Part shown: positions 1 to 64,000 of the stretch, in pieces | How positions within the stretch are numbered: the first letter of the stretch is position 1 | Layout of the letters: each line of letters starts with the position of its first letter | DNA from: a bacterium | Lineage (GTDB): Bacteria; Patescibacteriota; Minisyncoccia; UBA6257; 2-01-FULL-56-20 | Length of the DNA stretch: 64,000 nucleotides | Assembly (NCBI GenBank): GCA_021780195.1 | Contig: JAJXZE010000001.1 | Coordinates: 1,603 to 65,602 of the forward strand | Direction: 5' to 3' | The notes under the pieces: generated by a model | What the model was told of the DNA's origin: nothing | What the model saw: only the letters and a program-made list of their open reading frames with translations | Databases searched by the model: none | Made by a program: the position numbers and the translations under genes

Positions 1-434
1 GTGTATTTGAGAACTTCGGTTACTTTGATGAGGAGTTTAATATGGCCGATGATTGGGAGATGTGGATACGCCTCGCGGCGCAAGGCGTATCGTTCGCCTC
101 AATCCATGAGCCCCTTTTTAAATATCATATTCATGGCACCAATATAACTAAAACCATAGCTACGGGAAAGATGATAAAAGACCTGGAGTATTTAGCGATA
201 AAGCACGAATCTCTTTATAGCAGATATCCTCGCGCCAGATCAAGAATGATGGCATATCTTGGGAAGCTTTATGCCGACGATGGAGAGCTGACGCGGGCGC
301 AAAGTATACTGAAGCAAGCAATAGTTCTGGATAGAGCCAACTGGAAAGCATATGTCACCCTCCTCATCTCGAGTCTTGGGATAAAGACATACCGTCGAGC
401 TGCGTCGGCGATAAAATTTTTCAGAGGTAGCTAA
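1..434 (+). CDS. glycosyltransferase family 2, C-terminal fragment (5' end lies upstream of window)
   Basis: Frame-3 translation from position 3 reads VFENFGYFDEEFNMADDWEMWIRL..., the typical GT2 C-terminal region; the 42..434 ORF continues this frame to its stop. Confidence 0.55.
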   Translation, partial: VFENFGYFDEEFNMADDWEMWIRLAAQGVSFASIHEPLFKYHIHGTNITKTIATGKMIKDLEYLAIKHESLYSRYPRARSRMMAYLGKLYADDGELTRAQSILKQAIVLDRANWKAYVTLLISSLGIKTYRRAASAIKFFRGS

Positions 435-435
435 A

Positions 436-1212
436 ATGGGGAGCATTAAGAAGGCGATAAGAATTTTGAGAGAAAGAGGCGTACGGGTCTTTTTTGATAA
501 GATTATTAATCGGCTACGATTAGCGTTCCGCCCTATCTATATAAAATTTTTTATCTCAGGCAGAGAGATGGGTATGATAAAAGAACTTAGTGAGTTTGAT
601 GCGAGAGACTGTGACGCCGTTTTCACTTTCATCACTAAAAAATATTTTGGGATATTTAGTGCCATGCAAATCAAGAATGAGTTTATAAAATTGCTCAAGA
701 GAATTGAACGCAAGCACCCAAAATACGTACTTGAGGTGGGAACGGCCAATGGCGGAGCCCTTTTCTGCTTCGCCAAACTTGCGTCAGATGATGCCGTGGT
801 GATCAGCATCGATTTGCCGGAGGGTAAATTTGGAGGAGGCTACGAGAAATGGCGCGCGCCATTCTTTGGAGCGTTTCGCAGAAACGGGCAGAAGATATTT
901 CTTCTAAGAGAGGATTCCCACGCACCCGCAACGTTAGAACGCGTGAAAGAAATTTTGGGAGGGCGGCAGCTCGACTTCCTCTTTATTGATGGCGATCATA
1001 CCTATAGTGGAGTGAAACAGGACTTTGACATGTACCGCCCATTGGTCAAAAAAGGAGGCGTGGTCGCTTTTCATGATATCGTGGATGGTTTTGAGGAGTA
1101 TGTTGGCGGCGTGCCTAGATTTTGGCGAGAGCTGAAGGTTGGTTGTGACTATGAAGAATTTGTTCAGGATTGGGAGCAGGGCGGCTATGGCATTGGCATT
1201 TTGTCAGTGTAG
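436..1212 (+). CDS. class I SAM-dependent methyltransferase (TylF/MycF-like O-methyltransferase fold)
   Basis: VLEVGTANGG ... FLFIDGDHTYSGVKQDF ... GGVVAFHDI motifs; sits inside a glycosyltransferase locus. Confidence 0.6.
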   Translation: MGSIKKAIRILRERGVRVFFDKIINRLRLAFRPIYIKFFISGREMGMIKELSEFDARDCDAVFTFITKKYFGIFSAMQIKNEFIKLLKRIERKHPKYVLEVGTANGGALFCFAKLASDDAVVISIDLPEGKFGGGYEKWRAPFFGAFRRNGQKIFLLREDSHAPATLERVKEILGGRQLDFLFIDGDHTYSGVKQDFDMYRPLVKKGGVVAFHDIVDGFEEYVGGVPRFWRELKVGCDYEEFVQDWEQGGYGIGILSV

Positions 1213-1282
1213 CGCGGATAAATGATGTGCCAAGAGCCGAGCCTCCGTTCCAATAGGCGTGGATTGGAGGTACTATTAAGAT

Positions 1283-2314
1283 ATGTCGGCTTCTCAGGAA
1301 GAGAAACATTTGCGAGAAAATAACGTGCAGGTGCCAAAAATTTCCGTCGTCATTCCTTCTTACAACGGGGAGGCATTCATAGGCAAGGCAATTCGCAGTG
1401 TTCTCAATCAGACCTTCCAGGATTTTGAGGTTCTCGTAGTAGATGATTGTTCGACGGATGGCACCCGGGACGAGGTACGGAGATTTGAGGCAATCGATAA
1501 AAGAGTGCGCCTATTTACCCTTAAAAAAAACTCCGGCGGCCCAGCTAGTCCGAGCAATCTTGGTATAGGGAAAAGCCGAGGAGAGTATGTATCATATCTT
1601 GATCAGGATGATATATATCTCCCAGACAGTCTCGAAAAAAGATGGCGCGTCTTGCAGGGAGCCAAGACCGACGTGCTGATCGCTAACATGTGGGTCGTGG
1701 ATTTGCGGAGCAATAAGTTTATCGATTACCTCAACTCAAACTTTTCCAGCTTTATTATTTCTAGAAAAATGTTTGATAAGGGTGAAATCGGGTTGCTGAG
1801 CGAAGAGGCATCCGGCATAGATGAATATGAATGGTCGCTGAGATATAGATTGAAAAATGGAGGAGAAAGAATTCGTTATTTTGAGGAACCCGCGGTGCTT
1901 TACGCTAGGCATCCAGGGCAGATGTCGGAAAGTCACTATTCAGAAAAATCAATCAAGGATTTTCTTAGAAGAGATTTCGTGGTTTTAAAATGGGCGGAAA
2001 TGGGCGGAAACGACTTTCGAGTCGATCTGGCTTGGATTTATTTTTGGATTGGTTACCGATATGGGCTTCTTGGAGAGTTTGATCACTCAAGACGATATTT
2101 AGAGAAATCGCTGGACAATGGAGCGTCTCTTGTTGCTCGGACATTTCTCCTCGTCGGCCTCGTAAGAAGCAGGCCTCTCTATGTCGCGGTCGACAAGGCG
2201 GCCAAATGGATAAAAAAAATATTTATAAAACGATGGAGGCTTAATAGTATGGTGAAGAAATATCCCGCATCATATCGAGACGCACTCGCCTTTTATGGAA
2301 AGATAACCTCCTAA
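1283..2314 (+). CDS. glycosyltransferase family 2 (copy 1 of tandem pair)
   Basis: KISVVIPSYNGEAFIGKAIRSVLNQTFQDFEVLVVDDCSTDGT signature (DxD-type GT-A); an alternative GTG start at 1331 would give a MPKISVV N-terminus identical to copy 2. Confidence 0.8.
   Translation: MSASQEEKHLRENNVQVPKISVVIPSYNGEAFIGKAIRSVLNQTFQDFEVLVVDDCSTDGTRDEVRRFEAIDKRVRLFTLKKNSGGPASPSNLGIGKSRGEYVSYLDQDDIYLPDSLEKRWRVLQGAKTDVLIANMWVVDLRSNKFIDYLNSNFSSFIISRKMFDKGEIGLLSEEASGIDEYEWSLRYRLKNGGERIRYFEEPAVLYARHPGQMSESHYSEKSIKDFLRRDFVVLKWAEMGGNDFRVDLAWIYFWIGYRYGLLGEFDHSRRYLEKSLDNGASLVARTFLLVGLVRSRPLYVAVDKAAKWIKKIFIKRWRLNSMVKKYPASYRDALAFYGKITS
1332..1485 (+). repeat. approx 152-bp near-identical direct repeat shared with 2318..2471 (one mismatch), covering the first ~50 codons of two adjacent GT2 genes
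   Basis: Direct nucleotide comparison of the two gene 5' ends: identical except ccag/ccaa, diverging after gaggtacggagatt. Confidence 0.85.
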
Positions 2315-2316
2315 AT

Positions 2317-3288
2317 ATGCCAAAAATTTCCGTCGTCATTCCTTCTTACAACGGGGAGGCATTCATAGGCAAGGCAATTCGCAGTGTTCTCAATCAGACC
2401 TTCCAAGATTTTGAGGTTCTCGTAGTAGATGATTGTTCGACGGATGGCACCCGGGACGAGGTACGGAGATTACAGAAGAAAGACGCTAGGATCAACTTAA
2501 TAGGATTAAACAAAAATACGGGTGGTCCAGCATCGCCGCGAACGTTAGGATGCAAGGCGGCGCGCGGAGAACTGATTGCATTTATCGATCAAGATGATAT
2601 TTTTTACCCACATTATTTGGAGGCGAAGTTTGATTTTTTTAGAAATCACCCAAATATAAATTTTCTGGCAAGCTGGGCTTGGACGTTTGATCCTGATTCA
2701 AAAAAAATCATCAATTGTGAATATGGCGGACCAGTTAACACCATGATTCGCGCAGAGATTTTAAAAACTATTAATTATTTCGATCCCAGAGAGACCGGTG
2801 TCGATGATTCGGGTATGTGGTACCGTTATCTGGTGCATTATGGCTCGCGTGCAAGTGCTTATGTGGAGTTGGCTCCGTTGACACTATATGCACGCTATGC
2901 TGGGCAAGGTTCGGACGTGGAGAGTAAGGACTTTAAAGAACTAGCAGAGAAGCTCAAGATGATTATTGGTGCATACTATGGTGAAGGAAACGGGGAAGTA
3001 TTCGCCTTTGTTTCTTCTCTCAAGTCGCGCATTGGCAATTTTTTATGCTTGTCGGGCGACGTTAAGCAAGGAAAGGGATATTTTAGGGAGTCCTTAAGAT
3101 TGCGATTCACATTTTTTGCATTTGGATTATTGTTAATGTCTACTTTTGCTCCACGGCATTATAGACGAACTGAGGCCCTCTTGAGAAAATTTCAAAGAAG
3201 CGTGGTGTGGCGCGCGAACGTTTTTATAAAATGGTTAAAGTATCGAAAAAGCTACACAGAAGCCCGGGCCATTTTATCTCAATACTGA
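2317..3288 (+). CDS. glycosyltransferase family 2 (copy 2 of tandem pair)
   Basis: N-terminal 50 aa identical to the preceding GT2; DDCSTDG motif; stop overlaps the next start (TGATGA). Confidence 0.8.
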   Translation: MPKISVVIPSYNGEAFIGKAIRSVLNQTFQDFEVLVVDDCSTDGTRDEVRRLQKKDARINLIGLNKNTGGPASPRTLGCKAARGELIAFIDQDDIFYPHYLEAKFDFFRNHPNINFLASWAWTFDPDSKKIINCEYGGPVNTMIRAEILKTINYFDPRETGVDDSGMWYRYLVHYGSRASAYVELAPLTLYARYAGQGSDVESKDFKELAEKLKMIIGAYYGEGNGEVFAFVSSLKSRIGNFLCLSGDVKQGKGYFRESLRLRFTFFAFGLLLMSTFAPRHYRRTEALLRKFQRSVVWRANVFIKWLKYRKSYTEARAILSQY

Positions 3289-4385
3289 TGAAAGTTTTAT
3301 TGGTTCATGGAACGAATTTGGTGTCGGGTGGAGAGGCGGTTTCCCTTGGGATTGCGAAGACGTTGGGGAAACATAACTTTGTTTTTTTTCTCCCAGGGAA
3401 GCCAGGGGACGAAAATCTCTTCCTGACATTCGGCGTCTATTATCCCTATCGCCGTGGTCTAGTTCGACTGATAAGGCGTCTGATTGAGGTGATGCGCAAA
3501 GAAAAACCTGATATTGTTCATGCACAAGGCTTACGAGCGGCGGCACTAGTAAAGGTGGCTTATTATCTCTCGGGGAAAAAAGGGAAATTTATCTATACCC
3601 TGCATGGAATTCATTTTATACGCAAGCAACTGCCGGCCCGAGTCGCATTTCTCCTTTTTGAGAAGGTTACCAATAAACTGGTTGACGCCCTAGTTTGTGT
3701 CGGGAGGGATGATTTTGAATTGGCGAAGACCCTGCATTTGGTCAGTAGTGAAAAGCTGTTCTTGATAAGGAATGGTATAAATTTGAGAGACGTAAAAAAC
3801 ACTCGTAGTGGGCATGTAGAGACGGGCTCTTGCAAGGAAGATCAAGTTGTCATCACCACGGTCTGCCGGCTCCACCATCAAAAAGATGTCGGGAGTCTTA
3901 TCGAGGCAGTTTCCATGCTTAGGGAAAATGGAGTAATGCTTTTGATAGTTGGTGATGGCCCAGAGCGGTCTCAGTTGGAGATGCTCAGTGCCAGTCTTTG
4001 CTTGGATGGCCGCATCAATTTTCTCGGGAATAGAAGTGACGTTGATCAAATTCTTTCCATAACAGACATTTTTGTATTGTCGACTCACTGGGAAGGCCTC
4101 CCTCTCGTTGTTCTAGAAGCCTGGGCACACAAAAAACCGGTTATAGCTTCCAAGGTACACGGGGTAAAGGACCTCATTAATGATGGAGATAATGGTCTGC
4201 TATTTGATGAGAGTGCCCCACGCGATTTATCAGAAAAAATAATATCGATTTTGAAAAATAGAGATCTAGGGGTGAGGCTTGGAGAGAATGGTTACCATCT
4301 CGTGAAAGCGCAATACGCATTAGAAATAATGGCAAAAAACTATGATGCGTTATATGCAAAAATATTGTGTTCTTCGGATAGGTAA
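3288..4385 (+). CDS. glycosyltransferase family 4 (GT-B fold)
   Basis: MKVLLVHGTNLVSGGE N-terminus and EGLPLVVLEAWAHKKPVIASKVHGVKDLINDGDNGLLF C-terminal GT4 motif; ATG at 3288 chosen rather than the upstream ORF-track extension. Confidence 0.8.
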   Translation: MKVLLVHGTNLVSGGEAVSLGIAKTLGKHNFVFFLPGKPGDENLFLTFGVYYPYRRGLVRLIRRLIEVMRKEKPDIVHAQGLRAAALVKVAYYLSGKKGKFIYTLHGIHFIRKQLPARVAFLLFEKVTNKLVDALVCVGRDDFELAKTLHLVSSEKLFLIRNGINLRDVKNTRSGHVETGSCKEDQVVITTVCRLHHQKDVGSLIEAVSMLRENGVMLLIVGDGPERSQLEMLSASLCLDGRINFLGNRSDVDQILSITDIFVLSTHWEGLPLVVLEAWAHKKPVIASKVHGVKDLINDGDNGLLFDESAPRDLSEKIISILKNRDLGVRLGENGYHLVKAQYALEIMAKNYDALYAKILCSSDR

Positions 4386-5485
4386 TGAAAATTCTTCAGG
4401 TCAATAAACTCTATTCTCCCTGGATCGGCGGGATTGAGACGGTGGCGCAGGATATCGCCGAACATTTTCACGGCAGGGATGGTGCGAGGGTGGTGAATCT
4501 TGTGTGCCAGCCGAGCGGTGCGCGAAAAATCGGGGGAGTGAACGGGGTGCCGACGTATCGCGCGGCGAGTTTTGGAATGGCGTTCGGCATGCCGCTCTCT
4601 CTCGATTTTTTCCGTTTGTTCAAAAAACTTTCCGCGGACGCCGATGTGATTATTCTACACCACCCGTTTCCGATCGCTTTCATCGCGTACCGCCTCTTCG
4701 GGAAGGGGAAAAGAGTGATCGTATGGTATCACTCCGATATCGTGAGGCAAAATATCGCGAAGGCACCGTTTATGCCATTCATCCGCGCCGTGCTTGCCGC
4801 CGCGGAACACATCCTCGTGTCGAATGAAGCCATCATTAAGCATTCCGCCGTCCTAAAAAAGTTTTCCGATAAATGCCGCGTCGTCCGTTTCGGTGTTGAC
4901 CCTGCGAGATTTCGGGAGACAGGCGCGATAGAAAAAGCGGAGGACGAAATAAGGAATGAGTATGGATCGCCGCTCATTCTCTCCGTGGGTCGCCTTGTCT
5001 ATTATAAGGGCTACTCTTATTTGATCGATGCGATAAAGGACGTTCCGGCGCACCTGCTGATCGTCGGGAGCGGGCCCTTACGTGCCGCCCTTAACGCTCA
5101 AATCAGGCGTAATGGCATGGGCGATAAGGTATTTATCGTGGGATCCGTCGACGACCTTGTCCCGTATTATCACGCATGCGACGTCTTTGCGTTGCCCTCG
5201 TGCGAACCTTCCGAGATGTTCGGCATCGTGCAGATTGAGGCCATGGCGTGCGGCAAGCCGGTCGTGAACACCGCACTTCCGACGGGCGTACCCGAAGTAA
5301 GCGTTGACGGGAGAACCGGAAAGACCGTCCCGCCGAAAGATGCCCCCGCACTTGCGGAAGCGCTACGGGAGATTTTATCCAATAAAGACGAGTATGACCG
5401 CTTTTCCGCGAATGCCACAAGGGAAGTTGCGGCGAGATTTACGAAGGAGAAATTTTTTGCCGAGATGGAGCACTATCTCTCCTAG
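4385..5485 (+). CDS. glycosyltransferase family 4
   Basis: MKILQVNKLYSPWIGGIE ... EPSEMFGIVQIEAMACGKPVVNT (EX7E-type GT4 motif). Confidence 0.8.
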   Translation: MKILQVNKLYSPWIGGIETVAQDIAEHFHGRDGARVVNLVCQPSGARKIGGVNGVPTYRAASFGMAFGMPLSLDFFRLFKKLSADADVIILHHPFPIAFIAYRLFGKGKRVIVWYHSDIVRQNIAKAPFMPFIRAVLAAAEHILVSNEAIIKHSAVLKKFSDKCRVVRFGVDPARFRETGAIEKAEDEIRNEYGSPLILSVGRLVYYKGYSYLIDAIKDVPAHLLIVGSGPLRAALNAQIRRNGMGDKVFIVGSVDDLVPYYHACDVFALPSCEPSEMFGIVQIEAMACGKPVVNTALPTGVPEVSVDGRTGKTVPPKDAPALAEALREILSNKDEYDRFSANATREVAARFTKEKFFAEMEHYLS

Positions 5486-6966
5486 TCGGCCGATATTATA
5501 CGGGCGGGCATCAGCGTGTGCTTTATCTCCGCGAGCAGGGGCTCCCGGAAGGCCGCGAGGAGCGCGACATAAATCAGCGCGGAAGCGGCAATATTCACTG
5601 CAACATTGGCGCCGAGCGCGGCAAGGAGCGTGGTCGTCCCGGCCATCACGACGCCCGCCACGACGACCTTCTTGAGTTGCGGCATCACGGAAAAGTAATT
5701 GATTTTTTTCATGATGTGCCAGAGGTACCAGTTGACGGCGATCTGAGTGGCGAGCGTGCCGAACGCGGACCCCGCCATCCCGAAGCGGGGAATAAGGATG
5801 AGGTCGAGGCCGACGTTCATCACGCCTGCAAGAAGGGAGGTTTTGATGAGGCTTTTCTGGTGGTCATAGGCGAAGATCGCGCCGCTCACGATAGTTGCGG
5901 GAAAGTCGACGAGCATGGTAATCACAAGGATCTGAAACGGGAAAGTTCCGGGGAGATATGCTCCGCCAAAGATAAGACCGAGAATCGGGGCGGCGAGTAT
6001 CGCCCCGCCAAGGGCCATCGGTATTGAAAAGACAAAGGTAAATCCCACGGTACGCTCAAGGACTGTGCGGAATCTCGCTTTTTCCCCGCCATGAACGAGA
6101 CGCGCGAGGAGCGGCATGGTGCTGAATTGGAAAATGACGGGGAGAAGATAGAGAATCTGCACAATGCGGATCGCGGCGGAATAGATGCCGACCTCGGAAG
6201 CGTCCCGCATCCAGCTCAGGATAAGGATGTCCATGTTCGTGAGGAGGAGTCCCAGCGCGCCCGTGACGGCAAATGGCCATGCCGAGGTGAGGATGGGCTT
6301 TACGAGCGCCTTCGAAAACGAAGCGAAGATATTCTTGAGATATTTACGGAGCACGGCCGCCGCCGCGAGCGCGCCCGCCACGGTGCCCAGCGTATATGCC
6401 CAGCCGAGGGAAAGCGGCGAGGGCGATACGGCAAGGAAGGCGAAGCCGAAGACCACGATCATAAGATTCGTGAAAAGGAAAATTGCGGTTTCCCACTCCA
6501 TCTTTTCGCGCCCGCGGAGGAAGGCGGACAGGAAGTCGCGCGTGCTGTCGAAGGCGATGATGAGTGCCACAATGGGGAGGAGGGCGTCGGCGCCGGGCAA
6601 GGTGCTGAAGTATGGGCCGACGAAGATTACGAGGAGAACGATAACGGCGACGAGGACGAGTTTCATTACAAGCGTTGTTGCAAGGATGCGTCGCTCTTCC
6701 TGCTCGTTTTGCGCCTTGGGGGTTTCTCTCATCACCATGGCGTTCACGCCCGGGTCGATGAAGAGCGTGAGGAATCCCGCAAGCGTGAGGGCATACGAAA
6801 ACACGCCGTATCCCGCGGTACCGAGGACGCGGGCGGCGTAAATGATGATCACAGCCTTGAGCGCCCGCCCGCCGAAGTTCGTGACGGCGAGCCAGAAGCT
6901 GTTCTTGGCTACGGTCTGCTTTGCGGTCTTGTTCTCGAAGAGGAATGATTTTATCCGGCGTATCAT
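5482..6966 (-). CDS. oligosaccharide/polysaccharide flippase (Wzx-like, MOP superfamily)
   Basis: 494-aa multi-pass membrane protein, N-terminus KNSFWLAVTNFGGRALKAVIIIYAARVLGTAGYGVFS typical of polysaccharide biosynthesis flippases. Confidence 0.75.
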   Translation of the reverse strand: MIRRIKSFLFENKTAKQTVAKNSFWLAVTNFGGRALKAVIIIYAARVLGTAGYGVFSYALTLAGFLTLFIDPGVNAMVMRETPKAQNEQEERRILATTLVMKLVLVAVIVLLVIFVGPYFSTLPGADALLPIVALIIAFDSTRDFLSAFLRGREKMEWETAIFLFTNLMIVVFGFAFLAVSPSPLSLGWAYTLGTVAGALAAAAVLRKYLKNIFASFSKALVKPILTSAWPFAVTGALGLLLTNMDILILSWMRDASEVGIYSAAIRIVQILYLLPVIFQFSTMPLLARLVHGGEKARFRTVLERTVGFTFVFSIPMALGGAILAAPILGLIFGGAYLPGTFPFQILVITMLVDFPATIVSGAIFAYDHQKSLIKTSLLAGVMNVGLDLILIPRFGMAGSAFGTLATQIAVNWYLWHIMKKINYFSVMPQLKKVVVAGVVMAGTTTLLAALGANVAVNIAASALIYVALLAAFREPLLAEIKHTLMPARIISAD

Positions 6967-7018
6967 GCGATATAATAGTACGATGAAGCGCGGGGAAATC
7001 CCAGCCGCGCCGCCGCGC

Positions 7019-8362
7019 CTATTCCGGATTCACGAAAAGCGATTTCAGCGTCCGGAGAACGATCGCGAGGTCGAGGATCGGCGAGCGGTGCTTGAGATAA
7101 TAGATGTCGTACCGGAGCTTTTCGCGCACGTCGTCCGTCGTGCGGTCGGCGCGGTGGTTGATCTGCGCCCAGCCGGTCACGCCCGGGAGCGCGAGGAGGC
7201 GCACTTCGTAGAAGGGGACTTCGGCGCGGAGCTTTTCCACGAACTCGGGGCGCTCGGGGCGCGGGCCGACGAAGGAGAGATCGCCGCGCACGATGTTCCA
7301 GAGTTGGGGGAGCTCGTCGAGATGCGAGGTGCGGAGGAAGCGTCCGAAGGCCGTGATGCGCGGGTCGTGTGCGCCGTCCGCCCACCGGGCGCCGGTGCCC
7401 GCTTCGGCATCCGTGCGCATGGTACGGAACTTGTAGAGCGTGAAACGGCGTCCGTGCGCGCCCACGCGCGTCTGGCGGTAGATCGCGGGGCCGCGGGAGG
7501 TGACCGCGACGAGAAGCGCGATCGCGAGCTCGATGGGGAGAAGCGCAACGCCGATCGCGAGCGCGGCCGCGAATTCGATGCCGCGCTTGAACTGGTCATA
7601 GAAGCGTGCGGCGCCTTCGATGTTCTCGAGGAACCAGGTCTCTTCGACTTCGTCGAGCGGTACTTTCCGCATGACGGTTTCGTAGAGCGTTTCCACGTCC
7701 GTGACGGAGATGCCGCGGCCGAAAAGGGCGTAGAGTGCGGGGGCGAGCGCGCGGCGGCGCTTGAGCGCCGCGGGAACCGCAATGAGATTCGCCCGTGTTT
7801 CCGCGACGAGCGCCGCGAGGCGCTTCGGATCGCGCGCGGCTTCATCCTCGGCGAGCCGTGCGACGACCGCGTAGCCGAGCTGGACATTCGCCGTGAGGGT
7901 ATCCTCGATTTCCGCCGCCGCGCCGCCGTCGCCCACGAGGAGCAGGCGGTTCGGCGCCTCTCCCGACGCCGTCATGCGGTTGAAGAAGCGCCGCCAGAGC
8001 GCCTCAATGACGGCGAAGAGCACGAGGAAGATGAAAAGGTTCGTTTTCGGCGCGATGCCGAACGACGGCACGAGATAAAAGAGGAGCGAGGCGATGAGCG
8101 CGTTCGCGACGAGCGCGAGGGAGAGTGTTTTCAGGAAGTCGAGATTGTTGCGGAGGCGGCGGAGGTCGTAGAGGCCGGCGATGTAGAACACAAGGAGCCA
8201 GGGAATGAAGACGATGGTGAAGGGCGCCGCATGGATGTCCACGAACTGGCGCCAGAAGGCGCCATCATAGCGGATGAAGAGCGTGGCGAGGAGCGCGGCG
8301 TAAAGGAGTACGGCGTCGCCCGCAAAGAGGAGGAAAACCTTCAATTTACTGCCGCGGTTCAT
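7019..8362 (-). CDS. undecaprenyl-phosphate sugar phosphotransferase (WbaP/bacterial sugar transferase family, priming enzyme)
   Basis: C-terminal domain PAIYRQTRVGAHGRRFTLYKFRTMRTDAE ... ITAFGRFLRTSHLDELPQLWNIVRGDLSFVGPRPERPEF. Confidence 0.85.
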   Translation of the reverse strand: MNRGSKLKVFLLFAGDAVLLYAALLATLFIRYDGAFWRQFVDIHAAPFTIVFIPWLLVFYIAGLYDLRRLRNNLDFLKTLSLALVANALIASLLFYLVPSFGIAPKTNLFIFLVLFAVIEALWRRFFNRMTASGEAPNRLLLVGDGGAAAEIEDTLTANVQLGYAVVARLAEDEAARDPKRLAALVAETRANLIAVPAALKRRRALAPALYALFGRGISVTDVETLYETVMRKVPLDEVEETWFLENIEGAARFYDQFKRGIEFAAALAIGVALLPIELAIALLVAVTSRGPAIYRQTRVGAHGRRFTLYKFRTMRTDAEAGTGARWADGAHDPRITAFGRFLRTSHLDELPQLWNIVRGDLSFVGPRPERPEFVEKLRAEVPFYEVRLLALPGVTGWAQINHRADRTTDDVREKLRYDIYYLKHRSPILDLAIVLRTLKSLFVNPE

Positions 8363-8384
8363 GGTGCCCTCTTTGTATCATATT

Positions 8385-9143
8385 TTACCGCCCGGGGGAA
8401 TTCTTTTCCGGCGGTCCCGGCGGAACATATCCTTCGGTATAGGGACGGTGCGTGCGGATGATCCAGAGGAAGTTGAGTCCGTAGGTAATATACAATTTGA
8501 AGATGCCGTCCTTCGCGAGGCGCCTCCCCGAGCCGAGCACGAAGAATCCCATGTCGAATTTTACCTTGCCGACCTTGCTCAGGCGCCGCGCGGTGTCCGT
8601 GTCGTCGCCGTGGAACACAAGCGTCGTGTCGAGGCCGCCGATTTCCGTGAGGGCGTCGCGGCGGGCGACGAGGTTTGCGCCGAGCGCGGCGTACCCGAGG
8701 ATACGGTACGTGATCGGCGCAAATATCCACCAAAGGCCTTCGGCGAGGATCCGCGTGCGGAGGGAGAGGTCATAATAGCGGAAGGGGCCGCTCAGGCAGA
8801 CGAGCTTGGGGTTCGCCGCGAATTCCTTCTGGACTTTGGCGGCCCAGCCGTGGGGGATCCTTGCGTCGGCATCGAGATAGGCGACGAGCTCGCCGCGGGA
8901 TTCCCGGAAGCCGCGCTCGCGCGCCCAGTTCGTCCCGCGCCGCGTTTCTTTGACCACCCGCACACCGGGGATGACGGCCGCTTTTGCGGCGGTTCCGTCC
9001 GTCGAGGCATTGTCCACCACGATTATTTCGAGGAAGTCGGACGTCCAGTGCTTCCGGATGCTTTCGATGCAGGCCTCGATGTACCCCTCTTCGTTATAAG
9101 CCGGAATGACGAAACTGATGGTCATCAGCGGATAGGCTGCCAT
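8385..9143 (-). CDS. glycosyltransferase family 2
   Basis: MTISFVIPAYNEEGYIEACIESI ... YLDADA motifs. Confidence 0.75.
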   Translation of the reverse strand: MAAYPLMTISFVIPAYNEEGYIEACIESIRKHWTSDFLEIIVVDNASTDGTAAKAAVIPGVRVVKETRRGTNWARERGFRESRGELVAYLDADARIPHGWAAKVQKEFAANPKLVCLSGPFRYYDLSLRTRILAEGLWWIFAPITYRILGYAALGANLVARRDALTEIGGLDTTLVFHGDDTDTARRLSKVGKVKFDMGFFVLGSGRRLAKDGIFKLYITYGLNFLWIIRTHRPYTEGYVPPGPPEKNSPGR

Positions 9144-9856
9144 CCGGCATCGGCGGACTTTTTGAATATCCAGACGGAAAGACCGTTCTTAATCCAGCGA
9201 TAGAGCGTTTTCCACGCTCCAAGCTGGTGAAATCGCCGCCCCGAATGGAGCACGCGTAGCTTCCATGTAATATGCGTCTTCCCCGTCGTGCCGAGGCGGC
9301 GGAAGAAATCAATGTCCTCACCGGCGGGCAGGCGCTCGCTGAAACCGCCCACCCTGCGAAACGCATCCGCTTTTACCATTTGGAATTTCCCTGCCGCGAT
9401 GCCAACACGGAAGACGTTGTTCAGGAGCACGAACCAGATATTCATAAGTTCGAAGATGAACCAGTCGCTGGCGGTACGGAATCGGGGATCTACCTCGATG
9501 CGCACCGTGAGGCCCACGAGGCGGGGATTTTTTTCAAAAAAAGATAGCGCCGTTGTGAAAAAAGCGTCGGGATCGAGGATCTCGTCGCCGGAGTCGAGGA
9601 ATACCAGATATTCTCCCACGGCGGCCTTCGCGCCGTTATTGCGGCCGTGGGAAACTCCAGGCGTGTCCCAACGTGCGGTCTGGATCGCTTTGTCGGCACA
9701 GCGCTTTGCAATCGCAAAGGTCCCATCCTTGCTCCGGCTGTCCGAAACGATCACCTCGTGGGGGATCGTGAGAGCGGCAAACTGGCGCACCGTCGCTTCG
9801 ACGGTCTTTTCCTCGTTATAGACCGGGATGATGATGGAGAGAAGAGGGGCCGGCAT
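9125..9856 (-). CDS. glycosyltransferase family 2
   Basis: LSIIIPVYNEEKTVEATVRQ ... VSDSRSKDGT ... FLDSGDE motifs; 19-nt overlap with the downstream GT2. Confidence 0.75.
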   Translation of the reverse strand: MPAPLLSIIIPVYNEEKTVEATVRQFAALTIPHEVIVSDSRSKDGTFAIAKRCADKAIQTARWDTPGVSHGRNNGAKAAVGEYLVFLDSGDEILDPDAFFTTALSFFEKNPRLVGLTVRIEVDPRFRTASDWFIFELMNIWFVLLNNVFRVGIAAGKFQMVKADAFRRVGGFSERLPAGEDIDFFRRLGTTGKTHITWKLRVLHSGRRFHQLGAWKTLYRWIKNGLSVWIFKKSADAGWQPIR

Positions 9857-9862
9857 GGCGGA

Positions 9863-10465
9863 TCAGGAAAGGGGGACGCGGTTTCTGAATTTCTTGCGCA
9901 TTGCCTTGGTGAACCCGTACATGGCGAGGCCGGCAAGCGTGATGAGCGCCGCGAGGAACATCCACTGGAACCCCTTATTAACCAGTGAGTACAGCTGCCC
10001 GAAGAAATAGCCGATGGAAAAGAGGAATCCTGCCCAGACAAACTCGCCGAAGAAATTGACGGTGAAGTATTTTTTAAAGGGCACGCGCGCCGCGCCGGCG
10101 GCGATCAGAACCGCAATGGCCATACCGAAGCCCGTCGTGAGCTTGGAGATGAAAAGGATCTTCGTCTGGTGCTTATGGAAAAAGGTTTCGGCCCGCTCTA
10201 CATTCGCCTCGGTGACGTCGAAGAAATGGCCGTACTTTTCAATGAGCGGCCTCCCGCCGTACTTTCCCGCGAAATACCATCCGATGTCCGCCGTCAGATC
10301 GCCTGCGACGAGGACGAGGTAGATCGGCCAGAATTCGAAAAATCCCGTGTGCACGAGGAATCCGGCGACTATCATGACGACGGGTCCCTCGACGATGGCC
10401 AAGGGGAAGGCGATCGCGTAGCGGTAGCTCACGAGCCACGCGAGGATGGGGGATGCGGTTGGCAT
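9863..10465 (-). CDS. DedA/SNARE-associated family membrane protein
   Basis: The 200-aa C-terminal part of the 455-aa ORF (MPTASPILAWLVSYRYAIAFPLAIVEGPVVMIVAGFL...) has the DedA pattern; the upstream 255 aa are charged low-complexity sequence antisense to the neighbouring gene, so the start is placed at the internal Met. Confidence 0.7.
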   Translation of the reverse strand: MPTASPILAWLVSYRYAIAFPLAIVEGPVVMIVAGFLVHTGFFEFWPIYLVLVAGDLTADIGWYFAGKYGGRPLIEKYGHFFDVTEANVERAETFFHKHQTKILFISKLTTGFGMAIAVLIAAGAARVPFKKYFTVNFFGEFVWAGFLFSIGYFFGQLYSLVNKGFQWMFLAALITLAGLAMYGFTKAMRKKFRNRVPLS

Positions 10466-10498
10466 AAGGATGCTATTTATTATAATATAGTATTGTTC
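10466..10498. promoter_or_regulatory. AT-rich divergent intergenic region (likely bidirectional promoter for DedA and PAP2-like genes)
   Basis: ataaggatgctatttattataatatagtattgttc: a 33-nt strongly AT-rich spacer with TATAAT-like hexamers between divergent starts, in otherwise GC-rich DNA. Confidence 0.35.
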
Positions 10499-11161
10499 AT
10501 GCTGGCCATCTTCAAAGAACACCGGGGATTCTGGACCCCCGAGCACAAGCGGTCGCTTTATTTCGGGATCATGCTGATCCTCATCGCGCTCGTCGTGCAT
10601 CTCGCGGCGGGCTTCTATTCCGCGGACAAGGCGGCCATCGCTCCCTCGGTCCACGACCTTTTCCTGGACAATCTCCCGGTCGTGAATCTCGATTTTCTGA
10701 TCGTCGGCGGAAACATCATTTTCTTCTGGATCATCCCGGTCATCCTCTTCGCCGTCCGGCCGCGCTATCTCCTCTTTGCGGTCAAGGCGATCGCGCTCTT
10801 CGTCATCATTCGCGCGTTCTTCACGACCCTCACCCACATCGGCATCTATCCCGACGGCGCGATGCCTTCGGCCGCGAACCTCGGCTACAGTTTTTACGAG
10901 CTCGTGAACTTCCAGGGAAACCTCTTTTTCTCCGGGCACACCGGGTATCCCTTCCTTATCGCGCTCATCTTCTGGAATAACGTCTTCTGGCGCCGTTTCT
11001 ACGTCGGCGCGACGGTGGTGTTCGCCGCCGCGGTGCTCCTCGCGCACGTGCATTATTCGATCGACGTCTTTGCGGCGCCCTTCATCGTCTACGGCATCTA
11101 CACGCTCGCCGCGCGCTTTTTCCCGGATGACTTCGCGCTTTCGGTAAGTTCGCGCATCTGA
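10499..11161 (+). CDS. PAP2-like / sphingomyelin-synthase-like membrane phosphatase family protein
   Basis: Multi-TM protein with FFSGHTG and HVHYSIDV motifs (PAP2 SGH and HxxxD signatures); start taken at the internal Met because the ORF-track N-terminus is antisense to DedA. Confidence 0.5.
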   Translation: MLAIFKEHRGFWTPEHKRSLYFGIMLILIALVVHLAAGFYSADKAAIAPSVHDLFLDNLPVVNLDFLIVGGNIIFFWIIPVILFAVRPRYLLFAVKAIALFVIIRAFFTTLTHIGIYPDGAMPSAANLGYSFYELVNFQGNLFFSGHTGYPFLIALIFWNNVFWRRFYVGATVVFAAAVLLAHVHYSIDVFAAPFIVYGIYTLAARFFPDDFALSVSSRI

Positions 11162-11174
11162 TATACTGGGACGC

Positions 11175-11987
11175 ATGGAAACCCCGAACATGGAAACCCC
11201 GAACGGCGACAAGCTTTTACCCATCAGCATTCTCGCGGCGGCGGTCGTGATCGGCGGCGCGATCCTCTTTTCGGTCTTCTACCGACCAAGCGCGGGAGCG
11301 CCCCCGGCGCCCGGCGCGGGTGCGGGGACGGCTCCCACGAGCACGGCGGCGGCTCCGGGCGTGCCTTCGGCGGCGGCCGTCGCGGCGGCACTCGCGCTCA
11401 CGCCGCGCGACGTGGCGCTCGGCAATGCGAGCGCGACCGTCACGGTCGTCGAATACGGCGACTACCAGTGCCCGTTCTGTACGCGGTATTTTGAGCAGAT
11501 CGAGCCGATCCTCATCCAGAATTACGTGAACCCCGGGAAGATTAAATTGGTCTTCCGTGATTTCCCGTTCCTCGACCGCTTCCCCGGCCTTCCGGCGGGG
11601 TCGAACGAGTCGCACGTGGCGGGCGCCGCGGCGGAATGCGCGAAGGATCAGAACAAGTTCTGGCAATATCACGACGCGCTCTACACGGCGAAGTCCGCCG
11701 ACGAGGCCAAGGGCGGCGGCGAGAACGACGGCCTTTTCACTCCGGCGTTCCTGACCTCGCTCGCCGGAAAGGAGGGGATGAACACGGCGACTTTCTCGTC
11801 CTGCCTGACAAGCGGGAAATACACGGCGGCGGTCAACGCCGACTACGCGAATGCCGTGGCGGCGGGCGTGGATTCCACGCCGACCACGTTCGTAAATGGG
11901 GTGATGGTGACGGATACTTCGGGTAACAGCGTGGGGGCGGATCTGAGCGCCATTACGGCGGCAATCGACGCCGCGCTCGCGAAATAG
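11175..11987 (+). CDS. DsbA-family thiol:disulfide oxidoreductase (thioredoxin domain, CPFC active site)
   Basis: TVVEYGDYQCPFCTRYFEQIEPIL ... KFWQYHDALY; N-terminal TM anchor; the start carries a tandem 15-nt duplication (METPN METPN). Confidence 0.75.
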   Translation: METPNMETPNGDKLLPISILAAAVVIGGAILFSVFYRPSAGAPPAPGAGAGTAPTSTAAAPGVPSAAAVAAALALTPRDVALGNASATVTVVEYGDYQCPFCTRYFEQIEPILIQNYVNPGKIKLVFRDFPFLDRFPGLPAGSNESHVAGAAAECAKDQNKFWQYHDALYTAKSADEAKGGGENDGLFTPAFLTSLAGKEGMNTATFSSCLTSGKYTAAVNADYANAVAAGVDSTPTTFVNGVMVTDTSGNSVGADLSAITAAIDAALAK

Positions 11988-12012
11988 GCGCGCGGTACAG
12001 TGCGGGCCGGGC

Positions 12013-12060
12013 GCGCGGTTTGACGCGCGGTTTGACGGCCCCGCGCCGCGCCCCTACAAT
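12013..12060 (+). promoter_or_regulatory. sigma70-like promoter with tandemly duplicated -35 element (gcgcggtttgac x2) and TACAAT -10, 18-nt spacer
   Basis: gcgcggtttgacgcgcggtttgac then ggccccgcgccgcgcccc then tacaat, 6 nt before the SPW gene ATG; same TTGACG-N18-CTACAAT architecture as the groES promoter. Confidence 0.4.
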
Positions 12061-12066
12061 TGAGGC

Positions 12067-12276
12067 ATGAAGGAACGTTCCGCGACGGGAATCATCGGCG
12101 CATGGATCATGCTCTCGCCGTGGACGCTCGGCTTCGCGAACGTCGCGCTCGCGCGATGGAGTAATGTCCTCCTCGGGCTCGCGCTCGTCGTGATGAGCGT
12201 GTGGGGACTGTTCGGCGTCGCTCCGGCGGACGAGGGCAGAACGCAACCGGAGGACAAAAAGGTCAATCAAAAATAA
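12067..12276 (+). CDS. SPW-repeat small membrane protein
   Basis: 69 aa, two TM helices with an LSPWTLGF motif. Confidence 0.45.
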   Translation: MKERSATGIIGAWIMLSPWTLGFANVALARWSNVLLGLALVVMSVWGLFGVAPADEGRTQPEDKKVNQK

Positions 12277-12299
12277 AAACAAAAATAAATTTCACTATC

Positions 12300-12542
12300 A
12301 TGGCCAGCGTAAAAATATACAGCACGCCGACGTGCGTCTACTGCAAAATGGCGAAGGATTTCTTCGCGGCGAATAACGTGAGCTACGAGGATTTCAATGT
12401 GGCGGCGGATCAGAACGCGCGCGCGGAGATGTTTGCGAAATCCCATCAGATGGGCGTGCCCGTGATCGACATCGACGGGAAGATCATCGTGGGCTTCGAT
12501 AAGAAGACCCTGGAGGACCTCCTTGCGGCGGGAAAGAAATAG
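12300..12542 (+). CDS. glutaredoxin-like protein (NrdH/Grx family, CxxC)
   Basis: MASVKIYSTPTCVYCKMAKDFF ... GVPVIDIDGKIIVGFD; start at the internal ATG of the longer ORF. Confidence 0.75.
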   Translation: MASVKIYSTPTCVYCKMAKDFFAANNVSYEDFNVAADQNARAEMFAKSHQMGVPVIDIDGKIIVGFDKKTLEDLLAAGKK

Positions 12543-12567
12543 GCCGGGCGATCATCCTTATATCCCT

Positions 12568-13485
12568 ATGTACGACCTTATCATCGTGGGCGCGGGGCCG
12601 GGCGGGGTCGCCGCCGGCGTATATGCCGCGCGGAAGAAAATAAAGACCCTCCTCATCACCGACAGCTTTGGCGGCCAGTCGGCGGTTTCGGGCGACATCC
12701 AGAACTGGATCGGGACGAAATCGATCTCAGGCTACGACCTCGCGAAGTCGCTCGAGGAGCACCTTCGTGCGCAGGAGGACATCGAAATCGTGGACGATGA
12801 TCTCGTGACGGGCGTCGCGAAGAGCGCGGGCGGCTTTACGGTGGCCACGAAGAACGGTAAGACCTACGAAACGAAATACGTCCTGATTGCCTCCGGGAGC
12901 CGGAGAAAGAAGCTCGGCATCGCGGGCGAAGCGCAGTACGACGGCAAGGGCGTGGTCTATTGCTCCACGTGCGACGCGCCGATCTTCAAGGACAAGGCGA
13001 CGGTCGTGGTGGGCGGCGGCAATTCCGCGCTTGAATCGGTGATGGATCTTATCCCGTATGCGTTGAAGATCTATCTCATGGTGCGTTCCGAGGCGCTTCG
13101 TGGCGACCCCGTATCGCAGGACAAGATCCGCGCGAACCCGAAAGTGGAGATCGTCTGGAATGCGGTGGCCGACGAGATCGCGGGAGGGGATTTTGTGACG
13201 GGCCTCAAGTATCACGACGCGAAGACGAATGAGGCGAAGGAGCTCACCGTGGAGGGCGTTTTCGTGGAGATCGGCCTTTTACCGAATTCGGATTTCGTGA
13301 AAGGGCTCGTGGATCTCGATCCGCGCGGCGACATCGTGACGGATCCCCGGACGCAATCGACTTCCGTCCCCGGCATCTGGGCGGTGGGGGACGTGACGGA
13401 CGGGCCGTACCGGCAGAACAACATCTCCGTGGGCGACGCCGTGAAGGCGGTGCTCAACATCTACGACCAGATTAAAAAATCATAA
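12568..13485 (+). CDS. trxB: thioredoxin-disulfide reductase
   Basis: [23 protein letters not shown] ... [25 protein letters not shown] ... GIWAVGDV (FAD/NADPH motifs and CxxC redox centre). Confidence 0.85.
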
Positions 13486-13495
13486 AAAGTACCCG

Positions 13496-13525
13496 CTTGA
13501 CGCCGCCCCGCGGCACGACTACAAT
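13496..13525 (+). promoter_or_regulatory. sigma70-like promoter of groESL (CTTGAC -35, 18 nt, TACAAT -10)
   Basis: cttgacgccgccccgcggcacgactacaat immediately upstream of the CIRCE element. Confidence 0.5.
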
Positions 13526-13530
13526 TCGTA

Positions 13531-13557
13531 TTGGCACTCAATGGTCGTGAGTGCCAA
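13531..13557 (+). promoter_or_regulatory. CIRCE element (HrcA operator), perfect 9-N9-9 inverted repeat
   Basis: TTGGCACTC-aatggtcgt-GAGTGCCAA versus consensus TTAGCACTC-N9-GAGTGCTAA; lies between the promoter and the groES start. Confidence 0.8.
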
Positions 13558-13587
13558 AACAAAAAAATAAATTTTTTGTATATAACA

Positions 13588-15569
<1,982 letters not shown>

Positions 15570-15623
15570 AAGCTCGTTGCGGCGGCGGCGGAACCGCGGT
15601 ATAATGCTCGTAATAACAAACCT

Positions 15624-16166
15624 ATGATCTACGCCTATATCGTTCTCGCGCTCATTGTGCTTTGGCTCATCCTGGCCTATAACGGCCTCGTCCGGACGCG
15701 GAACCGTACCCAGGAAGCGTATTCGGATATCGACGTTCAGCTCAAGCGGCGCTACGACCTCATCCCGAACCTCGTGGAGTCGGTGAAGGGCTACATGGCG
15801 CACGAGGCCGGCGTCTTTGAGAAGGTGACACGGGCACGATCGCAGGCGATGCAGGCGACGGGCATGGCGAAGGCCGGCGCGGAGGACGCGCTCTCCGGCG
15901 CTCTGAAATCGCTCTTCGCGGTCGCAGAGAACTACCCCCAGCTCAAGGCGAACGAGAATTTCCTCGACCTCCAGAACCAGCTCACGGACACCGAGGACAA
16001 GATCCAGGCCGCCCGCCGTTTCTACAACGGCATGGTGCGCGACCTGAACACAAAAATCCAGGTCTTCCCGACGAACCTCTTTGCGAGCATGCTTGGCTTC
16101 AAGGCGATGGACTTTTTCGGCAACCTGACGGATGCGGAGAAGGCCCCCGTGGCGGTGAAGTTCTAG
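15624..16166 (+). CDS. lemA: LemA family protein
   Basis: N-terminal TM plus LILAYNGLVRTRNRTQEAYSDIDVQLKRRYDLIPNLVE, characteristic of LemA. Confidence 0.8.
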   Translation: MIYAYIVLALIVLWLILAYNGLVRTRNRTQEAYSDIDVQLKRRYDLIPNLVESVKGYMAHEAGVFEKVTRARSQAMQATGMAKAGAEDALSGALKSLFAVAENYPQLKANENFLDLQNQLTDTEDKIQAARRFYNGMVRDLNTKIQVFPTNLFASMLGFKAMDFFGNLTDAEKAPVAVKF

Positions 16167-16191
16167 GCGGCGCTTTCTCCGGGCATTTTCC

Positions 16192-17094
16192 ATGGCGAAT
16201 CTCTACCAGTACCGGTCGGCGAATGTGCGGCGGACATGGCTCCTCTTTGCCGTGTTTTTCGTTGTCGTGGTCGGCGTCGGGTATGTATTCAGCATGGCGT
16301 ACGGCGACCCGAGCTTCGTGATCTTCGCGCTCGTCTTCAGTGTCGTCTATTCGCTCATCAGCTATTATTCGTCGGCGTCGATCGCGCTTTCTTTTGCGCG
16401 TGCGAAGCCGATCGAAAAGAAGGATGACCCGGAACTGTATAATCTTGTCGAAAATCTCTGCATCGCCTCTGGCCTCCCGATGCCGAAGCTTTATCTCACG
16501 CCCGAGATGCAGATCAACGCGTTCGCCACGGGCCGCGACCCTCAGCACGCCGCGGTCGCGGTGACCCTTGGCGCGCGCGAGCGCCTCAACAAGACGGAGC
16601 TCGAGGGCGTCCTTGCGCACGAACTCTCGCACGTCGGGAATCGCGATATCCTGGTCTCAACCGTCGCCGCGATCCTCGCGGGCATCATCTCGCTCATCGC
16701 GGATCTTTTCCTCCGGTCGCTCTTCTTCGGCGGGTTCGGCGGCGGCCGCCGTGGCGATGGGGAGGGGAACATGATCTTCATGCTTATCGGGATCGGACTC
16801 TCGATCCTCGCACCCATCGGCACCATGCTCATCCAGCTCGCGATCTCGCGCCGGCGCGAAGCGCTGGCCGACGCGTCGGGAGTCCTCCTTACGCGCTATC
16901 CCGAGGGTCTCATCTCGGCGCTCCGGAAGATCGCCGCCGACACGACACCCATGCGGAGTGCGAAGGATTCGACCGCGCACCTGTGGCTCGATACGCCTTT
17001 CAAGGGCAAGGGAACCTCGTGGTGGCACAAGCTCTTCATGACGCATCCCCCGATTGAGCAGCGCATCGCGGCATTGAAAGCGATCGCGGTTTAG
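16192..17094 (+). CDS. htpX: zinc metalloprotease HtpX (peptidase M48)
   Basis: HELSHVGNRD (HExxH) with four TM segments; conserved LemA-HtpX adjacency. Confidence 0.85.
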   Translation: MANLYQYRSANVRRTWLLFAVFFVVVVGVGYVFSMAYGDPSFVIFALVFSVVYSLISYYSSASIALSFARAKPIEKKDDPELYNLVENLCIASGLPMPKLYLTPEMQINAFATGRDPQHAAVAVTLGARERLNKTELEGVLAHELSHVGNRDILVSTVAAILAGIISLIADLFLRSLFFGGFGGGRRGDGEGNMIFMLIGIGLSILAPIGTMLIQLAISRRREALADASGVLLTRYPEGLISALRKIAADTTPMRSAKDSTAHLWLDTPFKGKGTSWWHKLFMTHPPIEQRIAALKAIAV

Positions 17095-17138
17095 GGTAGC
17101 ATAGAGAACGTTCCGGAGGCCGGAATACCGGCCATGCA

Positions 17139-17223
17139 GGAGGCGTCGCATAGTGGTCTAGTGCGCTCGCTTGGAAAGCGAGTATGTCGAAAGGCATCAC
17201 AGGTTCGAATCCTGTCGCCTCCG
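17139..17223 (+). tRNA. tRNA-Ser (anticodon GGA), class II with long variable arm; CCA not encoded
   Basis: Acceptor GGAGGCG/CGCCTCC, anticodon arm CTCGC-TTGGAAA-GCGAG, variable arm ~17 nt, T-arm ACAGG-TTCGAAT-CCTGT, discriminator G. Confidence 0.8.
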
Positions 17224-17227
17224 CGGA

Positions 17228-17380
17228 GAATGCCGAAAGGGCTTTGAAGAGCCAGAATAAAATCCCCCAGCGGGGATTTTTTCTTGTCCCTCGGCCCATT
17301 TGCCGAAAACAAACGAATGTTTTCGGACCGTGCCAAACGGGCCTGCGGGATCCTCTTCAAGGCCCTTTCGGCATTCTTTT
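17228..17380 (+). other. nested stem-loop element directly 3' of tRNA-Ser: 24-bp long-range stem (17228..17251 with 17353..17376) enclosing two hairpins, followed by a T-run
   Basis: gaatgccgaaagggctttgaagag pairs with ctcttcaaggccctttcggcattc (one G-U); the interior holds the intrinsic terminator 17262..17282 and a 9-bp hairpin ccgaaaaca/tgttttcgg. Confidence 0.5.
17262..17282 (+). terminator. rho-independent terminator after tRNA-Ser (ATCCCC-cagc-GGGGAT plus T6)
   Basis: aaaatcccccagcggggatttttt. Confidence 0.6.
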
Positions 17381-17674
17381 GGCGGGTGCGATGACTCGAA
17401 CCGGAGCGCCGCCCCGGGTAGGAGGGAGCCGCGTTCTTACGCGGCGGGTCGGGAACCGAGGGTTCCCGAAACGGGGGTCGGGGCGGCGCGCAAGATTCGA
17501 GGAGCGAGCGTAGCGAGCGACGGAATCCTGTCGATTTATATAAGGGGGTTTCTGGCACGTTTTCCACAAAAACATGCCTTTTCTTTTGTCCACTTTCGGC
17601 AATTTGCCCCTCATTATTTAATAATATACAATGGAGAGGTGGAAATATCACCCTTCCATTAAACATATTGATAT

Positions 17675-18250
17675 ATGGCCACTGACAACCTTATTGCCAA
17701 ATTATACGAATCCCCCAAGACAATCCTGACCATTAAGGACATTGCTTTGATTTGGGGAGAAACAAACACCGTCAATCTTCTCACGAAGATAAAATACTAC
17801 GCGAAGCAAGGATCGCTGATTCGACTGACTCGTGGCGTATTTGCCAAAAACAAAGAGTATGATCTGAAAGAATTAGCAGGAAGTATCTATACTCCTTCTT
17901 ATATCAGTTTTGAAACCGTGCTCCGTGAGACCGGCATTATTTTTCAACATCACGATGCGATTTTTGTAGCCGGTCCCTATCCGATGACCAAGAAAATCGA
18001 CGATCACACGATCGTCTTTCGCAAACTGAAAGACAGCGTTTTATACAACGGGCTCGGCGTAAAAAAAGAAAAGAGCTATAGCATCGCTACGCCGGAGCGA
18101 GCATTCCTCGACACCATATATCTATCCCCTAAGTTTTATTTCGATAACTTGCGATCCATCAATTGGGATCAATGTTTTGAACTGGCAAAAATATACGATA
18201 ACAAACAATTGATCAAGCGGATAACTAAATATAAAAAACATGCTGAATAA
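17675..18250 (+). CDS. AbiEi-like antitoxin / transcriptional regulator (type IV TA, abortive infection)
   Basis: 191-aa protein in the AT-rich patch, placed directly upstream of and overlapping an AbiEii-type nucleotidyltransferase gene; wHTH-like N-terminus. The call rests on context and length plus weak pattern similarity. Confidence 0.6.
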   Translation: MATDNLIAKLYESPKTILTIKDIALIWGETNTVNLLTKIKYYAKQGSLIRLTRGVFAKNKEYDLKELAGSIYTPSYISFETVLRETGIIFQHHDAIFVAGPYPMTKKIDDHTIVFRKLKDSVLYNGLGVKKEKSYSIATPERAFLDTIYLSPKFYFDNLRSINWDQCFELAKIYDNKQLIKRITKYKKHAE

Positions 18251-18953
18251 AGAAAAACACCAACTCGTTATGGGGCAGATTTTGAGAGATATTTATTCCG
18301 ATACCTCCATATCTTCCCTGATCGGATTCAAGGGCGGCACCTGTGCTTATTTTTTCTATGGCCTGACAAGATTTTCTATAGACCTCGACTTCGACCTGTT
18401 TTCCACTGATGAAGCTACGCAAAAGCTCGTGTACGAAAGAATCGGTGGTATGTTGGAAAAATACGGAGAGGTCAAAGATAATTACATAAAACGAAACACC
18501 ATATTCTTCCTGCTTTCTTATGGCGATGCCGACCACAATGTGAAAATTGAAGTGAACATGAGAATTCTTATGCCGGATATCAAGGAGCACTACGAAGTAA
18601 AAGAATATCTGGGCATTTCTATGCTTGCGGGCAAAAAAGATTATCTTTTTGCGAGTAAGCTGGCCGCATTGACCACAAGAAGCGAAACGGCAATGCGTGA
18701 TGTGTATGACGTTTGGTTTTTTGGCACAAATCACTGGGATATAAACGTTGATGTGATCAAGGCAAGAACTGGCAAGACTATCAAAGAATACATGGCTGAT
18801 TGCCTTCCGGTTGTTGAGGCAATCAAAGATAATGAAATTTTGAGAGGATTGGCTGAGCTTTTGCCGGACGAAAAAGCAAAGGCGTGGGTAAAAACTCACT
18901 TAAGAAAAGAGGTTATCTTTCTGCTCAAAAATTACCAATCCGTATTAAAATGA
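18240..18953 (+). CDS. AbiEii/AbiGii-family nucleotidyltransferase toxin (DUF1814)
   Basis: FKGGTCAYFFYG (the GGT motif of the DUF1814 NTase family) and later D/E-rich motifs; 11-nt overlap with the upstream AbiEi-like gene. Confidence 0.7.
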   Translation: MLNKEKHQLVMGQILRDIYSDTSISSLIGFKGGTCAYFFYGLTRFSIDLDFDLFSTDEATQKLVYERIGGMLEKYGEVKDNYIKRNTIFFLLSYGDADHNVKIEVNMRILMPDIKEHYEVKEYLGISMLAGKKDYLFASKLAALTTRSETAMRDVYDVWFFGTNHWDINVDVIKARTGKTIKEYMADCLPVVEAIKDNEILRGLAELLPDEKAKAWVKTHLRKEVIFLLKNYQSVLK

Positions 18954-21532
18954 ACGGCCTTGCCAAAACCGACGCACTGAAATTCTCGCTCGCCGATCTT
19001 TATGCCAAGCTCGGCACGTCTGAACAGGGCCTTACCGAGAAAGAAGCCGGAAGCCGCCTCGCATCCTCGGGGCCGAACGTTCTCAAGCGAAAAAGCGTGA
19101 ACGCTCTGGACATCCTCGGCCGCCAATTGAAAAGTTCGCTCATTTATCTTCTCATTGGGGCAAGCCTCTTGGCGTACAGTATCCATGATTTTCGGGATGG
19201 CACGATCATCCTCGTCATTCTCCTGATCAACACCTCTCTCGGTTTTTATCAGGAATATAAATCAGAAAAAATCGTCGAAAAACTCTCACGTTTTATCACG
19301 AGGCAGGTCAGGGTAAGGCGCAATGGGCAGATTTCATTGGTTGACGAATCGCAAGTCGTCGTAGGCGACATCCTCATCGTCCGCGAGGGCGACATCGCTT
19401 CAGCTGACATGCGGCTCATCGATACCGAGGACCTGCGGGTCAACGAGTCGCAGCTTACGGGCGAGTCGGCGCCGGTCGCAAAACAGGATTCGACAGGTGC
19501 GGGCGCGAAACCGGAAAACATGCTTTTCACCGGCAGTGTCGTTGAGAAGGGCGAAGGCGTGGGGATTATTTATGCGACAGGAAATGATACGGAGCTTGGC
19601 GTGATCGCAAAGCTTTCCACGGAGACGAAGAAGCAGACGCAATACGAAAAATCGCTTCAGTCATTCAGCTCGTTCCTCATAAAAATTGTCCTAATCGGCC
19701 TTGCCATCATCTTTATCGCCAAATTTTTCCTCGCGCACGGCTCAGGCACCACCGACCTTCTTCTCTTCGTCATCGCGCTCGCCGTGGGAACGGTGCCGGA
19801 GGTGTTGCCCGTGATCGCAACGGTGACGCTTTCGGCGGGGGCGCTCAAGCTTGCCAAACAGCACGTTGTGGTGCGACGCCTGTCCGCCATGGAAGATTTC
19901 GGGAATATCAATCTTCTTTGCACCGACAAGACGGGTACCATCACCGAGAATAAAATGGTGGTAAAGAAAGTTACGGCAACTGACGAGAAGCTTTTTCAGG
20001 TTTTTGCCTATGCGGGTATCACGCCGCTCAAGGGGCGCAAGAAACGGACGCAGAATTCATATGACGAGGCCTTTTTACAGTACGCGTCCGAAGAAATAAA
20101 GAAGGAGGCGGGACATTTCAGGATCCTTAAAGAATTGCCGTTCGATCCCGAAGACCGGAGGAGCCGGTTGGTCGTTGAAAATACGGAGCACAAAAGATGC
20201 TATCTGCTTTCGATCGGCGCGCCGGAAACCTTATTGGCGATAAGCGGCGCAGGACATAAGGCGGAGTATCTCCGCGACATCGCCAAAGAGGGCGGAGAGG
20301 GATTGCACCATCTTGCCATTGCCTATAAAGAGATTTCATATTCAGACAACTTCGACATTTTGAAGAACGAACATGATCTGGCATTTCTTGGCTATGCGAG
20401 CATGGAAGATCCGCTGCGCCCCTCCGCAAAAAAAACCATCGAGCGCGCAGAACGTCTCTGCATCACGATAAAGATCCTTACGGGAGACGGCCGCGAAGTC
20501 GCCGAATACGTCGGGAAACAGATCGGACTTTTGAAGGAGGGCTCTAAGGTCTACCTTGGAGACGAACTGGAAGCGATGACACAGGACGAGTTCAAGGCCG
20601 CGGTCCAGCGCTCGACCATTTTTGCAAGAGTTTCCCCGACCCAGAAGTTCAATATCATCAAAGCCCTCAAGGAGACGAATGTCGTCGGATATCAGGGCGA
20701 CGGCATCAATGACGCTCCCGCCCTGAAGCTTGCGGACGTGGCGATCGCCGTGAATTCCGCAACCGACATCGCGAAAGAGAATGCGGACATCGTGCTTTTA
20801 AACAAAAGCCTGGAGGTCATCATCAACGGCATCAGGTATGGCCGCTCGATTTTCGTAAATATCAATAAATATATCCGTTATACGATGAGTAATAATTTCG
20901 GAGCGTTCGTCGGGCTTTCGACGCTGTATCTGCTCTCCGTCAATCTGCCGATTCTTCCGGTGCAGGTACTGCTCAATAACCTGTTCGGCGACATCCCGCT
21001 CATCATGGTCTCGACCGACACCGTCGAAGACGACGAGGTGGTACAGCCGGAACGACACAACATGCGTGAACTCATGTTCATATCGCTCATTCTCGGCGTT
21101 CCGACCGCGCTCTTCGAGATACTTTACTTCGCCACCATCAGGGCCCAAACAAGCTCGGTTGCGCAAACCAGCCTCTATGTCTTCCTTACGTTCCAGGCGC
21201 TCATCATCTTCTATGCCATTCGCAATAAAAAACATTTTTGGAAGGCAAAAATGTCGTCCGCCGCACTCAACATCTCATTTTTCCTGGCGTTCGTTCTTTC
21301 TCTCGGCATTATCTTCATCCCGCAGTTCCAGGCATGGTTCTCATTCGTACCGATCTCCGCAACGGCGATCGGCACCATTATGATACTCATGTTGCTCTAC
21401 TTCCTTGCCGTTGATTATGTGAAGGTTTGGTATTATCAGGGGACTCGGCTCGGCGGATTATATACCGAATCGGCAACGGCGGGGACCGCGGCGATGGGTG
21501 CTCATTCTGAAAAGCGGGGCGATCAATTTTAA
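18950..21532 (+). CDS. cation-transporting P-type ATPase (MgtA/Ca2+-ATPase-like, P-type II/III)
   Basis: CTDKTGTITENKM phosphorylation motif, GDGINDAPALKLADV hinge motif, about 10 TM segments; start at the internal ATG that overlaps the AbiEii stop (ATGA). Confidence 0.85.
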   Translation: MNGLAKTDALKFSLADLYAKLGTSEQGLTEKEAGSRLASSGPNVLKRKSVNALDILGRQLKSSLIYLLIGASLLAYSIHDFRDGTIILVILLINTSLGFYQEYKSEKIVEKLSRFITRQVRVRRNGQISLVDESQVVVGDILIVREGDIASADMRLIDTEDLRVNESQLTGESAPVAKQDSTGAGAKPENMLFTGSVVEKGEGVGIIYATGNDTELGVIAKLSTETKKQTQYEKSLQSFSSFLIKIVLIGLAIIFIAKFFLAHGSGTTDLLLFVIALAVGTVPEVLPVIATVTLSAGALKLAKQHVVVRRLSAMEDFGNINLLCTDKTGTITENKMVVKKVTATDEKLFQVFAYAGITPLKGRKKRTQNSYDEAFLQYASEEIKKEAGHFRILKELPFDPEDRRSRLVVENTEHKRCYLLSIGAPETLLAISGAGHKAEYLRDIAKEGGEGLHHLAIAYKEISYSDNFDILKNEHDLAFLGYASMEDPLRPSAKKTIERAERLCITIKILTGDGREVAEYVGKQIGLLKEGSKVYLGDELEAMTQDEFKAAVQRSTIFARVSPTQKFNIIKALKETNVVGYQGDGINDAPALKLADVAIAVNSATDIAKENADIVLLNKSLEVIINGIRYGRSIFVNINKYIRYTMSNNFGAFVGLSTLYLLSVNLPILPVQVLLNNLFGDIPLIMVSTDTVEDDEVVQPERHNMRELMFISLILGVPTALFEILYFATIRAQTSSVAQTSLYVFLTFQALIIFYAIRNKKHFWKAKMSSAALNISFFLAFVLSLGIIFIPQFQAWFSFVPISATAIGTIMILMLLYFLAVDYVKVWYYQGTRLGGLYTESATAGTAAMGAHSEKRGDQF

Positions 21533-21582
21533 ATCGGCCCTTTGTCGCGCGGAGCCACGCGGCACTCCGTGAAATAAAAAAG

Positions 21583-21607
21583 ATCCTGCCGCAGGCGCAG
21601 GATTTTG
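21583..21607 (+). terminator. rho-independent terminator downstream of the P-type ATPase
   Basis: atcctgc-cgcaggc-gcaggat followed by tttt; a further 13-bp inverted repeat (21608..21620 / 21649..21661) and a 10-bp hairpin (21725..21755) follow in the convergent junction. Confidence 0.5.
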
Positions 21608-21772
21608 GGAAGGGGCTCCTCGTACTTGGGAGGGGTATCAAAGGGCCTAGGAGCCCCTTCCGAACGGAGCATTCATCCGACTCTCTGAGTCTATGATAGC
21701 AGGTGCTGGTAATTTGTCAAGAACGGCTGGCGGCCGTAAAAAAGCGCCGCCAGCCAACCCCGGGCTATACTG

Positions 21773-22333
21773 CTAACGGGAAGACCAAACGATCCTCCCC
21801 GTATAGCCCGTGGTACGCCTTACAACGCCATTCGCGTCCGCGTTGACGCGGACATTGTGTACCCCGCCTACGAAGCTCGCCGTGCCCTTGCACAGGTTGA
21901 GCCCAATCGCGAGATACTTCCACTTGCCTCCGCGACGATACAGTCGCCTGGCAGACCAGTCCACCGCGAGGTTCAGGAGCGCGTTGGCAAGTACGACCTT
22001 GCTCGCGCTCCTGTCTCCGACGAAACTGGCCCAGCCGGTTTCCGTACCGCGGTAACGACCGAGGAACTTACCGTCTGTTCCTTGGCGCGCTATGGGCGGA
22101 TGATCCAGTACCATGGCCGTCGTTACTCCGTCTAACGACGTCCCCGCAATCAGGTACCACCTCGAGGCCTTGAAGAGAAGATCGGTCTTGCCCGACTCCT
22201 CCCGCGGCCGAAGGTTCACGTACCTGTTTGTCTGATACTGGACTTGGGCAAGGGCATGCGGTGCGGACGAACACAAGCCCACCGCAAACAATATCCACGC
22301 TGTCGCGCGGACGCCTCCTGGTTTTATTCTCAT
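21773..22333 (-). CDS. hypothetical secreted protein (signal peptide, AxA cleavage site)
   Basis: MRIKPGGVRATAWILFAVGLCSSAPHALAQ signal peptide; no recognisable motif. Confidence 0.45.
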   Translation of the reverse strand: MRIKPGGVRATAWILFAVGLCSSAPHALAQVQYQTNRYVNLRPREESGKTDLLFKASRWYLIAGTSLDGVTTAMVLDHPPIARQGTDGKFLGRYRGTETGWASFVGDRSASKVVLANALLNLAVDWSARRLYRRGGKWKYLAIGLNLCKGTASFVGGVHNVRVNADANGVVRRTTGYTGRIVWSSR

Positions 22334-22435
22334 ACTAGTACCCCTCCCAGGGTACTGTCCGCGATTTTATCACAAAAAATAACATTTGTCTATTTCTGCG
22401 CCGTTGCCAGCCGTCGTGCCGCGCGGCATGGTATA

Positions 22436-22936
22436 ATGAATCAACATTTATCCTACATGGACGGCATCGCTCTCGCTGAATCAATACCGGATTCGGTTCT
22501 GCCTTATCCGGACGGCTCTTGGAACCGTGTCAAATATTTTTTTTGGCGCCTACTCACGCCGTGGTTCCCCGCGATCCAGGGCGGCTTTCTCCGCCTCGGC
22601 GTCATTCAGCATCCCGGGGGACGCGGGCGCTACCTCCTAGGACATCTCGCGCCGGGCATCGATGCTTCTCTCTTTGTGCGGCGCCTTGAGGCGGAAGGGG
22701 TGGGGAATCACTTTATTGCATGGACCGAGGAGGATCAGGTGCTCAGTCTTCGCAAGCTCGACGGTTTTGAACATCAGTATCATCTCCGCATTTTTGGGGA
22801 CGGCGAAGTGAGGGGACATTATGAATACACTCCGGAGGCGCATCCGGTGTGGCATCAAAAAGCGATTGGTATCGAGAGGCGGCGGGAGGATCTTTTGCGC
22901 TTACTTGGCGACTTGGTGGTGAAGTCGGATGAATAG
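22436..22936 (+). CDS. hypothetical protein
   Basis: Internal ATG of the 22244 ORF chosen because a TATAAT box abuts it; no recognisable domain. Confidence 0.35.
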   Translation: MNQHLSYMDGIALAESIPDSVLPYPDGSWNRVKYFFWRLLTPWFPAIQGGFLRLGVIQHPGGRGRYLLGHLAPGIDASLFVRRLEAEGVGNHFIAWTEEDQVLSLRKLDGFEHQYHLRIFGDGEVRGHYEYTPEAHPVWHQKAIGIERRREDLLRLLGDLVVKSDE

Positions 22937-22960
22937 GGGCGATGATCACCCTTTCCCCGT

Positions 22961-24502
22961 CTATGCGAATCCCGGGAAGAAGTCGGTCTTGATCTGCGTG
23001 CGCGGGACGCCCATCTTCCGCAGGGTGTGCGTGAAGGCATCCGTCATGGCGTGCGTGCCGGAGAGATAGAACATGCGGTCGCGGTAATCGGGGATCGTGC
23101 GGCGGATAAGCGCGGCATCGATGCGCCCGTGGTGGTACCGATGCGCGCCGCCTTCGGGCACGTCGGGAAGTGCTTCCACGGCGTCCGTGATTGCATAGAC
23201 GGTGCGGAGGCCGATCGCGCGCTCGGCTTCCTCGATTACGTCGCGGTAGGAGATCTCGGCGAACGTGCGGTTGGAATAGAAGAGGGCGACGTCGCGCTTC
23301 TCACCGCGATCCGCGAGGTATTTCAGCATACTGCGGAAAGGCGTGATGCCGATGCCGCCGGCGATGAAGGCGAGCTTGCGGTTTTTCTCGCGCGGGAGCG
23401 TGAAGTCGCCGGCGAGCTGGCCCGCGGCGATCCGGTCGCCGTGTCCCATGCGGAGGAGCGCTTTTTTGAAACTGCTCGACGGTTCGTAGAATTTTACGCC
23501 GAGATGCAGTTCGCGCTCGGTGGGGGATGAAGCGATCGTGAAATACCGGCGGTTGCCGCGGCGGTCGCTCTTCTCATGCTCGAGCGTCCATTCGAGATAC
23601 TGGCCGGGCCGGAAACGCAGGCCCTGCGCGCCGGCGAACGCGAAGTCGTAGGTGTCCGTGCCGGTCTCTTCGCGCCGCTTAAGCGTGAGGAGATAGCGCC
23701 CTTTGGGGCTCGCGAAATAGGCGAAGACGTTGCCGACGAGAAGCGCGAGCTCGGGCGTGGAATAGATCGAGCCGAGGTGCACCGCGGGCGCGAAGAGGAC
23801 GCCGACGAGTGCGCCGTAGATCACGCGCCGCCGCCGCGTAGGGGGCGTGGTCAGGGGCTCCGTGAGCATCACGAATGCGAAGAAGAAGAGCGGCGCGTGA
23901 ACGAGCGCCTTTTCGATCGAGGACAGGGGATCGCCCGCGGGCGAGGTGAGGGCGATCGTCGCGAGTGCGGCGACGAAGAATGCGGCGATAAGGTCGAAGC
24001 GCTGGATCTTCCGTACGATGAGAAGGCCGCCCAGGACGACGAACGCGAGCATCGGGAGGTTGCCGCCTACCCACCAGTTCGCGGACGCGCCGATCGTGAA
24101 GGCGGTCAGGGCCACCGCGAAGGCGGCCGGATTGAAGAGATGTTTTTTGCCGATCGCAAAGATATATTTCGACGCCATTGCCCAGATCGCGGCCCAGACG
24201 AGGAAGGCGACGCCCGCGGCGTTCGCGGGCGTCGCCGGTGCGATGATGAGGGCCAAAATGAGCGCGGTGATATAGACGGACTCTACGTTCGCGTGCGCGT
24301 CGAAGGCGCGCGCGAAGAGCCGGTTCGTGACCCAGGAGACGAAGATGAGGAGTGCGATCGAGAAGGCGAGCGCGGCGGGGCTGATGGGGAGGATGCCGAA
24401 TGCGCCGAAAACGGCGGCGAGCGCGGCGAGGAAGATCAGGTAGTACAGCACGAGGCGGTACATGGTGATCCGGTTGAGGAACGAATCAATGAAGCTAAGC
24501 AT
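22961..24502 (-). CDS. membrane flavoprotein oxidoreductase: N-terminal RnfD/NqrB-like polytopic domain fused to a C-terminal ferredoxin-NADP reductase-like (FAD/NAD(P)-binding) domain
   Basis: About 8 TM helices with an LTEPLTTPP segment, then RRYFTIAS (RxYS/T FAD motif) and IAGGIGITP (NAD(P)-binding GxGxxP). Confidence 0.6.
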   Translation of the reverse strand: MLSFIDSFLNRITMYRLVLYYLIFLAALAAVFGAFGILPISPAALAFSIALLIFVSWVTNRLFARAFDAHANVESVYITALILALIIAPATPANAAGVAFLVWAAIWAMASKYIFAIGKKHLFNPAAFAVALTAFTIGASANWWVGGNLPMLAFVVLGGLLIVRKIQRFDLIAAFFVAALATIALTSPAGDPLSSIEKALVHAPLFFFAFVMLTEPLTTPPTRRRRVIYGALVGVLFAPAVHLGSIYSTPELALLVGNVFAYFASPKGRYLLTLKRREETGTDTYDFAFAGAQGLRFRPGQYLEWTLEHEKSDRRGNRRYFTIASSPTERELHLGVKFYEPSSSFKKALLRMGHGDRIAAGQLAGDFTLPREKNRKLAFIAGGIGITPFRSMLKYLADRGEKRDVALFYSNRTFAEISYRDVIEEAERAIGLRTVYAITDAVEALPDVPEGGAHRYHHGRIDAALIRRTIPDYRDRMFYLSGTHAMTDAFTHTLRKMGVPRTQIKTDFFPGFA

Positions 24503-24511
24503 GTGGGTGGA

Positions 24512-25270
24512 TTATTCGACGACGTAGTGCGAGAATCCTCTGGTCATCGTGGCTATTTTATCATGTCCGATCATATATGCCTCGAACCCCGCGAGGCGCT
24601 CGATGAAAAGAAGCCCCTTTTTGCCCATCGCGAACGCGGCCGTCGCAAAACGATCCGCTTCGTAGATATTGGGGCCGACGACCGTCAGGCTCACGATCTC
24701 CTCTGCGGGCCTGCGGCCGTTTTTCGGGTCATAAATGTGCGGCCCGCGGATATACGTGCCGGAGGTCGCGACGCCCTGGCCGCTCGCCTGGATCACCTTC
24801 ACGTGCTCGGCCTCGTTCCAGGGATTCTTGATGCCGATGCGCCACTTTTTCCCCTCCGCGTTCCTGCCGTGCGGCTGGATGTCGCCGCCGGCGTCCACGT
24901 AAAAATCGGAGAAGCCCTTCGCGAGAAGGATCTGCGCCGCGTTCCAAATGGCCCATCCCTTCACGAGGCCGGAAGGATCGAGCGTCCCTGCGGGCGTCAC
25001 GATGTCGAAGTATCCTTTCGTTTTCTTTTTGGTCTCTTCGGAAAGCTTAAGGACCTGCTTCATCTCTTCGCTCGCGTCCTCGGGCGAAAGATCGCGGCGG
25101 TTGATCGCCGAGATCTCGCTCGTCGTTTTGTAGGTGCTGAACTTTTCGTCCACCGAGCGGAAATAATCAAAAACGGCGTCGGCCACCGCGTGTACCGCCG
25201 CCGCGCCGCCCGCGCCGTTCGGGATTTCGACCGTGACCGGCATGCCCATGATGATCCGCGTCTCTTTCAT
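24512..25270 (-). CDS. apbE: FAD:protein FMN transferase (ApbE family flavin transferase)
   Basis: MKETRIIMGMPVTVEI ... GFSDFYVDAGGDIQPHG ... ApbE-typical pattern; 252 aa. Confidence 0.75.
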   Translation of the reverse strand: MKETRIIMGMPVTVEIPNGAGGAAAVHAVADAVFDYFRSVDEKFSTYKTTSEISAINRRDLSPEDASEEMKQVLKLSEETKKKTKGYFDIVTPAGTLDPSGLVKGWAIWNAAQILLAKGFSDFYVDAGGDIQPHGRNAEGKKWRIGIKNPWNEAEHVKVIQASGQGVATSGTYIRGPHIYDPKNGRRPAEEIVSLTVVGPNIYEADRFATAAFAMGKKGLLFIERLAGFEAYMIGHDKIATMTRGFSHYVVE

Positions 25271-25281
25271 CGCGCGGGATG

Positions 25282-25860
25282 TTATGCCTTGGCGGCCTGG
25301 AGCGTCGCGGCGAGCGACTGCATGAAGGCCTCGCTTGTCTGCGTGGCTCCCGACACGACGTCCACGTTCGCGCTCTGCGCCTGGATCGCTTCCTGCGTGA
25401 GCTGGGGCATGGCCATGCCGTTGATCGCGCGCGAGGTGCCGCGGTCGTTCGGATACTGCAGGAACTCGACGTCGGTTACTTTGCCGTTTATGACCACCGT
25501 CCTTACCTGCACGCTACCGAAATAGGCGTCGGCGACCGGGCCGATGTAGGCGCCGTCCTTATATTGGCCGCTCATCATGCCTGGACCCATCCCCGCGCCG
25601 GCACTCATGCCCATGCCGTTTCCCGCGCCGGCGCCCGAGGGAGATGCGCCCGCGACGGAAGGCGCCTGGGAAATCGGCTGGTTCGCGCCCTGGCCGGCGC
25701 TTACGCCGGCTCCCGCTCCCGCACCCGCGCCAAAACCTGCGCCGGTATTCGCGCCGGTGCCGCCCGCGCCCGGCCCGACCTGGACGGAGTTCTGATTCTC
25801 GAGCATCACGTAGAACGCGAAAACGACGATCAACGCAAAGGAGAGCAAATATTTTTTCAT
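25282..25860 (-). CDS. extracytoplasmic FMN-binding domain protein (flavinylation substrate; signal/TM anchor plus Gly/Ala-rich linker)
   Basis: N-terminal TM, low-complexity GAGFGAGAGAGAG linker, and the C-terminal VDVVSGATQTSEAF motif ([S/T]GAT flavinylation motif of FMN_bind domains). Confidence 0.7.
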   Translation of the reverse strand: MKKYLLSFALIVVFAFYVMLENQNSVQVGPGAGGTGANTGAGFGAGAGAGAGVSAGQGANQPISQAPSVAGASPSGAGAGNGMGMSAGAGMGPGMMSGQYKDGAYIGPVADAYFGSVQVRTVVINGKVTDVEFLQYPNDRGTSRAINGMAMPQLTQEAIQAQSANVDVVSGATQTSEAFMQSLAATLQAAKA

Positions 25861-25987
25861 ATGCCCCTATTATACAAGAATGCGCGATGATTTGTTTCAT
25901 TGCGCGGCGCGCAAGCTTGTGCGCGGGCCGTGTGGCCGCGCGCCTTTGCGCCTTTGCGCGCGTTCCACGGCGGGGTAGAATAAGCCC

Positions 25988-28018
25988 ATGGCCAACATCC
26001 CCTCAATAGACGCCGCGGACTTCGACCGTTCGGCACGCCCCGCCGACGATTTTTTTCGTTTCGTGAACGGCACATGGCTCGCGGAGAATCCGATCCCCGC
26101 CGATGAAGCGCGGTGGGGTTCCTTTTATGCTCTGCGCGTGAACGTGCAGGAAGAGCTCAAGGCGATCTTCGACGACCTTGGTGCGGGGAAGCTGATGGAG
26201 CCGGAGGCGATTGCGGCGCAGGTGAAGGCCTTCTATGCTTCCGCGGTGGATATGGAGGCACGCAACCGTGCGGGCCTCGCGCCGATCGAACCCCTACTCC
26301 GTGCGATCGATGCGGCGGAAGGACCCGAAGCGCTTGTGCGCCTTCTCGCGCGCCTGCATCGCGCGGGCATCGGCGCCTGGTTTGCGCCGGCAGTTCTGCA
26401 GGACGAAAAGAACGTGGAAGTGATGGCGTTCCATCCGTACCAGGGCGGCCTTGGGCTTCCCGACCGCGATTATTACCTAAAGGACGACGACCGGAGCCGC
26501 GAAATCCGTGCGAAATATCTCACCTATATGGAGGGTATGCTTGCGCGCCTCGACGGCGCGAAGGGTGTCGCTGTACCGGCAAGTGCCGCCGCGGAAGCCG
26601 CCGCCGCGGAAATTATGAAAATTGAAACGGAACTCGCGGCGGCGTCGATGACGCGCGTCGAGCTTCGGGATCCGGAGCCGCAGTATAACAAGCGGACGTT
26701 CGCGGAGGTCGCGGCGCTTACGCCGCACTTCGCGTGGCGGGCGTACTTCGAGGAACTCGGCGCGGCTCCGCCGGAATATTTCATCGTGCCCCAGCTTGCA
26801 TTTATGACTGCGGTCGATCGTCAGGTCGGCTCCCTGCCTATCGCCGCGATCAGGCAGTATCTCCGGTGGGCGGTGTTGAACGATGCGGCGTCGCTCCTCG
26901 ACGAAGAAATTGAAAGGGCGCACTTCGATTTTTACGGACGGACCGTGAGCGGGATAGCGGAGATGAAGCCGTTATGGCGCCGCGCGCTCCTCGTGACGAG
27001 CGGGATGCTCGACGAGGCGGTGGGCCAGCTTTACGTGACGCGCCATTTCAGCCCGGAAGCAAAGCGGCGCGTGGCCGGGATCGTGGACAATCTGATCCGC
27101 GCTTTCCGCGCGCGTATCGAAGCCCTTGACTGGATGGGCCCCGCAACCAAGGAGAAGGCCTTTGCGAAACTCGCCGCGTTCTCGCGGAAGATCGGATACC
27201 CGGATGCGTGGAAGGACTATTCCGCGCTCGCAAAGCTCGGCGCCGGCTATGCCGAGAATTATTTTACGGTGCAGGCCTTCGAATTTGACCGGCAGATGAG
27301 GAAGATGGGCGGCCCCGTCGATCGCACGGAATGGTTCATGTCCCCGCAGACCGTGAATGCATATTACCAACCGCCGATGAATGAGATCGTCTTCCCCGCG
27401 GCGTTCCTCCAGCCGCCATTCTTTGATCCCGCGGCGGACGATGCGGTGAACTACGGCGCGGTCGGCCAGACAATCGGGCACGAGCTTACGCACGGATTCG
27501 ACGACGAGGGGAGCCAGTTCGATGCCGATGGAAACCTTGCAAACTGGTGGACCGCGGAGGATCGCGCCCGTTTCGCGGAAAAGGCGGAGCGTCTTGTGGC
27601 GCAGTATGATGCCTGCGAGATATTGCCGGGCCTCCATGTGAACGGCCATCTGACGCTTGGGGAAAACATCGCCGATCTCGGCGGCCTTGCGGTGGCGTAT
27701 GACGGGTTCGTGCTCGCGCAAAAAGAAAATGCGCTTGGCGGCGCGGCACCCGCGGCACCCGGCGCGCCTTTTCGTCCCGCGCCCGCCGCGGACGAGTTCA
27801 CGCCCGCGCAGAGATTTTTCATGGCGTATGCCGTCACGGAATGCGGCGTGGCGCGCGAGGAAGCCGAGCGTTTGAGGGCGCAGACCGATCCGCACTCGCC
27901 GAGCCGTTTCCGTGTGAATGTTCCCGTATCCAATTTCGGGCCGTTCTACGAGGCCTTCGGTGTAAAGGAGGGCGACGCCCTGTGGCGTCCCCCGGAAGAG
28001 CGTGTGAACTTGTGGTAA
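25988..28018 (+). CDS. pepO: M13-family zinc metalloendopeptidase (PepO/neprilysin-like)
   Basis: GQTIGHELTHGFDDEG (HExxH), NAYY motif, 676 aa, no signal peptide. Confidence 0.85.
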   Translation: MANIPSIDAADFDRSARPADDFFRFVNGTWLAENPIPADEARWGSFYALRVNVQEELKAIFDDLGAGKLMEPEAIAAQVKAFYASAVDMEARNRAGLAPIEPLLRAIDAAEGPEALVRLLARLHRAGIGAWFAPAVLQDEKNVEVMAFHPYQGGLGLPDRDYYLKDDDRSREIRAKYLTYMEGMLARLDGAKGVAVPASAAAEAAAAEIMKIETELAAASMTRVELRDPEPQYNKRTFAEVAALTPHFAWRAYFEELGAAPPEYFIVPQLAFMTAVDRQVGSLPIAAIRQYLRWAVLNDAASLLDEEIERAHFDFYGRTVSGIAEMKPLWRRALLVTSGMLDEAVGQLYVTRHFSPEAKRRVAGIVDNLIRAFRARIEALDWMGPATKEKAFAKLAAFSRKIGYPDAWKDYSALAKLGAGYAENYFTVQAFEFDRQMRKMGGPVDRTEWFMSPQTVNAYYQPPMNEIVFPAAFLQPPFFDPAADDAVNYGAVGQTIGHELTHGFDDEGSQFDADGNLANWWTAEDRARFAEKAERLVAQYDACEILPGLHVNGHLTLGENIADLGGLAVAYDGFVLAQKENALGGAAPAAPGAPFRPAPAADEFTPAQRFFMAYAVTECGVAREEAERLRAQTDPHSPSRFRVNVPVSNFGPFYEAFGVKEGDALWRPPEERVNLW

Positions 28019-28168
28019 GGCCTTCCCGCAGGACGTGCTTCTCATGAACATCCCTCCCTCGTAAATGTTCCCGAAGCCCGTTGCCTGTGGGGAGCTTCTT
28101 TGACATAGGTGCGGGCTGGCAAGGAGCGCCGTTTTCTGGTAAAATAGAGCTACTGTCGAGGCATCACT

Positions 28169-37107: not shown

Positions 37108-38115
37108 TTACGCGGCCGCTTCAGGGTGCGCCTTGATCCATCGTGCCACGACTCCGCGCACCGCGTCCACGGTTTCCGTTTCCATGAGTTCCGCGCGAAG
37201 TTCTTTCGCGCCGTCGAACCCGGCGGCATAGGCCTTGAAGTGTTTCCGCATCACCGAAAAATTCTTGAGGCGCCCGCCGCGCGGCGACGTGCCGTTGCCA
37301 TATAACTTCTCGAAGAGAGCGGCATGGCTCACCATGCGTTCGAGGCGCTCCTCGATCTCCGGCACGCGTCCGGAGAAGAACCACGGATTGCCGAAGAGGC
37401 CGCGCCCGATCATCACGCCGTCGATGCCCGTTTCCGCCGCGCGTCGGCGGGCTTCCGCGAGCGATGCCACGTCGCCGTTGCCGAGCACGAGCGTGTGCGG
37501 CGCGTAGCGGGCGCGGAGCGCGGCGATACGCGGCGCGAGCTCCCAGTGCGCGGGGACATCGGACATTTCTTTCCTGGTGCGGAGATGCACGGTCAGGGCG
37601 GCGATATCTTCCTCGAGGAGCGCCGGGATCCATTCGTCGAGTTGGTCCTTCGCGAGGCCGATGCGCGTCTTTACGGACACGGGAAGGCCTCCCGCGCCGC
37701 GCTTCGCCGCGCGGATGATCTCCGCCGCCCGCGCGGGATCCGCGACGAGCGCGGCACCCGCACCCTGTCGTCCCACCGCCTCATCAGGGCATCCCATGTT
37801 GATATCGATGCCGTCGAAGCCGAGATCCGCGATGAGCGCCGCGGCTTCTTCGAACTGCGCCGGTTTCGCGCCGAATATCTGCGCGACGATCGGGTGCTCG
37901 TCTTTCGAATGCCACAGGTCGACCAGGAGCGCGCCGCGACCCTTCGGGGAGAGGAGCCCTTCGACCGACACGAATTCGGTCCAGAAAACATCCGGCGGTC
38001 CGCACTCCGCGAACATGCGGCGGAATGCCTCGTCGGTCACGTTCGCCATCGGCGCCATGACCATGAGGGGGCGGGGGAGCGACCAGGGATTCGCGCGGGA
38101 GGACATGGGTTTCAT
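37108..38115 (-). CDS. dus: tRNA-dihydrouridine synthase
   Basis: MVMAPMANVTDEAFRRMFAECG ... DGIDINMGCP ... TVHLRTRKEM (TIM-barrel Dus motifs). Confidence 0.85.
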   Translation of the reverse strand: MKPMSSRANPWSLPRPLMVMAPMANVTDEAFRRMFAECGPPDVFWTEFVSVEGLLSPKGRGALLVDLWHSKDEHPIVAQIFGAKPAQFEEAAALIADLGFDGIDINMGCPDEAVGRQGAGAALVADPARAAEIIRAAKRGAGGLPVSVKTRIGLAKDQLDEWIPALLEEDIAALTVHLRTRKEMSDVPAHWELAPRIAALRARYAPHTLVLGNGDVASLAEARRRAAETGIDGVMIGRGLFGNPWFFSGRVPEIEERLERMVSHAALFEKLYGNGTSPRGGRLKNFSVMRKHFKAYAAGFDGAKELRAELMETETVDAVRGVVARWIKAHPEAAA

Positions 38116-38151
38116 TATACCCTGTCATTTTAAGAGGGGGACCGCGGGAAG

Positions 38152-39981
38152 TTGTATAATAGGGGTATGGAAAAGAAAATACGCGGAACGTGGGTTGCGG
38201 GAGTTCTGACGGCGGTAGCCGCGGTGGCAGTAGCGGCGGTTGCGGCAGGGGTTCTGTTTTTCCCCGCCGCGCCCGCCTATGCTATGACGCCGGCCCTCTC
38301 TCTTTCGACGAGCGGCGGCACGACGGTGCAGGTGACCGTAAACGGGGACCCGAACGCGAGCGTGGCGCTCTATTATTATGCCGCGGGCGCCGCGGGAATA
38401 CAGAGCGCCGTGCTCGGCACGACGAACGCGAACGGATATTTCTCGGCTCCGGTCACGGCGTCGTCCTACGGGATTCTCGCCGGAAACGCGGTGTATGTCG
38501 TGGTGAACGGCCAGCAATCGTCTTCCCAGTCGTGGCCCGCGCCCACGGGAACGCCGACCCTGAGCCAGGCGAGCGTGACGGTCGGCCTCGGCCAGAAAAT
38601 AACGGTCTATTCGCAGGGGAGCTCCGCGCCGGTGTATCTCGCGAGCAACTCCAACCCCTCCGCCGCCGCCGTCCAGGCGAACGGAACGCAGGTCACGGTG
38701 ACCGCAAATCAGACGGGAAGCACGAACGCTTCCATCTGCTATACGGGCACGGCCGCGAGTTGCGCCAACCTCTACGTCGTCGTTACGGCGACGGGCGCGC
38801 TCTCCTTCAGTCAGAACAACTTTACCATTCCCGTAGGCCAGAGCACGGCCGTCACGGTGACGGGCGGCAGCGGTACCTACTCCGTCACGAATAACTCGAA
38901 CCCGGCGGTCGCCGCCGCGGTGCTTTCCGGCAGCGTGGTGACGGTCACTCCCGCGACGATGGGCACCACGAACGTGACGGTGTGCGACACGGCGGGCAAC
39001 TGCGGCACGATTTACGCGACGGTCGGCAGCGGCACGGGCACGGGCACCATTTACTTCAGCACGCCGAACCCGTCGCTCACCCTCGGCCAGATCACGACGG
39101 TCACCGCGTACGGCGGCTCGAACTACTACGTGACCGGCAACTCGAATCCGTCGGTCGCCTCGCAGACGCTTTCCGGCTCCACGCTCACAATCTCCGGTCT
39201 TGCGAACGGGACGACGGCCATCAATGTTTGTTCCGCATCGAACGGCTGCGCCACGCTCACCGTTACGGTCGGCGGTTCGACGAGCGGCACCGTGTCCTTC
39301 GGCGTCACGAACCCGACCGTCATCGTCGGGCAGAGCACGAACATCGCACTGACCGGCAACTCGAGCTTCTATCTTTCCTCGAACAGCAACGCAAATATCG
39401 TCACTCCTTCGGTGAACGGCATGACACTCTCGCTCTACGGCGTGAATCCGGGGACGAGTTCGGTGGTGCTTTGCGCGACGGGAAGCGGGGCCTGCGGCAC
39501 GCTCAGCGTGACCGTGGTGGCGGCCTCGGGCGGCACGGCGGGGAGCGGGAGTGCGGCAGGAACCGGTACGGCCTCAAACGCGGCGCTTCTCTCCGCGATC
39601 CAGTCGATGCAGACACAGCTCGCGCAACTTGTGACGCAGATCCAGACCATGGCGTCGACCCTGACGCAGGCGGCCGCGAACCTGACGGGGAGCTCGGGGG
39701 GTACGGCGGCTTCAGGTACGGGCGCGGGAAGCGCGGCATCTTCCGGTTCGGCGACCACGAGCACGGTCTTCACGGGATTCCTGAGCGTGGGCTCGCAGAA
39801 CGCGCAGGTCGCGGCGCTCCAGCAGTATCTTGCGAAGAAGGGTTTCTATAACGGCGCGGTTACCGGCTACTACGGTTCGCTCACCGCGTCCGCGGTGAAG
39901 AGCTACCAAGCGGCGCACGGCATCAATGCCGCGGGCTACGTCGGCCCTTCGACCCGCGCGGCACTGAACGCAGGGGAGTAG
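38152..39981 (+). CDS. secreted/anchored protein with about five Big_2-like Ig repeats and a C-terminal peptidoglycan-binding (PG_binding_1) domain
   Basis: N-terminal TM/signal; repeated roughly 85-aa units (NSNPxVA...G..VTVT...GTTNVTVCDTAGNCGT.YATV); C-terminus ALQQYLAKKGFYNGAVTGYYGSLTASAVKSYQAAHGINAAGYVGPSTRAAL. Confidence 0.6.
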   Translation: MYNRGMEKKIRGTWVAGVLTAVAAVAVAAVAAGVLFFPAAPAYAMTPALSLSTSGGTTVQVTVNGDPNASVALYYYAAGAAGIQSAVLGTTNANGYFSAPVTASSYGILAGNAVYVVVNGQQSSSQSWPAPTGTPTLSQASVTVGLGQKITVYSQGSSAPVYLASNSNPSAAAVQANGTQVTVTANQTGSTNASICYTGTAASCANLYVVVTATGALSFSQNNFTIPVGQSTAVTVTGGSGTYSVTNNSNPAVAAAVLSGSVVTVTPATMGTTNVTVCDTAGNCGTIYATVGSGTGTGTIYFSTPNPSLTLGQITTVTAYGGSNYYVTGNSNPSVASQTLSGSTLTISGLANGTTAINVCSASNGCATLTVTVGGSTSGTVSFGVTNPTVIVGQSTNIALTGNSSFYLSSNSNANIVTPSVNGMTLSLYGVNPGTSSVVLCATGSGACGTLSVTVVAASGGTAGSGSAAGTGTASNAALLSAIQSMQTQLAQLVTQIQTMASTLTQAAANLTGSSGGTAASGTGAGSAASSGSATTSTVFTGFLSVGSQNAQVAALQQYLAKKGFYNGAVTGYYGSLTASAVKSYQAAHGINAAGYVGPSTRAALNAGE

Positions 39982-40016
39982 GTCGTAAGACGGTCCTCCC
40001 GGTGCGCGATCCGGCG

Positions 40017-40880
40017 CTACCGGTTCGTTACAAAGCCGAGGACGGTCACCGCGATGACGGTGAGAATGAGGCCGACCCACTGGTGACGCGCCAATTGTTC
40101 CTTGTTGAAAGCGATGCCGAGCGCGCTCGCGAACGCAATATATCCTTCGCTGATGCCCGTGGCGATGGCGATCGGGATGAAGAGCATTGCATACGAGAAA
40201 GTCACCCATGCAAGGTTATCGAAAAAGCCGACCGAGACAATCAGACGGCGGTCGGTTCGCCATCCCTGGCTGATTTTTTTCAGCTGGGATGTCGCGGCGA
40301 GGTAAACGAACGCCGCCGCGGCGACAAAGGCGCTCGTAAACCAGTTGATTGCGAGCGGATCGGTCTCACGGGCGCCTAGACCGAAGAGAAAGTTGGCCAC
40401 CCCCATGCCGATGGTGGCGAAGACGGCATACCATATTCCCCGTTCCACCTTGGTGCGCGCGAAGGCGCGGAGGGAGCGGGTCGACACGAGGAAGAGACCG
40501 GCGACGAGCGCGATGATGAGGCCGATCTGCAGGGGAGAGAGGCGTTCATGGATGACGAACGCGGCGAGGAATGCGGCGACCGGGATTTCGAGCGCATAGA
40601 TCGGTTCGACAACGGAGATCTTTCCGACCCGGAGCGCTTCGAAGTCAAGAAGCACTGCGGAGAGGAGCACGACGCTCGTGCCCCACATAAGAACGGCGTG
40701 CAGAGTAAGGAAGACGCCAAGATCGCGGTAGACGAACGGGAAGAGCACGATCGATGCGAATGCGGTGATATAAAAGAGGGCGACCCAGTCGCCGAATTTC
40801 CTCGCGCTCCGCTGGATCAGGAAGTCGCCGAGTCCCCAAGAGAGCAGGGCGGCGACGGAGAGCAGTATTCCCATAGGCAT
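40017..40880 (-). CDS. EamA/DMT-family transporter
   Basis: 287 aa, 10 TM segments, MPMGILLSVAALLSWGLGDFLIQRSARKFG. Confidence 0.75.
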   Translation of the reverse strand: MPMGILLSVAALLSWGLGDFLIQRSARKFGDWVALFYITAFASIVLFPFVYRDLGVFLTLHAVLMWGTSVVLLSAVLLDFEALRVGKISVVEPIYALEIPVAAFLAAFVIHERLSPLQIGLIIALVAGLFLVSTRSLRAFARTKVERGIWYAVFATIGMGVANFLFGLGARETDPLAINWFTSAFVAAAAFVYLAATSQLKKISQGWRTDRRLIVSVGFFDNLAWVTFSYAMLFIPIAIATGISEGYIAFASALGIAFNKEQLARHQWVGLILTVIAVTVLGFVTNR

Positions 40881-41019
40881 CAGTGTAGCGCATTTTCCTG
40901 CAGGGGGTCTATGCGCGCGAGGGATTTAATGCTTCGTCCTTCTTACTGTGCGGAGGCGGTGTTCCGAAGTGAGAACCCGTCCGGGCGTTTTCATTTCATC
41001 GTGTTGATAAAAGATCTTG

Positions 41020-41106
41020 CGGAGGCGGAAGGATTCGAACCTTCGAGGGGATTGCTCCCCTAACATCTTAGCAGGATGCTGCCTTCAGCCACTCGGCCAC
41101 GCCTCC
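41020..41106 (-). tRNA. tRNA-Ser (anticodon GCT), class II; CCA not encoded
   Basis: Reverse complement reads GGAGGCG TG GCC..GGC A GCATC-CTGCTAA-GATGT, long variable arm, GAAGG-TTCGAAT-CCTTC, CGCCTCC, G. Confidence 0.85.
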
Positions 41107-41182
41107 GTTATTTTTTCCGCACGAGATTAGAATAAAGGAAATACTTGTTTTTATCAAGATTTTCTGCTATATTTCACGGGTT

Positions 41183-42676
41183 ATGGCAAGTAAAACGGCG
41201 CTAAAAACGGAAGGGAGCGGGGTGCGGCCGAGGCCGCCGATCGTGGTCGTGATGGGCCACGTCGACCACGGCAAGACGACGCTCCTCGACTATATACGGA
41301 AGGCGAGTGTCGCCGCGCGCGAGGCGGGCGGCATCACGCAGGCGGTCGGGGCGTATGAGATCGAACACGTTCCGGCGGCCGGCGGCGCGCCGCGGAAGAT
41401 CACGTTCATCGATACGCCCGGGCATGAGGCGTTCAGCGCGATGCGCGCGAGGGGCGCCACGGCCGCGGATCTCGCGATCCTCGTGGTCGCGGCGGACGAA
41501 GGCGTGAAGCCGCAGACCAGGGAGGCGATCAAGATCCTCGAAGACGCGAAGACGCCGTTCGTCGTCGCGCTCAATAAGATCGACAAGGCGGCGCCGGGCG
41601 CCGTCGAGAAGGCCAAGGCCGATCTTGCGGCGGCGGGCGTCCTTGTCGAGGGTTTTGGCGGACAGGTGAGCTGGCAGGGGATTTCGGCGAAGACGGGCGA
41701 AGGCGTCGGCGAACTTCTCGACCTCGTGCTCCTCACCGCGGACATGGAGGAGCTCACGTACGATCCTTCCGCGCCCGCGACGGGCTACGTGCTTGAAGCG
41801 CGCCGCGATCCGCGCCGCGGCATTGAGGCGAGCGTGATCGTGCGCGAGGGAACCCTGCGGCGCGGCGATGCGGTCGCGACGGCAAGCGCGCGCGGGAAGG
41901 TGAAGATCCTCGAGGATTTCCTTGAAAAAACCGTGAATGAGCTTGAGCCGTCCGCGCCCGCGGTCGTGATCGGCTTCGAGACCCTACCGAAGGTGGGCGA
42001 GGAATTCTCCGTGGGCGGGCCTCCGGGTGCCGCGACGAAGGCCGTGGTAAAGGAAGATCGGGCGTCCATCGGAAAATCGCAGAAAAACGCCTTTAACATC
42101 ACGCTCAAGGCGGGCGATGCCGGTTCGCTCGAGGTTCTTTCGTCTATCCTGAAAAATATCGATCCCAAGGGAGGGAAAACACTCAATATTATAGAGGAGT
42201 CGGTTGGGGAGGTGACGGACGGCGACGTGCGCCTTGCGCAGGCGACGGGCGCGGTCATCATCGGGTTCAAGAATAGGGTGGAGAAAGGCGCCCGGACGCT
42301 CGCCGAAGCGCAGGACATCACGATCATCACGTCGGGTATCGTCTACGACCTCGTGGATGCGGTCGAGGAATTTCTTTCGGGCAAGCGCGGCCCGGCGGCC
42401 GCGGGGACGCTCGAGGTGCTCGCGGTGTTCAATCAGGAAAAAACGGAGAAGCAGCTTGTTGGCGGGCGCGTAATCGAGGGTGTCTTCCGCGCGAAGGCGG
42501 GCGCGGAGATCCTCCGCGGCGCCGGACATCCCGAACCGGTGGGCGTGGGCCGCATCATGAGTCTGCGCGAGAAGAAGGCGGAGATCGTCCAGGCCGAAAA
42601 AGGGAAGGAGATCGGCGTGATCGTGAACTCCGCCGTCGTGCTCCAGGCGGGAGACACGCTTGTCATACGCAAATGA
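41183..42676 (+). CDS. infB: translation initiation factor IF-2 (short form beginning at the G domain)
   Basis: [29 protein letters not shown]-motifs; 497 aa. Confidence 0.9.
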
Positions 42677-43014
42677 ACTTCCGCACCGAGCGCGTCGGCA
42701 AATTGATACGCGAGGAGCTTGCGAAGATCATCATCCGCGAGATCGAGTTCGCTCCTGGGACGCTCGTCACGATCACGGAGGTCGACGTGGATAAGAAGCT
42801 CGAGCACGCGAAGGTGAAGGTGAGCGTTTTGCCGTCCGCGTCGGCGACGTCCGCACTTGCGGCTCTCGGCGCCGCGGCGGGGTCTCTGCAGTACCTTCTC
42901 ATGAAAAAGATCAACATCAAGCCGATGCCGCGCATCGCATTCGCGTCCGACCGCGGGCCGGAACGGGCGGCGACGGTTGAAAAAATACTGTACGACGGTA
43001 AGATAGGGGGATAG
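42673..43014 (+). CDS. rbfA: ribosome-binding factor A
   Basis: [24 protein letters not shown]... ; canonical infB-rbfA order with a 4-nt overlap. Confidence 0.8.
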   Translation: MNFRTERVGKLIREELAKIIIREIEFAPGTLVTITEVDVDKKLEHAKVKVSVLPSASATSALAALGAAAGSLQYLLMKKINIKPMPRIAFASDRGPERAATVEKILYDGKIGG

Positions 43015-43067
43015 GTGAGGGGGGTCGGCGTCCCGGGTGGCGCCGCGCGGGCGCCGGAGGGGGGAAC

Positions 43068-43140
43068 GGCCACGTGGCGAAGAAGCTAACGCGGCGGTCT
43101 GCAAAACCGCTATACATGGGTGCGAATCCCATCGTGGCCT
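43068..43140 (+). tRNA. tRNA-Cys (anticodon GCA)
   Basis: GGCCACG/CGTGGCC acceptor, anticodon arm GCGGT-CTGCAAA-ACCGC, T-arm ATGGG-TGCGAAT-CCCAT, discriminator T; D-loop lacks GG. Confidence 0.65.
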
Positions 43141-43193
43141 CACGAAACAAGTTGTGCTATCGTACGGAAGTATTGCGCGCCACGCGCGATCGG

Positions 43194-43277
43194 GCCCGGG
43201 TGGCGGAATCGGTGTACGCAGAGGACTTAAAATCCTTAACCCGAAAGGGTTTGTGGGTTCGAATCCCACCCCGGGCA
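43194..43277 (+). tRNA. tRNA-Leu (anticodon TAA), class II
   Basis: GCCCGGG/CCCGGGC acceptor, anticodon arm GAGGA-CTTAAAA-TCCTT, long variable arm, GTGGG-TTCGAAT-CCCAC, discriminator A. Confidence 0.85.
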
Positions 43278-43416
43278 CAAAAAAGAAATGAAAAATGTCT
43301 TCCGGCGAATCAGCTTCGCGCCCCGGAAGGCGTTTTTTATTTTTCTCCTGCGCCGCCTAAAAAAAGTTATGCACAGATTTCAAAAATCCATTTTGCTATA
43401 CTGAAAGAAAATAAAT

Positions 43417-43545
43417 ATGCGAAGAACATTTCGCATATTCCCCAAAGGTCGAAACACAACCATCACTGAAATGAAGAAGAAAGCTGCAAAGAAGACCGCG
43501 AAGAAGAAGACGACGAAGAAGGCCGCGAAGAAGCGCCGCAAATAG
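43417..43545 (+). CDS. possible small Lys/Ala-rich basic protein (histone-H1-like repeats), 42 aa
   Basis: MRRTFRIFPKGRNTTITEMKKKAAKKTAKKKTTKKAAKKRRK, followed by a strong intrinsic terminator; not in the ORF track because it is below the length cutoff. Confidence 0.3.
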   Translation: MRRTFRIFPKGRNTTITEMKKKAAKKTAKKKTTKKAAKKRRK

Positions 43546-43565
43546 TTCCGATCGTATTCTTGCAG

Positions 43566-43598
43566 AACCCGCCCTCAAGGCGGGTTTTGTGTTTATCC
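43566..43598 (+). terminator. rho-independent terminator (AACCCGCC-ctcaa-GGCGGGTT plus T-run)
   Basis: agaacccgccctcaaggcgggttttgtgttt. Confidence 0.55.
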
Positions 43599-43623
43599 GG
43601 CCGATGTTTGCTATAATAAACCC

Positions 43624-45990
43624 ATGAAATCCCGAAGCACCGCACTCCCCGTCCTCGCGAGTATCATCGCCGCCGCCGTCCTCTCGGTCGCTCTTCCCGT
43701 GGCCTTCGCCGCTCTTACCTTCACCGGCACGAGCGTCTCCGGCGACGGCAACGTCGCGATCGACGGCTCCGGAACCATCGCGGTCGGCACGTCGAGCGCC
43801 ACCGGAATCACGATTGGAAAATCGGGAATCACGACCACGTTTCCTGGAGCGGTGGGCGTCGCGGGAAATGTGACCGCGGCGAAGTACTACGGCGACGGTT
43901 CGTCGCTTACGGGGGTCGGCACCGCATCCGTAGGATGCCAGACGGCGTCCTCGCTCGGTTTTGCGCTGAACGGTACGGATGAGACCGCGAAGCTCCAGTC
44001 GGTGCTCAATACTTTTTACGCGGCGGGCGGCGGTTGCCTATATATTGACAATGGAAAGACGCTCCGCGTGGACGGCCAGATCGTCATGCCGTATGCATCG
44101 AGCTCGCCCTGGACGATGCCGCCGATCAGGATCACGGGCAATTCTTCCGGGATCGGGAGCGCGGATGCGCTTCCCTCGGTGCCTCCCGCGGGATCGACGC
44201 TCGATCTCCGCTATGCGGGCAATCGTATCGTCTCGCTTGGGCAAGGTACGCTCGAGATCGATCATCTGACCATCGTGAACCGGGGGACAAGTTGCGGCAC
44301 GTTCATGTACAGCACTTTGACCAATATGCGGATCCACGACGATTCGTTTTTCGGGGCGTACGGAGGCGCTTCGGCCTGCGACGACGTGTGGGTGGCGGGC
44401 GCGGCAGTCGCGAATGCCACCATTCAGGGGAACGCCAGCGATTATTTCCAGGGCTATGCGAGCGCCATCAGGGATAATTTTGCCGATCAGATCAGGACGC
44501 TCGTGCGCGGCCAGGCGGCGTTCAATTCCATCCCGATCGTGAACAATACGATCTGGACCAGGTCCGGCCGCGGCCCGACGAACGATGCCGCGATCGAGAT
44601 CGAGGGAGGAACTATGGGCGGCTCCATCTTCTATAACGCAAACAACTACATTGCCGGCAACCTGATCGAGATGCTCGGCTACAACAATGCCATTTATCTT
44701 TCGAACACTGCGGCAAATACGCTGATTGGAAACAGTTTCTGGGACAATTCGAGCGCCTATGCCTACTGTTCCGGTTCGGGGGCGGGAAGCAACATGGTGT
44801 TCGGTTCCGGGTCGTTTTGCCCGGGATGGAATCCTTCCGGCGGCATCCAGCTTACCGGTGCGACGGACACGATCGACCAGAAGGTGCTCTTCACCGCCGT
44901 GCCCCAGTTTCGCTACGGTCTCTATTTCGGCATTGATACCACGCGTGCACTCAGTTCGGCTGCGGGAAATTCTTCCGTGCTCGCGGCCGCAAGCGGAACG
45001 CTCGCGAGCGGCGACCTCGTCTCAATTGATGCGAACGGGAACTTTGTCGATTCGGGGCTCCTTGCTTCCTCGATCGGCGGCGGAGTGAGTACCGGCACCG
45101 CGGGACAGCTCGCATATTATGCCGCGGGCGGAACGACGGTAAGCGGGGTGACCGGTTTGGCGCACGGCATCGTGATCGCGGAGGGAAGCGGTGCGCCGAC
45201 GACAACCGTGGGCGCCGCGGACACGGTGCTTTTGGGGAACGGCGCCTCGCTCGACCCCGCATTCACCTCCATTCCCTCCTGTCCCGATTCCGGAGGCAAT
45301 CACCTGAACTACAGCACGACCACGCATACCTTTGCCTGCGGTACGACCGGCGGTACGGTGGGGAGCGTCGGATTTTCCGGCATTACTGGCGGCACCAACA
45401 CGAGCGCCGCAATGGTAGTGGGCTCCGGCGCATCGCTTGCTCCCTCGGGAAGCGGCACGGTGAGCGCGAATCAGGTGAACGGTGCGGTGCTCCCCACCTC
45501 GACGGGCGTGCTTGGCACGAATGCCAGCGGCCAACTCGTGGCGGGGACGGTGAGCACGCTGATCGATAATCAGGGGCCGCAGTCCGCAGTCACCGCCACG
45601 GGAGGAGATCAGCAGGTGTATGCAACGACGCTCTCAAGCGGTATCCCTGCGGGTAAGTGTATCAGGGTGACCGCGGCATGGACCAATGCCTCGACGAGCG
45701 GGTCTGTGTATGATGTGCTGCGCTTTGGGGGAAGCGGCTATATGTATCTGAACACGCTTGCAAATAACGGCACGTATGTGGGAAGCGCGCTTATCTGCAA
45801 CAACCCCGGTGTGCAGAATGCTCAGCAGGCGATCTCGCTTGGTACGGGAATGGGAGGGCAGTACTTTAATTACGGGGTAAATGCGGCAAGCGAGAATACC
45901 GCTTCGAGTATCGTGGTTAAGTTGACGCTCAATTCCGGTGCGGGAAGCACTTTCACGCCGCTTTCATGGCTCGTGGAGAGCGTGAATTAG
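43624..45990 (+). CDS. secreted glycine-rich protein with tail-fibre-like N-terminal motif and right-handed beta-helix-like region
   Basis: Signal peptide; TGITIGKSGITTTFPGAVGVAGNVTAAKYYGDGSSLTGV (tail-fibre collar-like motif); a region with pectate-lyase/beta-helix character; long Gly/Ser/Thr-rich C-terminal half. Confidence 0.5.
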   Translation: MKSRSTALPVLASIIAAAVLSVALPVAFAALTFTGTSVSGDGNVAIDGSGTIAVGTSSATGITIGKSGITTTFPGAVGVAGNVTAAKYYGDGSSLTGVGTASVGCQTASSLGFALNGTDETAKLQSVLNTFYAAGGGCLYIDNGKTLRVDGQIVMPYASSSPWTMPPIRITGNSSGIGSADALPSVPPAGSTLDLRYAGNRIVSLGQGTLEIDHLTIVNRGTSCGTFMYSTLTNMRIHDDSFFGAYGGASACDDVWVAGAAVANATIQGNASDYFQGYASAIRDNFADQIRTLVRGQAAFNSIPIVNNTIWTRSGRGPTNDAAIEIEGGTMGGSIFYNANNYIAGNLIEMLGYNNAIYLSNTAANTLIGNSFWDNSSAYAYCSGSGAGSNMVFGSGSFCPGWNPSGGIQLTGATDTIDQKVLFTAVPQFRYGLYFGIDTTRALSSAAGNSSVLAAASGTLASGDLVSIDANGNFVDSGLLASSIGGGVSTGTAGQLAYYAAGGTTVSGVTGLAHGIVIAEGSGAPTTTVGAADTVLLGNGASLDPAFTSIPSCPDSGGNHLNYSTTTHTFACGTTGGTVGSVGFSGITGGTNTSAAMVVGSGASLAPSGSGTVSANQVNGAVLPTSTGVLGTNASGQLVAGTVSTLIDNQGPQSAVTATGGDQQVYATTLSSGIPAGKCIRVTAAWTNASTSGSVYDVLRFGGSGYMYLNTLANNGTYVGSALICNNPGVQNAQQAISLGTGMGGQYFNYGVNAASENTASSIVVKLTLNSGAGSTFTPLSWLVESVN

Positions 45991-46031
45991 CGGGTTGCCG
46001 GCAGTCCCCGGAATAGGGCGAGGATGGGAAT

Positions 46032-47234
46032 ATGATCATGAGCAAAACCGTAAAGTTTTTCTGCGCCGGGACGGCTGTTTTGGCGGTGGCGGGGCTATCG
46101 GGAGGAGCGGTCTTTGCCGCGGCGCTTTCCTACACGGCTCCCGCGACGATAACACTCACTTCTCCCGCCGCGACACTGACGGTCGCTTCCGGCTCGGTTG
46201 CTGATACGCTGATCGTGAATGCTGGGAATATCGTGGCCACGCTTTCGTCCGCGACGGGAGGGAGTTTTATCGTATCGTCCGCGAGTGGCAATCTTTCCGC
46301 GACCGCAAGCGGAGGAGGAGGCACGGTGACGACGACGTGCTCGTCCGGCGCGGCCACCTTAACGATTGCGCAGAGTACGGGGAGTGCCTCGTACACCATT
46401 GCGCCCGATAGCGGCACCTGTACGCCCACCGGCTCCTCTTCCTCGTCGACCACGGCGGCGCCCGTTGCCACAGGCGGCGGCACACCGCCGCCGCTCACGA
46501 TGCGGATCAATGACGGCGCCGCAACCACCGCGAACGCGAACGTGATCGTCGCGATCACGGGTCCATCCGCAACGGGACTCCTCCTTTCGGGCACTCCCGA
46601 TTTTGCAAGTACGACCCCCGCTTCTTTCACCTCATCCAACGCGTGGAATCTCTGCGCCGCGGGCGATACGGCCGGCACGAACGTTGCGCCGAGCGGCGCG
46701 GGCGGTGCGGCGTCCGGTTCTGCGGCGTGTGCGCCGGGACTGCGTACGGTCTATGCCCGCGTATATACCTTACCGGGCGTTTTCCAGGCCATCTCGGCGA
46801 GCATCGATTATGAGCCCGCGCCGGCGGCCGCGTCTTCCACGACCTCAACGCCTCCCACGGTGGGTGCTCCTGCATCCAACGCGCTCATCGCGAGGATCGA
46901 GGCACTGAAGGCTCAGCTTGCAGCGCTTGTCGCGCTCGCCGGCGGATCACGGGGTGCCGCGGCGCCTGGCGCGGCAATTGCGCCCGCCTATTTTTTCACC
47001 CGCGACCTTGCGATGTGGATGACGGGAGCAGACGTAAATGAACTGCAGAAGTTTCTTGTGGCGCAGGCGGCCGGTTCCGCCGCCGCGGCGCTTGCGCGGC
47101 ACGGCCTTACGAATAATTTCGGTCCGCTGACCCGCGCCGCGCTTGCGGAGTTCCAGGCAAAGGCAGGCATCAAGCCCGCGCGCGGCTACTTCGGCTCCGT
47201 CACGCGGGCCTGGATCGGCGCGCATCGACAATAA
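46032..47234 (+). CDS. secreted Thr/Ser/Ala-rich protein with C-terminal peptidoglycan-binding domain
   Basis: Signal peptide; low-complexity TSA-rich middle; C-terminal ELQKFLVAQAAG...LTNNFGPLTRAALAEFQAKAGIKPARGYFGSVTRAWI (PG_binding_1-like). Confidence 0.55.
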   Translation: MIMSKTVKFFCAGTAVLAVAGLSGGAVFAAALSYTAPATITLTSPAATLTVASGSVADTLIVNAGNIVATLSSATGGSFIVSSASGNLSATASGGGGTVTTTCSSGAATLTIAQSTGSASYTIAPDSGTCTPTGSSSSSTTAAPVATGGGTPPPLTMRINDGAATTANANVIVAITGPSATGLLLSGTPDFASTTPASFTSSNAWNLCAAGDTAGTNVAPSGAGGAASGSAACAPGLRTVYARVYTLPGVFQAISASIDYEPAPAAASSTTSTPPTVGAPASNALIARIEALKAQLAALVALAGGSRGAAAPGAAIAPAYFFTRDLAMWMTGADVNELQKFLVAQAAGSAAAALARHGLTNNFGPLTRAALAEFQAKAGIKPARGYFGSVTRAWIGAHRQ

Positions 47235-47235
47235 T

Positions 47236-47838
47236 ATGAAGGAATCACTACGCTTCGAGCGGAAGGATGAGATCGTGCTGGTGGACAGTATAATGTCCGT
47301 CGAGGCCGCGCGTGCGCAGAATCCGCATCTTCCGTGCCCGGAAAAGATATTGGAACAGCAGGAGGTGCTTTTTGAGCGCTATCTCACGCCCGACGGGAAA
47401 CTGCACGAGGGACAGATCGTCGTCCATCGTGAACTTGCGGAGGACGTAACGCGCCTCTTCGAGCGTATCCGTGCCGAAGGATTTCCCGTTGCTTCCGTAA
47501 TCCCGCTTGCCGACCGAAAATTCAAATGGGACGACGAGCAATCAATGATGCGGAATAATACGTCGGGGTTCAACTACCGCCCGATCGCTGGAACGAACCG
47601 CCTTTCGAGGCATGCGGAGGGAAGGGCCATCGATATCAATCCATGGTGGAATCCGATGGTGAGAACCGTCGTGCCGGGCGAGCGCGTCATCGTGGAACCC
47701 GAGGGCGCGCATTATGATCCGCGTGTGCCGGGGACCATTGTCCGGGGAGATTTCATCACCGAATTTTTGAAACAGCGCGGCTGGAAATGGGGCGGGGAGT
47801 GGACCTCGCTGAAGGACTATCAGCACTTCGAGAAATAG
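47236..47838 (+). CDS. M15-family zinc D-Ala-D-Ala dipeptidase/carboxypeptidase (VanX/DdpX-like)
   Basis: SRHAEGRAIDIN (SxHxxGxAxD) and DYQHFE motifs; about 200 aa, no signal peptide. Confidence 0.7.
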   Translation: MKESLRFERKDEIVLVDSIMSVEAARAQNPHLPCPEKILEQQEVLFERYLTPDGKLHEGQIVVHRELAEDVTRLFERIRAEGFPVASVIPLADRKFKWDDEQSMMRNNTSGFNYRPIAGTNRLSRHAEGRAIDINPWWNPMVRTVVPGERVIVEPEGAHYDPRVPGTIVRGDFITEFLKQRGWKWGGEWTSLKDYQHFEK

Positions 47839-47844
47839 GAGTGG

Positions 47845-47927
47845 TGCCCAGGGCGGGAGTCGAACCCGCACGACCTTGCGATCAAAGGATTTTGAGTCCT
47901 TCGTGTCTGCCATTCCACCACCTGGGC
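47845..47927 (-). tRNA. tRNA-Leu (anticodon CAA), class II; CCA encoded (47842..47844)
   Basis: Reverse complement: GCCCAGG TG GTG..CAC G AAGGA-CTCAAAA-TCCTT, long variable arm, GCGGG-TTCGACT-CCCGC, CCTGGGC, A, CCA. Confidence 0.85.
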
Positions 47928-47983
47928 TTTAGGGTGCTCGACACGATTGATAATAGTGATTTATAAAGGTAAAATCAAGGCAT

Positions 47984-48802
47984 ATGGCGCGCGTGATCGC
48001 GATCTGCAACCAGAAGGGAGGCGTCGGAAAGACCACGACGGCGGTGAATTTGGGCGCGTATCTTGCGGCCGCGGGAAGGCGCGTTTTGCTCGTCGATTTT
48101 GATCCGCAGGCGAACGCGAGTTCCGCTCTGGGGCACGACATGAAGAGCGAGTGGAGCGTCTATCACGGGATTTTGGGGCCCGTGCCGCACGAAAAACTGA
48201 TCAAGCCGACGCTCATCTTCAATTTTCATTACGTCCCCGCGGCGCCCCACCTCGCGGGCGCGCTCGTCGAGCTCGTGGATGCCCCCGAGCGTGAATATTT
48301 TCTTCGCACGTTTGTGAACCGCCTCCGGCACGAGTACGATTACATTCTGATTGACCTTCCTCCGAGCCTGAGCTTGCTCGCGGTGAACGGGCTCGTGGCG
48401 GCGGACGAGGTGCTGATCCCCGTGCAGGCGGAGTATTACAGCTTGGAGGGCCTCGGCCAGCTTCTTGAAACCGTGGACCTCATCCGCACGAACCTGAACC
48501 ACCCGATCGCCGTGACAGGAGCCCTGATCACGATGTACGACCGGCGCGAACACCTGAGCCGCGAGATCTCGCGCAACCTCCGGCGGCATTTCCCGCACCA
48601 CGTGTTCATGGTGGAGGTTCCCCGCGCCGTCGCGCTCGCGGAAGCGCCGAGTTTTTCGAAGCCGATCATCCTGTACCGTCCCGATTCCGCCGGCGCCGCG
48701 GCGTACCGCCGGCTTGCCGCGGAGATCATCACGCAGGAGAAAGAGATGCATCCCGAGGCCCCCGCCGTGGCGAGCGAGAATTTCGGGAACTTCAATATTT
48801 AA
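47984..48802 (+). CDS. parA: chromosome partitioning ATPase ParA/Soj
   Basis: MARVIAICNQKGGVGKTTTAVNLGAYLA (deviant Walker A). Confidence 0.9.
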   Translation: MARVIAICNQKGGVGKTTTAVNLGAYLAAAGRRVLLVDFDPQANASSALGHDMKSEWSVYHGILGPVPHEKLIKPTLIFNFHYVPAAPHLAGALVELVDAPEREYFLRTFVNRLRHEYDYILIDLPPSLSLLAVNGLVAADEVLIPVQAEYYSLEGLGQLLETVDLIRTNLNHPIAVTGALITMYDRREHLSREISRNLRRHFPHHVFMVEVPRAVALAEAPSFSKPIILYRPDSAGAAAYRRLAAEIITQEKEMHPEAPAVASENFGNFNI

Positions 48803-48819
48803 CGTAGAATATAAGTAAC

Positions 48820-50100
48820 ATGCTCGGCAAAGGACTTGAATCGCTCATACCGCCGAAGAAGAACGGGAATGGCGCGGGGAACGGCGAGGATGCGTCCGTC
48901 GTTGCGCCGGGAGGCGTTCCCGGGGCGGCGTCTTCGGGCGGAGTTCCGGCGGTTCCGGGAGGGATGGGCGCCGGGTGGAGCAGAACCGCGCCCGGGTCCA
49001 TGCCCGGATCCGTATCCGTATCCGCGTCGGGAGCCGTACTCCCGCCCGATCCCGAAGCTTTTCTTCCCGCCGATCCCGCGCCCGCACCCGCGGCTTTGCC
49101 GCCGGAGACGGCCACGCCTCCCGAGTTGTTGCCGCGTGTCGAACCCGAGGAGGAGCGCGAGCCTTTGATCGTCGAAAGATCCACGCCGCGCCAAGAAGTG
49201 CGCGAGGCGCTCCACGCGCGCCCGGAACGGGATGCCGCGGCAACGAATCGGCCGAAGCCCATGCATGCGGATGATGCCGCACAGGACGAACGCGTATTCC
49301 ATATCGAGATCGACAAGGTGGTACCGAATCCGGGCCAGCCGCGCCGTTATTTCGACGAGAACGGCATCCGCGATCTCGCGCACTCGATCCGCGAGTTCGG
49401 TTTCATCCAACCGCTCGTCGTGTCGAAGGTGGACAAAGAGACCCCGGGCGGCGTCGACGTCGAGTACCAGCTGATCGCCGGCGAGCGGAGGCTCATGGCC
49501 GCAAAGCTCCTCGGCCTCCACTCGGTGCCCGCGATCGTGCGGAACGTGAATCTTGAACGCGAGAAACTCGAACTTGCCGTGATCGAGAATATCCAGCGGG
49601 AAGGACTGAGCCCGATCGAGACCGCGCGCGCGTTCCAGCGGTTACAGGAGGAATTCCGCATGACCCAGCGCGAGATCGCGGCGAAGCTCGGCAAGTCGCG
49701 CGAAGTGGTGGCAAACACGGTGCGCCTTCTCGACCTCCCTGATTACGCGGTCGTCGCCGTCGAGAAAGGGGAGTTGTCCGAGAGCAATGCTCGGTTTGTG
49801 CTCGCGATCGAGGATCCCGCCGCGCAGAAGGCGCTCTTCGACGACATCATCCTGCATAAGCTTACGACGCGCGATGTCCGGGAGCGCGTCCAGCGGTCGG
49901 GCGGCGCGCGGCGCGGACGGCCGCCGAAGAGCGAGGAGCATCTTTCGCCGGATCTGAAGGCCGCGGAGGAATCGCTCGCCATGGATCTCGGCACGCCCGT
50001 CGAGATATACCAGGGTGCGAACAAGGGAAGGATCACGATCACGTTTTACTCCAAGGAGGAGTTGGAGAATATCCTGCGGAAATTGCAGGGAGAGAGCTAA
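48820..50100 (+). CDS. parB: chromosome partitioning protein ParB/Spo0J with long Pro/Ala-rich N-terminal extension
   Basis: IEIDKVVPNPGQPRRYFDENGIRDLAHSIREFGFIQPLVV and IAGERRLMAAKLLG ParB boxes; about 140 aa of low-complexity N-terminus. Confidence 0.85.
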   Translation: MLGKGLESLIPPKKNGNGAGNGEDASVVAPGGVPGAASSGGVPAVPGGMGAGWSRTAPGSMPGSVSVSASGAVLPPDPEAFLPADPAPAPAALPPETATPPELLPRVEPEEEREPLIVERSTPRQEVREALHARPERDAAATNRPKPMHADDAAQDERVFHIEIDKVVPNPGQPRRYFDENGIRDLAHSIREFGFIQPLVVSKVDKETPGGVDVEYQLIAGERRLMAAKLLGLHSVPAIVRNVNLEREKLELAVIENIQREGLSPIETARAFQRLQEEFRMTQREIAAKLGKSREVVANTVRLLDLPDYAVVAVEKGELSESNARFVLAIEDPAAQKALFDDIILHKLTTRDVRERVQRSGGARRGRPPKSEEHLSPDLKAAEESLAMDLGTPVEIYQGANKGRITITFYSKEELENILRKLQGES

Positions 50101-51797
50101 GCGAGCCGGTACTTCACCGATTTCACGCCCTTTATCTTTCTCAGCCTGAGTGAAAGCTTGTCGAGTTTCGACCGCGCCGCAACGGATACCTCGATGCGGT
50201 AGAAACGAAAGTGGCCGTCGCCCCCGGCGTCGGTGTGGAAACTCGCGATGCCGATGCCCTGACGGGCGATGGTTCCCGAAATGTTTTCGATGAGACCGAG
50301 ATGCGGGTCGACGCCGATCGTGATCTCCGCGTGCGTCGGCATTTTGGCCACGCGGGAGAACGCGCCCTTGCCGCGGAGCACGGACCGGATGTGGTCGCGC
50401 GCGAGCGAGGTGGCGACGAAGCGGAGCCAGTCCTCGGACGGCTTCTTACCTTTCTGGGTGATGATCTCCACGACGTCGCCCGATTTGAGCCGGCGGTCGA
50501 GCGGCGTGATGGCGCCGTTCACCTTGGCGCCGGAGGCGCTGTCGCCGATCGCCGAGTGGACGTGGTAGGCGAAATCGATGGGAGTGGAGCCGACCGGGAG
50601 GTCGACCACGTCGCCGTGCGGCGTGACCGCGAAGATGCGGTCCTTGAAGAAATCCACCTTCATCGATTCGAGGAATTCCTCCGGGCTCCCGCCGCCGTCC
50701 GTGAAGCGTTCCTGCCACCGTTTGAGTTGCTGGACCCACTCGAGCTCTTTAGCGAGCCGCGGGCCCGAAGGGGCGCGGACGCCTTTGCGGCGTTCTTCGT
50801 AAAGCCAATGTGCCGCGATGCCATGTTCGTCCTCGTCGTGCATGGCCTTGGTGCGGATCTGGAACTCGATCGTCATGGCGTCGGGGCCGATGACCGTGGT
50901 GTGCAGGCTCCGGTAGCCGTTCGGTTTCGGCATCGCGATATAGTCTTTGATGCGCCGCGGCACCGGGGGCCACTCCTCGTGGATCACGCCGAGCGCCGCG
51001 TAACATTCCGCCACGTCCCGCACGATGATGCGCATGGCGACAAGGTCGTAGATGCGGCCGAGATCCATGTCGCGCTTGAGGAGCTTTTTATAGAGGCTCG
51101 CATAGCGCTTGGCGCGGACCTCGATCGCGAGCGGCGCGATGCCGCGCTCCTCGAGGAGCTTCTTCACCCGCGGCTTCATCTTTTCGAGATACTCGCGCCG
51201 CGCTTCATATTGTTCCTTTGCCGCGCCGAGGAGCCACCGGTATTCTTCCGGATGGAGGTAGGGGAAGGCGAGATCTTGCAGTTCGCCTGAGAGGTCGTGC
51301 ATGCCGAGGCGGTAGGCGAGCGGCGCGTAGATCTCGTCGGTCTCGAGCGCCACGCGCTTCTGCTTCGCGGCGGGGAGGGCGTCCAGGGTCTGCATGTTGT
51401 GGAGGCGGTCGGAGAGCTTGATGAGGACCACGCGGAGATCCTCCGAAATGGCGAGCACCATCTTACGCAGGTTTTCCGCTTTGTCCTCGGCGCCGCGGTA
51501 TTTGATGCGCCCGAGCTTCGTCACGCCGTCCACAAGGAAGGCGACCTCTGCGCCGAACTCCTTTTCGATCTTTTCGAGCGGGACTCCCGTGTCCTCTACG
51601 GTGTCGTGGAGAAGCGCCGCCGCGACGGTCGCGTCGTCGAGGTGCCAGTCGTTCAGGGTCTCGGCCGCCGCAAGAGGATGGTTGAAATACGGCTCGCCGC
51701 TTCTGCGCTCCTGGCCTTTGTGCGCCTCGCGCGCGAACGCGAACGCGCGGCCGACGAGGCCCTGGGGTTCCTTCTTCGCGCGCTCCTTTACGGTCAT
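50097..51797 (-). CDS. rel: bifunctional (p)ppGpp synthetase/hydrolase (RelA/SpoT homolog)
   Basis: HD domain (HPLAAAETL...LLHDTVEDT), synthetase domain, TGS and ACT regions; start placed at MTVKERAKK. Confidence 0.85.
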   Translation of the reverse strand: MTVKERAKKEPQGLVGRAFAFAREAHKGQERRSGEPYFNHPLAAAETLNDWHLDDATVAAALLHDTVEDTGVPLEKIEKEFGAEVAFLVDGVTKLGRIKYRGAEDKAENLRKMVLAISEDLRVVLIKLSDRLHNMQTLDALPAAKQKRVALETDEIYAPLAYRLGMHDLSGELQDLAFPYLHPEEYRWLLGAAKEQYEARREYLEKMKPRVKKLLEERGIAPLAIEVRAKRYASLYKKLLKRDMDLGRIYDLVAMRIIVRDVAECYAALGVIHEEWPPVPRRIKDYIAMPKPNGYRSLHTTVIGPDAMTIEFQIRTKAMHDEDEHGIAAHWLYEERRKGVRAPSGPRLAKELEWVQQLKRWQERFTDGGGSPEEFLESMKVDFFKDRIFAVTPHGDVVDLPVGSTPIDFAYHVHSAIGDSASGAKVNGAITPLDRRLKSGDVVEIITQKGKKPSEDWLRFVATSLARDHIRSVLRGKGAFSRVAKMPTHAEITIGVDPHLGLIENISGTIARQGIGIASFHTDAGGDGHFRFYRIEVSVAARSKLDKLSLRLRKIKGVKSVKYRLA

Positions 51798-51877
51798 TGT
51801 TTTATAGTACGCCGGAATCGGCGCGGATGGCAGGGATTGACAAATTAACAATTTTATTGCGGCTTGTGCCTTTTTTT

Positions 51878-51898
51878 GAGGTTTCAAAGTGAAACCTC
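51878..51898. promoter_or_regulatory. perfect 9-3-9 palindrome GAGGTTTCA-aag-TGAAACCTC (parS-like half-sites GTTTCA/TGAAAC with atypical spacing)
   Basis: Read directly in the intergenic region between divergent rel and mazF-like genes, about 1.8 kb from parB. Confidence 0.4.
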
Positions 51899-51959
51899 AA
51901 ACACTTTTCGTCGCGGATATTTAAGGAGATTTTAATCGTCGGTGTGATACGGTGATTGA

Positions 51960-52361
51960 ATGATGCGTGATGATTTGCTCTCCGTGCTTGACTGGTTGCG
52001 GGCCAAGATTATTCTGTGCGGCAAGATACGGCGGCCCTTCTTTAAGGAGGGGGAAGTCTGGTGGTGTAGCATTGGGTTGAATGTGGGAACAGAAATATAT
52101 GGCAAAGGAAAGAGGTTTACGAGACCGGTACTGGTACTCAAAAAATTCAATCACACATCTTTCCTTGCGGTGCCATTGACCACTCAAATCGGGAGGGGGC
52201 CATGGTATGTCCCGGTGCCTATTCATGGCGGAGCGAGCGCGGGCATCCTCAGCCAAGTGAGGGTTTTTGATAGCCATCGTCTTACCAAAAGGATCGGGAG
52301 TCTGACGGAGCTGCAGTTTCGGGAGGCAAGGGGAAGATTTTCCGCCTTCTATTCTTTTTAA
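51960..52361 (+). CDS. MazF/PemK-family endoribonuclease toxin (no cognate antitoxin gene detected)
   Basis: GEVWWCSIGLNVGTEIYGKGKRFTRPVLVL, LAVPLTTQ, SQVRVFDSHRL align with the MazF/PemK core (GDLIWVDF..RPAVVL, VPCTTQ, DQVKSI); lower GC than the flanks; followed by a terminator hairpin. Confidence 0.7.
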   Translation: MMRDDLLSVLDWLRAKIILCGKIRRPFFKEGEVWWCSIGLNVGTEIYGKGKRFTRPVLVLKKFNHTSFLAVPLTTQIGRGPWYVPVPIHGGASAGILSQVRVFDSHRLTKRIGSLTELQFREARGRFSAFYSF

Positions 52362-52495
52362 AATAGTCACCCCGCTCTTTTGGAGCGGGGTTCGGTGGGT
52401 AATCCCAATAATTTCTTTAATGGTAGCAGTTCGGACGCACGCCGTCAAACTTCTTTTTAGAAAGATTTAATCTGCGGGGCGGTACCGGAAAAACA

Positions 52496-54772
52496 CTACT
52501 CCCGTTTTCGCGCCGCCGTTTTCGGTTTCGCCTTCGGCGGATTTTCTTTCCAGTGGACGAATGCGGCGTCGAGTTCCTCCTGCGTCTCCGGTTTTTTGTT
52601 CATTACGAACGTGCAGTCGGGATAGCGGGTGCAGGCGTAGAACGGCTTACCGCGCCCGCGGGATTTCTTGAGCACGATGTCGCCCGGCTTTTCGCTTCGG
52701 TCGGGAGAGGCGAGGCACGCGGGGCACTTGAAGCCGGTCTTGTCCCATATTTTCGAAACACCTTTGCAGGCCGGATAGTCCGTACAGCCGAGGAAGAAGC
52801 CGAAGCGCCCGCGCCGCACCTTCATCGGTTTTCCGCAGAGGGGACAGCGCTCGTCCTTCGTTTTCTCCTCGAGCGCCCTGATCTCGGCCGCTTCTTCCGG
52901 CATGGGGAGCGTGACTTTCACGCCGGGTTCCGGACAGGCAAGGAATTTTCCCATGCGACCGAACTTGATGATCATCGGCTTCCCGCAGTGGGGGCACGGG
53001 GTCGTCGAAACCTCCACCTGTTTTCCCACGGTCGTCTCCTTTTCATCGAGGTTTTTCTTGAAGGGGACGTAGAACTCGCGGGTCACGTCGGTCCATTTCA
53101 TAGTGCCTTCGGCGATCTCATCGAATTCTTCTTCGATGTGCGAGGTGAATTTGACGTCGACAATCTCGGGGAAGTTTTCGACCAGGAGGTCGTTTACGAG
53201 GATGCCGATCTCCGTCGGGCGGTATTTTTTCTCGATCTTTTCCACGTAGCCGCGGTCCTGGATCGTGGTGAGGGTCGGCGCGTACGTCGACGGACGGCCG
53301 ATGCCGTCGGCCTCGAGCGCTTTGACGAGCGTGGCGTCCGTATAGCGCGCGGGCGGCTCCGTGAAGTGTTGGACGGGCGCGAGCTCGCGGAGCGCGAGCT
53401 CGGCGCCGGTTTCGAGCTTCGGCAGCTGGCCCTCGATCTCCCCGTTCGCGTCGTCGTCCTTTCCCTCGGTGTACGCACGGATGAATCCGTCGAACTTCAC
53501 CGTCTGGCCGTTCGCGCGGAAGATCTCGCCGCGCGGCGTCTCTGCCGCGATGTCTACCGCCGTCTGCTCAAGGACCGCTTCTTTCATCTGTGAGGCAATG
53601 GTGCGCTTCCATACGAGATCGTAAAGCCGCGCCTCGTTGCGCTCTTTTCCCGGGTAATGGACGAGGCCGACGTTCGTCGGGCGGATCGCTTCGTGCGCTT
53701 CCTGCGCGCCCTTGCTTCTGGTCGCGTACCGGCGCGGCGCATCGAGCGCGTATTCCTTTCCGAACTCGGCGCTGATCACGCCGCGGGCGGCTTGGAGCGC
53801 CGCTTCCGCGAGAGTTACGCTGTCGGTTCGCATGTAGGTGATGTAGCCGTTCTCGTATAGCTTTTGCGCGATCATCATGGTCTGTTTCGCGGAGAAGCCG
53901 AGCTTCCGCGCCGCCTCCTGCTGGAGCGTCGAGGTGGTGAAGGGCGGCGAGGGATTGCGGCGCACCTCCTTCACCGCGATGTCCGCCACCCGGTAACGCG
54001 CGCCGCGGAGGCCTTCCACGATCCCGTTCGCCTGCGCGGCGTCTTTCACGCCCATCTTGCCGAGCGCTTTTCCTCCGATCGACTGGAGGGTAGCGGGGAA
54101 CGGCGCGCCGCCTTTGCCGTTCTTCGCCGTGCCGCCAGTGCCGGCGTCGCCGTCCATTCCCGCGAAGGACGCTTCAATCGACCAGTATTCCTCTTTATTG
54201 AACACCTCGATAAGGCGCTCGCGTTCGACGACGAGGCGCACGGCGACGCTTTGCACGCGTCCGGCGGAGAGGCCGTAGCGGATCTTTCTCCAGAGGAATG
54301 GGGAGAGTCCGTAGCCCACGAGGCGGTCGAGAATACGGCGCGCCTGCTGGGCGTCGACGAGGTTGAGGTCGATCGTCCGCGGTTTTTCGAGCGCGGCAAG
54401 AATTGCGTCCTTCGTGATCTCGTGGAACGCGATCCGTTCGTAGGGCTTCGCCGCGCCGCCCTTCTTCTTCGGCGCATCGAGCTCAAGCGCGGCGACGAGG
54501 TGCCACGCGATCGCTTCTCCTTCGCGGTCTTCATCAGTGGCGAGAATGACGCGGCCGGCCTTCTTTGCGAGCGAACGGAGCCGGTCGACGACCGGCTGGG
54601 CCTTCTTCGGAATGATGTAGTGCGGCGCGAAGCCGGCGTCGACGTCGATGCCGAGCTTGCTCTTCGGAAGGTCGCGGATGTGGCCGTACGACGACTCGAC
54701 GACAAAATCCTTGCCGACGAATCTGCCGATGGTTTTCGCTTTGGTGGGTGATTCAACGATGACGAGATCCAT
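52496..54772 (-). CDS. topA: DNA topoisomerase I
   Basis: MDLVIVESPTKAKTIGRFVGKDFVVESSYGHIRDLP TOPRIM N-terminus; C-terminal Zn ribbons (CPHCGKPM..., CPLCGKPM..., CPAC...). Confidence 0.9.
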   Translation of the reverse strand: MDLVIVESPTKAKTIGRFVGKDFVVESSYGHIRDLPKSKLGIDVDAGFAPHYIIPKKAQPVVDRLRSLAKKAGRVILATDEDREGEAIAWHLVAALELDAPKKKGGAAKPYERIAFHEITKDAILAALEKPRTIDLNLVDAQQARRILDRLVGYGLSPFLWRKIRYGLSAGRVQSVAVRLVVERERLIEVFNKEEYWSIEASFAGMDGDAGTGGTAKNGKGGAPFPATLQSIGGKALGKMGVKDAAQANGIVEGLRGARYRVADIAVKEVRRNPSPPFTTSTLQQEAARKLGFSAKQTMMIAQKLYENGYITYMRTDSVTLAEAALQAARGVISAEFGKEYALDAPRRYATRSKGAQEAHEAIRPTNVGLVHYPGKERNEARLYDLVWKRTIASQMKEAVLEQTAVDIAAETPRGEIFRANGQTVKFDGFIRAYTEGKDDDANGEIEGQLPKLETGAELALRELAPVQHFTEPPARYTDATLVKALEADGIGRPSTYAPTLTTIQDRGYVEKIEKKYRPTEIGILVNDLLVENFPEIVDVKFTSHIEEEFDEIAEGTMKWTDVTREFYVPFKKNLDEKETTVGKQVEVSTTPCPHCGKPMIIKFGRMGKFLACPEPGVKVTLPMPEEAAEIRALEEKTKDERCPLCGKPMKVRRGRFGFFLGCTDYPACKGVSKIWDKTGFKCPACLASPDRSEKPGDIVLKKSRGRGKPFYACTRYPDCTFVMNKKPETQEELDAAFVHWKENPPKAKPKTAARKRE

Positions 54773-54786
54773 ATGAAATGTGGTTC

Positions 54787-55707
54787 CTATATTGTATACC
54801 CCACGCCGGCCTCTTTTATCAAATCCTTCGCGAGAAGGAAGCCGATGGCGCGCGCCGCGTCCCGCGTTCCGAGGCCGGTCGCGGCGGCGATCCGCTCCGC
54901 GTCCTGCGGCGCCGGGTGCGCGCGGAGCGCCCGTAAAACAAGGACTTCCTGGGGCGTGGCGTCCGCGGGGATCGTGTCCGCATTCCCGCGGACGGCGAGT
55001 CCGTATTCCTCAAGAATGTCGTGTGCCGCGGTGACGAGTGTGGCCCCTTGACGGATCAGCGCATGGGATCCCGCGAAATGGTCGTGCGCGATCGATCCGG
55101 GCACCGCGAAGACGTCGCGGTTCGCAAGCGCCGCTTGCCGGGCGGTCGTGAGCGCGCCGGAGTGTGGCGGCGCTTCAACGATGAGCGTGCCGCGCGCGAG
55201 GCCGCTGATGATCCTGTTTCTTTCAATGAAGCGGGACGGGTACGGGGCCGCTCCGGGCGGGTATTCCGAAACGAGTCCGCCACCCGTGGCGAGGATGCGT
55301 TCCGCGAGGCGCGCGTGATTTCGCGGATACACGCCGTCGAGTCCTCCCGCGAGCACCGCGATCGTTTTCCCGCCCGCGGCGAGACATCCTTCGTGCGCCG
55401 CCGCGTCGATGCCGAAGGCGAGGCCGCTCACGATCGTGCATCCTGCGGCGGCGAGCTCGCGCGCGAAACGGTGGGCGATCGTTTTCCCTTCCGGACTCGC
55501 GCGGCGGGTGCCCACAATCGCGATTGCAATTGCGGCTGCGGTTGTGCGGGGCGACGGCACTGCCGGAACGATGGGCACGGAAATCGCGGAAAGGGAGCCG
55601 CGGACATGAATGCCCTGCGGCGGACGCGGGATCTCGCGGAGGAGCGGGGGATAGCGGGGATCGTTCCTGAGGATGAGGGAGATGGCGTCGACGGCGGGGT
55701 TCGGCAT
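54787..55707 (-). CDS. dprA: DNA-processing protein DprA (Smf)
   Basis: IAIVGTRRASPEGKTIAHRFARELAAAGCTIVSGLAFGIDAAAHEGCL ... GLDGVYP ... Rossmann-like DprA core; start taken at MPNPAVDAISLIL. Confidence 0.8.
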   Translation of the reverse strand: MPNPAVDAISLILRNDPRYPPLLREIPRPPQGIHVRGSLSAISVPIVPAVPSPRTTAAAIAIAIVGTRRASPEGKTIAHRFARELAAAGCTIVSGLAFGIDAAAHEGCLAAGGKTIAVLAGGLDGVYPRNHARLAERILATGGGLVSEYPPGAAPYPSRFIERNRIISGLARGTLIVEAPPHSGALTTARQAALANRDVFAVPGSIAHDHFAGSHALIRQGATLVTAAHDILEEYGLAVRGNADTIPADATPQEVLVLRALRAHPAPQDAERIAAATGLGTRDAARAIGFLLAKDLIKEAGVGYTI

Positions 55708-55797
55708 GGTTCCAAGCTTTGCCGCGGGCGCGCAAAAAGTAAAGCGCGCGTTAATCTTTTTATAATGGCGGCGGAATGATAGAATGAAGGCATCCTC

Positions 55798-56325
55798 ATG
55801 GAAGGCCTCAAGAGACAGCTCGTGATCGGTTTCGGCGTTATCGGCGGATCGGCGGCCGTCGCCCTTGTCGCGCTCTATTTTCTCGCGGGTAGCATGACGG
55901 CGCAGGCCGACAAGACCACGGCCGACCAGTCTTCGATCGCGGAGGAGACGGCCATGGTGAGCGTACTCGCGCGCCTCAAAAGCAGCGCGCCGGAGGCCGC
56001 GGCATATTCCGCCGCGCTTACGAAACTCCTTCCGACGCACGACAATCTGATCGGGTTTTCCCCGTGGCTTTCCGCGATCGCCAAGACGCACAATGTGTCG
56101 GTGTCGGTCGCGTTCCAGGGCGGCGCCGCGGCGGCGACCGACGCCGCGCCCGGGAGCGACGGCTTCTCAATGACGGCGAACGGGGCTGCCGCGGACCTGA
56201 CCGCATTCCTGACGGACATCGAAACCGAAGCGCCCGGATTTCTCCTCTCCATCGATTCTTTTGACCTCTCAAATGACGGCGCGTCGTACCGATTGTCGGC
56301 GCAAGGAAGGGTATTTTCGCAATAA
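55798..56325 (+). CDS. hypothetical membrane-anchored protein (possible pilus/competence assembly component)
   Basis: N-terminal TM, periplasmic Ala-rich domain; adjacent to dprA; no definitive motif. Confidence 0.35.
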   Translation: MEGLKRQLVIGFGVIGGSAAVALVALYFLAGSMTAQADKTTADQSSIAEETAMVSVLARLKSSAPEAAAYSAALTKLLPTHDNLIGFSPWLSAIAKTHNVSVSVAFQGGAAAATDAAPGSDGFSMTANGAAADLTAFLTDIETEAPGFLLSIDSFDLSNDGASYRLSAQGRVFSQ

Positions 56326-56331
56326 CGCATC

Positions 56332-56553
56332 ATGAAAAAGACCTTCCGCCAATATCCGGAAACCATGCTGATCATCCTTGCGGTGGTATTCCTCGCCGCG
56401 ATCATCGGCGTTTTCAGCTGGGGAATCGGGGTGGTGGTCGTGCAGGTGAACCGCGTCGAAGGTGCGGCGCAGCCGACGGCGAACCATATTGATTTCAATC
56501 TGTCCGGAGCGAAGGCGCTCGATCTGCGGGGGCTTGTCAAAACCCAGCCGTAG
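56332..56553 (+). CDS. hypothetical small membrane protein
   Basis: 73 aa, single TM (MLIILAVVFLAAIIGVFSWGIGVVVV). Confidence 0.3.
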   Translation: MKKTFRQYPETMLIILAVVFLAAIIGVFSWGIGVVVVQVNRVEGAAQPTANHIDFNLSGAKALDLRGLVKTQP

Positions 56554-56576
56554 GCCTTATCATTGACCGTGTTCCC

Positions 56577-56651
56577 GCGTCCTTAGCTCAGTGGTAGAGC
56601 GCTACAATGACACTGTAGAGGCCGGAGGTCCGATCCCTCCAGGACGCACCA
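56577..56651 (+). tRNA. tRNA-Val (anticodon GAC), CCA encoded
   Basis: GCGTCCT TA GCTC-AGTGGTA-GAGC G CTACA-ATGACAC-TGTAG AGGCC GGAGG-TCCGATC-CCTCC AGGACGC A CCA. Confidence 0.85.
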
Positions 56652-56787
56652 CGGCGAAGGCGCGCTCCTCGGCGGACGCGGTTCGCGCGTGCTCGCGCGG
56701 CCGCTCGCTCTCGGCGTTGCCGACCTCCTCGTTTTTATCGTTCTCCGGGACGCCTCCGAGATGCCGCCGAGGAGCACGCCTTCGCCG
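56652..56787. repeat. 136-bp element bounded by 24-bp inverted repeats (23/24 complementary) between tRNA-Val and tRNA-Ile; either a MITE-like insertion or an RNA processing stem
   Basis: cggcgaaggcgcgctcctcggcgg (56652..56675) pairs with ccgccgaggagcacgccttcgccg (56764..56787). Confidence 0.5.
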
Positions 56788-56860
56788 TGGTGTTTCGCGC
56801 GAGGATTGGTCCCTCCTTGCGATTTGCGATGCAGTGGTGTAAAAAAGAATAGTATTTTAG

Positions 56861-56932
56861 GCGCATGTAGTTCAGTGGTAGAACGCGTTCCTGATAAGAA
56901 CGAGGTCGAAGGTTCGATTCCTTCCATGCGCA
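56861..56932 (+). tRNA. tRNA-Ile (anticodon GAT)
   Basis: GCGCATG TA GTTC-AGTGGTA-GAAC G CGTTC-CTGATAA-GAACG AGGTC GAAGG-TTCGATT-CCTTC CATGCGC A. Confidence 0.85.
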
Positions 56933-56947
56933 CATATAAATTTCGTG

Positions 56948-56993
56948 TTTGACGCGTTATCCGTGTTGATATAATATGAACACATGTTCATAT
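56948..56993 (+). promoter_or_regulatory. promoter (TTTGAC, 16 nt, TATAAT) plus 9-2-9 inverted repeat ATATGAACA-ca-TGTTCATAT overlapping the arsR start (candidate ArsR/SmtB 12-2-12-type operator)
   Basis: tttgacgcgttatccgtgttgatataatatgaacacatgttcatat; the palindrome arms match the TGAA..TTCA type seen in CzrA/SmtB operators. Confidence 0.5.
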
Positions 56994-57304
56994 ATAAGCG
57001 GTGCGTCTGCAGGGTGGAACCCCACGACAAGATCGACCTCGCCGAGTTCAGTGGAATCGCGGAGCAAATGAAGTTCCTCTCGACGCCGAGCCGGATCGCC
57101 ATCCTTTCGCTTCTCTATAAGGCACCGCACTGCGTCTGCGATCTTGAAACGCATACCGGTTTGTCGCAAACGCTCCTTTCCCATCATTTGAAGGATCTTG
57201 CGAAAGGGGGATTGGTGGCGAGCGCAAAAGAAAAAACATTTGTGGAATATCGATTGACTACGAAGGGCCGAAAACTGGTGCGGATGATAGGGCAAATCAA
57301 GTGA
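56984..57304 (+). CDS. arsR: ArsR/SmtB-family transcriptional regulator
   Basis: PSRIAILSLLYKAPHCVCDLETHTGLSQTLLSHHLKDLAKGGLV (wHTH with CVC metal-sensing motif). Confidence 0.75.
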   Translation: MFIYKRCVCRVEPHDKIDLAEFSGIAEQMKFLSTPSRIAILSLLYKAPHCVCDLETHTGLSQTLLSHHLKDLAKGGLVASAKEKTFVEYRLTTKGRKLVRMIGQIK

Positions 57305-58512
57305 AAATAGGACCCATGCCTTCCAAAAAGTCATTTTCGACCCTCATGAAAAGCGCTTTTTATATTGGCGTCATCGGGTATGGCGGCCCGGCGATCCTGG
57401 CGCAAATGAAGCGGATATTCGTCAACGAACATGGATATCTGTCGGAACGGGAATTTATGGACGGCCTGGGGCTCGCGCAGGTCCTCCCGGGCTCGCAGGG
57501 CACAAGTATGATGACCTATGTCGGATACAAGCTCTACCGTTTTTGGGGAGGCGTTGTTGTTCCTTTTGTCTTTATTGCCCCGTCCATCGCGCTGATCATT
57601 TTCCTTTCATGGGCGTACTTCAGCTTCGGCAATATTCATGCGGTGAAGTCCGTTTTTATGGGACTCGGCGCGGTCGTGGTTGCACTGCTTCTTGACGCTA
57701 CCTTCAAACTCGGAAAAACCGTCTTTAAGGATCTTGACCGAAACGATCTTAAGGGAGCGCTCATTGCCGCCGGTGCATTCATCGCCGTCTTCTTCTTCAA
57801 TATGAACGCGATTTATATTATTTTACTCTCCGCGCTTCTTGGTTTCGTTTTTTATTTCTCTACCAAAGAATTTGCATCGGAAAAAATGCCGTCCAGAGCC
57901 GCTTCCGGTAATCCCGTCGTGAGGCTGCGGTTCAAGAAGAAAGATTTTCTGCCGATCGGGCTTTTGCTGATAGCCATCTCGTCCGTTTTTTTCTTCCCTC
58001 TCTTCGAAAAGATATTCACCACGTTCTTTCAGGTCGGTGTTTTCACGTTCGGCGGCGGTTACACGGCAGTAGCTTTGATCCAGCGGCTCACGGTGGATGG
58101 TATGCACTGGATCACTCTTCCGCAATTTCGGGATGGCATCGCGCTCGGACAGATAACGCCGGGACCAGTGCTGGAAACCGCGACATTCATCGGGTATCAC
58201 GTTGCCGGGATCGCCGGCGCCCTTGTCGCAACCTCCGCTATTTTTTTGCCTTCCGTGCTCGCCATGCTCCTCGTGATTGATATGCATGAAAAGGTGAGGA
58301 ATCTGAAGCTCGTGAAGGTGCTGATCAAAGGTATCCTTTCCGGCTTTATCGGGTTGCTCGTCGCCGTCACGCTGCAATTTGCGACGAAATCACTCCTTGA
58401 TTGGCAGACCTGGGCGATCTTCCTTGCCGCGGTTGCGTTTATTTCCTATTTCAAAAAAGAGCCGATCTGGGCGATTGTGGGCGGCGTTGCGGTATCATTT
58501 TTCATATTCTGA
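57301..58512 (+). CDS. chrA: chromate efflux transporter ChrA
   Basis: Tandem CHR domains: GYGGPAILAQMKRIFVNEHGYLSEREFMDGLGLAQVLPGSQGTSMMTYVGY and TFGGGYTAVALIQRLTVDGMHWITLPQFRDGIALGQITPGPVLETATFIGY. Confidence 0.85.
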   Translation: MKIGPMPSKKSFSTLMKSAFYIGVIGYGGPAILAQMKRIFVNEHGYLSEREFMDGLGLAQVLPGSQGTSMMTYVGYKLYRFWGGVVVPFVFIAPSIALIIFLSWAYFSFGNIHAVKSVFMGLGAVVVALLLDATFKLGKTVFKDLDRNDLKGALIAAGAFIAVFFFNMNAIYIILLSALLGFVFYFSTKEFASEKMPSRAASGNPVVRLRFKKKDFLPIGLLLIAISSVFFFPLFEKIFTTFFQVGVFTFGGGYTAVALIQRLTVDGMHWITLPQFRDGIALGQITPGPVLETATFIGYHVAGIAGALVATSAIFLPSVLAMLLVIDMHEKVRNLKLVKVLIKGILSGFIGLLVAVTLQFATKSLLDWQTWAIFLAAVAFISYFKKEPIWAIVGGVAVSFFIF

Positions 58513-58611
58513 CCATGACGAGGAAAGCAAAACATATTTTCATCCGTATACCACCATAATCGGCCGGGAATTCGACGGCGGTCTCTTCGAAATAAATTTT
58601 AAAAAATTACC

Positions 58612-59220
58612 ATGATAAATAGCAAAGAGTATTACGAAGCAGGACTCGCGTTCCACGGGCACAAATGTCCCGCCATGCCGCTCGGTTTGCGGACGGGCGA
58701 AGCGGCCATGAACACATTGGGCGTTTCCCGCGCGAAGGACGGCGAGCTTGTCGCCATCCTTGAGCTCGGAGAAAATCATTGCGCGACATGCTTTGCGGAC
58801 GGCGTGCAGATGATCACGGGCTGTACATTCGGAAAGGGCAATATCTCCAAAACAAACCAGGGGAAATGGGGACTCACGCTCATTAACAAGAAATCCGGTA
58901 AAGCGGTGCGGGTCGTGCCGAAGACGGAAATAATGATGGCGAGCAAGCAGTCAGATTTTATGCAAAAATACCGCTCCAAAGGAGTGCCGGCGAGCGAGGT
59001 GCCCGAAGAGGTCGTTGCGCCGCTCATTAAAAAGGTGATGGAGGCGCCCTGCGATATTCTCGTCACGGTTGGTCCGGTGGTGACATACGACCTTAAAGAA
59101 TCGAAGCATAGCTATAACGGGTTTGCCTGTGAGGAATGCGGCGAAATGACCGTTATGGAATATGGAAGGATCAAGGGGGACAAAAAGGTCTGCATGGCGT
59201 GCGCGGATAAAGTGTTATAA
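58612..59220 (+). CDS. FmdE-family protein (formylmethanofuran dehydrogenase subunit E-like, C-terminal zinc ribbon)
   Basis: FHGHKCPAMPLGLRTGEAAMN FmdE motif and C-terminal CEECGEM...CMACADK. Confidence 0.65.
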   Translation: MINSKEYYEAGLAFHGHKCPAMPLGLRTGEAAMNTLGVSRAKDGELVAILELGENHCATCFADGVQMITGCTFGKGNISKTNQGKWGLTLINKKSGKAVRVVPKTEIMMASKQSDFMQKYRSKGVPASEVPEEVVAPLIKKVMEAPCDILVTVGPVVTYDLKESKHSYNGFACEECGEMTVMEYGRIKGDKKVCMACADKVL

Positions 59221-59227
59221 TCTTCAT

Positions 59228-59752
59228 ATGTTCCGCCGGAATTTGCCCTTGGTATTCGGCATGGGAATTCCCGCGCTCCTGATTCTTTTCGTGGCGGGGA
59301 GTATTTATCTTCCCGGCCTTTTTGGGCCGAAGCCGCACTACGGCTTCCTGTATGCCACGGGCGCCTGGTACGGTGAACCGTATTACGTGGCGGACGGGCA
59401 TGTCGCGGAACGCGACGCGAGTTCCACGGTGGCCGGGGCCGCCGCTCCCGTCCCGTACCCAAAGATGAACCCCCAGCTTTTCGTCTATGATCCCGTGGTT
59501 GATGCGAACCGCGCGATCTCCCTCGAGGACGCCGCGAAGTTTTCGCTTGATGTGAGTGCGGAATCTCCCGATGGCTTCACGGTTGTCCAGGGGAACGGCG
59601 GCGGGGGATTCTTCCCGTTCTTTTACCGTGCGGAGGATTATCAAACGCGTTATCTCGTGGGTCACGGGGTGAGCCGGAAGCTCGACCTTCAGGGAGTGAG
59701 CGCCCCGTATTCCTACGGCAACTTCCTTTTTCTCGGATGGATATCCCAATAA
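59228..59752 (+). CDS. hypothetical membrane-anchored protein
   Basis: N-terminal TM (LPLVFGMGIPALLILFVAGSIYL), Tyr/Gly-rich soluble part; no motif. Confidence 0.35.
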   Translation: MFRRNLPLVFGMGIPALLILFVAGSIYLPGLFGPKPHYGFLYATGAWYGEPYYVADGHVAERDASSTVAGAAAPVPYPKMNPQLFVYDPVVDANRAISLEDAAKFSLDVSAESPDGFTVVQGNGGGGFFPFFYRAEDYQTRYLVGHGVSRKLDLQGVSAPYSYGNFLFLGWISQ

Positions 59753-59761
59753 AATAATTCC

Positions 59762-60778
59762 ATGAACAAGGAAGATCTGCTTCGGGAGGTGAAGGACGCC
59801 GCTTCTGCACGGTCGGTTTCGCGCGGGGAGGTGATTGCGGCGTACGACGCCGGTGCCGCGGGTGACGCCGGTGCCGCGGAGGATGCGGCGCTTACGAAGC
59901 ATCTCGGCATCGCGGAGATACTCTATTATGTCGGCGGCGCCATCGTGTTTTTCGGCGTCGCCATCCTCGTTTTCCAGAATTGGGACGCCCTTTCCCCGTT
60001 CTCGCGCGCGGCGGTGACGCTCGGCACGACCCTCGCCGCGTACGTGCTCGGCCTTGTCTTCGGGCGGGAAAAACGGCTCGGATCGCTCGGTTCCGCGCTC
60101 CATCTTGTCGCGGCGCTCGTCATGCCGGTCGCCCTGTACGTTCTTTTTGATGCCGCGGGTTTCGACACGGGGAACGCGGGAGTACAGACGCTCATGTCCC
60201 TTGCCGCATTCGGTTTCTTCCTCCTGTCGTACCTCGCGTTCCGAAAAAACATCTTCGTGCTGTGGAGCATTTTCTTCGGCACGTGGCTCTTCTTCGCGCT
60301 GACGGGCTTCATGGTCGGCGGGAACCCGATCTTTGGGTGGCAGTTCGCGGCGTACCGGGCGCTCGCCGCGGGCGCGAGCTACCTTCTTTTCGGCTGGGGT
60401 TTCTCGCGCGGGACGCACGCCCCGCTCTCGGGATTCCTCTACGGATTCGGCATCCTCGGATTCCTCGGCGCCGCGTTCGCGCTCGGCGGATGGTTCCCTT
60501 CGCAGAATATTTTCTGGGAACTCGTCTTTCCAGGACTCGCGCTCGCCTCGCTCTTCGCCGGGATCCCTCTCCGGAGCAGGGCATTCCTGACCTTCGGCGC
60601 GCTGTATCTTGCGGCCTACATCATGAAGATCACTTCGGAATATTTCGCGAGCGGGTTCGGCTGGCCGCTCGCGCTCGTGCTTGCGGGCCTCATGCTCATC
60701 GCGGTCGGATATCTATACGTCCATCTGAAGACGCGGTACGCGGCGCCACGCCCGCCTGCATCGTCCGGCGCGATTTAA
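59762..60778 (+). CDS. hypothetical polytopic membrane protein
   Basis: 338 aa, about 10 TM helices, short charged N-terminus; no motif. Confidence 0.45.
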   Translation: MNKEDLLREVKDAASARSVSRGEVIAAYDAGAAGDAGAAEDAALTKHLGIAEILYYVGGAIVFFGVAILVFQNWDALSPFSRAAVTLGTTLAAYVLGLVFGREKRLGSLGSALHLVAALVMPVALYVLFDAAGFDTGNAGVQTLMSLAAFGFFLLSYLAFRKNIFVLWSIFFGTWLFFALTGFMVGGNPIFGWQFAAYRALAAGASYLLFGWGFSRGTHAPLSGFLYGFGILGFLGAAFALGGWFPSQNIFWELVFPGLALASLFAGIPLRSRAFLTFGALYLAAYIMKITSEYFASGFGWPLALVLAGLMLIAVGYLYVHLKTRYAAPRPPASSGAI

Positions 60779-60802
60779 CGGAGTTTTAATGGGTGATGAG
60801 GT

Positions 60803-63247
60803 ATGATGGCGCAAATGAAACGCGCCATTTTTCTTTCCCCTGTTTTCATTTCCGCCGCCGCCGCCGTTGCCGTGCTTGGCGCGTCCGCCGCGGCGCCGCA
60901 GGCGGCGCATGCCGAGGAGGTTGCCATCACCGACTTCGCGGCCGTTTACGGCATCGGAACCGTGCCGAACCCGTGCCAGGGCGACGGCACGCTCTTCGCG
61001 TGCGCGCTCGCGCCCTCGTTCTTCGCCTATCACGCGAGTTCCGGATTCGCGATCAGAAAAATAACGTTCGACTGGGTGAACGGCGGCGGCAACAACTGCG
61101 CGGGCTACGGCCACTATGGGGCGATCATCTCGTCGGAGGCGTCGAAGGAGGGCGTGATCGCCACCTCGTCGAACACGGCATATCTCGGCTGTGCGGGCTA
61201 CAGCAACGGTACGCGCGGCTCCGCGGCGCTCATCTTCGACGGACAATCCGTGCCCGAAACGTTCTACCTCACCTTCGGCGCGTTCGACAACATGGTGCAG
61301 GGCGGGTCGGAGATCACGGTGCGCGGTGTTGTGATCGAGGGTGAGACCGCGGCGGCGACGCCGGTGATCACGCCGGTCGTCATCGTTCCGGGTATCATGG
61401 GATCGAAGCTCGCGCGCGTTTCGGACGGCACTGAGACGTGGCCGAACGCCCAGGAGATGGCGAATTCGAATTCGGACGCATATCTTGACGCGCTCGCCCT
61501 GCCGGGCATTCCCATGACGGCGCCCGACCTCGTGCGCACGGCCGCCGGGACGTACGACAAGGTGCTTGGGATACCGATCCCGTTTTCGCGTCCGGTCTAC
61601 GAGCCGCTGATCACCGGGCTTACGGCCGCGGGATATAAGGAAGGGGAAACGCTTTTTGTCGCGCCGTATGATTGGCGGTTTTCCGCGGCGGACGCGGCCT
61701 CGCGGGTGGGGGATGCGGTGCGCGCCGCCGCCGCGCACTCAGCGGACGGGAAGGTCGATATCATTGCGCACAGTATGGGCGGGCTTGCCGTGAAGGCGTA
61801 TCTCGCGGGCGCGGGCGGAGGTGTCGCCGCGGGCGGCGGCGCGCCCGTGCGCAAAGTGATCCTCGCGGGCGTACCCCAGCTCGGCGCGCCCCTCATGCTG
61901 AAGGCGCTCCAGTACGGCGACGATCTTGGCTTCCGCTTCGGGCCGCTCCAGTTCCTGAACCCGGAAGAAGTAAAAAAGATCGCGCAGGATATGCCGGGCG
62001 TCTATGAACTTTTGCCCTCCCGTCGCTACGTGGACATCGAAGGCGGGTATCTTATCGACGCGGTGCGGGGCGGCAGTACGGCGCCGCTCGGGTTCGATGC
62101 AACCGCCGCCTATCTTACGGAAGATCCGGACGATGCGCGTTCCGCGACGCTCCTTTCCGCGGCGGATAATTTCCACGCTTCGCTTGATGCGGTGCCGCTC
62201 ATGGCCGGTTCCGCCGCGGTGTACAACCTTGTGGGGTGCGGCGTGCCGACCGTGAAGGGATTTGTCGCCGGAGAGGACGGGAGGGTGGATCTCCTGCGCG
62301 GCAACGGCGATGGCACCGTTCCCGTGACGTCGGCGATGAACTTCGCGGACGGCTATGAGAATTATTTCGTCATCGGATCCGTGAACGGCGTCGACCATGC
62401 GGGCCTCGCGCGCGACGGCGCTCCGCTCTCGCTGATTCGCGCGATCCTCGGCGACGCGACCGCGACGCTCGACCTTGTGCCGCTCGGTGTTTCCCGCAAG
62501 ACGCAGGACTGCTTCGAGGGCCGCGTGAGCGCGCCGGACGGGACGACCGAGGCCGCCGGCGCGGGAGTGAGGGAGATCTCAGTGCACAGTTCGGCTCCCG
62601 TCGAAGTCGGCGTGAAAGACGGGAATGGCGGGGAGGCCGCGTCGAGCACGTACGACGCCGTGGGCAACAACTATTTCATCACCGTGCCGGAGGACGGCAG
62701 TTTCACGCTCGAAATAGGCGGCGGGTCGTCGAGCACCGTGACGGTCGAAGTCACGGGACGCGACGGCAAGGCGTCGGTGACGAACGAAGTGACGTACGTG
62801 CAGGTGGTGCTCGGAGAGGGGTCTTCGACCGCGCGCCTCTATCTCGGCGGCGGGGGAGGTTCGTCCGGCGATCTCGCGATCGACGATGACGGCGACGGCG
62901 CGCCCGACCGCGACGTGCCGCCGACCGCCGTGCTCGATGCCGCCGCCGCCACAGACTTCGAGCCGCCCGCGCTCACCGTATCTGATCTTCCGTTAAGCGT
63001 AACGGCCGGCGCGACCACCACCCTCGTGTTTTCGTGGAGCGATGCGGGGTCGGGGCTCGCGTCCTCGTCCGCCACGATGAACGGCGCGCGCATTGTCTCG
63101 GGCGGGACGCTTGTTTTCGGGACGCCGGGCATCTCGGTGGTACGGCTTTTTTCCGAGGACAAGGCGGGGAATTCTCGGACGTTCGTCCGCGAAATATACG
63201 TCCGCCCCGCCGCCTGCCGGAGGAGCGATGGTACAATAATAAGATGA
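60803..63247 (+). CDS. large secreted alpha/beta-hydrolase (lipase/esterase, LCAT/PGAP1-like) with beta-rich C-terminal domains
   Basis: Signal peptide MMAQMKRAIFLSPVFISAAAAVAVLGASAAAPQAAHA; nucleophile elbow IIAHSMGGLAVKAYL (GHSxG-type); 814 aa. Confidence 0.55.
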   Translation: MMAQMKRAIFLSPVFISAAAAVAVLGASAAAPQAAHAEEVAITDFAAVYGIGTVPNPCQGDGTLFACALAPSFFAYHASSGFAIRKITFDWVNGGGNNCAGYGHYGAIISSEASKEGVIATSSNTAYLGCAGYSNGTRGSAALIFDGQSVPETFYLTFGAFDNMVQGGSEITVRGVVIEGETAAATPVITPVVIVPGIMGSKLARVSDGTETWPNAQEMANSNSDAYLDALALPGIPMTAPDLVRTAAGTYDKVLGIPIPFSRPVYEPLITGLTAAGYKEGETLFVAPYDWRFSAADAASRVGDAVRAAAAHSADGKVDIIAHSMGGLAVKAYLAGAGGGVAAGGGAPVRKVILAGVPQLGAPLMLKALQYGDDLGFRFGPLQFLNPEEVKKIAQDMPGVYELLPSRRYVDIEGGYLIDAVRGGSTAPLGFDATAAYLTEDPDDARSATLLSAADNFHASLDAVPLMAGSAAVYNLVGCGVPTVKGFVAGEDGRVDLLRGNGDGTVPVTSAMNFADGYENYFVIGSVNGVDHAGLARDGAPLSLIRAILGDATATLDLVPLGVSRKTQDCFEGRVSAPDGTTEAAGAGVREISVHSSAPVEVGVKDGNGGEAASSTYDAVGNNYFITVPEDGSFTLEIGGGSSSTVTVEVTGRDGKASVTNEVTYVQVVLGEGSSTARLYLGGGGGSSGDLAIDDDGDGAPDRDVPPTAVLDAAAATDFEPPALTVSDLPLSVTAGATTTLVFSWSDAGSGLASSSATMNGARIVSGGTLVFGTPGISVVRLFSEDKAGNSRTFVREIYVRPAACRRSDGTIIR

Positions 63248-63555
63248 ACATGATCGGGGCGTTTGCGGTCGGGGTTGCGGGAGGCGTGGCGGCGTCCCTG
63301 GCCTACGCTTTTCTTCCCGCGGATCCGGGCGGCGGGCTGGTTCTTTTCTCATGGGCGGCGGCATTTCCGGTATTCGCCGCAGGAACCGCCTTAGCCGCAT
63401 TCGCCCGATCACGCGCGGGCACCGCCCGCACCGCGTCGTCGCCGCGCGCGTTCCTCGGATCGTTCGCACTTTTTTCACTCGGCGTGCTGGGCGGCGATCT
63501 TCTTTTCGCGTTATATTTTGCCTTTGGGCTCTCCTCGATGAGTCCTTCATTCTGA
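63244..63555 (+). CDS. hypothetical small membrane protein
   Basis: 103 aa, 3-4 TM, Ala/Gly-rich; start overlaps the lipase stop (ATGA). Confidence 0.3.
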   Translation: MNMIGAFAVGVAGGVAASLAYAFLPADPGGGLVLFSWAAAFPVFAAGTALAAFARSRAGTARTASSPRAFLGSFALFSLGVLGGDLLFALYFAFGLSSMSPSF

Positions 63556-63558
63556 TCC

Positions 63559-64000: not shown

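What the first reader, a model, noticed from the sequence alone, without database searches (positions are those of the whole stretch)
1283..3288. Tandem GT2 paralogs sharing a near-identical 152-bp 5' segment (recent duplication or gene conversion)
Copy 1 (from 1332) and copy 2 (from 2318) are identical over about 152 nt except one synonymous-looking mismatch. They then diverge abruptly after gaggtacggagatt, and the remaining roughly 290 codons are unrelated at the protein level.

Copy 1 has an in-frame GTG exactly where copy 2 has its ATG.

This mosaic pattern suggests recombination or gene conversion that swapped N-terminal nucleotide-binding modules between glycosyltransferases. Such repeats also enable phase-variable deletion of the intervening roughly 1 kb.

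The whole 1-9.9 kb polysaccharide locus looks lower in GC than the downstream core genes, consistent with horizontal acquisition.
Basis: seen in the sequence. Interest (0 to 1): 0.5.

Follow-up and report, generated by a model that had tools for sequence, protein, structure and literature searches.

The report
Gene-conversion tract between adjacent glycosyltransferase genes
Two neighbouring, anciently diverged sugar-transferase genes in a surface-polysaccharide cluster of an uncultured Patescibacteria (CPR) bacterium carry a freshly copied, nearly identical 154-base 5' segment, which is an ordinary trace of recombination between paralogs and not a new kind of element.

Summary
Window 1332-1485 and 2318-2471 are a 154-nt direct repeat with one mismatch (1420 G / 2406 A, synonymous CAG/CAA). 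It starts at base 2 of the GT2b start codon (ATG 2317, aligned with an in-frame GTG at 1331 in GT2a) and ends abruptly.

The two GT2 genes (1283-2314 and 2317-3288) are not unrelated beyond the repeat. They are end-to-end homologs of one GT2 subfamily: 27% amino-acid identity over 266 codons, with third-codon positions at 26% (saturated). These are old paralogs or xenologs onto which a very recent non-reciprocal copy (0.65% divergence) was laid.

An assembly artefact is unlikely. The same arrangement occurs in a second contig, and the internal SNP makes every 141-mer of the repeat copy-specific.

A related locus with the same tandem pair shows only 68% identity at the 5' ends, so the event is lineage-specific. 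The direction of copying is unresolved, with weak hints for GT2b to GT2a.

The low-GC block covers only about 1-4450, not 1-9.9 kb. The host is a high-GC Paceibacterota-like CPR bacterium, and the cluster is a mosaic of two related CPR locus types.

Deletion between the repeats is possible but unobserved. This is an ordinary finding of low interest.

The parts
1332..1485 (+). Copy 1 of the 154-nt near-identical tract, inside GT2a (codons 17-68). It encodes (V)PKISVVIPSYNGEAFIGKAIRSVLNQTFQDFEVLVVDDCSTDGTRDEVRR.
2318..2471 (+). Copy 2 of the tract: the first 51 codons after the A of the GT2b start codon. It has 1 mismatch to copy 1 (2406 A versus 1420 G).
1283..2314 (+). GT2a, a family-2 glycosyltransferase of 343 aa. 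A GGAGG lies 12 nt upstream of ATG 1283. The 16-codon N-terminal extension has no homolog. The alternative start GTG 1331 aligns with the GT2b ATG. The ortholog P0121/P0233 is 67% identical.
2317..3288 (+). GT2b, a family-2 glycosyltransferase of 323 aa. Its start lies 2 nt after the GT2a stop codon (translational coupling inferred). The closest relatives are 41-49% identical (P0002-P0006, P0122). The AF2 model shows a GT-A fold plus a C-terminal helical region.
1213..1331 (+). A 119-nt stretch between the methyltransferase stop codon and the tract (spacer plus the GT2a 5' extension). It has no detectable similarity to the related loci. It is a synteny breakpoint: the L087-type locus carries two extra genes here (Methyltransf_21 and Glyco_trans_1_2).
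1..4450 (+). Low-GC block (43-46% versus 60% for the rest) holding the GT2 3' end, the CmcI-like methyltransferase, GT2a, GT2b and GT4a. It continues at least 1.6 kb upstream in contig L001.

Best explanation
GT2a and GT2b are two anciently diverged members of one GT2 (GT-A fold) subfamily. They lie head-to-tail in an operon-like, horizontally acquired glycan-biosynthesis cluster of a Patescibacteria (Paceibacterota-like) genome. Very recently, a non-reciprocal homologous exchange (intragenomic gene conversion, or an equivalent recombinational rebuild of one 5' end using the neighbour as template) copied the first ~51 codons of one gene onto the other. The conserved GT2 N-terminus, already about 65-75% identical at the DNA level, supplied the homology. 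The tract runs to the 5' limit of homology (the start codon) and ends in the middle of helix alpha2. One synonymous substitution has accumulated since.

The likely functional effect is small. Both enzymes now have identical beta1-alpha1-beta2 nucleotide-binding elements but keep their own acceptor-side and C-terminal parts. A side-effect is a 154-bp direct repeat that could mediate RecA-type deletion of 986 bp. That deletion would remove GT2a and leave a GT2b carrying the GT2a 5' leader.

Shown: the repeat, the paralogy, the saturation outside the tract, the lineage specificity, and the synteny break at the tract's 5' edge. Inferred: the mechanism, the direction and the consequences.
For: - The repeat is 153/154 identical with sharp edges.
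- Outside the tract, amino-acid identity is 27% and third-position identity 26% (random level) over 266 aligned codons. Inside the 52 aligned tract codons, start codon included, third positions are 96% identical.
- The proteins align end to end with each other and with a family of 320-340 aa GT2s.
- The related loci L003 and L087-L092 carry the GT2a ortholog (67%) followed by a second GT2, but those two share only 68% over 309 nt at the 5' ends.
- No database protein has more than 60% identity restricted to the N-terminus, so an external donor is not seen.
- The same sequence and arrangement occur in a second contig, the MEGAHIT k141 contig L001, 100% identical over 9,288 nt. The SNP at repeat position 89 makes all fourteen 141-mers inside the repeat copy-specific (inference).
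- DNA homology to the L087 GT2a ortholog begins at window 1335, the tract start, next to an indel of two genes.
- Homologous recombination is active in the related population: 27 SNPs cluster in ~410 nt of the neighbouring gene against 0.74% overall.
- The tract shows no RNA structure signal (z = -0.13) and no promoter or terminator enrichment.
Against: - The direction cannot be established. Sliding-window comparisons of GT2a with its ortholog and of GT2b with P0122 show no clear discontinuity at the tract edge.
- A 5' boundary lying exactly at the end of homology is not what simple heteroduplex-based conversion predicts. It may instead point to a more complex rearrangement, such as an illegitimate junction linked to loss of the two upstream genes.
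- No read-level data were available, so mis-phasing or strain mixing in the metagenome cannot be formally excluded.
- The two contigs may derive from the same reads.
Confidence: 0.8

Rival explanations
1. Assembly artefact: a collapsed or chimeric metagenomic contig created the shared segment, for example from two co-occurring strains or species whose GT2 genes were stitched through a conserved region.
For: The sequence is a metagenome assembly. Related organisms with homologous loci occur in the same series of ENA samples. Short-read assemblers can mis-join at repeats.
Against: - A chimeric join through a shared segment gives one copy of the segment, not two. The tandem layout needs four distinct junctions that must all be present in reads.
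- The alternative pairing of the four junctions gives only a 986-bp circle plus a deletion.
- The copies differ at one position, leaving exact stretches of only 88 and 65 nt. At k=141 every k-mer in the repeat is therefore unique.
- Two contigs of different length (75.9 kb and 12.9 kb) carry the identical arrangement.
- The nearest relatives' 5' ends are only 70-75% identical to the tract, so there is no near-identical source in related strains.
Confidence: 0.05
2. Recombinational assembly of the locus. The tract is the footprint of the event that joined two locus types: an L087-like left half ending in GT2a and an L005-like right half starting with GT2b. It could also be the footprint of a Campbell-type or unequal-crossover insertion that duplicated the 154-bp homology on both sides of the inserted GT2a body. 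Under this reading it is not a later conversion between resident neighbours.
For: - The window locus is a mosaic. DegT-RmlC-GT2-MT-GT2a matches L087 (83/72/55/62/66% aa). GT2b-GT4-GT4-flippase matches L005 (49/59/68/55% aa).
- The tract's 5' edge coincides with a synteny breakpoint.
- In L004 the methyltransferase is followed directly by a GT2b-like gene.
- Single-crossover integration is known to leave direct repeats of the homologous segment (established knowledge).
Against: - The halves are only 50-80% identical to the reference loci, so the mosaic is old, whereas the tract is 99.4% identical. The two events are therefore not obviously contemporaneous.
- The L087-type locus already has GT2a followed by a second GT2, so the tandem layout predates the tract.
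- The 119 nt upstream of copy 1 do not resemble the methyltransferase-GT2b junction of L004.
Confidence: 0.12
3. Selectively maintained identity: the identical 5' segment is kept by selection, not by neutral recent conversion. Possible reasons are a shared regulatory RNA or translation element, a shared protein-protein interface, or a programmed substrate for on/off deletion that generates glycan heterogeneity.
For: - The glycan cluster shows other hallmarks of variability. Four of the seven A8/T8 runs in the window lie in 1523-3389, against 0.24 expected in 1-4450.
- A poly-A length change splits the neighbouring gene in related contig L090.
- Such dispersed repeats are rare: none of at least 100 nt at 95% or more in 90 other GT2 loci.
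Against: - The tract has no excess RNA structure.
- The related tandem pair lacks the homogenised tract, so it is not a conserved feature.
- No deletion variant is present in public data.
- A deletion would be irreversible, so it is not phase variation in the strict sense.
Confidence: 0.03

Closest known systems
Interlocus (ectopic) gene conversion between bacterial paralogs, for example class-I release factor genes prfA/prfB (PMC4530459) and the tufA/tufB type of concerted evolution (own knowledge)
   Same: There is a short, sharply bounded stretch of near-identity between otherwise diverged paralogs in one genome. It is non-reciprocal and seeded in the most conserved part of the genes.
   Different: Here the paralogs are adjacent and far more diverged (27% aa, synonymous sites saturated). 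Only one small tract at the extreme 5' end is affected. No comparative series showing repeated conversion is available.
Helicobacter pylori futA/futB fucosyltransferase paralogs (PMC2583950)
   Same: [quoted passage not shown] Together with homopolymer phase variation, this diversifies the glycan (abstract).
   Different: futA and futB are highly similar along most of their length and are not adjacent. Exchange there was observed experimentally in populations. Here it is inferred from a single consensus sequence in an uncultured CPR bacterium.
Neisseria lgt locus (lgtA/lgtD and lgtB/lgtE paralog pairs in one cluster; PMC2191774, PMC2192810)
   Same: Glycosyltransferase paralogs are repeated in direct orientation within one glycan locus. 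Some strains carry a reduced locus (strain 15253 has only lgtA and lgtE). Homopolymer tracts in the GT genes cause phase variation.
   Different: That the reduced Neisseria locus arose by recombination between the paralogs is my recollection and was not verified in the held text. The lgt paralogs are similar over most of their length. No deletion variant has been seen for the window locus.
GT-A fold family-2 glycosyltransferases such as SpsA, TarS/TarP and the Leptospira GT 6p61
   Same: Pfam PF00535 matches both genes. The AF2 model (pLDDT 91.6) superposes on 6p61, TarS, TarP and SpsA with Foldseek E 1e-14 to 1e-17. The N-terminal DD (in VVDDCS) and the DQDD (DxD-type) motifs are conserved.
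   Different: No NCBIfam equivalog reaches its cut-off; the best is TuaG at 105-110 bits against a cut-off of 400. Donor and acceptor sugars are therefore unknown. The C-terminal ~100-residue helical region is specific to this subfamily.

Membership tests
Glycosyltransferase family 2 (GT-A fold, Pfam PF00535) | Significant match to the PF00535 profile above the gathering score | tested here: met
   GT2a scores 112.9 bits and GT2b 112.4 bits against a cut-off of 23.3.
Glycosyltransferase family 2 (GT-A fold, Pfam PF00535) | GT-A Rossmann-like fold with an N-terminal nucleotide-binding beta-alpha-beta and a DxD-type motif | tested here: met
   The AF2 model has pLDDT 91.6. Foldseek top hits are 6p61, TarS, TarP, HS2 and SpsA. 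The DD (D38 D39) and D91/D93/D94 (DQDD motif) columns are invariant across 23 family members.
Glycosyltransferase family 2 (GT-A fold, Pfam PF00535) | Demonstrated transferase activity and donor/acceptor specificity | not testable with these tools
   No NCBIfam equivalog passes its cut-off.
Interlocus gene conversion tract between paralogs | Paralogs are much more similar in a bounded segment than elsewhere, with synonymous sites homogenised too | tested here: met
   Third-position identity is 96% in the tract versus 26% outside it. Nucleotide identity is 98% over the 52 aligned tract codons (153/154 within the repeat itself) versus 40% outside.
Interlocus gene conversion tract between paralogs | In the segment, paralogs within the genome are closer to each other than each is to its ortholog, while the reverse holds outside it | tested here: met
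   In the tract, GT2a versus GT2b is 98% aa, and each is 69% to the GT2a ortholog. Outside it, GT2a is 67% to its ortholog and 25% to GT2b.
Interlocus gene conversion tract between paralogs | Orthologous pair in a related genome lacks the homogenised tract (lineage-specific event) | tested here: met
   The L003/L087 tandem pair shares only 68% over 309 nt.
Interlocus gene conversion tract between paralogs | Identified donor and recipient (non-reciprocity) | tested here: inconclusive
   There are weak hints for GT2b as donor: an MPK(I/V)S-type N-terminus, and tract identity to the GT2a ortholog lower than the family calibration predicts. Sliding windows show no clear break.
Phase-variable (reversible, high-frequency) switch | Both states present in a population, and reversibility | tested here: not met
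   No hybrid or deletion protein was found among 5.8 billion proteins; only the intact GT2b appears. A deletion between direct repeats is irreversible (established knowledge). Read-level minor variants could not be tested.

The most novel reading that the evidence does not exclude
The 154-bp direct repeat is a functional substrate for recurrent RecA-mediated excision of GT2a. Together with the A8/T8 tracts in the same genes, it would give this host-dependent CPR bacterium a population-level mechanism for varying its surface glycan, and repeated conversion would keep the repeat identical.
Probability: 0.04. Interest if true: 0.55.

Novelty: new member of a known kind. Interest (0 to 1): 0.2.

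Why it matters
The finding documents recent intragenomic recombination inside a horizontally acquired, mosaic glycan-biosynthesis cluster of a Patescibacteria genome. Little is known about surface-glycan variation in that group. The phenomenon itself, a short conversion tract between paralogous glycosyltransferase genes, is well known in cultivated bacteria. It changes neither the annotation nor the predicted function of either enzyme. The main practical value is a caution: such repeats can confuse assemblers, and the two genes should not be annotated as recent duplicates.

Tried and rejected
- **Plasmid similarity.** A megablast of window 1-5500 against plasmids found nothing.
- **Genome scan.** A genome-contig scan with the family alignment returned no close relative of the window genome.
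- **Donor direction.** I tried tract versus rest identity calibrated on family pairs, DNA similarity of the tract to related loci and sliding windows against orthologs. These gave only weak, non-decisive hints.
- **Origin of the 119 nt upstream of copy 1.** No similarity above shuffled controls was found to L087, L005, L004 or the GT2a 3' end.
- **RNA element in the tract.** Folding gave z = -0.13, so this was rejected.
- **Promoters and terminators in 1-5600.** Counts were not above shuffled expectation.
- **Third-party donor of the N-terminus.** No hit had more than 60% identity confined to the N-terminal third.
- **Literature.** A search for gene conversion in glycosyltransferase clusters gave mostly irrelevant papers. 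Useful analogues came from targeted searches.
- **Not run.** The metagenome-contig scan for a deletion junction was not run. The protein search over JGI, ENA, Logan and NCBI had already shown no hybrid protein, and consensus contigs would not reveal minority variants.

Full report
**Observation**

Reading the sequence and the repeat finder confirm a direct repeat. Window 1332-1485 and 2318-2471 are 154 nt long, 986 nt apart, and 153/154 identical.
- The single difference (1420 G versus 2406 A) is a third-position CAG/CAA change, both Gln. It splits the repeat into exact stretches of 88 and 65 nt.
- One base upstream, the copies differ (G versus A). This gives an in-frame GTG (1331) in the first gene opposite the ATG start (2317) of the second.
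- Downstream, identity collapses right after GGAGATT.
- A blastn of the tract against the whole window finds no third copy.
- The equivalent region of the tandem paralogs in a related locus is 68% identical. On that background, the probability of at least 153/154 matches is about 1e-24.

**The genes**

ORF 1283-2314 (GT2a, 343 aa) and ORF 2317-3288 (GT2b, 323 aa) both match Pfam Glycos_transf_2 at about 112 bits.
In fact they align over their whole length (BLASTP E 1e-59).
- They belong to a distinct subfamily of 320-340 aa GT2s with a conserved C-terminal helical region.
- Outside the tract they share 27% amino-acid identity over 266 aligned codons. Third codon positions match at 26%, which is the random level.
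- Across the 52 aligned tract codons, start codon included, third positions match at 96%.

The genes are therefore old paralogs, or xenologs brought together long ago, and the tract is a very recent overlay (0.65% divergence).

An AlphaFold2 model of GT2b (pLDDT 91.6) has a GT-A fold. It resembles a Leptospira GT (6p61), TarS/TarP and SpsA. The tract covers beta1, alpha1, beta2 and the first half of alpha2, so it ends in mid-helix. It is part of the nucleotide-binding half of the domain, not a separable module.

No NCBIfam equivalog passes its cut-off, so sugar specificity is unknown.

**Context**

The genes sit in a polysaccharide cluster. In gene order, the cluster contains the following:
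- DegT-like and RmlC-like genes and a GT2, upstream in contig L001
- a CmcI-like methyltransferase, 436-1212
- GT2a and GT2b
- two GT4 genes, 3288-5485
- on the other strand, a Wzx-type flippase, a Bac_transf initiating transferase and two more GT2s

The spacing between genes is minimal; the GT2b ATG lies 2 nt after the GT2a stop codon. There is no promoter or terminator signal above shuffled expectation. This is consistent with one operon.

GyrB (28169-30265) is 83% identical to proteins named Minisyncoccia or Candidatus Paceibacterota. The host is therefore a Patescibacteria (CPR) bacterium with an unusually high GC content (59% for the window).

- GC is 43-46% over window 1 to about 4450, and also in the 1.6 kb upstream (L001).
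- GT4b is at 54%.
- The minus-strand genes up to 9.9 kb are at 57-65%, like the rest of the window.

**Artefact?**

Both proteins occur on two contigs: the 75.9-kb source contig and a 12.9-kb MEGAHIT k141 contig. The second is 100% identical to the window over 9,288 nt and carries both repeat copies.

Because of the internal SNP, each of the fourteen 141-mers that fit inside the repeat is copy-specific, so the graph is unambiguous at k=141. A chimeric join through a shared segment would give one copy, not two. The only alternative pairing of the four junctions is a deletion plus a 986-bp circle. I rate an artefact at about 5%. Read-level confirmation was not possible.

**Related loci**

The GT2a ortholog (P0121/P0233, 67% identical) lies in CPR-like contigs of 36-38% GC from the same series of ENA samples (L003, L087-L092).
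- There it is also followed by a second GT2, but the two share only 68% identity over 309 nt at their 5' ends. The homogenised tract is therefore specific to the window lineage.
- The window locus is a mosaic. DegT-RmlC-GT2-MT-GT2a is syntenic with L087 (83/72/55/62/66% aa). However, L087 has two extra genes (Methyltransf_21 and Glyco_trans_1_2) between MT and GT2a.
- DNA homology to the L087 ortholog begins at window 1335, the start of the tract.
- The 119 nt between the MT stop codon and the tract match nothing.
- GT2b-GT4-GT4-flippase is syntenic with L005 (49/59/68/55% aa).

No protein among 5.8 billion has a near-identical N-terminus. The best N-terminal-only matches are below 60%, so an outside donor is not seen. 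No GT2a-leader/GT2b-body hybrid, the predicted deletion product, exists in public assemblies.

**Direction of copying**

The tract begins MPKIS..., the N-terminus typical of GT2b-type relatives (MPK/R-V/I-S). GT2a orthologs begin MENTRIS.

Family pairs were used as a calibration:

| Comparison | Identity outside the tract | Identity in the tract region |
|---|---|---|
| Family pairs (calibration) | 60-67% | 73-82% |
| GT2a versus its ortholog | 67% | 69% |
| GT2b versus its relatives | 40-45% | 49-69% |

GT2a is lower in the tract region than the calibration predicts. The GT2b values are normal for that level of divergence.

At the DNA level the tract is 74-75% identical to the second-position GT2 of L003/L087-L092, to the L005/L006 GT2 and to L008, against 70-73% to the GT2a ortholog.

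These are hints for GT2b to GT2a, but sliding windows show no clean break. I leave the direction open.

**Mechanism**

The best explanation (about 0.8) is recent non-reciprocal homologous exchange between the adjacent paralogs, seeded in the conserved GT2 N-terminus.

The tract's 5' end coincides with both the end of homology and a synteny breakpoint. This leaves room (about 0.12) for a more complex event: a rebuild of the GT2a 5' end after a rearrangement, or a single-crossover or unequal-crossover insertion that duplicated the homologous segment.

Recombination is clearly active in the related population. L090 differs from L087 by 0.74% overall but by 27 SNPs in about 410 nt of the neighbouring gene.

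A selected function for the identity is unsupported.
- The tract has no RNA structure signal.
- The feature is not conserved in the related locus.

The repeat could support RecA-type deletion of 986 bp, which would remove GT2a. That would be an irreversible loss, not phase variation, and no such variant is seen.

**Comparison with known cases and verdict**

This is the familiar pattern of interlocus gene conversion between bacterial paralogs, as in the release-factor genes (PMC4530459). Recombination between paralogous glycosyltransferase genes of surface-glycan loci is also familiar: H. pylori futA/futB (PMC2583950) and the Neisseria lgt paralog pairs (PMC2191774, PMC2192810).

In a sample of 90 other GT2-containing loci (860 kb), no dispersed repeat of at least 100 nt at 95% identity or more was found. 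Any single instance is therefore uncommon, but the kind of event is known.

Noticed in passing
window 1523-1530, 2212-2219, 2700-2707, 3382-3389; L090 about 6360: Four of the seven A8/T8 homopolymer runs of the 64-kb window lie inside GT2a (two), GT2b and GT4a. In 1-4450, 4 are observed against 0.24 expected from mononucleotide shuffles. In related contig L090, the Glyco_trans_1_2 gene is split by an A7-to-A8 change relative to L087. This could be slipped-strand variation of glycan genes in CPR, or sequencing error.
   Followed up: partly
window 1-6966 versus L087 and L005: The glycan cluster is a mosaic. The left half is syntenic with a 37.6%-GC CPR locus (L087) but lacks its Methyltransf_21 and Glyco_trans_1_2 genes. 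The right half (GT2b, two GT4s, flippase) is syntenic with another locus type (L005).
   Followed up: partly
L087 versus L090, about 6134-6542 (Glyco_trans_1_2 gene): There is a cluster of 27 SNPs in about 410 nt against 0.74% divergence overall. This looks like an imported recombination tract between strains of the related CPR population.
   Followed up: no
window 17139-19000: tRNA-Ser (17139-17224) is immediately followed by a low-GC pocket (51% at 17-18 kb and 41% at 18-19 kb, against about 60% elsewhere). The pocket ends where a P-type ATPase gene starts (18884-21532). This may be a tRNA-adjacent island.
   Followed up: no
window 56577-58500: tRNA-Val and tRNA-Ile (56577-56933) precede another lower-GC stretch (50-52% at 57-59 kb).
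   Followed up: no
whole window: By GyrB the host is a Paceibacterota/Minisyncoccia-type Patescibacterium (83% to named hits). Its GC content is about 59-60%, well above that of the related CPR-type loci fetched here (29-46% GC; L003-L008 and L087).
   Followed up: partly
window 9863-11230 (-): A 455-aa ORF next to the glycan cluster has a C-terminal domain matching the undecaprenyl-phosphate transporter UptA (DedA-like). The match is 66 bits, below the cut-off of 250. It may be linked to lipid-carrier recycling for the cluster.
   Followed up: no
L009 9566-9642 and 10788-10864: A 77-nt direct repeat at 91% identity, 1.2 kb apart, lies in a Selenomonadales GT2 locus. It may be a similar but older conversion tract.
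   Followed up: no

What the first reader, a model, noticed from the sequence alone, without database searches (positions are those of the whole stretch)
17139..21661. Low-GC island next to tRNA-Ser(GGA): AbiEi/AbiEii abortive-infection pair translationally coupled to a P-type cation ATPase
Seen in sequence:
- GC content drops visibly between about 17650 and 21540 relative to both flanks.
- The patch begins just 3' of tRNA-Ser(GGA) and a structured element.
- Its three genes are chained by overlaps: AbiEi-like and AbiEii overlap by 11 nt, and the AbiEii stop overlaps the ATPase start as ATGA (18950..18953).
- AbiEii has the GGT NTase motif FKGGTCAYFFYG; the ATPase has DKTGT and GDGINDAP motifs.
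- Terminator hairpins cluster at the right end (21583..21755).

Established knowledge: AbiE (AbiEi/AbiEii) is a type IV toxin-antitoxin / abortive-infection system, and tRNA genes are common integration sites for islands.

Inference: this is a horizontally acquired defence islet. I am not aware of a P-type ATPase described as an operonic partner of AbiE. It could be a passenger, or an ion-flux effector or modulator of the abortive response. No integrase or direct-repeat att site was found.
Basis: partly seen in the sequence, partly recalled or inferred. Interest (0 to 1): 0.75.

Follow-up and report, generated by a model that had tools for sequence, protein, structure and literature searches.

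The report
AbiE cassette inserted before resident ATPase
A small, widely travelling toxin-antitoxin/phage-defence gene pair (AbiE) has landed between a serine tRNA gene and a resident magnesium-pump-like gene in a Patescibacteria genome, so the tight gene overlap looks like an accident of insertion and not a new defence partnership.

Summary
tRNA-Ser(GGA) lies at 17139-17224. AbiEi (17675-18250) and AbiEii (18240-18953) overlap by 11 nt. The AbiEii stop overlaps the start of an 860-aa P-type ATPase as ATGA (18950-18953). GC drops, but in two steps: 40% for AbiE, 52% for the ATPase, 58-64% for the flanks.

The foreign unit is a 1.35-kb AbiE cassette (17604-18953) running from its promoter -35 box to the stop codon. 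The same cassette, 76-84% identical in DNA and 38-40% GC whatever the host GC, sits in nine other Patescibacteria contexts. None of them has an ATPase.

The ATPase is MgtA-like and appears resident. Its closest homologues (55-69% identity) never have AbiE upstream. One sits 153 nt after tRNA-Ser(GGA), an "empty site". Another shares the LemA-M48-tRNA-Ser left flank, and a third shares the right flank. None of 140 ATPase loci carries a close AbiE homologue, and none of 94 immediately upstream ORFs matches an AbiEi or AbiEii model.

The ancestral start (M-x-K) is gone. The new ATG is built from the last AbiEii codon plus its TGA stop. The ATPase was therefore most likely captured into the abiE operon by insertion and trimming, not recruited as an effector. 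This is ordinary biology and of low interest.

The parts
17139..17224 (+). tRNA-Ser(GGA), left landmark of the variable site
   Evidence: ARAGORN and Rfam RF00005 at 59.7 bits. The same tRNA lies 153 nt upstream of the ATPase homologue in L082, and 4.7 kb upstream of it in L166.
17202..17402 (.). 50-nt imperfect inverted repeat. One arm is the tRNA 3' half plus its 26-nt trailer (17202-17251). The other is a degenerate inverted copy (17353-17402). They enclose a bidirectional terminator hairpin at 17259-17280.
   Evidence: the repeat finder I1, 76% complementary. Local alignment to tRNA-Ser(GGA) scores 47, against 13-18 for the other seven tRNAs. Terminator scan.
17403..17603 (.). GC-rich (57%) structured spacer with host-like composition and unknown function; no family match
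   Evidence: Fold z = -6.5 for 17225-17620. There is no Rfam hit better than E = 0.19. There is no DNA match in any related locus.
17604..17674 (+). 5' end of the AbiE cassette. Promoter: -35 TTGCCC at 17604-17609, 17-nt spacer, -10 TACAAT at 17627-17632. Putative AbiEi operator palindrome ATGGAGAGGTG-N7-CACCCTTCCAT at 17631-17659.
   Evidence: Promoter scan. The alignment of five cassettes shows conservation starting at the -35 box (TTGAC in the others). The palindrome is a perfect 11/11 in the consensus and 9/11 here. DNA homology to all nine other contexts starts at 17604-17621.
17675..18250 (+). abiEi, antitoxin/repressor, 191 aa
   Evidence: PADLOC PDLC02255 AbiEi 1.2e-55, residues 4-185 against a 186-position model. 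The NCBIfam TAA_AbiEi hit is weak (31 bits, cutoff 150). Pfam AbiEi models are not significant.
18240..18953 (+). abiEii, DUF1814 nucleotidyltransferase toxin, 237 aa, with all four catalytic motifs intact
   Evidence: Pfam PF08843 1.5e-14. PADLOC PDLC02324 7.5e-66. Motifs I-IV located, as defined in PMC3985639. More than 120 protein clusters at 81-95% identity in Patescibacteria.
18950..18953 (+). ATGA junction, where the abiEii stop (TGA) overlaps the ATPase start (ATG). This is the 3' limit of cassette homology.
   Evidence: Alignment A2: the closest cassettes end AAA TAA and the window ends AAA TGA, so the ATG is the last A of the Lys codon plus TG of the stop. Homology ends at 18946-18955 in all contexts.
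18950..21532 (+). MgtA-like (type III) P-type ATPase, 860 aa, a resident gene now without its own upstream region or ancestral start codon
   Evidence: Pfam E1-E2_ATPase, Cation_ATPase_N/C and Hydrolase domains. NCBIfam IIIA gives 474 bits and IIIB 458 bits, both below their cutoffs. The best PDB match is MgtA 8uy7, 5.6e-109. The N-terminal alignment shows homologues start M-x-K where the window reads L-A-K. There is no rate acceleration.
21575..21664 (.). Terminator-like hairpins after the ATPase. 21583-21603 is flanked by an A-run and a T-run and so could act in both directions. A 16-bp stem lies at 21605-21664.
   Evidence: I9; fold z = -4.8.

Best explanation
A self-contained AbiE toxin-antitoxin/abortive-infection cassette of 1.35 kb was inserted between tRNA-Ser(GGA) and a resident MgtA-like P-type ATPase gene of a Patescibacteria genome. 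The cassette comprises its own promoter, an operator palindrome, abiEi and abiEii.

Shown:
- The cassette is a discrete, horizontally spread DNA unit found in many unrelated contexts.
- The ATPase belongs to this chromosomal neighbourhood in relatives that lack AbiE.
- The junction lies exactly at the abiEii stop.
- The ATPase has lost the ancestral M-x-K start and now begins at an ATG formed by the last abiEii sense codon plus a TGA stop.

Inferred:
- Insertion, followed by the deletion typical of streamlined genomes, removed the ATPase's own promoter region.
- The ATPase is now transcribed from the AbiEi-repressed abiE promoter and translated by termination-reinitiation at ATGA. This would be an operon fusion by capture.
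- The AbiE pair itself works as described for the family. AbiEi binds the promoter palindrome and neutralises AbiEii. Free AbiEii, a Mg-dependent DUF1814 nucleotidyltransferase, modifies tRNA 3' ends and arrests translation and growth.
- The ATPase keeps its housekeeping cation-transport role and is not part of the defence mechanism.
For: Identity of the parts.

Cassette as a discrete mobile unit:
- blastn shows 76-84% nt identity over 17604/17621 to 18946/18955 in 28 loci representing nine other contexts, with no similarity outside those limits.
- Cassette GC is 38-40% in the six loci measured, where the rest of each locus is 32-51% GC; this window is 59%.
- The neighbours differ in every context: T4P genes, T4SS-pilin arrays, bAvd/UvrA, PPDK_N/RadC, glycosyltransferase/carbamoyltransferase, Asn synthase/Gly_rich, the S16-KH-TrmD operon, Y1 transposase/DsbA, and unknown proteins.
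- In two other contexts the next co-directional gene starts only 7 nt (RadC) or 21 nt (prepilin peptidase) after the stop. A tight junction is therefore not specific to the ATPase.

ATPase as a resident gene:
- L082 has tRNA-Ser(GGA), 153 nt of spacer, then the ATPase at 69% identity.
- L166 has LemA-NUDIX-M48-DUF805-tRNA-Ser(GGA), then 4.7 kb, then the ATPase.
- L087 keeps the NqrB-like gene downstream.
- No close AbiE homologue (tblastn, 1e-5) lies in any of the 140 ATPase loci with at least 700 nt upstream. No AbiEi or AbiEii match appears among the 94 immediate upstream ORFs, whose families are heterogeneous.

Start replacement.

ATPase still under constraint: all invariant columns are retained, and its mean identity to its clade (66.6%) falls within the range of the others (62-70%).

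Family mechanism: PMC3985639 and bioRxiv 10.64898/2026.01.19.700257.
Against: - Co-transcription and translational coupling are not demonstrated. The AT-rich 3' half of abiEii could hide an internal promoter; one weak 9/12 match lies at 18453-18482.
- This genome's genes mostly lack Shine-Dalgarno sequences, and some look leaderless. The absence of an SD before the ATPase ATG is therefore uninformative.
- The ATPase is itself lower in GC than its host, here and in three relatives (L087, L165, L166), so it may be an older acquisition and not strictly 'native'.
- The insertion mechanism is unknown. No integrase, no target duplication and no shared mobility gene were found.
- Only 10 of more than 120 close cassette clusters were inspected for context.
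Confidence: 0.78

Rival explanations
1. Functional three-gene system: the P-type ATPase is a genuine operonic partner of AbiE, for example a Mg2+/cation flux effector or a modulator of the Mg-dependent AbiEii nucleotidyltransferase during abortive infection.
For: - A 4-nt ATGA overlap with no intergenic space.
- The ATPase is intact and not fast-evolving despite losing its own start and upstream region.
- AbiEii catalysis needs a divalent metal (PMC3985639).
- No paper linking AbiEii and P-type ATPases was found, so it would be new.
Against: - The adjacency is unique to this genome. It is absent from all 9 other cassette contexts and from all 140 ATPase loci with upstream flank at tblastn 1e-5. 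No AbiEi or AbiEii model hit occurs among the 94 upstream ORFs.
- The two parts differ in composition: 40% against 52% GC, GC3 47% against 65%.
- The cassette makes equally tight junctions with unrelated genes, RadC and prepilin peptidase.
- The ATPase is a common stand-alone Patescibacteria gene with thousands of homologues.
Confidence: 0.04
2. One composite island: AbiE and the ATPase arrived together as a single tRNA-associated genomic island, with the ATPase as passenger cargo.
For: - Both are below the host GC.
- They lie next to a tRNA.
- The region downstream of tRNA-Ser(GGA) is variable in relatives: L166 carries MFS/MarR/ABC/isochorismatase genes there.
- ATPase homologues are lower in GC than their hosts in three other genomes (L087, L165, L166), and some lie near tRNAs, such as tRNA-Gln in L165.
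Against: - The composition is two-step.
- Cassette homology stops exactly at the abiEii stop in all nine other contexts.
- Orthologous ATPases sit in the same LemA-M48-tRNA-Ser or NqrB-like neighbourhood without AbiE.
- There is no integrase or att repeat.
Confidence: 0.08
3. The ATPase was silenced by the insertion and is a young pseudogene-in-waiting. The ATGA overlap would then be a coincidence and no protein would be made.
For: - The ancestral start codon and upstream region are lost.
- There is no SD and no convincing nearby promoter.
Against: - The 860-codon ORF is intact, with every invariant residue of the family.
- Divergence from relatives is no greater than among them.
- The cassette is 84% nt identical at best to its nearest sampled relative, so the insertion need not be very recent.
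- An in-frame ATG is present exactly at the junction.
Confidence: 0.08

Closest known systems
AbiE (AbiEi/AbiEii) of Streptococcus agalactiae and Lactococcus lactis. This was described as a type IV TA/abortive-infection system (Dy et al. 2014, PMC3985639) and was recently proposed to be type VII (bioRxiv 10.64898/2026.01.19.700257).
   Same: - A bicistronic antitoxin-then-toxin pair with overlapping genes.
- A ~190-aa AbiEi and a DUF1814 NTase toxin carrying motifs I-IV.
- An 11-bp palindrome in the promoter region, consistent with AbiEi autorepression.
   Different: - A distant subfamily: the Pfam AbiEi models do not hit, and the NCBIfam AbiEi hit is far below its cutoff.
- The palindrome spacer is N7, against N27.
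- The gene overlap is 11 nt, against 4 nt.
- It has spread as a near-identical cassette within Patescibacteria.
- Here it is followed without a gap by an unrelated gene.
- No phage-defence or toxicity data exist for this clade.
MenAT systems of Mycobacterium tuberculosis (MenT DUF1814 toxins)
   Same: The same NTase superfamily. The likely mode of action is nucleotide addition to tRNA 3'-CCA ends, blocking aminoacylation.
   Different: No significant direct sequence match to MenT structures was found in the PDB search. The only hits are the DUF1814 structures 4o8s and 4ok0 at about 1e-6. Target tRNA and nucleotide specificity are unknown here.
MgtA, the P3B-type Mg2+-importing P-type ATPase (PDB 8uy7, 9byb)
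   Same: It is the best structural-database relative, at 5.6e-109 over residues 17-825. The window protein has a PEVLP TM4 motif similar to MgtA's PEMLP (the MgtA motif is recalled from my own knowledge and was not checked here). All catalytic P-type motifs are present. JGI annotates close homologues as Mg2+-importing ATPase.
   Different: It scores below the NCBIfam equivalog cutoffs for both IIIB-Mg (458 against 611) and IIIA-H+ (474 against 616). It therefore belongs to a separate Patescibacteria type-III clade whose transported ion is unproven.
tRNA-associated genomic islands
   Same: It sits next to a tRNA gene, is compositionally deviant, is absent from the homologous site of relatives, and a tRNA 3'-end fragment lies nearby.
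   Different: There is no integrase and no direct att repeats. The tRNA fragment is inverted and lies outside the cassette. The unit is only 1.35 kb, and its other copies are not at tRNAs.

Membership tests
AbiE toxin-antitoxin / abortive infection system | Toxin is a DUF1814/AbiEii nucleotidyltransferase | tested here: met
   Pfam PF08843 at 55 bits (cutoff 22.5), E 1.5e-14. PADLOC PDLC02324 7.5e-66 over residues 3-234.
AbiE toxin-antitoxin / abortive infection system | Catalytic motifs: I hG[GS], II (R)xxxDhD, III KLxAaxxR, IV +DxxD (PMC3985639) | tested here: met
   KGG31-33, RFSIDLD44-50, KLAALTTR140-147 (Leu at the 'aromatic' position) and RDVYD153-157.
AbiE toxin-antitoxin / abortive infection system | Cognate AbiEi (COG5340-type) antitoxin encoded immediately upstream in a bicistronic, overlapping arrangement | tested here: met
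   PADLOC AbiEi PDLC02255 1.2e-55, full length. The 11-nt overlap is conserved in homologous cassettes. Caveat: the Pfam AbiEi models are not significant, and NCBIfam gives 31 bits against a cutoff of 150.
AbiE toxin-antitoxin / abortive infection system | Promoter with inverted repeats bound by AbiEi (negative autoregulation) | tested here: inconclusive
   A conserved 11-bp palindrome with an N7 spacer lies between the -10 box and the abiEi start in five aligned cassettes. Binding was not tested.
AbiE toxin-antitoxin / abortive infection system | Toxicity neutralised by the antitoxin; protection against phage by abortive infection | not testable with these tools
   This needs expression and phage-challenge experiments.
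MgtA / P3B Mg2+-transporting P-type ATPase | P-type catalytic core (DKTGT, TGES, TGD, GDGxND) and 10-TM type II/III architecture | tested here: met
   Motifs located. Pfam N-terminal, E1-E2, Hydrolase and C-terminal domains found.
MgtA / P3B Mg2+-transporting P-type ATPase | Scores above the equivalog threshold of TIGR01524 (IIIB-Mg) | tested here: not met
   458.5 bits against a cutoff of 610.75. IIIA-H+ scores slightly higher, at 473.9 bits against a cutoff of 615.5. The best PDB relative is nevertheless MgtA. I file it as 'MgtA-like type III', not as MgtA.
tRNA-targeted integrative genomic island | Integrase gene and flanking direct repeats (att) derived from the tRNA 3' end | tested here: not met
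   The called genes around the locus include no integrase. The only tRNA-derived repeat is inverted and lies upstream of the cassette. The junction-to-junction match is at chance level.
tRNA-targeted integrative genomic island | Compositional deviation and absence from the homologous site in relatives | tested here: met
   40.2% against 59% GC. L082 and L166 lack the cassette at the tRNA-Ser(GGA)/ATPase locus.
Hypothetical AbiE-ATPase three-gene defence system | Recurrent adjacency of AbiEii and the ATPase in independent genomes | tested here: not met
   Absent from all 9 other cassette contexts. No close AbiE homologue (tblastn, 1e-5) in any of the 140 ATPase loci. No AbiEi or AbiEii model hit among the 94 upstream ORFs.

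The most novel reading that the evidence does not exclude
The ATPase has been functionally co-opted in this lineage. Placed under the AbiEi-repressed promoter and translationally coupled to the toxin gene, a Mg2+ (or other cation) pump would rise and fall with AbiEii. It would thereby tune the metal-dependent nucleotidyltransferase or the ionic state of the cell during abortive infection. This would be a lineage-specific three-component AbiE variant.
Probability: 0.04. Interest if true: 0.6.

Novelty: new member of a known kind. Interest (0 to 1): 0.15.

Why it matters
For defence-system discovery it matters little. The proposed new AbiE partner does not hold up, and the AbiE pair is already recognised by PADLOC and annotated in many Patescibacteria MAGs.

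Two smaller points may interest specialists.

First, one AbiE cassette, bounded exactly by its promoter and its stop codon, circulates at 76-84% nucleotide identity through very different Patescibacteria genomes. It has no recognisable mobility gene, and it usually sits co-directionally inside host operons.

Second, this locus is a clean example of how such an insertion in a streamlined genome can strip a resident gene of its promoter and start codon and re-wire it to a toxin-antitoxin promoter through an ATGA overlap. It also shows that tight gene overlap alone is weak evidence of a functional partnership.

Tried and rejected
- Rfam at gathering threshold (whole window) and at permissive E-values (17100-17700 and 21500-21800) found no family for the structured spacers.
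- I looked for a second tRNA or a tmRNA on the minus strand at 17380-17480. There is none; the sequence is a degenerate inverted copy of the tRNA-Ser 3' half.
- I looked for target-site duplications or att repeats around the cassette. The best match was at chance level.
It was useful only as a background set.
- The viral-contig scan with AbiEii found no phage-borne relative.
The look-up showed type IV pilus genes and no ATPase.
- PDB sequence searches gave only the DUF1814 structures 4o8s and 4ok0 for AbiEii, and nothing for AbiEi.
- I checked for Shine-Dalgarno sequences as evidence for or against coupling. This is uninformative, because genes of this genome generally lack an SD.
- Literature searches found no AbiE-P-type ATPase link.

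Full report
**1. What is in the sequence**

ARAGORN and Rfam both place tRNA-Ser(GGA) at 17139-17224. Three co-directional ORFs follow:
- 17675-18250, 191 aa
- 18240-18953, 237 aa
- an ORF whose first ATG is at 18950 and which ends at 21532, 860 aa

The first two overlap by 11 nt. The stop of the second overlaps the ATG of the third as ATGA.

GC falls in two steps:

| Region | GC | GC3 |
|---|---|---|
| 17604-18953 | 40.2% | 46-47% |
| ATPase gene | 52.1% | 65.5% |
| Flanking genes | 58-64% | 80-87% |

The first region is the lowest 1350-bp window of the whole 64 kb, with its minimum at 17601. Tetranucleotide distance peaks at the same place.

**2. Identity of the genes**

- The 237-aa protein hits Pfam AbiEii (PF08843, 1.5e-14) and a PADLOC AbiEii sub-model over its full length (7.5e-66).
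- It carries all four motifs that Dy et al. showed to be needed for toxicity: KGG, RxxxDLD, KLAALTTR and RDVYD.
- The 191-aa protein matches a PADLOC AbiEi sub-model end to end (1.2e-55). It is too divergent for the Pfam AbiEi models and for the NCBIfam cutoff.
- The 860-aa protein is a complete P-type ATPase with TGES, PEVLP, DKTGT, TGD and GDGIND.
- NCBIfam places the ATPase between IIIA-H+ (474 bits) and IIIB-Mg (458 bits), below both cutoffs. Its best solved relative is MgtA (8uy7, 5.6e-109), ahead of the Ca2+ and H+ pumps. I call it MgtA-like with the transported ion unproven.

Named hits for both proteins are Patescibacteria (Paceibacterota, Kaiserbacteria, Uhrbacteria and others), which indicates the host phylum.

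**3. The AbiE pair is a discrete, travelling cassette**

- AbiEii has more than 120 protein clusters at 81-95% identity. The ATPase's best relative is only 69% identical.
- I fetched contigs for ten AbiEii clusters. They gave nine genomic contexts other than the window's: type IV pilus genes; T4SS-pilin arrays; bAvd/UvrA; PPDK_N/RadC; glycosyltransferase/carbamoyltransferase; Asn synthase/Gly-rich protein; inside the S16-KH-TrmD operon; next to an IS200/605 Y1 transposase and DsbA; and among unknown proteins.
- blastn of window 17100-19300 against all these loci gives 76-84% nucleotide identity. The match always begins at 17604-17621 and ends at 18946-18955, with nothing beyond.
- The 5' limit is the promoter -35 box: TTGAC in the relatives and TTGCCC here, then a 17-nt spacer and TACAAT.
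- A conserved 11-bp palindrome follows, ATGGAAAGGTG-N7-CACCTTTCCAT. It is 9/11 in the window. It is the obvious candidate for the AbiEi operator, by analogy with the S. agalactiae system.
- The 3' limit is the abiEii stop codon.
- Cassette GC is 38-40% in the six loci measured, where the rest of each locus ranges from 32% to 51% GC; the window itself is 59%.
- No integrase, shared mobility gene or flanking repeat was found. No relative was found on viral contigs.

**4. The ATPase belongs to the neighbourhood, not to the cassette**

- In L082 (ATPase 69% identical) the same tRNA-Ser(GGA) lies 153 nt upstream of the ATPase start. This is effectively an empty site.
- In L166 (69%) the order is LemA-NUDIX-M48 peptidase-DUF805-tRNA-Ser(GGA), then 4.7 kb of MFS/MarR/ABC/isochorismatase genes, then the ATPase. 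The window's left flank is LemA-M48-tRNA-Ser.
- In L087 (65%) the NqrB-like gene of the window's right flank lies downstream of the ATPase.
- 140 loci encode ATPase homologues with at least 700 nt of upstream sequence. None contains a tblastn match to the window's AbiEi or AbiEii at 1e-5, so close homologues are excluded.
- 94 of those loci have a co-directional ORF ending within 400 nt of the ATPase start. Those ORFs belong to 104 different Pfam families, none seen more than three times, and none hits a PADLOC AbiEi or AbiEii model.
- None of the cassette contexts has an ATPase.

I note that the ATPase is somewhat lower in GC than its host, here and in three relatives (L087, L165, L166). It may be an older acquisition, or it may simply be a compositionally atypical family.

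**5. The junction**

- Nearly all homologues begin M-x-K, where K is an invariant column. The window reads M-N-G-L-A-K, with Leu (CTT) where the ancestral Met would be.
- The closest cassettes end ...TTA AAA TAA. The window ends ...TTA AAA TGA, so the ATG is the last A of the Lys codon plus the TG of the stop.
- The ATPase has therefore lost its own upstream region and start codon, and it uses a start created at the cassette's edge.
- It remains intact. It retains every invariant residue of a 26-sequence alignment, and it is no more divergent from its clade (mean 66.6%) than the other members are from each other (62-70%). This argues that it is still expressed.
- The simplest reading is co-transcription from the abiE promoter and termination-reinitiation at ATGA. 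This is inferred, not shown.
- A weak internal promoter-like match exists at 18453-18482. Genes in this genome generally lack Shine-Dalgarno sequences, so sequence alone cannot settle the mode of expression.
- The cassette also abuts RadC (7 nt) and a prepilin peptidase (21 nt) in other genomes. Tight junctions are therefore a habit of this cassette in compact genomes and not a sign of partnership with the ATPase.

**6. How it most likely works**

The AbiE pair should act as described for the family.
- AbiEi represses its own promoter and neutralises AbiEii. The S. agalactiae system was described as type IV and has recently been reported to act through antitoxin-induced toxin autophosphorylation.
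- Free AbiEii adds nucleotides to tRNA 3' ends and halts translation, which can abort phage infection.
- The ATPase most likely continues as a housekeeping cation pump whose expression has been re-wired.

| Reading | Estimated probability |
|---|---|
| ATPase is a real AbiE effector or modulator | ~4% |
| The two arrived together as one island | ~8% |
| ATPase is silenced | ~8% |

**7. The structured element and the right end**

- The spacer at 17225-17603 is strongly structured (z = -6.5). Much of that comes from a 50-nt inverted repeat, formed by the tRNA 3' half plus its trailer and a degenerate inverted copy at 17353-17402. The two arms enclose a bidirectional terminator.
- The spacer has host-like GC, no Rfam match and no homologue in the related loci. 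I read it as a scar of earlier recombination at this tRNA, not as part of the cassette.
- After the ATPase there are terminator-like hairpins at 21583-21603 and 21605-21664.

**8. Verdict**

A horizontally acquired AbiE islet at a tRNA-adjacent variable site is real. A composite AbiE-ATPase island or system is not. The pair is a member of a known family and the operon fusion is probably incidental, so interest is low.

Noticed in passing
window 17202-17402: There is a 50-nt imperfect inverted repeat. One arm is the 3' half of tRNA-Ser(GGA) plus its 26-nt trailer. The other is a degenerate inverted copy with a 2-nt deletion in the T-arm. Together with GC-rich hairpins extending to about 17540, it makes a very stable structure (z = -6.5) with no Rfam match. 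It may be a scar of an old rearrangement at this tRNA, or an unknown RNA.
   Followed up: partly
loci L162-L164, L168-L192 (cassette = window 17604-18953): One AbiE cassette, from promoter to stop codon (about 1.34 kb, 38-40% GC), occurs at 76-84% nt identity in nine other Patescibacteria contexts. It is usually co-directional with its neighbours, and in L190 it sits inside the S16-KH-TrmD operon. No shared mobility gene was found. L191 has an IS200/605 Y1 transposase 284 nt upstream. How the cassette moves is unexplained.
   Followed up: partly
window 21529-21720, minus strand: A near-consensus promoter-like site (TTGACA-16-TATCAT, 11/12, with a TG extension) lies at 21720-21693. It points towards a minus-strand terminator at 21603-21583. 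This could make a small RNA of about 100 nt, or a 47-aa ORF (21672-21529), convergent with the ATPase 3' end. There is no Rfam match.
   Followed up: partly
window 1-4400: A second low-GC stretch (about 44%) encodes a run of methyltransferase and GT2/GT4 glycosyltransferase genes. It is probably a variable surface-polysaccharide cluster.
   Followed up: partly
window 56500-58500: Another low-GC patch lies directly after tRNA-Val(GAC) and tRNA-Ile(GAT). It encodes an ArsR-family regulator and a chromate transporter (ChrA), and may be a second tRNA-adjacent islet.
   Followed up: partly
window, starts of GroEL 13923, LemA 15624, HtpX 16192, ArsR 56984 and others: Most genes show no Shine-Dalgarno sequence. 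Some have a TATAAT box only 8-20 nt before the ATG, so they look leaderless or short-leadered. This limits any inference about translation initiation from sequence.
   Followed up: no
L042 (Mesorhizobium) and L087: A homologue of the window's 513-aa NqrB/RnfD-like FAD-binding protein (52-57% identity) lies 5-7 kb from a P-type ATPase homologue. This holds in a Patescibacteria contig and also in a Mesorhizobium genome. The recurring linkage was not examined.
   Followed up: no
L165, L166, L087 versus the window ATPase: ATPases of this clade are 4-9 GC points below the rest of their locus in three other genomes (L087, L165, L166), and sometimes lie near tRNAs (tRNA-Gln in L165). The ATPase family may itself move horizontally among Patescibacteria.
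   Followed up: partly

What the first reader, a model, noticed from the sequence alone, without database searches (positions are those of the whole stretch)
17228..17380. Large nested stem-loop element immediately 3' of tRNA-Ser(GGA)
A 24-bp long-range helix (17228..17251 pairing 17353..17376, one G-U) encloses a canonical intrinsic terminator (17262..17282) and a second 9-bp hairpin (17303..17326). It ends in a T-run.

A similarly organised element sits directly 3' of tRNA-Val (56652..56787).

Inference: this may be a structured RNA co-transcribed with the tRNA, an unusually elaborate terminator or RNase III processing stem, or the scar or attachment site of the adjacent island. About 280 nt of further GC-rich non-coding sequence (17381..17660) follows before the AbiE genes.
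Basis: seen in the sequence. Interest (0 to 1): 0.55.

Follow-up and report, generated by a model that had tools for sequence, protein, structure and literature searches.

The report
Nested hairpin of tRNA-linked insertion
The 155-base nested hairpin after a serine tRNA gene of a small uncultured Paceibacteria (CPR) bacterium is real. It is the first part of a roughly 310-base insert that ends in a second copy of the tRNA's tail. Related genomes carry this kind of small tRNA-linked element, but no RNA or mobile-element catalogue searched here lists it.

Summary
Bases 17225-17251 pair with 17353-17379 (27 bp; 24 Watson-Crick plus 3 G-U). They enclose a canonical bidirectional terminator (17259-17280 plus a U-tract) and a second branched hairpin. 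MFE is -95.8 kcal/mol, z = -9.8.

The structure is not a stand-alone RNA and not a multicopy MITE. It is the proximal hairpin of a composite of about 310 bp (17225-17534):
- the hairpin;
- a degenerate inverted copy of a tRNA-Ser 3' end (17380-17402);
- a conserved structured core (17388-17522);
- an 11-nt direct repeat of the tRNA T-loop/T-stem (17523-17534).

Homologous composites lie 3' of tRNA-Ser(GGA), tRNA-Ser(CGA) and tRNA-Arg(CCT) in other Paceibacteria. Their 18-19-nt repeats each match the local tRNA. Most orthologous loci lack them. In relatives the hairpin slot holds a simple long-stem terminator.

Best reading (about 0.45): the hairpin is a branched terminator that forms the left end of a recombinase-less, tRNA-3'-end-duplicating insertion, that is, an att-like scar or a miniature element.

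The tRNA-Val element belongs to a separate five-member family. Its interior is conserved and its closing arms are unrelated between copies but complementary within each copy. All five copies lie at gene 3' ends in sense orientation.

Rfam, IMG/VR, phage and plasmid searches found nothing. No strand preference and no mobility were shown.

The parts
17139..17224 (+). tRNA-Ser(GGA). CCA is not encoded. A promoter-like site lies at 17074-17102.
   Evidence: ARAGORN; Rfam tRNA, 59.7 bits; promoter scan.
17225..17251 (+). 5' arm of the 27-bp closing helix. It starts 1 nt after the tRNA end.
17259..17286 (.). Inner canonical intrinsic terminator T1: AAAAUCCCC-CAGC-GGGGAUUUU plus a U-tract. An A-tract upstream makes it bidirectional.
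17286..17351 (+). Second, irregular branched hairpin. It contains the 9-bp hairpin 17303-17311/17318-17326.
17353..17379 (+). 3' arm of the closing helix, running into TTTT (17377-17380).
17380..17402 (-). Degenerate inverted copy of a tRNA-Ser 3' end. The minus strand reads GGTTCGAGTCATCGCACCCGCCA, that is, a T-loop, acceptor-like 3' strand and CCA.
   Evidence: Inverted-repeat extension; best local matches are tRNA-Ser 3' ends; homologous inverted copies of 10-16 nt exact in L049, L042, L028, L075, L041, L055.
17388..17522 (+). Conserved structured module ('type A'). It has a 12-bp helix (17406-17417/17478-17489), hairpins at 17428-17445 and 17449-17469, conserved GGGGGTCGGGG, and tandem GAGCGAGCG/GCGAGCGACGG motifs at 17502-17523. 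The strand is not established.
   Evidence: Alignments A1 and A2; compensatory pairs; covariance model R1 scores 168, 165 and 137 bits in the window, L079 and L049; helices; motif positions.
17523..17534 (+). Direct repeat of the tRNA-Ser T-loop/T-stem 3' part. GAATCCTGTCG is an 11-nt exact match to 17207-17217. It is truncated where the AT-rich sequence begins.
   Evidence: Homologous repeats of 18-19 nt occur in L028, L042, L049 and L079.
56643..56796 (+). Second Y-shaped element, between tRNA-Val and tRNA-Ile. Closing helix 56646-56675/56764-56793. The interior 56676-56763 belongs to a five-member family. An inverted T-arm-like hairpin follows at 56798-56821.

Best explanation
The stem-loop at 17225-17379 is the proximal hairpin of a composite of about 310 bp lodged at the 3' end of tRNA-Ser(GGA).

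Order of the composite:
- tRNA 3' end;
- long closing helix with a branched interior;
- inverted copy of a tRNA-Ser 3' end;
- conserved structured module of about 130 nt;
- direct repeat of the tRNA from the T-loop onward.

Shown:
- The same ordered composite occurs at other tRNA genes of related Paceibacteria.
- The inverted and direct repeats match whichever tRNA is local.
- The composite is absent from most orthologous loci.
- No recombinase gene accompanies it.

Inferred:
- It is the footprint of site-specific insertion into the tRNA T-loop region, either an attL/attR-like scar or a miniature non-autonomous element.
- The inserted DNA supplies the tRNA with a new 3' flank and a terminator.
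- Within this unit the flagged structure works as a compound, bidirectional terminator.
  - The inner hairpin with its U-tract stops most tRNA transcripts at about 17286.
  - The 27-bp outer helix followed by UUUU forms only on read-through, or in single-stranded DNA. It then acts as a back-up stop and insulator between the tRNA and the module or downstream genes.
- The outer arms correspond in position to the simple 18-30-bp terminator stems of relatives. Here that slot carries a 101-nt branched interior.
For: 1. The structure is real and far beyond chance.
2. A canonical terminator lies inside it and is called on both strands.
3. The repeat extends into the tRNA.
4. The right flank resembles a tRNA-Ser 3' end with CCA.
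5. Bases 17388-17534 are homologous to modules 3' of tRNA-Ser(GGA) in L049 and tRNA-Ser(CGA) in L079: R1 scores of 137-168 bits, with compensatory changes in the 11-12-bp helix.
6. The direct repeats begin in the T-loop and end one base after the discriminator. They match the local tRNA: 19 nt in L028 and L042, 18 nt in L049 and L079, 15 nt in L075, 11 nt in the window.
7. Around the 66 tRNAs examined, repeats of the tRNA tail of 9 nt or more occur downstream far more often than upstream. Direct: 12 of 66 versus 1 of 66. Inverted: 9 of 66 versus 1 of 66.
8. A long-stem hairpin at the tRNA-Ser end co-occurs with the repeats: 7 of 9 loci versus 2 of 40, Fisher p = 1.4e-5.
9. On L079, tRNA-Arg(CCT) is followed in order by a 544-aa ORF, a pseudo 3'-end copy, a Y-hairpin, an inverted repeat, a module and a direct repeat. 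This is the tandem accretion pattern described for tRNA-integrating elements (bioRxiv 10.1101/2020.12.28.424599).
10. R1 finds the module in only 3 (strong) plus 3 (weak) of 77 sources.
Against: - No integrase or transposase was found next to any copy.
- No empty-site comparison is possible: the nearest relatives share at most 84% identity in the flanking M48 peptidase, and the intergenic DNA does not align.
- The window's direct repeat is only 11 nt and its inverted copy is degenerate.
- The module shows covarying helices and highly conserved unpaired stretches. That pattern is typical of a functional RNA rather than a passive scar.
- The repeats track the local tRNA even though the modules have diverged. 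This needs either recent insertion or concerted evolution.
- The interior of the window's hairpin has no homologue anywhere searched.
- Termination was not measured.
Confidence: 0.45

Rival explanations
1. RNA-level processing element. The tRNA is transcribed through the whole structure. The 27-bp helix, together with its weaker extension into the T-arm and acceptor, is a double-strand-specific (RNase III-type) cleavage or stability stem that helps 3' maturation of the tRNA.
For: - The helix is long and nearly perfect, starts 1 nt after the tRNA end, and all three of its non-Watson-Crick pairs are G-U on the + strand.
- The tRNA-Val element lies between two tRNAs with no promoter or terminator called between them, so there both arms are probably transcribed.
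- All five members of that family lie in sense orientation 3' of a gene.
Against: - A canonical terminator separates the two arms at tRNA-Ser.
- In a full read-through transcript the minimum-energy fold destroys the tRNA cloverleaf.
- Across the family, A-C mismatches (which would be G-U on the other strand) are as common as G-U, so no strand is favoured.
- There is no Rfam match.
Confidence: 0.15
2. Independent non-coding RNA gene plus a shared terminator. The conserved module (17388-17534) is a small-RNA gene, possibly on the minus strand. Its end mimics a tRNA-Ser 3' end. The nested hairpin is simply the bidirectional terminator between this gene and the convergent tRNA.
For: - The module has compensatory base changes and conserved unpaired blocks.
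- In relatives the hairpin between the tRNA and the module is a symmetric A-tract/T-tract terminator usable from both sides.
- A peripheral hairpin of the module varies in length or is absent between species, as in structured RNAs.
Against: - No convincing promoter was found for either strand.
- There is no strand bias in G-U versus A-C pairs.
- This reading does not explain why both repeats copy the local tRNA at three different tRNA genes.
- There is no Rfam family.
Confidence: 0.15
3. Local palindrome growth without any mobile element. Intrastrand template switching at a terminator hairpin copied the left flank (tRNA 3' end plus trailer) in inverted orientation to the right side. The result is a long quasi-palindrome with no function of its own.
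For: - In L049 the palindrome runs perfectly from the T-arm through the hairpin to an inverted T-arm, apart from a 6-nt deletion.
- Both window elements have near-perfect arms (24 of 25 and 28 of 29) next to much more diverged tRNA-like parts.
- No strand is favoured.
Against: - It does not explain the direct repeat, which is longer than the inverted copy and lacks that copy's deletions.
- It does not explain the conserved module or its recurrence at different tRNAs.
- It does not explain the conserved interiors with unrelated arms in the tRNA-Val family.
Confidence: 0.12
4. Miniature inverted-repeat transposable element (MITE, Correia- or ERIC-like). The 25-bp arms would be its terminal inverted repeats.
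For: The size (about 155 bp) and arm length (25 bp) resemble Correia-type elements (own knowledge); the inverted repeat is shown.
Against: - The arms occur only once in the 64-kb window.
- They have no exact match in IMG/VR or JGI metagenome contigs, and BLAST finds no match in the roughly 75 related Paceibacteria loci fetched.
- No target-site duplication flanks the arms (sequence).
- In the analogous tRNA-Val family the arms differ completely between copies while the interior is conserved. That is the opposite of a MITE.
Confidence: 0.04

Closest known systems
tRNA-gene-targeting integrative elements and their partial-tRNA scars (P4-type islands, tycheposon islands)
   Same: - A direct repeat of the tRNA 3' part starts in the T-loop and ends at the tRNA end.
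- The inserted DNA restores the tRNA 3' flank.
- Successive insertions push older ones outward (L079 tRNA-Arg).
- Cargo and remnants lie beside tRNAs. The pattern is as described in bioRxiv 10.1101/2020.12.28.424599. The T-loop sublocation class is from own knowledge (Williams 2002).
   Different: - No integrase was found anywhere nearby.
- The bracketed unit is only about 150-310 bp.
- It always carries an inverted copy of the T-arm and a conserved, covarying structured core.
- The repeats match three different tRNAs.
Intrinsic (Rho-independent) bidirectional terminators, including branched forms
   Same: - A GC-rich stem followed by a U-tract, with an A-tract upstream.
- Position immediately 3' of a gene.
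- Relatives carry simple 18-30-bp stems in the same slot.
   Different: - Two nested levels: a 27-bp outer helix encloses a complete terminator plus a second branched hairpin.
- The outer helix has only a 4-nt T-run.
- Activity was not tested.
Correia, ERIC or REP-type small palindromic repeats (MITE-like)
   Same: An intergenic palindromic unit of about 150 bp with arms of about 25 bp, which could be an RNase III substrate when transcribed (own knowledge).
   Different: - Single copy.
- The arms are not shared with any other locus.
- No target duplication.
Folded single-stranded attachment site of CTX-phi type elements (own knowledge: Val et al. 2005)
   Same: Two inverted copies of the target-like sequence are separated by a short spacer. 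In single-stranded DNA they would fold into a duplex that mimics the chromosomal target. The element carries no recombinase of its own.
   Different: - The target here is a tRNA T-arm, not dif.
- No Xer involvement, single-stranded intermediate or phage was shown.
- This is an analogy only.

Membership tests
Intrinsic terminator | GC-rich stem-loop immediately followed by a U/T-tract | tested here: met
   17259-17280 plus TTCTTG is called on the + strand and, more weakly, on the - strand. The outer helix ends in TTTT at 17377-17380.
Intrinsic terminator | Transcripts actually end there | not testable with these tools
   Needs 3'-end mapping.
MITE (Correia/ERIC-like) | Multiple copies sharing conserved terminal inverted repeats | tested here: not met
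   The arms occur once in the window. They have 0 exact matches in IMG/VR and in JGI metagenome contigs, and no BLAST match in about 75 related loci.
MITE (Correia/ERIC-like) | Target-site duplication flanking the repeats | tested here: not met
   The flanks are ..CGCGG|AGAATG and CATTCT|TTTGG, with no direct repeat.
tRNA-targeting integrative element or island | Direct repeat of the tRNA 3' part at the distal boundary | tested here: met
   11 nt at 17523-17534 in the window. 18-19 nt in L028, L042, L049 and L079, and 15 nt in L075, each matching the local tRNA.
tRNA-targeting integrative element or island | Integrase or recombinase gene within the element | tested here: not met
   - The bracketed segment holds no ORF with homologues.
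- Neighbouring genes are AbiEii and a P-type ATPase, plus three ORFs without any Pfam hit.
- No recombinase-like ORF was noticed by inspection in the homologous loci.
tRNA-targeting integrative element or island | Presence/absence among related genomes at the same tRNA | tested here: met
   The module is present in 3 (strong) plus 3 (weak) of 77 sources. Repeats occur in a minority of about 50 tRNA-Ser(GGA) loci. No nucleotide-level empty site could be aligned.
tRNA-targeting integrative element or island | Excision, a circular junction or active integration | not testable with these tools
   Needs read-level data or an experiment.
Any described RNA family (Rfam 15) | Covariance-model match at or near the gathering score | tested here: not met
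   Only tRNAs pass. All other matches have E >= 0.19 and lie far below the gathering score. The same holds for homologous loci.
RNase III processing stem | Continuous dsRNA helix of about 20 bp or more | tested here: met
   27 bp at tRNA-Ser and 29 bp at tRNA-Val.
RNase III processing stem | Both arms present on one transcript, and cleavage | tested here: inconclusive
   At tRNA-Ser a terminator lies between the arms. At tRNA-Val no terminator or promoter is called between the tRNAs. Cleavage is not testable here.
CTX-phi-type folded attachment site | Two inverted target-like half sites separated by a short spacer | tested here: met
   The tRNA 3' end and its inverted copy flank the hairpin in the window, L049, L042, L028, L075, L041 and L055.
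CTX-phi-type folded attachment site | Single-stranded DNA intermediate and host Xer recombination at dif | not tested
   The target here is a tRNA, not dif. There is no evidence for a single-stranded form.

The most novel reading that the evidence does not exclude
Paceibacteria (CPR bacteria) carry a previously undescribed family of recombinase-less miniature elements. Each comprises:
- a palindrome that incorporates the tRNA 3' end;
- an inverted T-arm copy;
- a conserved core of about 110-130 nt with covarying helices and GAGCGAGCG repeats;
- a direct repeat of the tRNA tail.

The elements would insert into the T-loop region of different tRNA genes. One possible route is a folded hairpin attachment site used by a host recombinase. 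Alternatively the core is a new structured RNA whose closing helix must copy the neighbouring tRNA. The flagged nested hairpin would then be a working part of the element (its folded site or terminator), not an incidental scar.
Probability: 0.25. Interest if true: 0.75.

Novelty: new variant of a known kind. Interest (0 to 1): 0.5.

Why it matters
CPR bacteria have genomes of roughly 0.8-0.9 Mb (complete MAG chromosomes among the relatives). Few mobile elements are known in them (own knowledge), and how they acquire genes next to tRNAs is poorly understood.

A small element without an integrase that duplicates tRNA 3' ends at several tRNA genes would point to one of two things:
- an unrecognised insertion mechanism;
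- a new structured RNA tied to tRNA genes.

There are also practical consequences:
- The region is mis-annotated as a 191-aa protein in the public record.
- These nested palindromes may break assemblies: one short-read contig from SRR13178628 ends about 80 nt after the M48 gene.
- If the flagged structure is only a compound terminator inside an old scar, it is of local interest only.

Tried and rejected
- MITE: rejected. The arms are single-copy in the window, IMG/VR, JGI metagenomes and related loci.
- Known RNA family: rejected. Rfam gathering and E-value scans of the window region and eight related loci found only tRNAs. ARAGORN found no tmRNA.
- Conservation at the orthologous locus: the hairpin sequence is not conserved in 75 M48-linked loci.
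- Homologues via the spurious 191-aa ORF: the only hit was an antisense-tRNA translation.
- Closer relatives through the 5.8-billion-protein search: none above 84% identity. Two fetched loci (L095, L096) gave a different long-stem hairpin and tRNA-like debris but no empty site.
- Empty-site test by aligning the sequence after the distal repeat to the post-tRNA sequence of other species: no similarity.
- Phage or plasmid origin: no blastn match. IMG/VR pattern scans for both module types found nothing.
- One loose GC-rich pattern gave 15 IMG/VR hits. They look like coding sequence of GC-rich phages and lack the Y-element architecture, so they were discarded.
- Far boundary of the AbiE island: no second tRNA-Ser repeat.
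- Strand assignment from G-U versus A-C counts: inconclusive.
- Group I tRNA introns of Patescibacteria (PMC13011429): considered and set aside. Those sit in the anticodon loop.

Full report
**Observation**

The window comes from a GC-rich Paceibacteria/Parcubacteria MAG. The flanking M48 peptidase is identical to one on GCA_027352685.1 contig DAIEIM010000004.1, and the relatives are all Patescibacteria MAGs.

tRNA-Ser(GGA) lies at 17139-17224. Directly after it:
- 17225-17251 pairs with 17353-17379 (27 bp; 24 Watson-Crick plus 3 G-U).
- The 25-nt DNA repeat does not arise in 100 shuffles.
- The folded region has z = -9.76.

Inside the helix lie two structures:
- a canonical terminator (17259-17280 plus a U-tract), which the consensus scan calls on both strands;

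The tRNA-Val element is equally real.

The inverted repeat continues, degenerate, into the tRNA T-arm (17202-17251 versus 17353-17402). Read on the minus strand, 17380-17402 is GGTTCGAGTCATCGCACCCGCCA. Its best local matches are tRNA-Ser 3' ends with encoded CCA.

Further downstream, 17523-17534 repeats 11 nt of the tRNA T-loop/T-stem in direct orientation. It ends exactly where the GC-rich sequence gives way to AT-rich sequence.

**Comparative evidence**

I fetched 75 loci around orthologues of the M48 peptidase. Most carry tRNA-Ser(GGA) downstream. None contains the window's hairpin sequence.

A subset shares an ordered architecture: a long-stem A-tract/T-tract hairpin starting at the tRNA end, then an inverted copy of the T-loop/T-stem, then 85-180 nt of GC-rich hairpins, then a direct repeat of the tRNA from the T-loop to one base past the discriminator.
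- The direct repeat is 19 nt in L028 and L042, 18 nt in L049 and 15 nt in L075.
- L041, L055 and L014 carry partial versions.

A metagenome scan with two conserved motifs found L079. There the same module follows a different tRNA, tRNA-Ser(CGA), and its 18-nt repeat matches that tRNA.

Support for homology and structure:
- The window, L049 and L079 modules align at 79% mean identity.
- They show compensatory changes in the long helix.
- They score 137-168 bits with model R1. The remaining sources give only three weak full-length hits and one partial hit.
- The second module type (L028, L042, L075, L041) has eight pairs with compensatory changes.

Statistical support:
- Repeats of the tRNA tail of 9 nt or more are enriched downstream over upstream of the 66 tRNAs examined. 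Direct: 12 of 66 versus 1 of 66. Inverted: 9 of 66 versus 1 of 66.
- The long-stem hairpin co-occurs with the repeats: 7 of 9 loci versus 2 of 40, p = 1.4e-5.

**The L079 tRNA-Arg locus**

Downstream of tRNA-Arg(CCT) lie, in order:
- a 544-aa ORF;
- a partial copy of the tRNA-Arg 3' end;
- a Y-shaped palindrome;
- an inverted T-arm copy that matches tRNA-Arg in 13 of 14 positions;
- a module related to the type-A core (R1, E = 2e-4);
- a direct repeat of the tRNA-Arg tail.

This is the accretion pattern known for tRNA-integrating elements. No integrase was found here or in any other copy.

**The tRNA-Val element**

Its interior (56676-56763) is homologous to interiors in four other loci:
- L079, in the tRNA-Arg island;
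- L044 and L070, both just after the groEL stop codon;
- L060, just after a 297-aa gene.

Interior identity is 0.53-0.75 within the family, against about 0.45 to the tRNA-Ser element. The closing arms are mostly unrelated between copies (0.28-0.52 ungapped identity), yet within each copy they are 88-100% complementary when G-T pairs are counted.

All five copies lie 3' of a gene in sense orientation and are followed by T-rich sequence. Three relatives of L070 with near-identical groEL 3' ends lack the element. I read this family as a branched terminator or 3'-end element. How the arms come to differ is unexplained.

**Interpretation**

The flagged structure occupies the terminator slot of a tRNA-3'-end-duplicating composite. 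I consider it most likely a compound bidirectional terminator forming the left end of a recombinase-less insertion or att-like scar (confidence about 0.45).

Points against this reading:
- No mobility was shown.
- The window's direct repeat is short.
- The module looks like a functional structured nucleic acid.
- G-U versus A-C counts give no strand.
- If the whole region were transcribed, the minimum-energy fold would disrupt the tRNA. That argues against routine read-through.

The rivals are an RNA processing stem, an independent RNA gene sharing the terminator, palindrome growth by template switching, and a MITE. Only the MITE is effectively excluded.

**Known families and novelty**

- Rfam has no match.
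- Phage, plasmid and IMG/VR searches are empty.
- The closest known kinds are tRNA-targeting integrative elements with partial-tRNA scars, and intrinsic terminators.
- The differences are the tiny size, the lack of a recombinase, the obligatory inverted T-arm copy and the conserved covarying core.

I rate it a new variant of a known kind, with moderate interest.

Noticed in passing
window 56643-56796; L079 4100-4216(-); L044 2712-2845; L070 940-1059; L060 about 2205-2340(-): A family of Y-shaped elements at gene 3' ends. The interior of about 60-90 nt is conserved (ACGYGGTTCGCGCG..CTCGGC..GCCTCCGA). The closing arms of 15-36 bp are largely unrelated between copies. All five copies lie in sense orientation after a gene. 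How unrelated yet complementary arms arise is unexplained.
   Followed up: partly
window 40950-40978 (-): About 40 nt 3' of tRNA-Ser(GCT) lies a pseudo T-arm plus acceptor 3' strand copy (GGGTTCTCACTTCGGAACACCGCCTCCGC). This is a third tRNA in the window with a duplicated tail. An EamA transporter gene follows.
   Followed up: partly
window 17675-18953: A low-GC AbiE-like toxin-antitoxin pair sits 140 nt beyond the tRNA-Ser tail repeat: an AbiEii/DUF1814 nucleotidyltransferase (18240-18953) and an upstream ORF with no Pfam hit. MenT3, of the same superfamily, modifies the 3' ends of tRNA-Ser (PMC7450476). The proximity is probably coincidental, because no AbiE-like ORF was noticed downstream of the homologous modules (ORF listings only; not scanned against Pfam).
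   Followed up: partly
L075 about 1380-1484; L014 about 3475-3560; L027 2954-3089: An insertion of about 85 nt with the motif GGCAGCGAG-[hairpin]-GACGAGCGAAC sits inside the T-loop of the duplicated tRNA tail in L075 and L014. A related motif lies just upstream of tRNA-Ser in L027. Insertions into hairpin loops seem to be a recurring theme.
   Followed up: no
L022 3838-3962; L038 944-1069; L039 3836-3973; L037 1465-1598: Just upstream of the M48 gene in four species, an outer 21-24-bp helix encloses a long perfect terminator hairpin. This is another nested-hairpin arrangement, at a protein-gene 3' end.
   Followed up: no
window 17091-17666 (-): The public record annotates a 191-aa protein across tRNA-Ser and the whole element. 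Its only database relative matches the antisense translation of the tRNA. The ORF is almost certainly spurious.
   Followed up: yes
L096 3521-3680: In one of the nearest relatives (84% M48 identity), tRNA-Ser is followed by a different long-stem hairpin (27-30 bp) whose loop repeats part of its own 3' arm. T-arm-like fragments follow (GGGAGGATCAAATCC, GGGTTCGGG, GGTTCGAGAGACC).
   Followed up: no
window 17502-17523 versus 17161-17171: The module's conserved AGCGAGCG motif is complementary to the 5' strand of this tRNA-Ser's anticodon stem, and the two pair in the read-through fold. The tRNAs of L049 and L079 lack this complementarity, so it is probably chance.
   Followed up: partly
window 1-5000 and 57000-59000: Lower-GC segments hold a methyltransferase and a glycosyltransferase gene (436-2314) and, just after tRNA-Ile, chromate-transporter and FmdE-like genes. 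These look like accessory genes beside tRNAs. None of the ten ORFs scanned was an integrase.
   Followed up: partly

What the first reader, a model, noticed from the sequence alone, without database searches (positions are those of the whole stretch)
22961..25860. Three-gene flavinylation module: extracytoplasmic FMN-binding protein, ApbE flavin transferase, and membrane RnfD/NqrB-like::FNR-like oxidoreductase
Seen in sequence:
- A signal/TM-anchored protein ends in the [S/T]GAT flavinylation motif (VDVVSGATQTSEAF).
- An ApbE-family gene lies between.
- The third gene fuses a polytopic RnfD/NqrB-like domain to an FNR-like FAD/NAD(P) domain (RRYFTIAS, GGIGITP).

Established knowledge: ApbE covalently attaches FMN to threonine in [S/T]GA[S/T] motifs of extracytosolic FMN-binding domains (NqrC, RnfG, PplA and others). 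Comparative genomics has reported many uncharacterised ApbE-associated clusters.

Inference: this is a minimal trans-membrane electron conduit from cytoplasmic NAD(P)H to an extracytoplasmic flavoprotein, with no full NQR/RNF complex. It would be a candidate extracellular electron transfer or periplasmic redox-repair system in an organism with otherwise limited respiratory content.
Basis: partly seen in the sequence, partly recalled or inferred. Interest (0 to 1): 0.7.

Follow-up and report, generated by a model that had tools for sequence, protein, structure and literature searches.

The report
Known NQR/RNF-like flavin electron conduit operon
This three-gene operon in a candidate-phyla-radiation bacterium is a clear example of the already described but never experimentally tested "NQR/RNF-like" system, thought to pass electrons from NAD(P)H inside the cell to a flavin-carrying protein outside; the one odd feature is that its flavin-attaching enzyme has no export signal.

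Summary
Three tightly spaced minus-strand genes encode:
- a membrane-anchored FMN_bind protein with a DVVSGAT flavinylation motif;
- an ApbE flavin transferase;
- a 10-helix RnfD/NqrB-like domain fused to an FNR-type NAD(P)H/FAD domain.

This architecture is the operational definition of the "NQR/RNF-like" flavinylation-associated system of Méheust et al. 2021 (127 genomes, mainly Actinobacteria and CPR). Huang et al. 2024 modelled it with AlphaFold-multimer.

The source is a Patescibacteria MAG. The gene order recurs in 61 of 80 species-level loci. The membrane domain has 370 representatives at E≤1e-30.

Added here:
- The ~75-residue periplasmic insert of RnfD that carries the flavinylated threonine is absent, not merely mutated.
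- Positive-inside counts strongly support an FNR-in topology and moderately support an FMN-domain-out one.
- The cluster's ApbE is a compact clade (~247 aa) that lacks any export signal in every lineage examined. This sits awkwardly with an extracytoplasmic substrate, and neither paper I read discusses it.
- An OmpR/HisKA two-component pair lies beside the operon in 24 of 70 mapped relatives, but not here.

Function and acceptor remain untested. Novelty: new member of a known kind. Interest 0.3.

The parts
25282..25860 (-). Gene 1: membrane-anchored FMN_bind protein (192 aa), NqrC/RnfG-like. It is the predicted ApbE substrate.
   Evidence: PF04205, E=1.1e-8. Best solved relative is 8p2a, E=2.7e-13, with the flavinylated Thr aligned. 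Conserved upstream partner in 55 of 70 gene-called loci.
25795..25851 (-). N-terminal signal-anchor helix of the FMN_bind protein (residues 4-22, preceded by MKK).
   Evidence: Kyte-Doolittle mean 1.88-2.5. The family-wide 'MKK-h-LS..h...F.Y' pattern is conserved. N-flank K+R averages 2.1 against 1.3 for the C-flank, which favours N-in/C-out.
25561..25794 (-). Gly/Ala-rich low-complexity tether (residues 23-100) between the anchor and the FMN domain.
   Evidence: 25 Gly and 16 Ala in 78 residues. Across relatives, the distance from the end of the TM helix to the motif varies from 91 to 248 residues.
25297..25545 (-). FMN_bind domain proper (residues 106-188).
   Evidence: Alignment to 8p2a_A residues 6-87. 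Pfam stretch 115-187.
25342..25362 (-). Flavinylation motif D167-V-V-S-G-A-T173. The T173 codon (25342-25344) is the predicted FMN attachment site.
   Evidence: A [ST]G[AS][ST] motif, mostly preceded by D or N, is kept in 56 of 57 relatives and always lies 18-20 residues from the C-terminus. It is the only such motif in the window.
24512..25270 (-). Gene 2: compact, signal-less ApbE-family FAD:protein FMN transferase (252 aa).
   Evidence: PF02424, E=9.2e-43. Matches solved ApbEs at E=1e-21 to 2e-8. No hydrophobic N-terminus. The upstream in-frame translation is hydrophilic. 50 syntenic orthologues (median 247 aa) and the 120 closest database relatives (238-271 aa) likewise start at the first beta-strand.
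22961..24502 (-). Gene 3: RnfD/NqrB-like membrane domain fused to an FNR-like NAD(P)H/FAD domain (513 aa).
   Evidence: PF03116 plus PF00175. AF2 model with mean pLDDT 83.9 shows 10 TM helices, then a beta-barrel, then a Rossmann fold. Thousands of database hits; the 120 closest are all ~500-aa proteins, most carrying both Pfam domains.
23699..24502 (-). RnfD/NqrB-like 10-helix membrane domain (residues 1-268).
   Evidence: hhalign to E. coli RsxD: probability 92%, E=7.6e-8. Profile hit to RnfD 8ahx_D. Positive-inside count 7 against 0. Family size 370 representatives at E<=1e-30.
24059..24091 (-). Short outer loop GASANWWVGGN (residues 138-148). It occupies the place of the ~75-residue periplasmic insert of RnfD/NqrB that carries the flavinylated Thr.
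   Evidence: In the hhalign alignment, RsxD residues ~146-222, including S-Q-A-T187, have no counterpart. No [ST]G[AS][ST] motif in the protein.
23840..23863 (-). Conserved TEPLTTPP helix-break motif, the counterpart of RnfD 'TDPVTxS'.
   Evidence: Invariant E215, P216, T218 and P220 in the family. Aligned to RnfD.
22964..23698 (-). Cytoplasmic FNR-like domain (residues 269-513). Contains the FAD motif RRYFTIAS (23528-23551), the NAD(P)H motif GGIGITP (23339-23359), YSNR (23267-23278) and the C-terminal FFPGFA.
   Evidence: PF00175. NCBIfam flavohemoprotein-type alignment over residues 294-509. Profile and Foldseek hits to flavohemoglobin reductase, NqrF and NOX dehydrogenase domains. Motif coordinates.
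25861..25987 (.). 127-nt divergent intergenic region between the operon and the M13 peptidase gene. Presumed promoter region.
   Evidence: Position only. The sigma-70 consensus scan found nothing here, so this is an inference.

Best explanation
The locus is an operon for the 'NQR/RNF-like' flavinylation-associated transmembrane electron-transfer system in a Patescibacteria (CPR) genome.

Proposed mechanism:
1. The C-terminal FNR-like domain of the fusion protein, in the cytoplasm, oxidises NAD(P)H and reduces its FAD.
2. Electrons enter the 10-helix RnfD/NqrB-like domain. By homology with NqrB, this domain is built to hold flavins on both sides of the membrane.
3. This family has lost the loop that carries the covalent FMN in RnfD/NqrB. 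That position is filled in trans by the covalently flavinylated Thr173 of the small FMN_bind subunit.
4. The FMN_bind subunit is held in the membrane by an N-terminal helix and hangs on a long Gly/Ala tether on the outer face.
5. The tethered flavin domain passes electrons on to an external acceptor that is not encoded in the operon. Candidates are Fe(III), soluble flavins or quinones, O2, or envelope proteins.
6. The net effect is one-way NAD(P)+ regeneration, or extracytoplasmic reduction, without the return path and ion-pumping subunits of full NQR/RNF.
7. ApbE attaches FMN to Thr173 from FAD.

Shown here: gene content, domain identities, motif, loss of the flavinylation insert, topology by charge bias, and synteny.

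Inferred: cofactor content of the membrane domain, direction of electron flow, the acceptor, and where and when ApbE acts.
For: - Domain assignments.
- Operon spacing of 11 and 9 nt.
- Sole flavinylation motif in the 64 kb lies in the FMN_bind protein.
- FMN_bind -> ApbE -> fusion order in 61 of 80 loci spanning many CPR classes, Hyphomicrobiales, Ktedonobacteraceae and Acidobacteria.
- Topology: K+R 7 against 0 (out) for the fusion, 8.4 against 0.2 across 41 homologues. The FMN_bind anchor is N-in biased.
- The RnfD insert with T187 is absent.
- No other RNF/NQR subunit nearby.
- The published model is identical. Definition and proposed one-way flow: PMC8238504. A high-confidence AlphaFold-multimer model of the Ktedonobacter racemifer complex puts the NqrC/RnfG-like flavinylation site at the flavin pocket of the NqrB/RnfD-like subunit, whose own Thr is not conserved: PMC10979944.
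- VIT1 iron transporters neighbour 6 of 70 loci, echoing the paper's iron-assimilation hint.
Against: - No member of this system has been characterised experimentally in the literature I could search.
- ApbE here, in all 50 syntenic orthologues and in the 120 closest relatives, has no signal peptide or lipobox. Known signal-less ApbEs serve cytoplasmic substrates, and periplasmic location is essential for canonical ApbE (PMC12052999). How an outward-facing domain gets flavinylated is therefore unexplained.
- The charge bias of the FMN_bind anchor is only moderate: N>C in 31, equal in 21, N<C in 5.
- No acceptor gene is linked in this window.
- Non-covalent flavin sites in the membrane domain are inferred from NqrB homology at low sequence identity (24%).
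Confidence: 0.6

Rival explanations
1. All-cytoplasmic flavin chemistry. ApbE and the FMN_bind domain are both cytoplasmic, with the anchor helix oriented N-out or acting only as a membrane tether. The complex would then be a membrane-bound NAD(P)H-oxidising enzyme. Its flavinylated domain shuttles electrons on the inner face to the RnfD/NqrB-like domain, to reduce a membrane-soluble acceptor or to drive ion movement, rather than exporting electrons.
For: - ApbE lacks an export signal throughout the clade.
- Precedent that ApbE location matches substrate location: cytoplasmic Klebsiella ApbE with a soluble fumarate reductase, and periplasmic location being essential for canonical ApbE (PMC12052999).
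- The charge bias of the anchor is equal or reversed in 26 of 57 homologues.
Against: - In the window protein the anchor has +2 on the N-flank and -1 on the C-flank, and the family mean favours N-in.
- RnfG/NqrC homologues with the same architecture face outward (established knowledge of NQR/RNF).
- The pocket vacated by loss of the RnfD flavinylation insert is on the outer face, in the loop between TM5 and TM6.
- The published multimer model docks the flavinylation site at that pocket (PMC10979944).
- From my own knowledge, CPR bacteria generally lack quinones, which leaves no obvious membrane acceptor.
Confidence: 0.15
2. Same outward-facing conduit, but matured in an unusual way. Cytoplasmic ApbE flavinylates the C-terminal motif of the still unfolded FMN_bind polypeptide before or during Sec-dependent translocation. 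This avoids the need to export FAD.
For: - Signal-less ApbE clade.
- ApbE can modify a tag as short as seven residues and works best near a terminus (PMC12052999).
- The motif always lies 18-20 residues from the C-terminus.
- No FAD or flavin exporter gene was seen in the window or the related loci.
Against: - I found no precedent for translocating a flavinylated chain.
- The near-C-terminal position of the motif is a general property of FMN_bind domains, not a special adaptation.
- Whole genomes could not be examined, so a second, exported ApbE or a flavin exporter encoded elsewhere cannot be excluded.
Confidence: 0.2
3. The system is specifically an assimilatory ferric reductase. It supplies Fe(II) for uptake, as proposed for the members that neighbour VIT1.
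For: - VIT1 (PF01988, E=1e-73) neighbours the operon in 6 of 70 loci.
- The same association was noted in six clusters in PMC8238504.
- A two-component system lies next to it in 24 of 70 loci, which suggests regulated rather than constitutive use.
Against: - There is no VIT1, FeoB or other iron-uptake gene beside the operon in this window. Its neighbours are an M13 peptidase, GyrB, two unannotatable small ORFs and a P-type ATPase.
- More than 90% of loci lack VIT1.
Confidence: 0.15
4. The cluster is a decayed, non-functional remnant of an RNF/NQR operon.
For: Only two of six subunit types remain, and the flavinylation insert of RnfD is lost.
Against: - All three ORFs are intact.
- 46 invariant columns in the membrane domain across sequences down to 46% identity.
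- 370 representatives at E<=1e-30.
- Conserved synteny across phyla.
- The FNR fusion is a gain, not a loss.
Confidence: 0.02

Closest known systems
NQR/RNF-like flavinylation-associated system (Méheust et al. 2021, eLife, PMC8238504; Huang et al. 2024, PMC10979944)
   Same: - Identical architecture: an NqrB/RnfD (PF03116) plus NAD-binding (PF00175) fusion, next to apbE and a membrane-anchored FMN_bind gene.
- Reported mainly in Actinobacteria and CPR.
- The flavinylated Thr of NqrB/RnfD is not conserved.
- Proposed one-way NAD(P)H-to-outside electron flow.
   Different: Nothing essential; this locus is a member. Points added here that neither paper discusses in the text I read:
- The whole ~75-residue insert is missing, rather than only the Thr.
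- The associated ApbE is a signal-less compact clade.
- A two-component pair is a frequent neighbour.
- Close homologues occur in cultured Mesorhizobium species.
Na+-NQR (NqrA-F) and RNF (RnfA-E,G) complexes
   Same: - Homologous NqrB/RnfD membrane subunit.
- Homologous NqrC/RnfG-type FMN_bind subunit with an ApbE-attached FMN.
- An NqrF-like FNR module as NADH entry point.
   Different: - Only two structural proteins instead of six.
- No NqrD/E or RnfA/E Fe-S core, and no RnfB/C or NqrA.
- The NqrF-like domain is fused to the NqrB-like domain and lacks the 2Fe-2S ferredoxin part.
- No covalent FMN site in the B/D-like subunit.
- No return path, so ion pumping is not expected.
Listeria flavin-based extracellular electron transfer (Ndh2-DMK-EetA/B-PplA with FmnB)
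   Same: - A monoderm cell exports electrons from NADH to an ApbE-flavinylated, membrane-tethered extracellular FMN_bind protein.
- The FMN_bind protein here gives a weak NCBIfam hit to PplA (E=0.0014).
   Different: - The Listeria route goes through a quinone (DMK) and EetA/B, and uses a lipoprotein ApbE (FmnB) plus an ECF flavin exporter.
- This locus has no quinone step, lipobox or exporter, and has a single FMN domain.
MsrQ-like/PepSY-like::NAD_binding fusions and NOX/FRE ferric reductases
   Same: The same logic of a polytopic membrane redox domain fused to a cytoplasmic FNR-type dehydrogenase. Foldseek finds the SpNOX and DUOX dehydrogenase domains.
   Different: Those move electrons across the membrane through two b-type haems. 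This membrane domain is an RnfD/NqrB fold, presumed to be flavin-only.
Cytoplasmic ApbE of Klebsiella pneumoniae, with NADH:fumarate reductase
   Same: An ApbE without a signal peptide, dedicated to a neighbouring FMN_bind-containing substrate.
   Different: The Klebsiella substrate is a soluble cytoplasmic enzyme. The substrate here carries an N-terminal membrane anchor and is predicted to face outward.

Membership tests
NQR/RNF-like flavinylation-associated system (Méheust 2021) | [quoted passage not shown] | tested here: met
   PF03116 at 39.8 bits (cut-off 27.7) over residues 147-261. PF00175 at 49.9 bits (cut-off 22) over residues 379-489. Definition taken from PMC8238504.
NQR/RNF-like flavinylation-associated system (Méheust 2021) | Encoded within a flavinylation-associated cluster: ApbE and/or FMN_bind within five genes, with at least one of them carrying a signal peptide or lipidation site | tested here: met
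   ApbE and FMN_bind lie immediately upstream, with gaps of 9 and 11 nt. FMN_bind has an N-terminal hydrophobic signal-anchor. SignalP itself was not available. ApbE has no signal.
NQR/RNF-like flavinylation-associated system (Huang 2024) | The flavinylation Thr of NqrB/RnfD is not conserved in the membrane subunit | tested here: met
   No [ST]G[AS][ST] motif in the protein. The RsxD insert that includes T187 has no counterpart.
NQR/RNF-like flavinylation-associated system (Huang 2024) | The FMN_bind subunit docks so that its covalent FMN reaches the flavin pocket of the NqrB/RnfD-like subunit | not testable with these tools
   Only single-chain prediction is offered, and model coordinates are not exposed. 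Published only for the Ktedonobacter complex.
Canonical RNF / Na+-NQR complex | Six-subunit operon: RnfABCDGE or NqrABCDEF | tested here: not met
   No other RNF/NQR Pfam family within +/-10 kb or among the larger ORFs of the window.
Canonical RNF / Na+-NQR complex | Covalent FMN on a Thr of the RnfD/NqrB subunit | tested here: not met
   Motif and insert are both absent.
ApbE FAD:protein FMN transferase (PF02424) | ApbE fold and family signature | tested here: met
   147 bits against a cut-off of 25.6. E=1e-21 to 2e-8 against 13 solved ApbE/Ftp chains.
ApbE FAD:protein FMN transferase (PF02424) | N-terminal lipoprotein or secretion signal (typical of characterised extracytoplasmic ApbEs, though not universal) | tested here: not met
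   The protein starts MKETRIIMGMPVTVEI, which is the first beta-strand of the fold. There is no hydrophobic leader, no hidden upstream extension, and the same holds for the 120 closest relatives.
ApbE FAD:protein FMN transferase (PF02424) | Mg2+-dependent transfer of FMN from FAD to the target Thr | not testable with these tools
   Needs a co-expression or in-vitro assay.
FMN_bind ApbE substrate (NqrC/RnfG/PplA type, PF04205) | FMN_bind domain with a D-x-x-[ST]-G-A-[ST] motif | tested here: met
   PF04205, E=1.1e-8. D167-V-V-S-G-A-T173. The Thr aligns with the flavinylated Thr context of 8p2a.
FMN_bind ApbE substrate (NqrC/RnfG/PplA type, PF04205) | Covalently bound FMN on the motif Thr | not testable with these tools
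   Needs UV-fluorescent SDS-PAGE or mass spectrometry.
FNR-like NAD(P)H:flavin oxidoreductase module | FAD-binding beta-barrel (RxY[ST]-type motif) followed by a GxGxxP NAD(P)H-binding Rossmann domain | tested here: met
   - PF00175.
- Full-module alignments to flavohemoprotein, NqrF and b5-reductase entries.
- The AF2 model shows the barrel followed by the Rossmann fold, and Foldseek gives E~1e-16 to 1e-11.
- Motifs R319-Y-F-T322 and G383-I-G-I-T-P388.
- The Pfam FAD_binding_6 HMM itself did not reach E<=0.01 on this protein.

The most novel reading that the evidence does not exclude
The dedicated ApbE of this system works in the cytoplasm, yet its only substrate ends up outside the membrane. 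Covalent flavinylation would then happen before or during export of the FMN_bind subunit, with a flavin-bearing polypeptide passing the translocon. This would be a maturation route not known for any ApbE target, and it would free genome-reduced CPR cells from having to export FAD. The alternative consequence of a cytoplasmic ApbE is that the FMN domain stays inside, which would overturn the published 'extracytosolic' assignment of the whole NQR/RNF-like class.
Probability: 0.3. Interest if true: 0.6.

Novelty: new member of a known kind. Interest (0 to 1): 0.3.

Why it matters
CPR/Patescibacteria have no conventional respiratory chain, so a two-protein, all-flavin route for disposing of NAD(P)H electrons outside the cell could be central to their redox balance, and perhaps to their interaction with host cells.

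The system is widespread. There are 370 representatives at 50% identity with E≤1e-30, and near-complete operons occur in cultured Mesorhizobium species. Yet I found no experimental study of it.

The value of this locus is as a clean, typical example. The analysis also sharpens two testable points:
- the complete loss of the RnfD flavinylation insert, consistent with the flavin being supplied in trans;
- the clade-wide absence of an export signal on ApbE, which raises the question of where flavinylation happens.

The finding does not reveal a new kind of system.

Tried and rejected
- **Single-sequence phmmer of the membrane domain against PDB:** no hit. A family profile was needed.
- **Full-length profile and Foldseek searches:** swamped by FNR-domain hits, so they gave no residue-level NqrB/RnfD mapping. 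Solved by fetching E. coli rsxD and running hhalign locally.
- **eLife supplementary file 1:** I wanted to see how the authors scored ApbE signal peptides in their NQR/RNF-like clusters, but that sheet was truncated in the held copy.
- **Linker-joined fusion-plus-FMN_bind paired alignment:** prepared to test which membrane face the subunit docks on, but never submitted for prediction.
- **Promoter and terminator consensus scans:** at or near shuffle expectation, with nothing in the upstream intergenic region.
- **Fused FMN_bind-ApbE product by read-through or frameshift:** considered and rejected. The two genes are in different frames, the gap has no start codon, the upstream in-frame peptide is hydrophilic, and none of the 120 closest ApbE relatives is a fusion.
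- **The 649-aa plus-strand ORF 23576-25525 overlapping the operon:** considered and rejected as an antisense artefact of high GC content. It is Arg/Glu-rich and overlaps two well-supported genes.
- **Additional flavinylation targets or paralogues in the window:** none found.

Full report
**1. The observation**

Pfam assigns them as follows:
- FMN_bind (PF04205, E=1.1e-8);
- ApbE (PF02424, E=9.2e-43);
- for the third protein, NQR2_RnfD_RnfE (PF03116, E=4.6e-10, residues 147-261) plus NAD_binding_1 (PF00175, E=5.6e-13, residues 379-489).

All four hits are above the curated cut-offs. NCBIfam agrees: there are rnfD, rsxD and nqrB hits on the membrane half, and flavohemoprotein, NqrF and Fre-type reductase hits on residues ~270-509.

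The quoted motifs are present at the expected positions: DVVSGAT (residues 167-173), RRYFTIAS (318-325) and GGIGITP (382-388). The genes are separated by 11 and 9 nt, so they form an operon. The FMN_bind protein is the only ORF of 60 aa or more in the whole 64-kb window that carries a [DN]xx[ST]GA[ST] motif. There are no paralogues of any of the three genes in the window.

**2. Source and surroundings**

The exact fusion protein is encoded on contig DAIEIM010000004.1 of MAG GCA_027352685.1. Its closest relatives (59-69% identity) are annotated Minisyncoccia, Paceibacterota or Patescibacteria, so the organism is a CPR bacterium.

The neighbours within +/-10 kb are:
- an M13 peptidase (divergent) and GyrB;
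- two small ORFs with no Pfam match;
- a P-type cation ATPase and an AbiEii-like gene;
- GroES/EL, NusG, SecE and similar housekeeping genes.

The rest of the window holds housekeeping and envelope genes and no respiratory complex. No acceptor, transporter or regulator is linked to the operon in this genome.

**3. Anatomy of the fusion protein**

An AlphaFold2 model built on 41 homologues (mean pLDDT 83.9) shows ten transmembrane helices, followed by a beta-barrel and a Rossmann domain.

Taking the loops between those helices alternately, the 'inside' set of the window protein holds 7 Lys/Arg and the 'outside' set holds none. Across the 41 homologues the means are 8.4 and 0.2. This is a strong positive-inside signal for N-in/C-in, which places the FNR domain in the cytoplasm where NAD(P)H is.

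A single-sequence search of the membrane half against the PDB found nothing. A family profile hit only RnfD (8ahx_D, E=0.005), across the conserved TEPLTTPP/TDPVTSP helix. An hhalign comparison with E. coli RsxD is colinear over the whole domain (probability 92%, E=7.6e-8).

That alignment shows that RsxD residues ~146-222 have no counterpart here. This is the periplasmic insert between TM5 and TM6, and it contains the flavinylated Thr187 (S-Q-A-T). The family has only a short conserved loop in its place: GASANWWVGGN in the window protein, with A141, W143, W144 and G147 invariant. The membrane protein therefore cannot be an ApbE substrate, and it contains no [ST]G[AS][ST] motif.

The FNR half matches flavohemoglobin reductase, NqrF, cytochrome b5 reductase and NOX dehydrogenase domains by sequence profile and by fold. 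A conserved Y-S-N-R after the second Rossmann strand hints at NADPH use. That is inference only.

**4. The FMN_bind subunit**

It has three parts:
- An MKK-preceded hydrophobic helix (residues 4-22).
- A 78-residue tether containing 25 Gly and 16 Ala.
- An ~85-residue FMN_bind domain. Its best solved relative is 8p2a (E=2.7e-13), with the flavinylated threonine aligned.

In 57 family members the anchor's N-flank carries on average 2.1 Lys/Arg and the C-flank 1.3 (N>C in 31, equal in 21, N<C in 5). In the window protein the net charges are +2 and -1. This favours N-in/C-out, the orientation of NqrC and RnfG, but it is a weaker signal than for the fusion protein.

The motif is kept in 56 of 57 members and always lies 18-20 residues from the C-terminus. 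The tether length varies from ~90 to ~250 residues.

**5. ApbE, and an unexplained point**

The ApbE matches 13 solved ApbE/Ftp chains (E=1e-21 to 2e-8). It is compact and begins directly with the first beta-strand of the fold (MKETRIIMGMPVTVEI).

It has no hydrophobic leader. There is no start codon further upstream in its frame, and the upstream in-frame peptide is hydrophilic. This is not an artefact of one genome:
- 50 syntenic orthologues from different species have a median length of 247 aa and the same start.
- The 120 closest database relatives are 238-271 aa with PF02424 as their only domain.

Neither paper that describes this system discusses ApbE localisation in the text I could read. 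The relevant supplementary sheet was truncated.

The same review notes that ApbE can modify a seven-residue tag, best near a terminus. Flavinylation of the unfolded C-terminal region before export is therefore conceivable. I record this as unexplained. It underlies two of the rival explanations and the 'novel case'.

**6. Relatives and neighbourhoods**

A scan of one genome per species returned 80 loci at 44-68% identity. They come from:
- many CPR lineages (Paceibacterota, Microgenomates-type groups, Gracilibacteria, Peregrinibacteria, Doudnabacteria and bins labelled Saccharibacteria);
- Ktedonobacteraceae and Acidobacteria;
- more surprisingly, cultured Mesorhizobium species and other Hyphomicrobiales.

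The order FMN_bind, ApbE, fusion is found in 61 of 80 loci. In about a dozen, FMN_bind directly precedes the fusion without ApbE, and several loci have a second FMN_bind gene.

Clustering the flanking genes found no universally conserved fourth component. The recurrent neighbours are:
- an OmpR-type response regulator plus HisKA kinase, in 24 of 70 mapped loci;
- VIT1, in 6 loci;
- NADPH-dependent FMN reductase, in 6 loci;
- secreted SH3 or CAP proteins, in a few loci.

None of these is present next to the operon in this window.

An exhaustive search with the membrane domain alone found 370 representatives (50%-identity clusters) at E≤1e-30 and 853 at E≤1e-10. Most are ~500-aa fusions.

**7. 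Comparison with what is known**

Méheust et al. (2021) defined an 'NQR/RNF-like' system operationally as a PF03116+PF00175 fusion inside a flavinylation-associated gene cluster. [quoted passage not shown] They added an iron-assimilation hint from six VIT1-linked clusters (PMC8238504).

Huang et al. (2024) modelled the Ktedonobacter racemifer complex with AlphaFold-multimer. They reported that the NqrB/RnfD flavinylation site is not conserved, and that the flavinylation site of the NqrC/RnfG-like subunit sits next to the flavin pocket of the NqrB/RnfD-like subunit (PMC10979944).

The present locus meets every testable defining feature (see the membership table). I found no experimental characterisation in the searchable literature.

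It is not a canonical RNF or NQR complex, because four of the six subunit types and the covalent-FMN site of the D/B subunit are missing. It works like the outbound half of NQR, with the NqrB segment run in reverse. It is analogous in logic to NOX/FRE and to the MsrQ-like::NAD_binding fusions, but with flavins in place of haems.

**8. Most likely mechanism**

- Shown: gene and domain content, motif, operon structure, topology by charge bias, loss of the flavinylation insert, and synteny.
- Inferred from homology and from the published model: NAD(P)H reduces FAD in the cytoplasmic FNR domain; electrons cross through flavin(s) bound in the RnfD/NqrB-like domain; they are picked up at the outer face by FMN covalently attached to Thr173 of the tethered subunit; that subunit reduces an external acceptor not encoded in the operon.
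- Unknown: the acceptor, NADH or NADPH preference, the number of non-covalent flavins, and where ApbE acts.

I put 0.6 on this mechanism overall, and about 0.9 on the narrower statement that the locus belongs to the NQR/RNF-like class.

**9. Verdict**

However, the 'minimal conduit' idea is already in the literature for exactly this architecture and this group of organisms. The finding is a new member of a known, though experimentally untested, kind.

The points added here are:
- complete loss of the RnfD flavinylation insert;
- quantitative topology;
- a signal-less ApbE clade;
- the two-component system association;
- homologues in culturable Mesorhizobium, which make the system testable.

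Interest 0.3. The most novel reading that is not excluded is cytoplasmic flavinylation of an exported subunit, or alternatively an inward-facing FMN domain that would overturn the published topology. I give it probability ~0.3, with interest ~0.6 if true.

Noticed in passing
window 24512-25270 (-), and the ApbE genes in L003-L082: The ApbE of this gene cluster lacks any signal peptide or lipobox in every lineage examined (median 247 aa, starting at the first beta-strand). Its only apparent substrate has a signal-anchor and is predicted to face outward. The two papers that define the system do not discuss this in the text I read.
   Followed up: partly
L034, L042, L043, L059 (Mesorhizobium spp.); L044, L061 (Phyllobacterium); L072 (Devosia); L046, L078 (Bauldia); L064, L069 (Ktedonobacteraceae); L036, L039 (Acidobacteria): The complete operon occurs at 47-57% amino-acid identity to the CPR version in cultured alphaproteobacteria and in other phyla. 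This suggests cross-phylum transfer and provides genetically tractable hosts for experiments.
   Followed up: partly
e.g. L042:7514-9519, L033:1308-2952, L032, L036, L053, L075, L079: An OmpR-type response regulator plus HisKA histidine kinase pair lies directly beside the operon in 24 of 70 mapped loci, upstream, downstream or convergent. It is absent from this window. The signal it senses is unknown.
   Followed up: partly
L016, L032, L033, L036, L041, L053, L065, L067: Some relatives carry a second, shorter FMN_bind gene (134-147 aa) in the cluster. In three of these loci a secreted SH3_3-domain protein lies between the two copies.
   Followed up: no
window 1-5500: This region has GC ~0.45 against ~0.62 for most of the window. 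It encodes two GT2 and two GT4 glycosyltransferases next to a Polysacc_synt flippase (5482-6966, minus strand). It is probably an acquired surface-glycan island.
   Followed up: no
window 18225-21532: A P-type cation ATPase (18884-21532, plus strand) lies in a GC dip (0.47-0.53), next to an AbiEii-family toxin-like gene (18225-18899, minus strand). Possibly horizontally acquired.
   Followed up: no
window 23576-25525 (+) and 13914-16193 (-): Very long ORFs run antisense to well-supported genes (the operon itself, and GroEL at 13923-15569). They are Arg/Glu/Gly-rich and have no family hits, so they are high-GC artefacts rather than genes.
   Followed up: yes
window 43624-45990 (+), 6842-8461 (+), 21773-22333 (-), 22457-22936 (+): Four ORFs have no Pfam match: 788 aa, 539 aa, 186 aa (with a signal-peptide-like N-terminus) and 159 aa. 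The last two lie just downstream of the operon but are not conserved next to it in relatives.
   Followed up: partly
window 57301-58512 (+) and 12523-13485 (+): A chromate-transporter family gene and a thioredoxin-reductase-like Pyr_redox_2 gene are the only other redox- or metal-related genes seen in the window.
   Followed up: no
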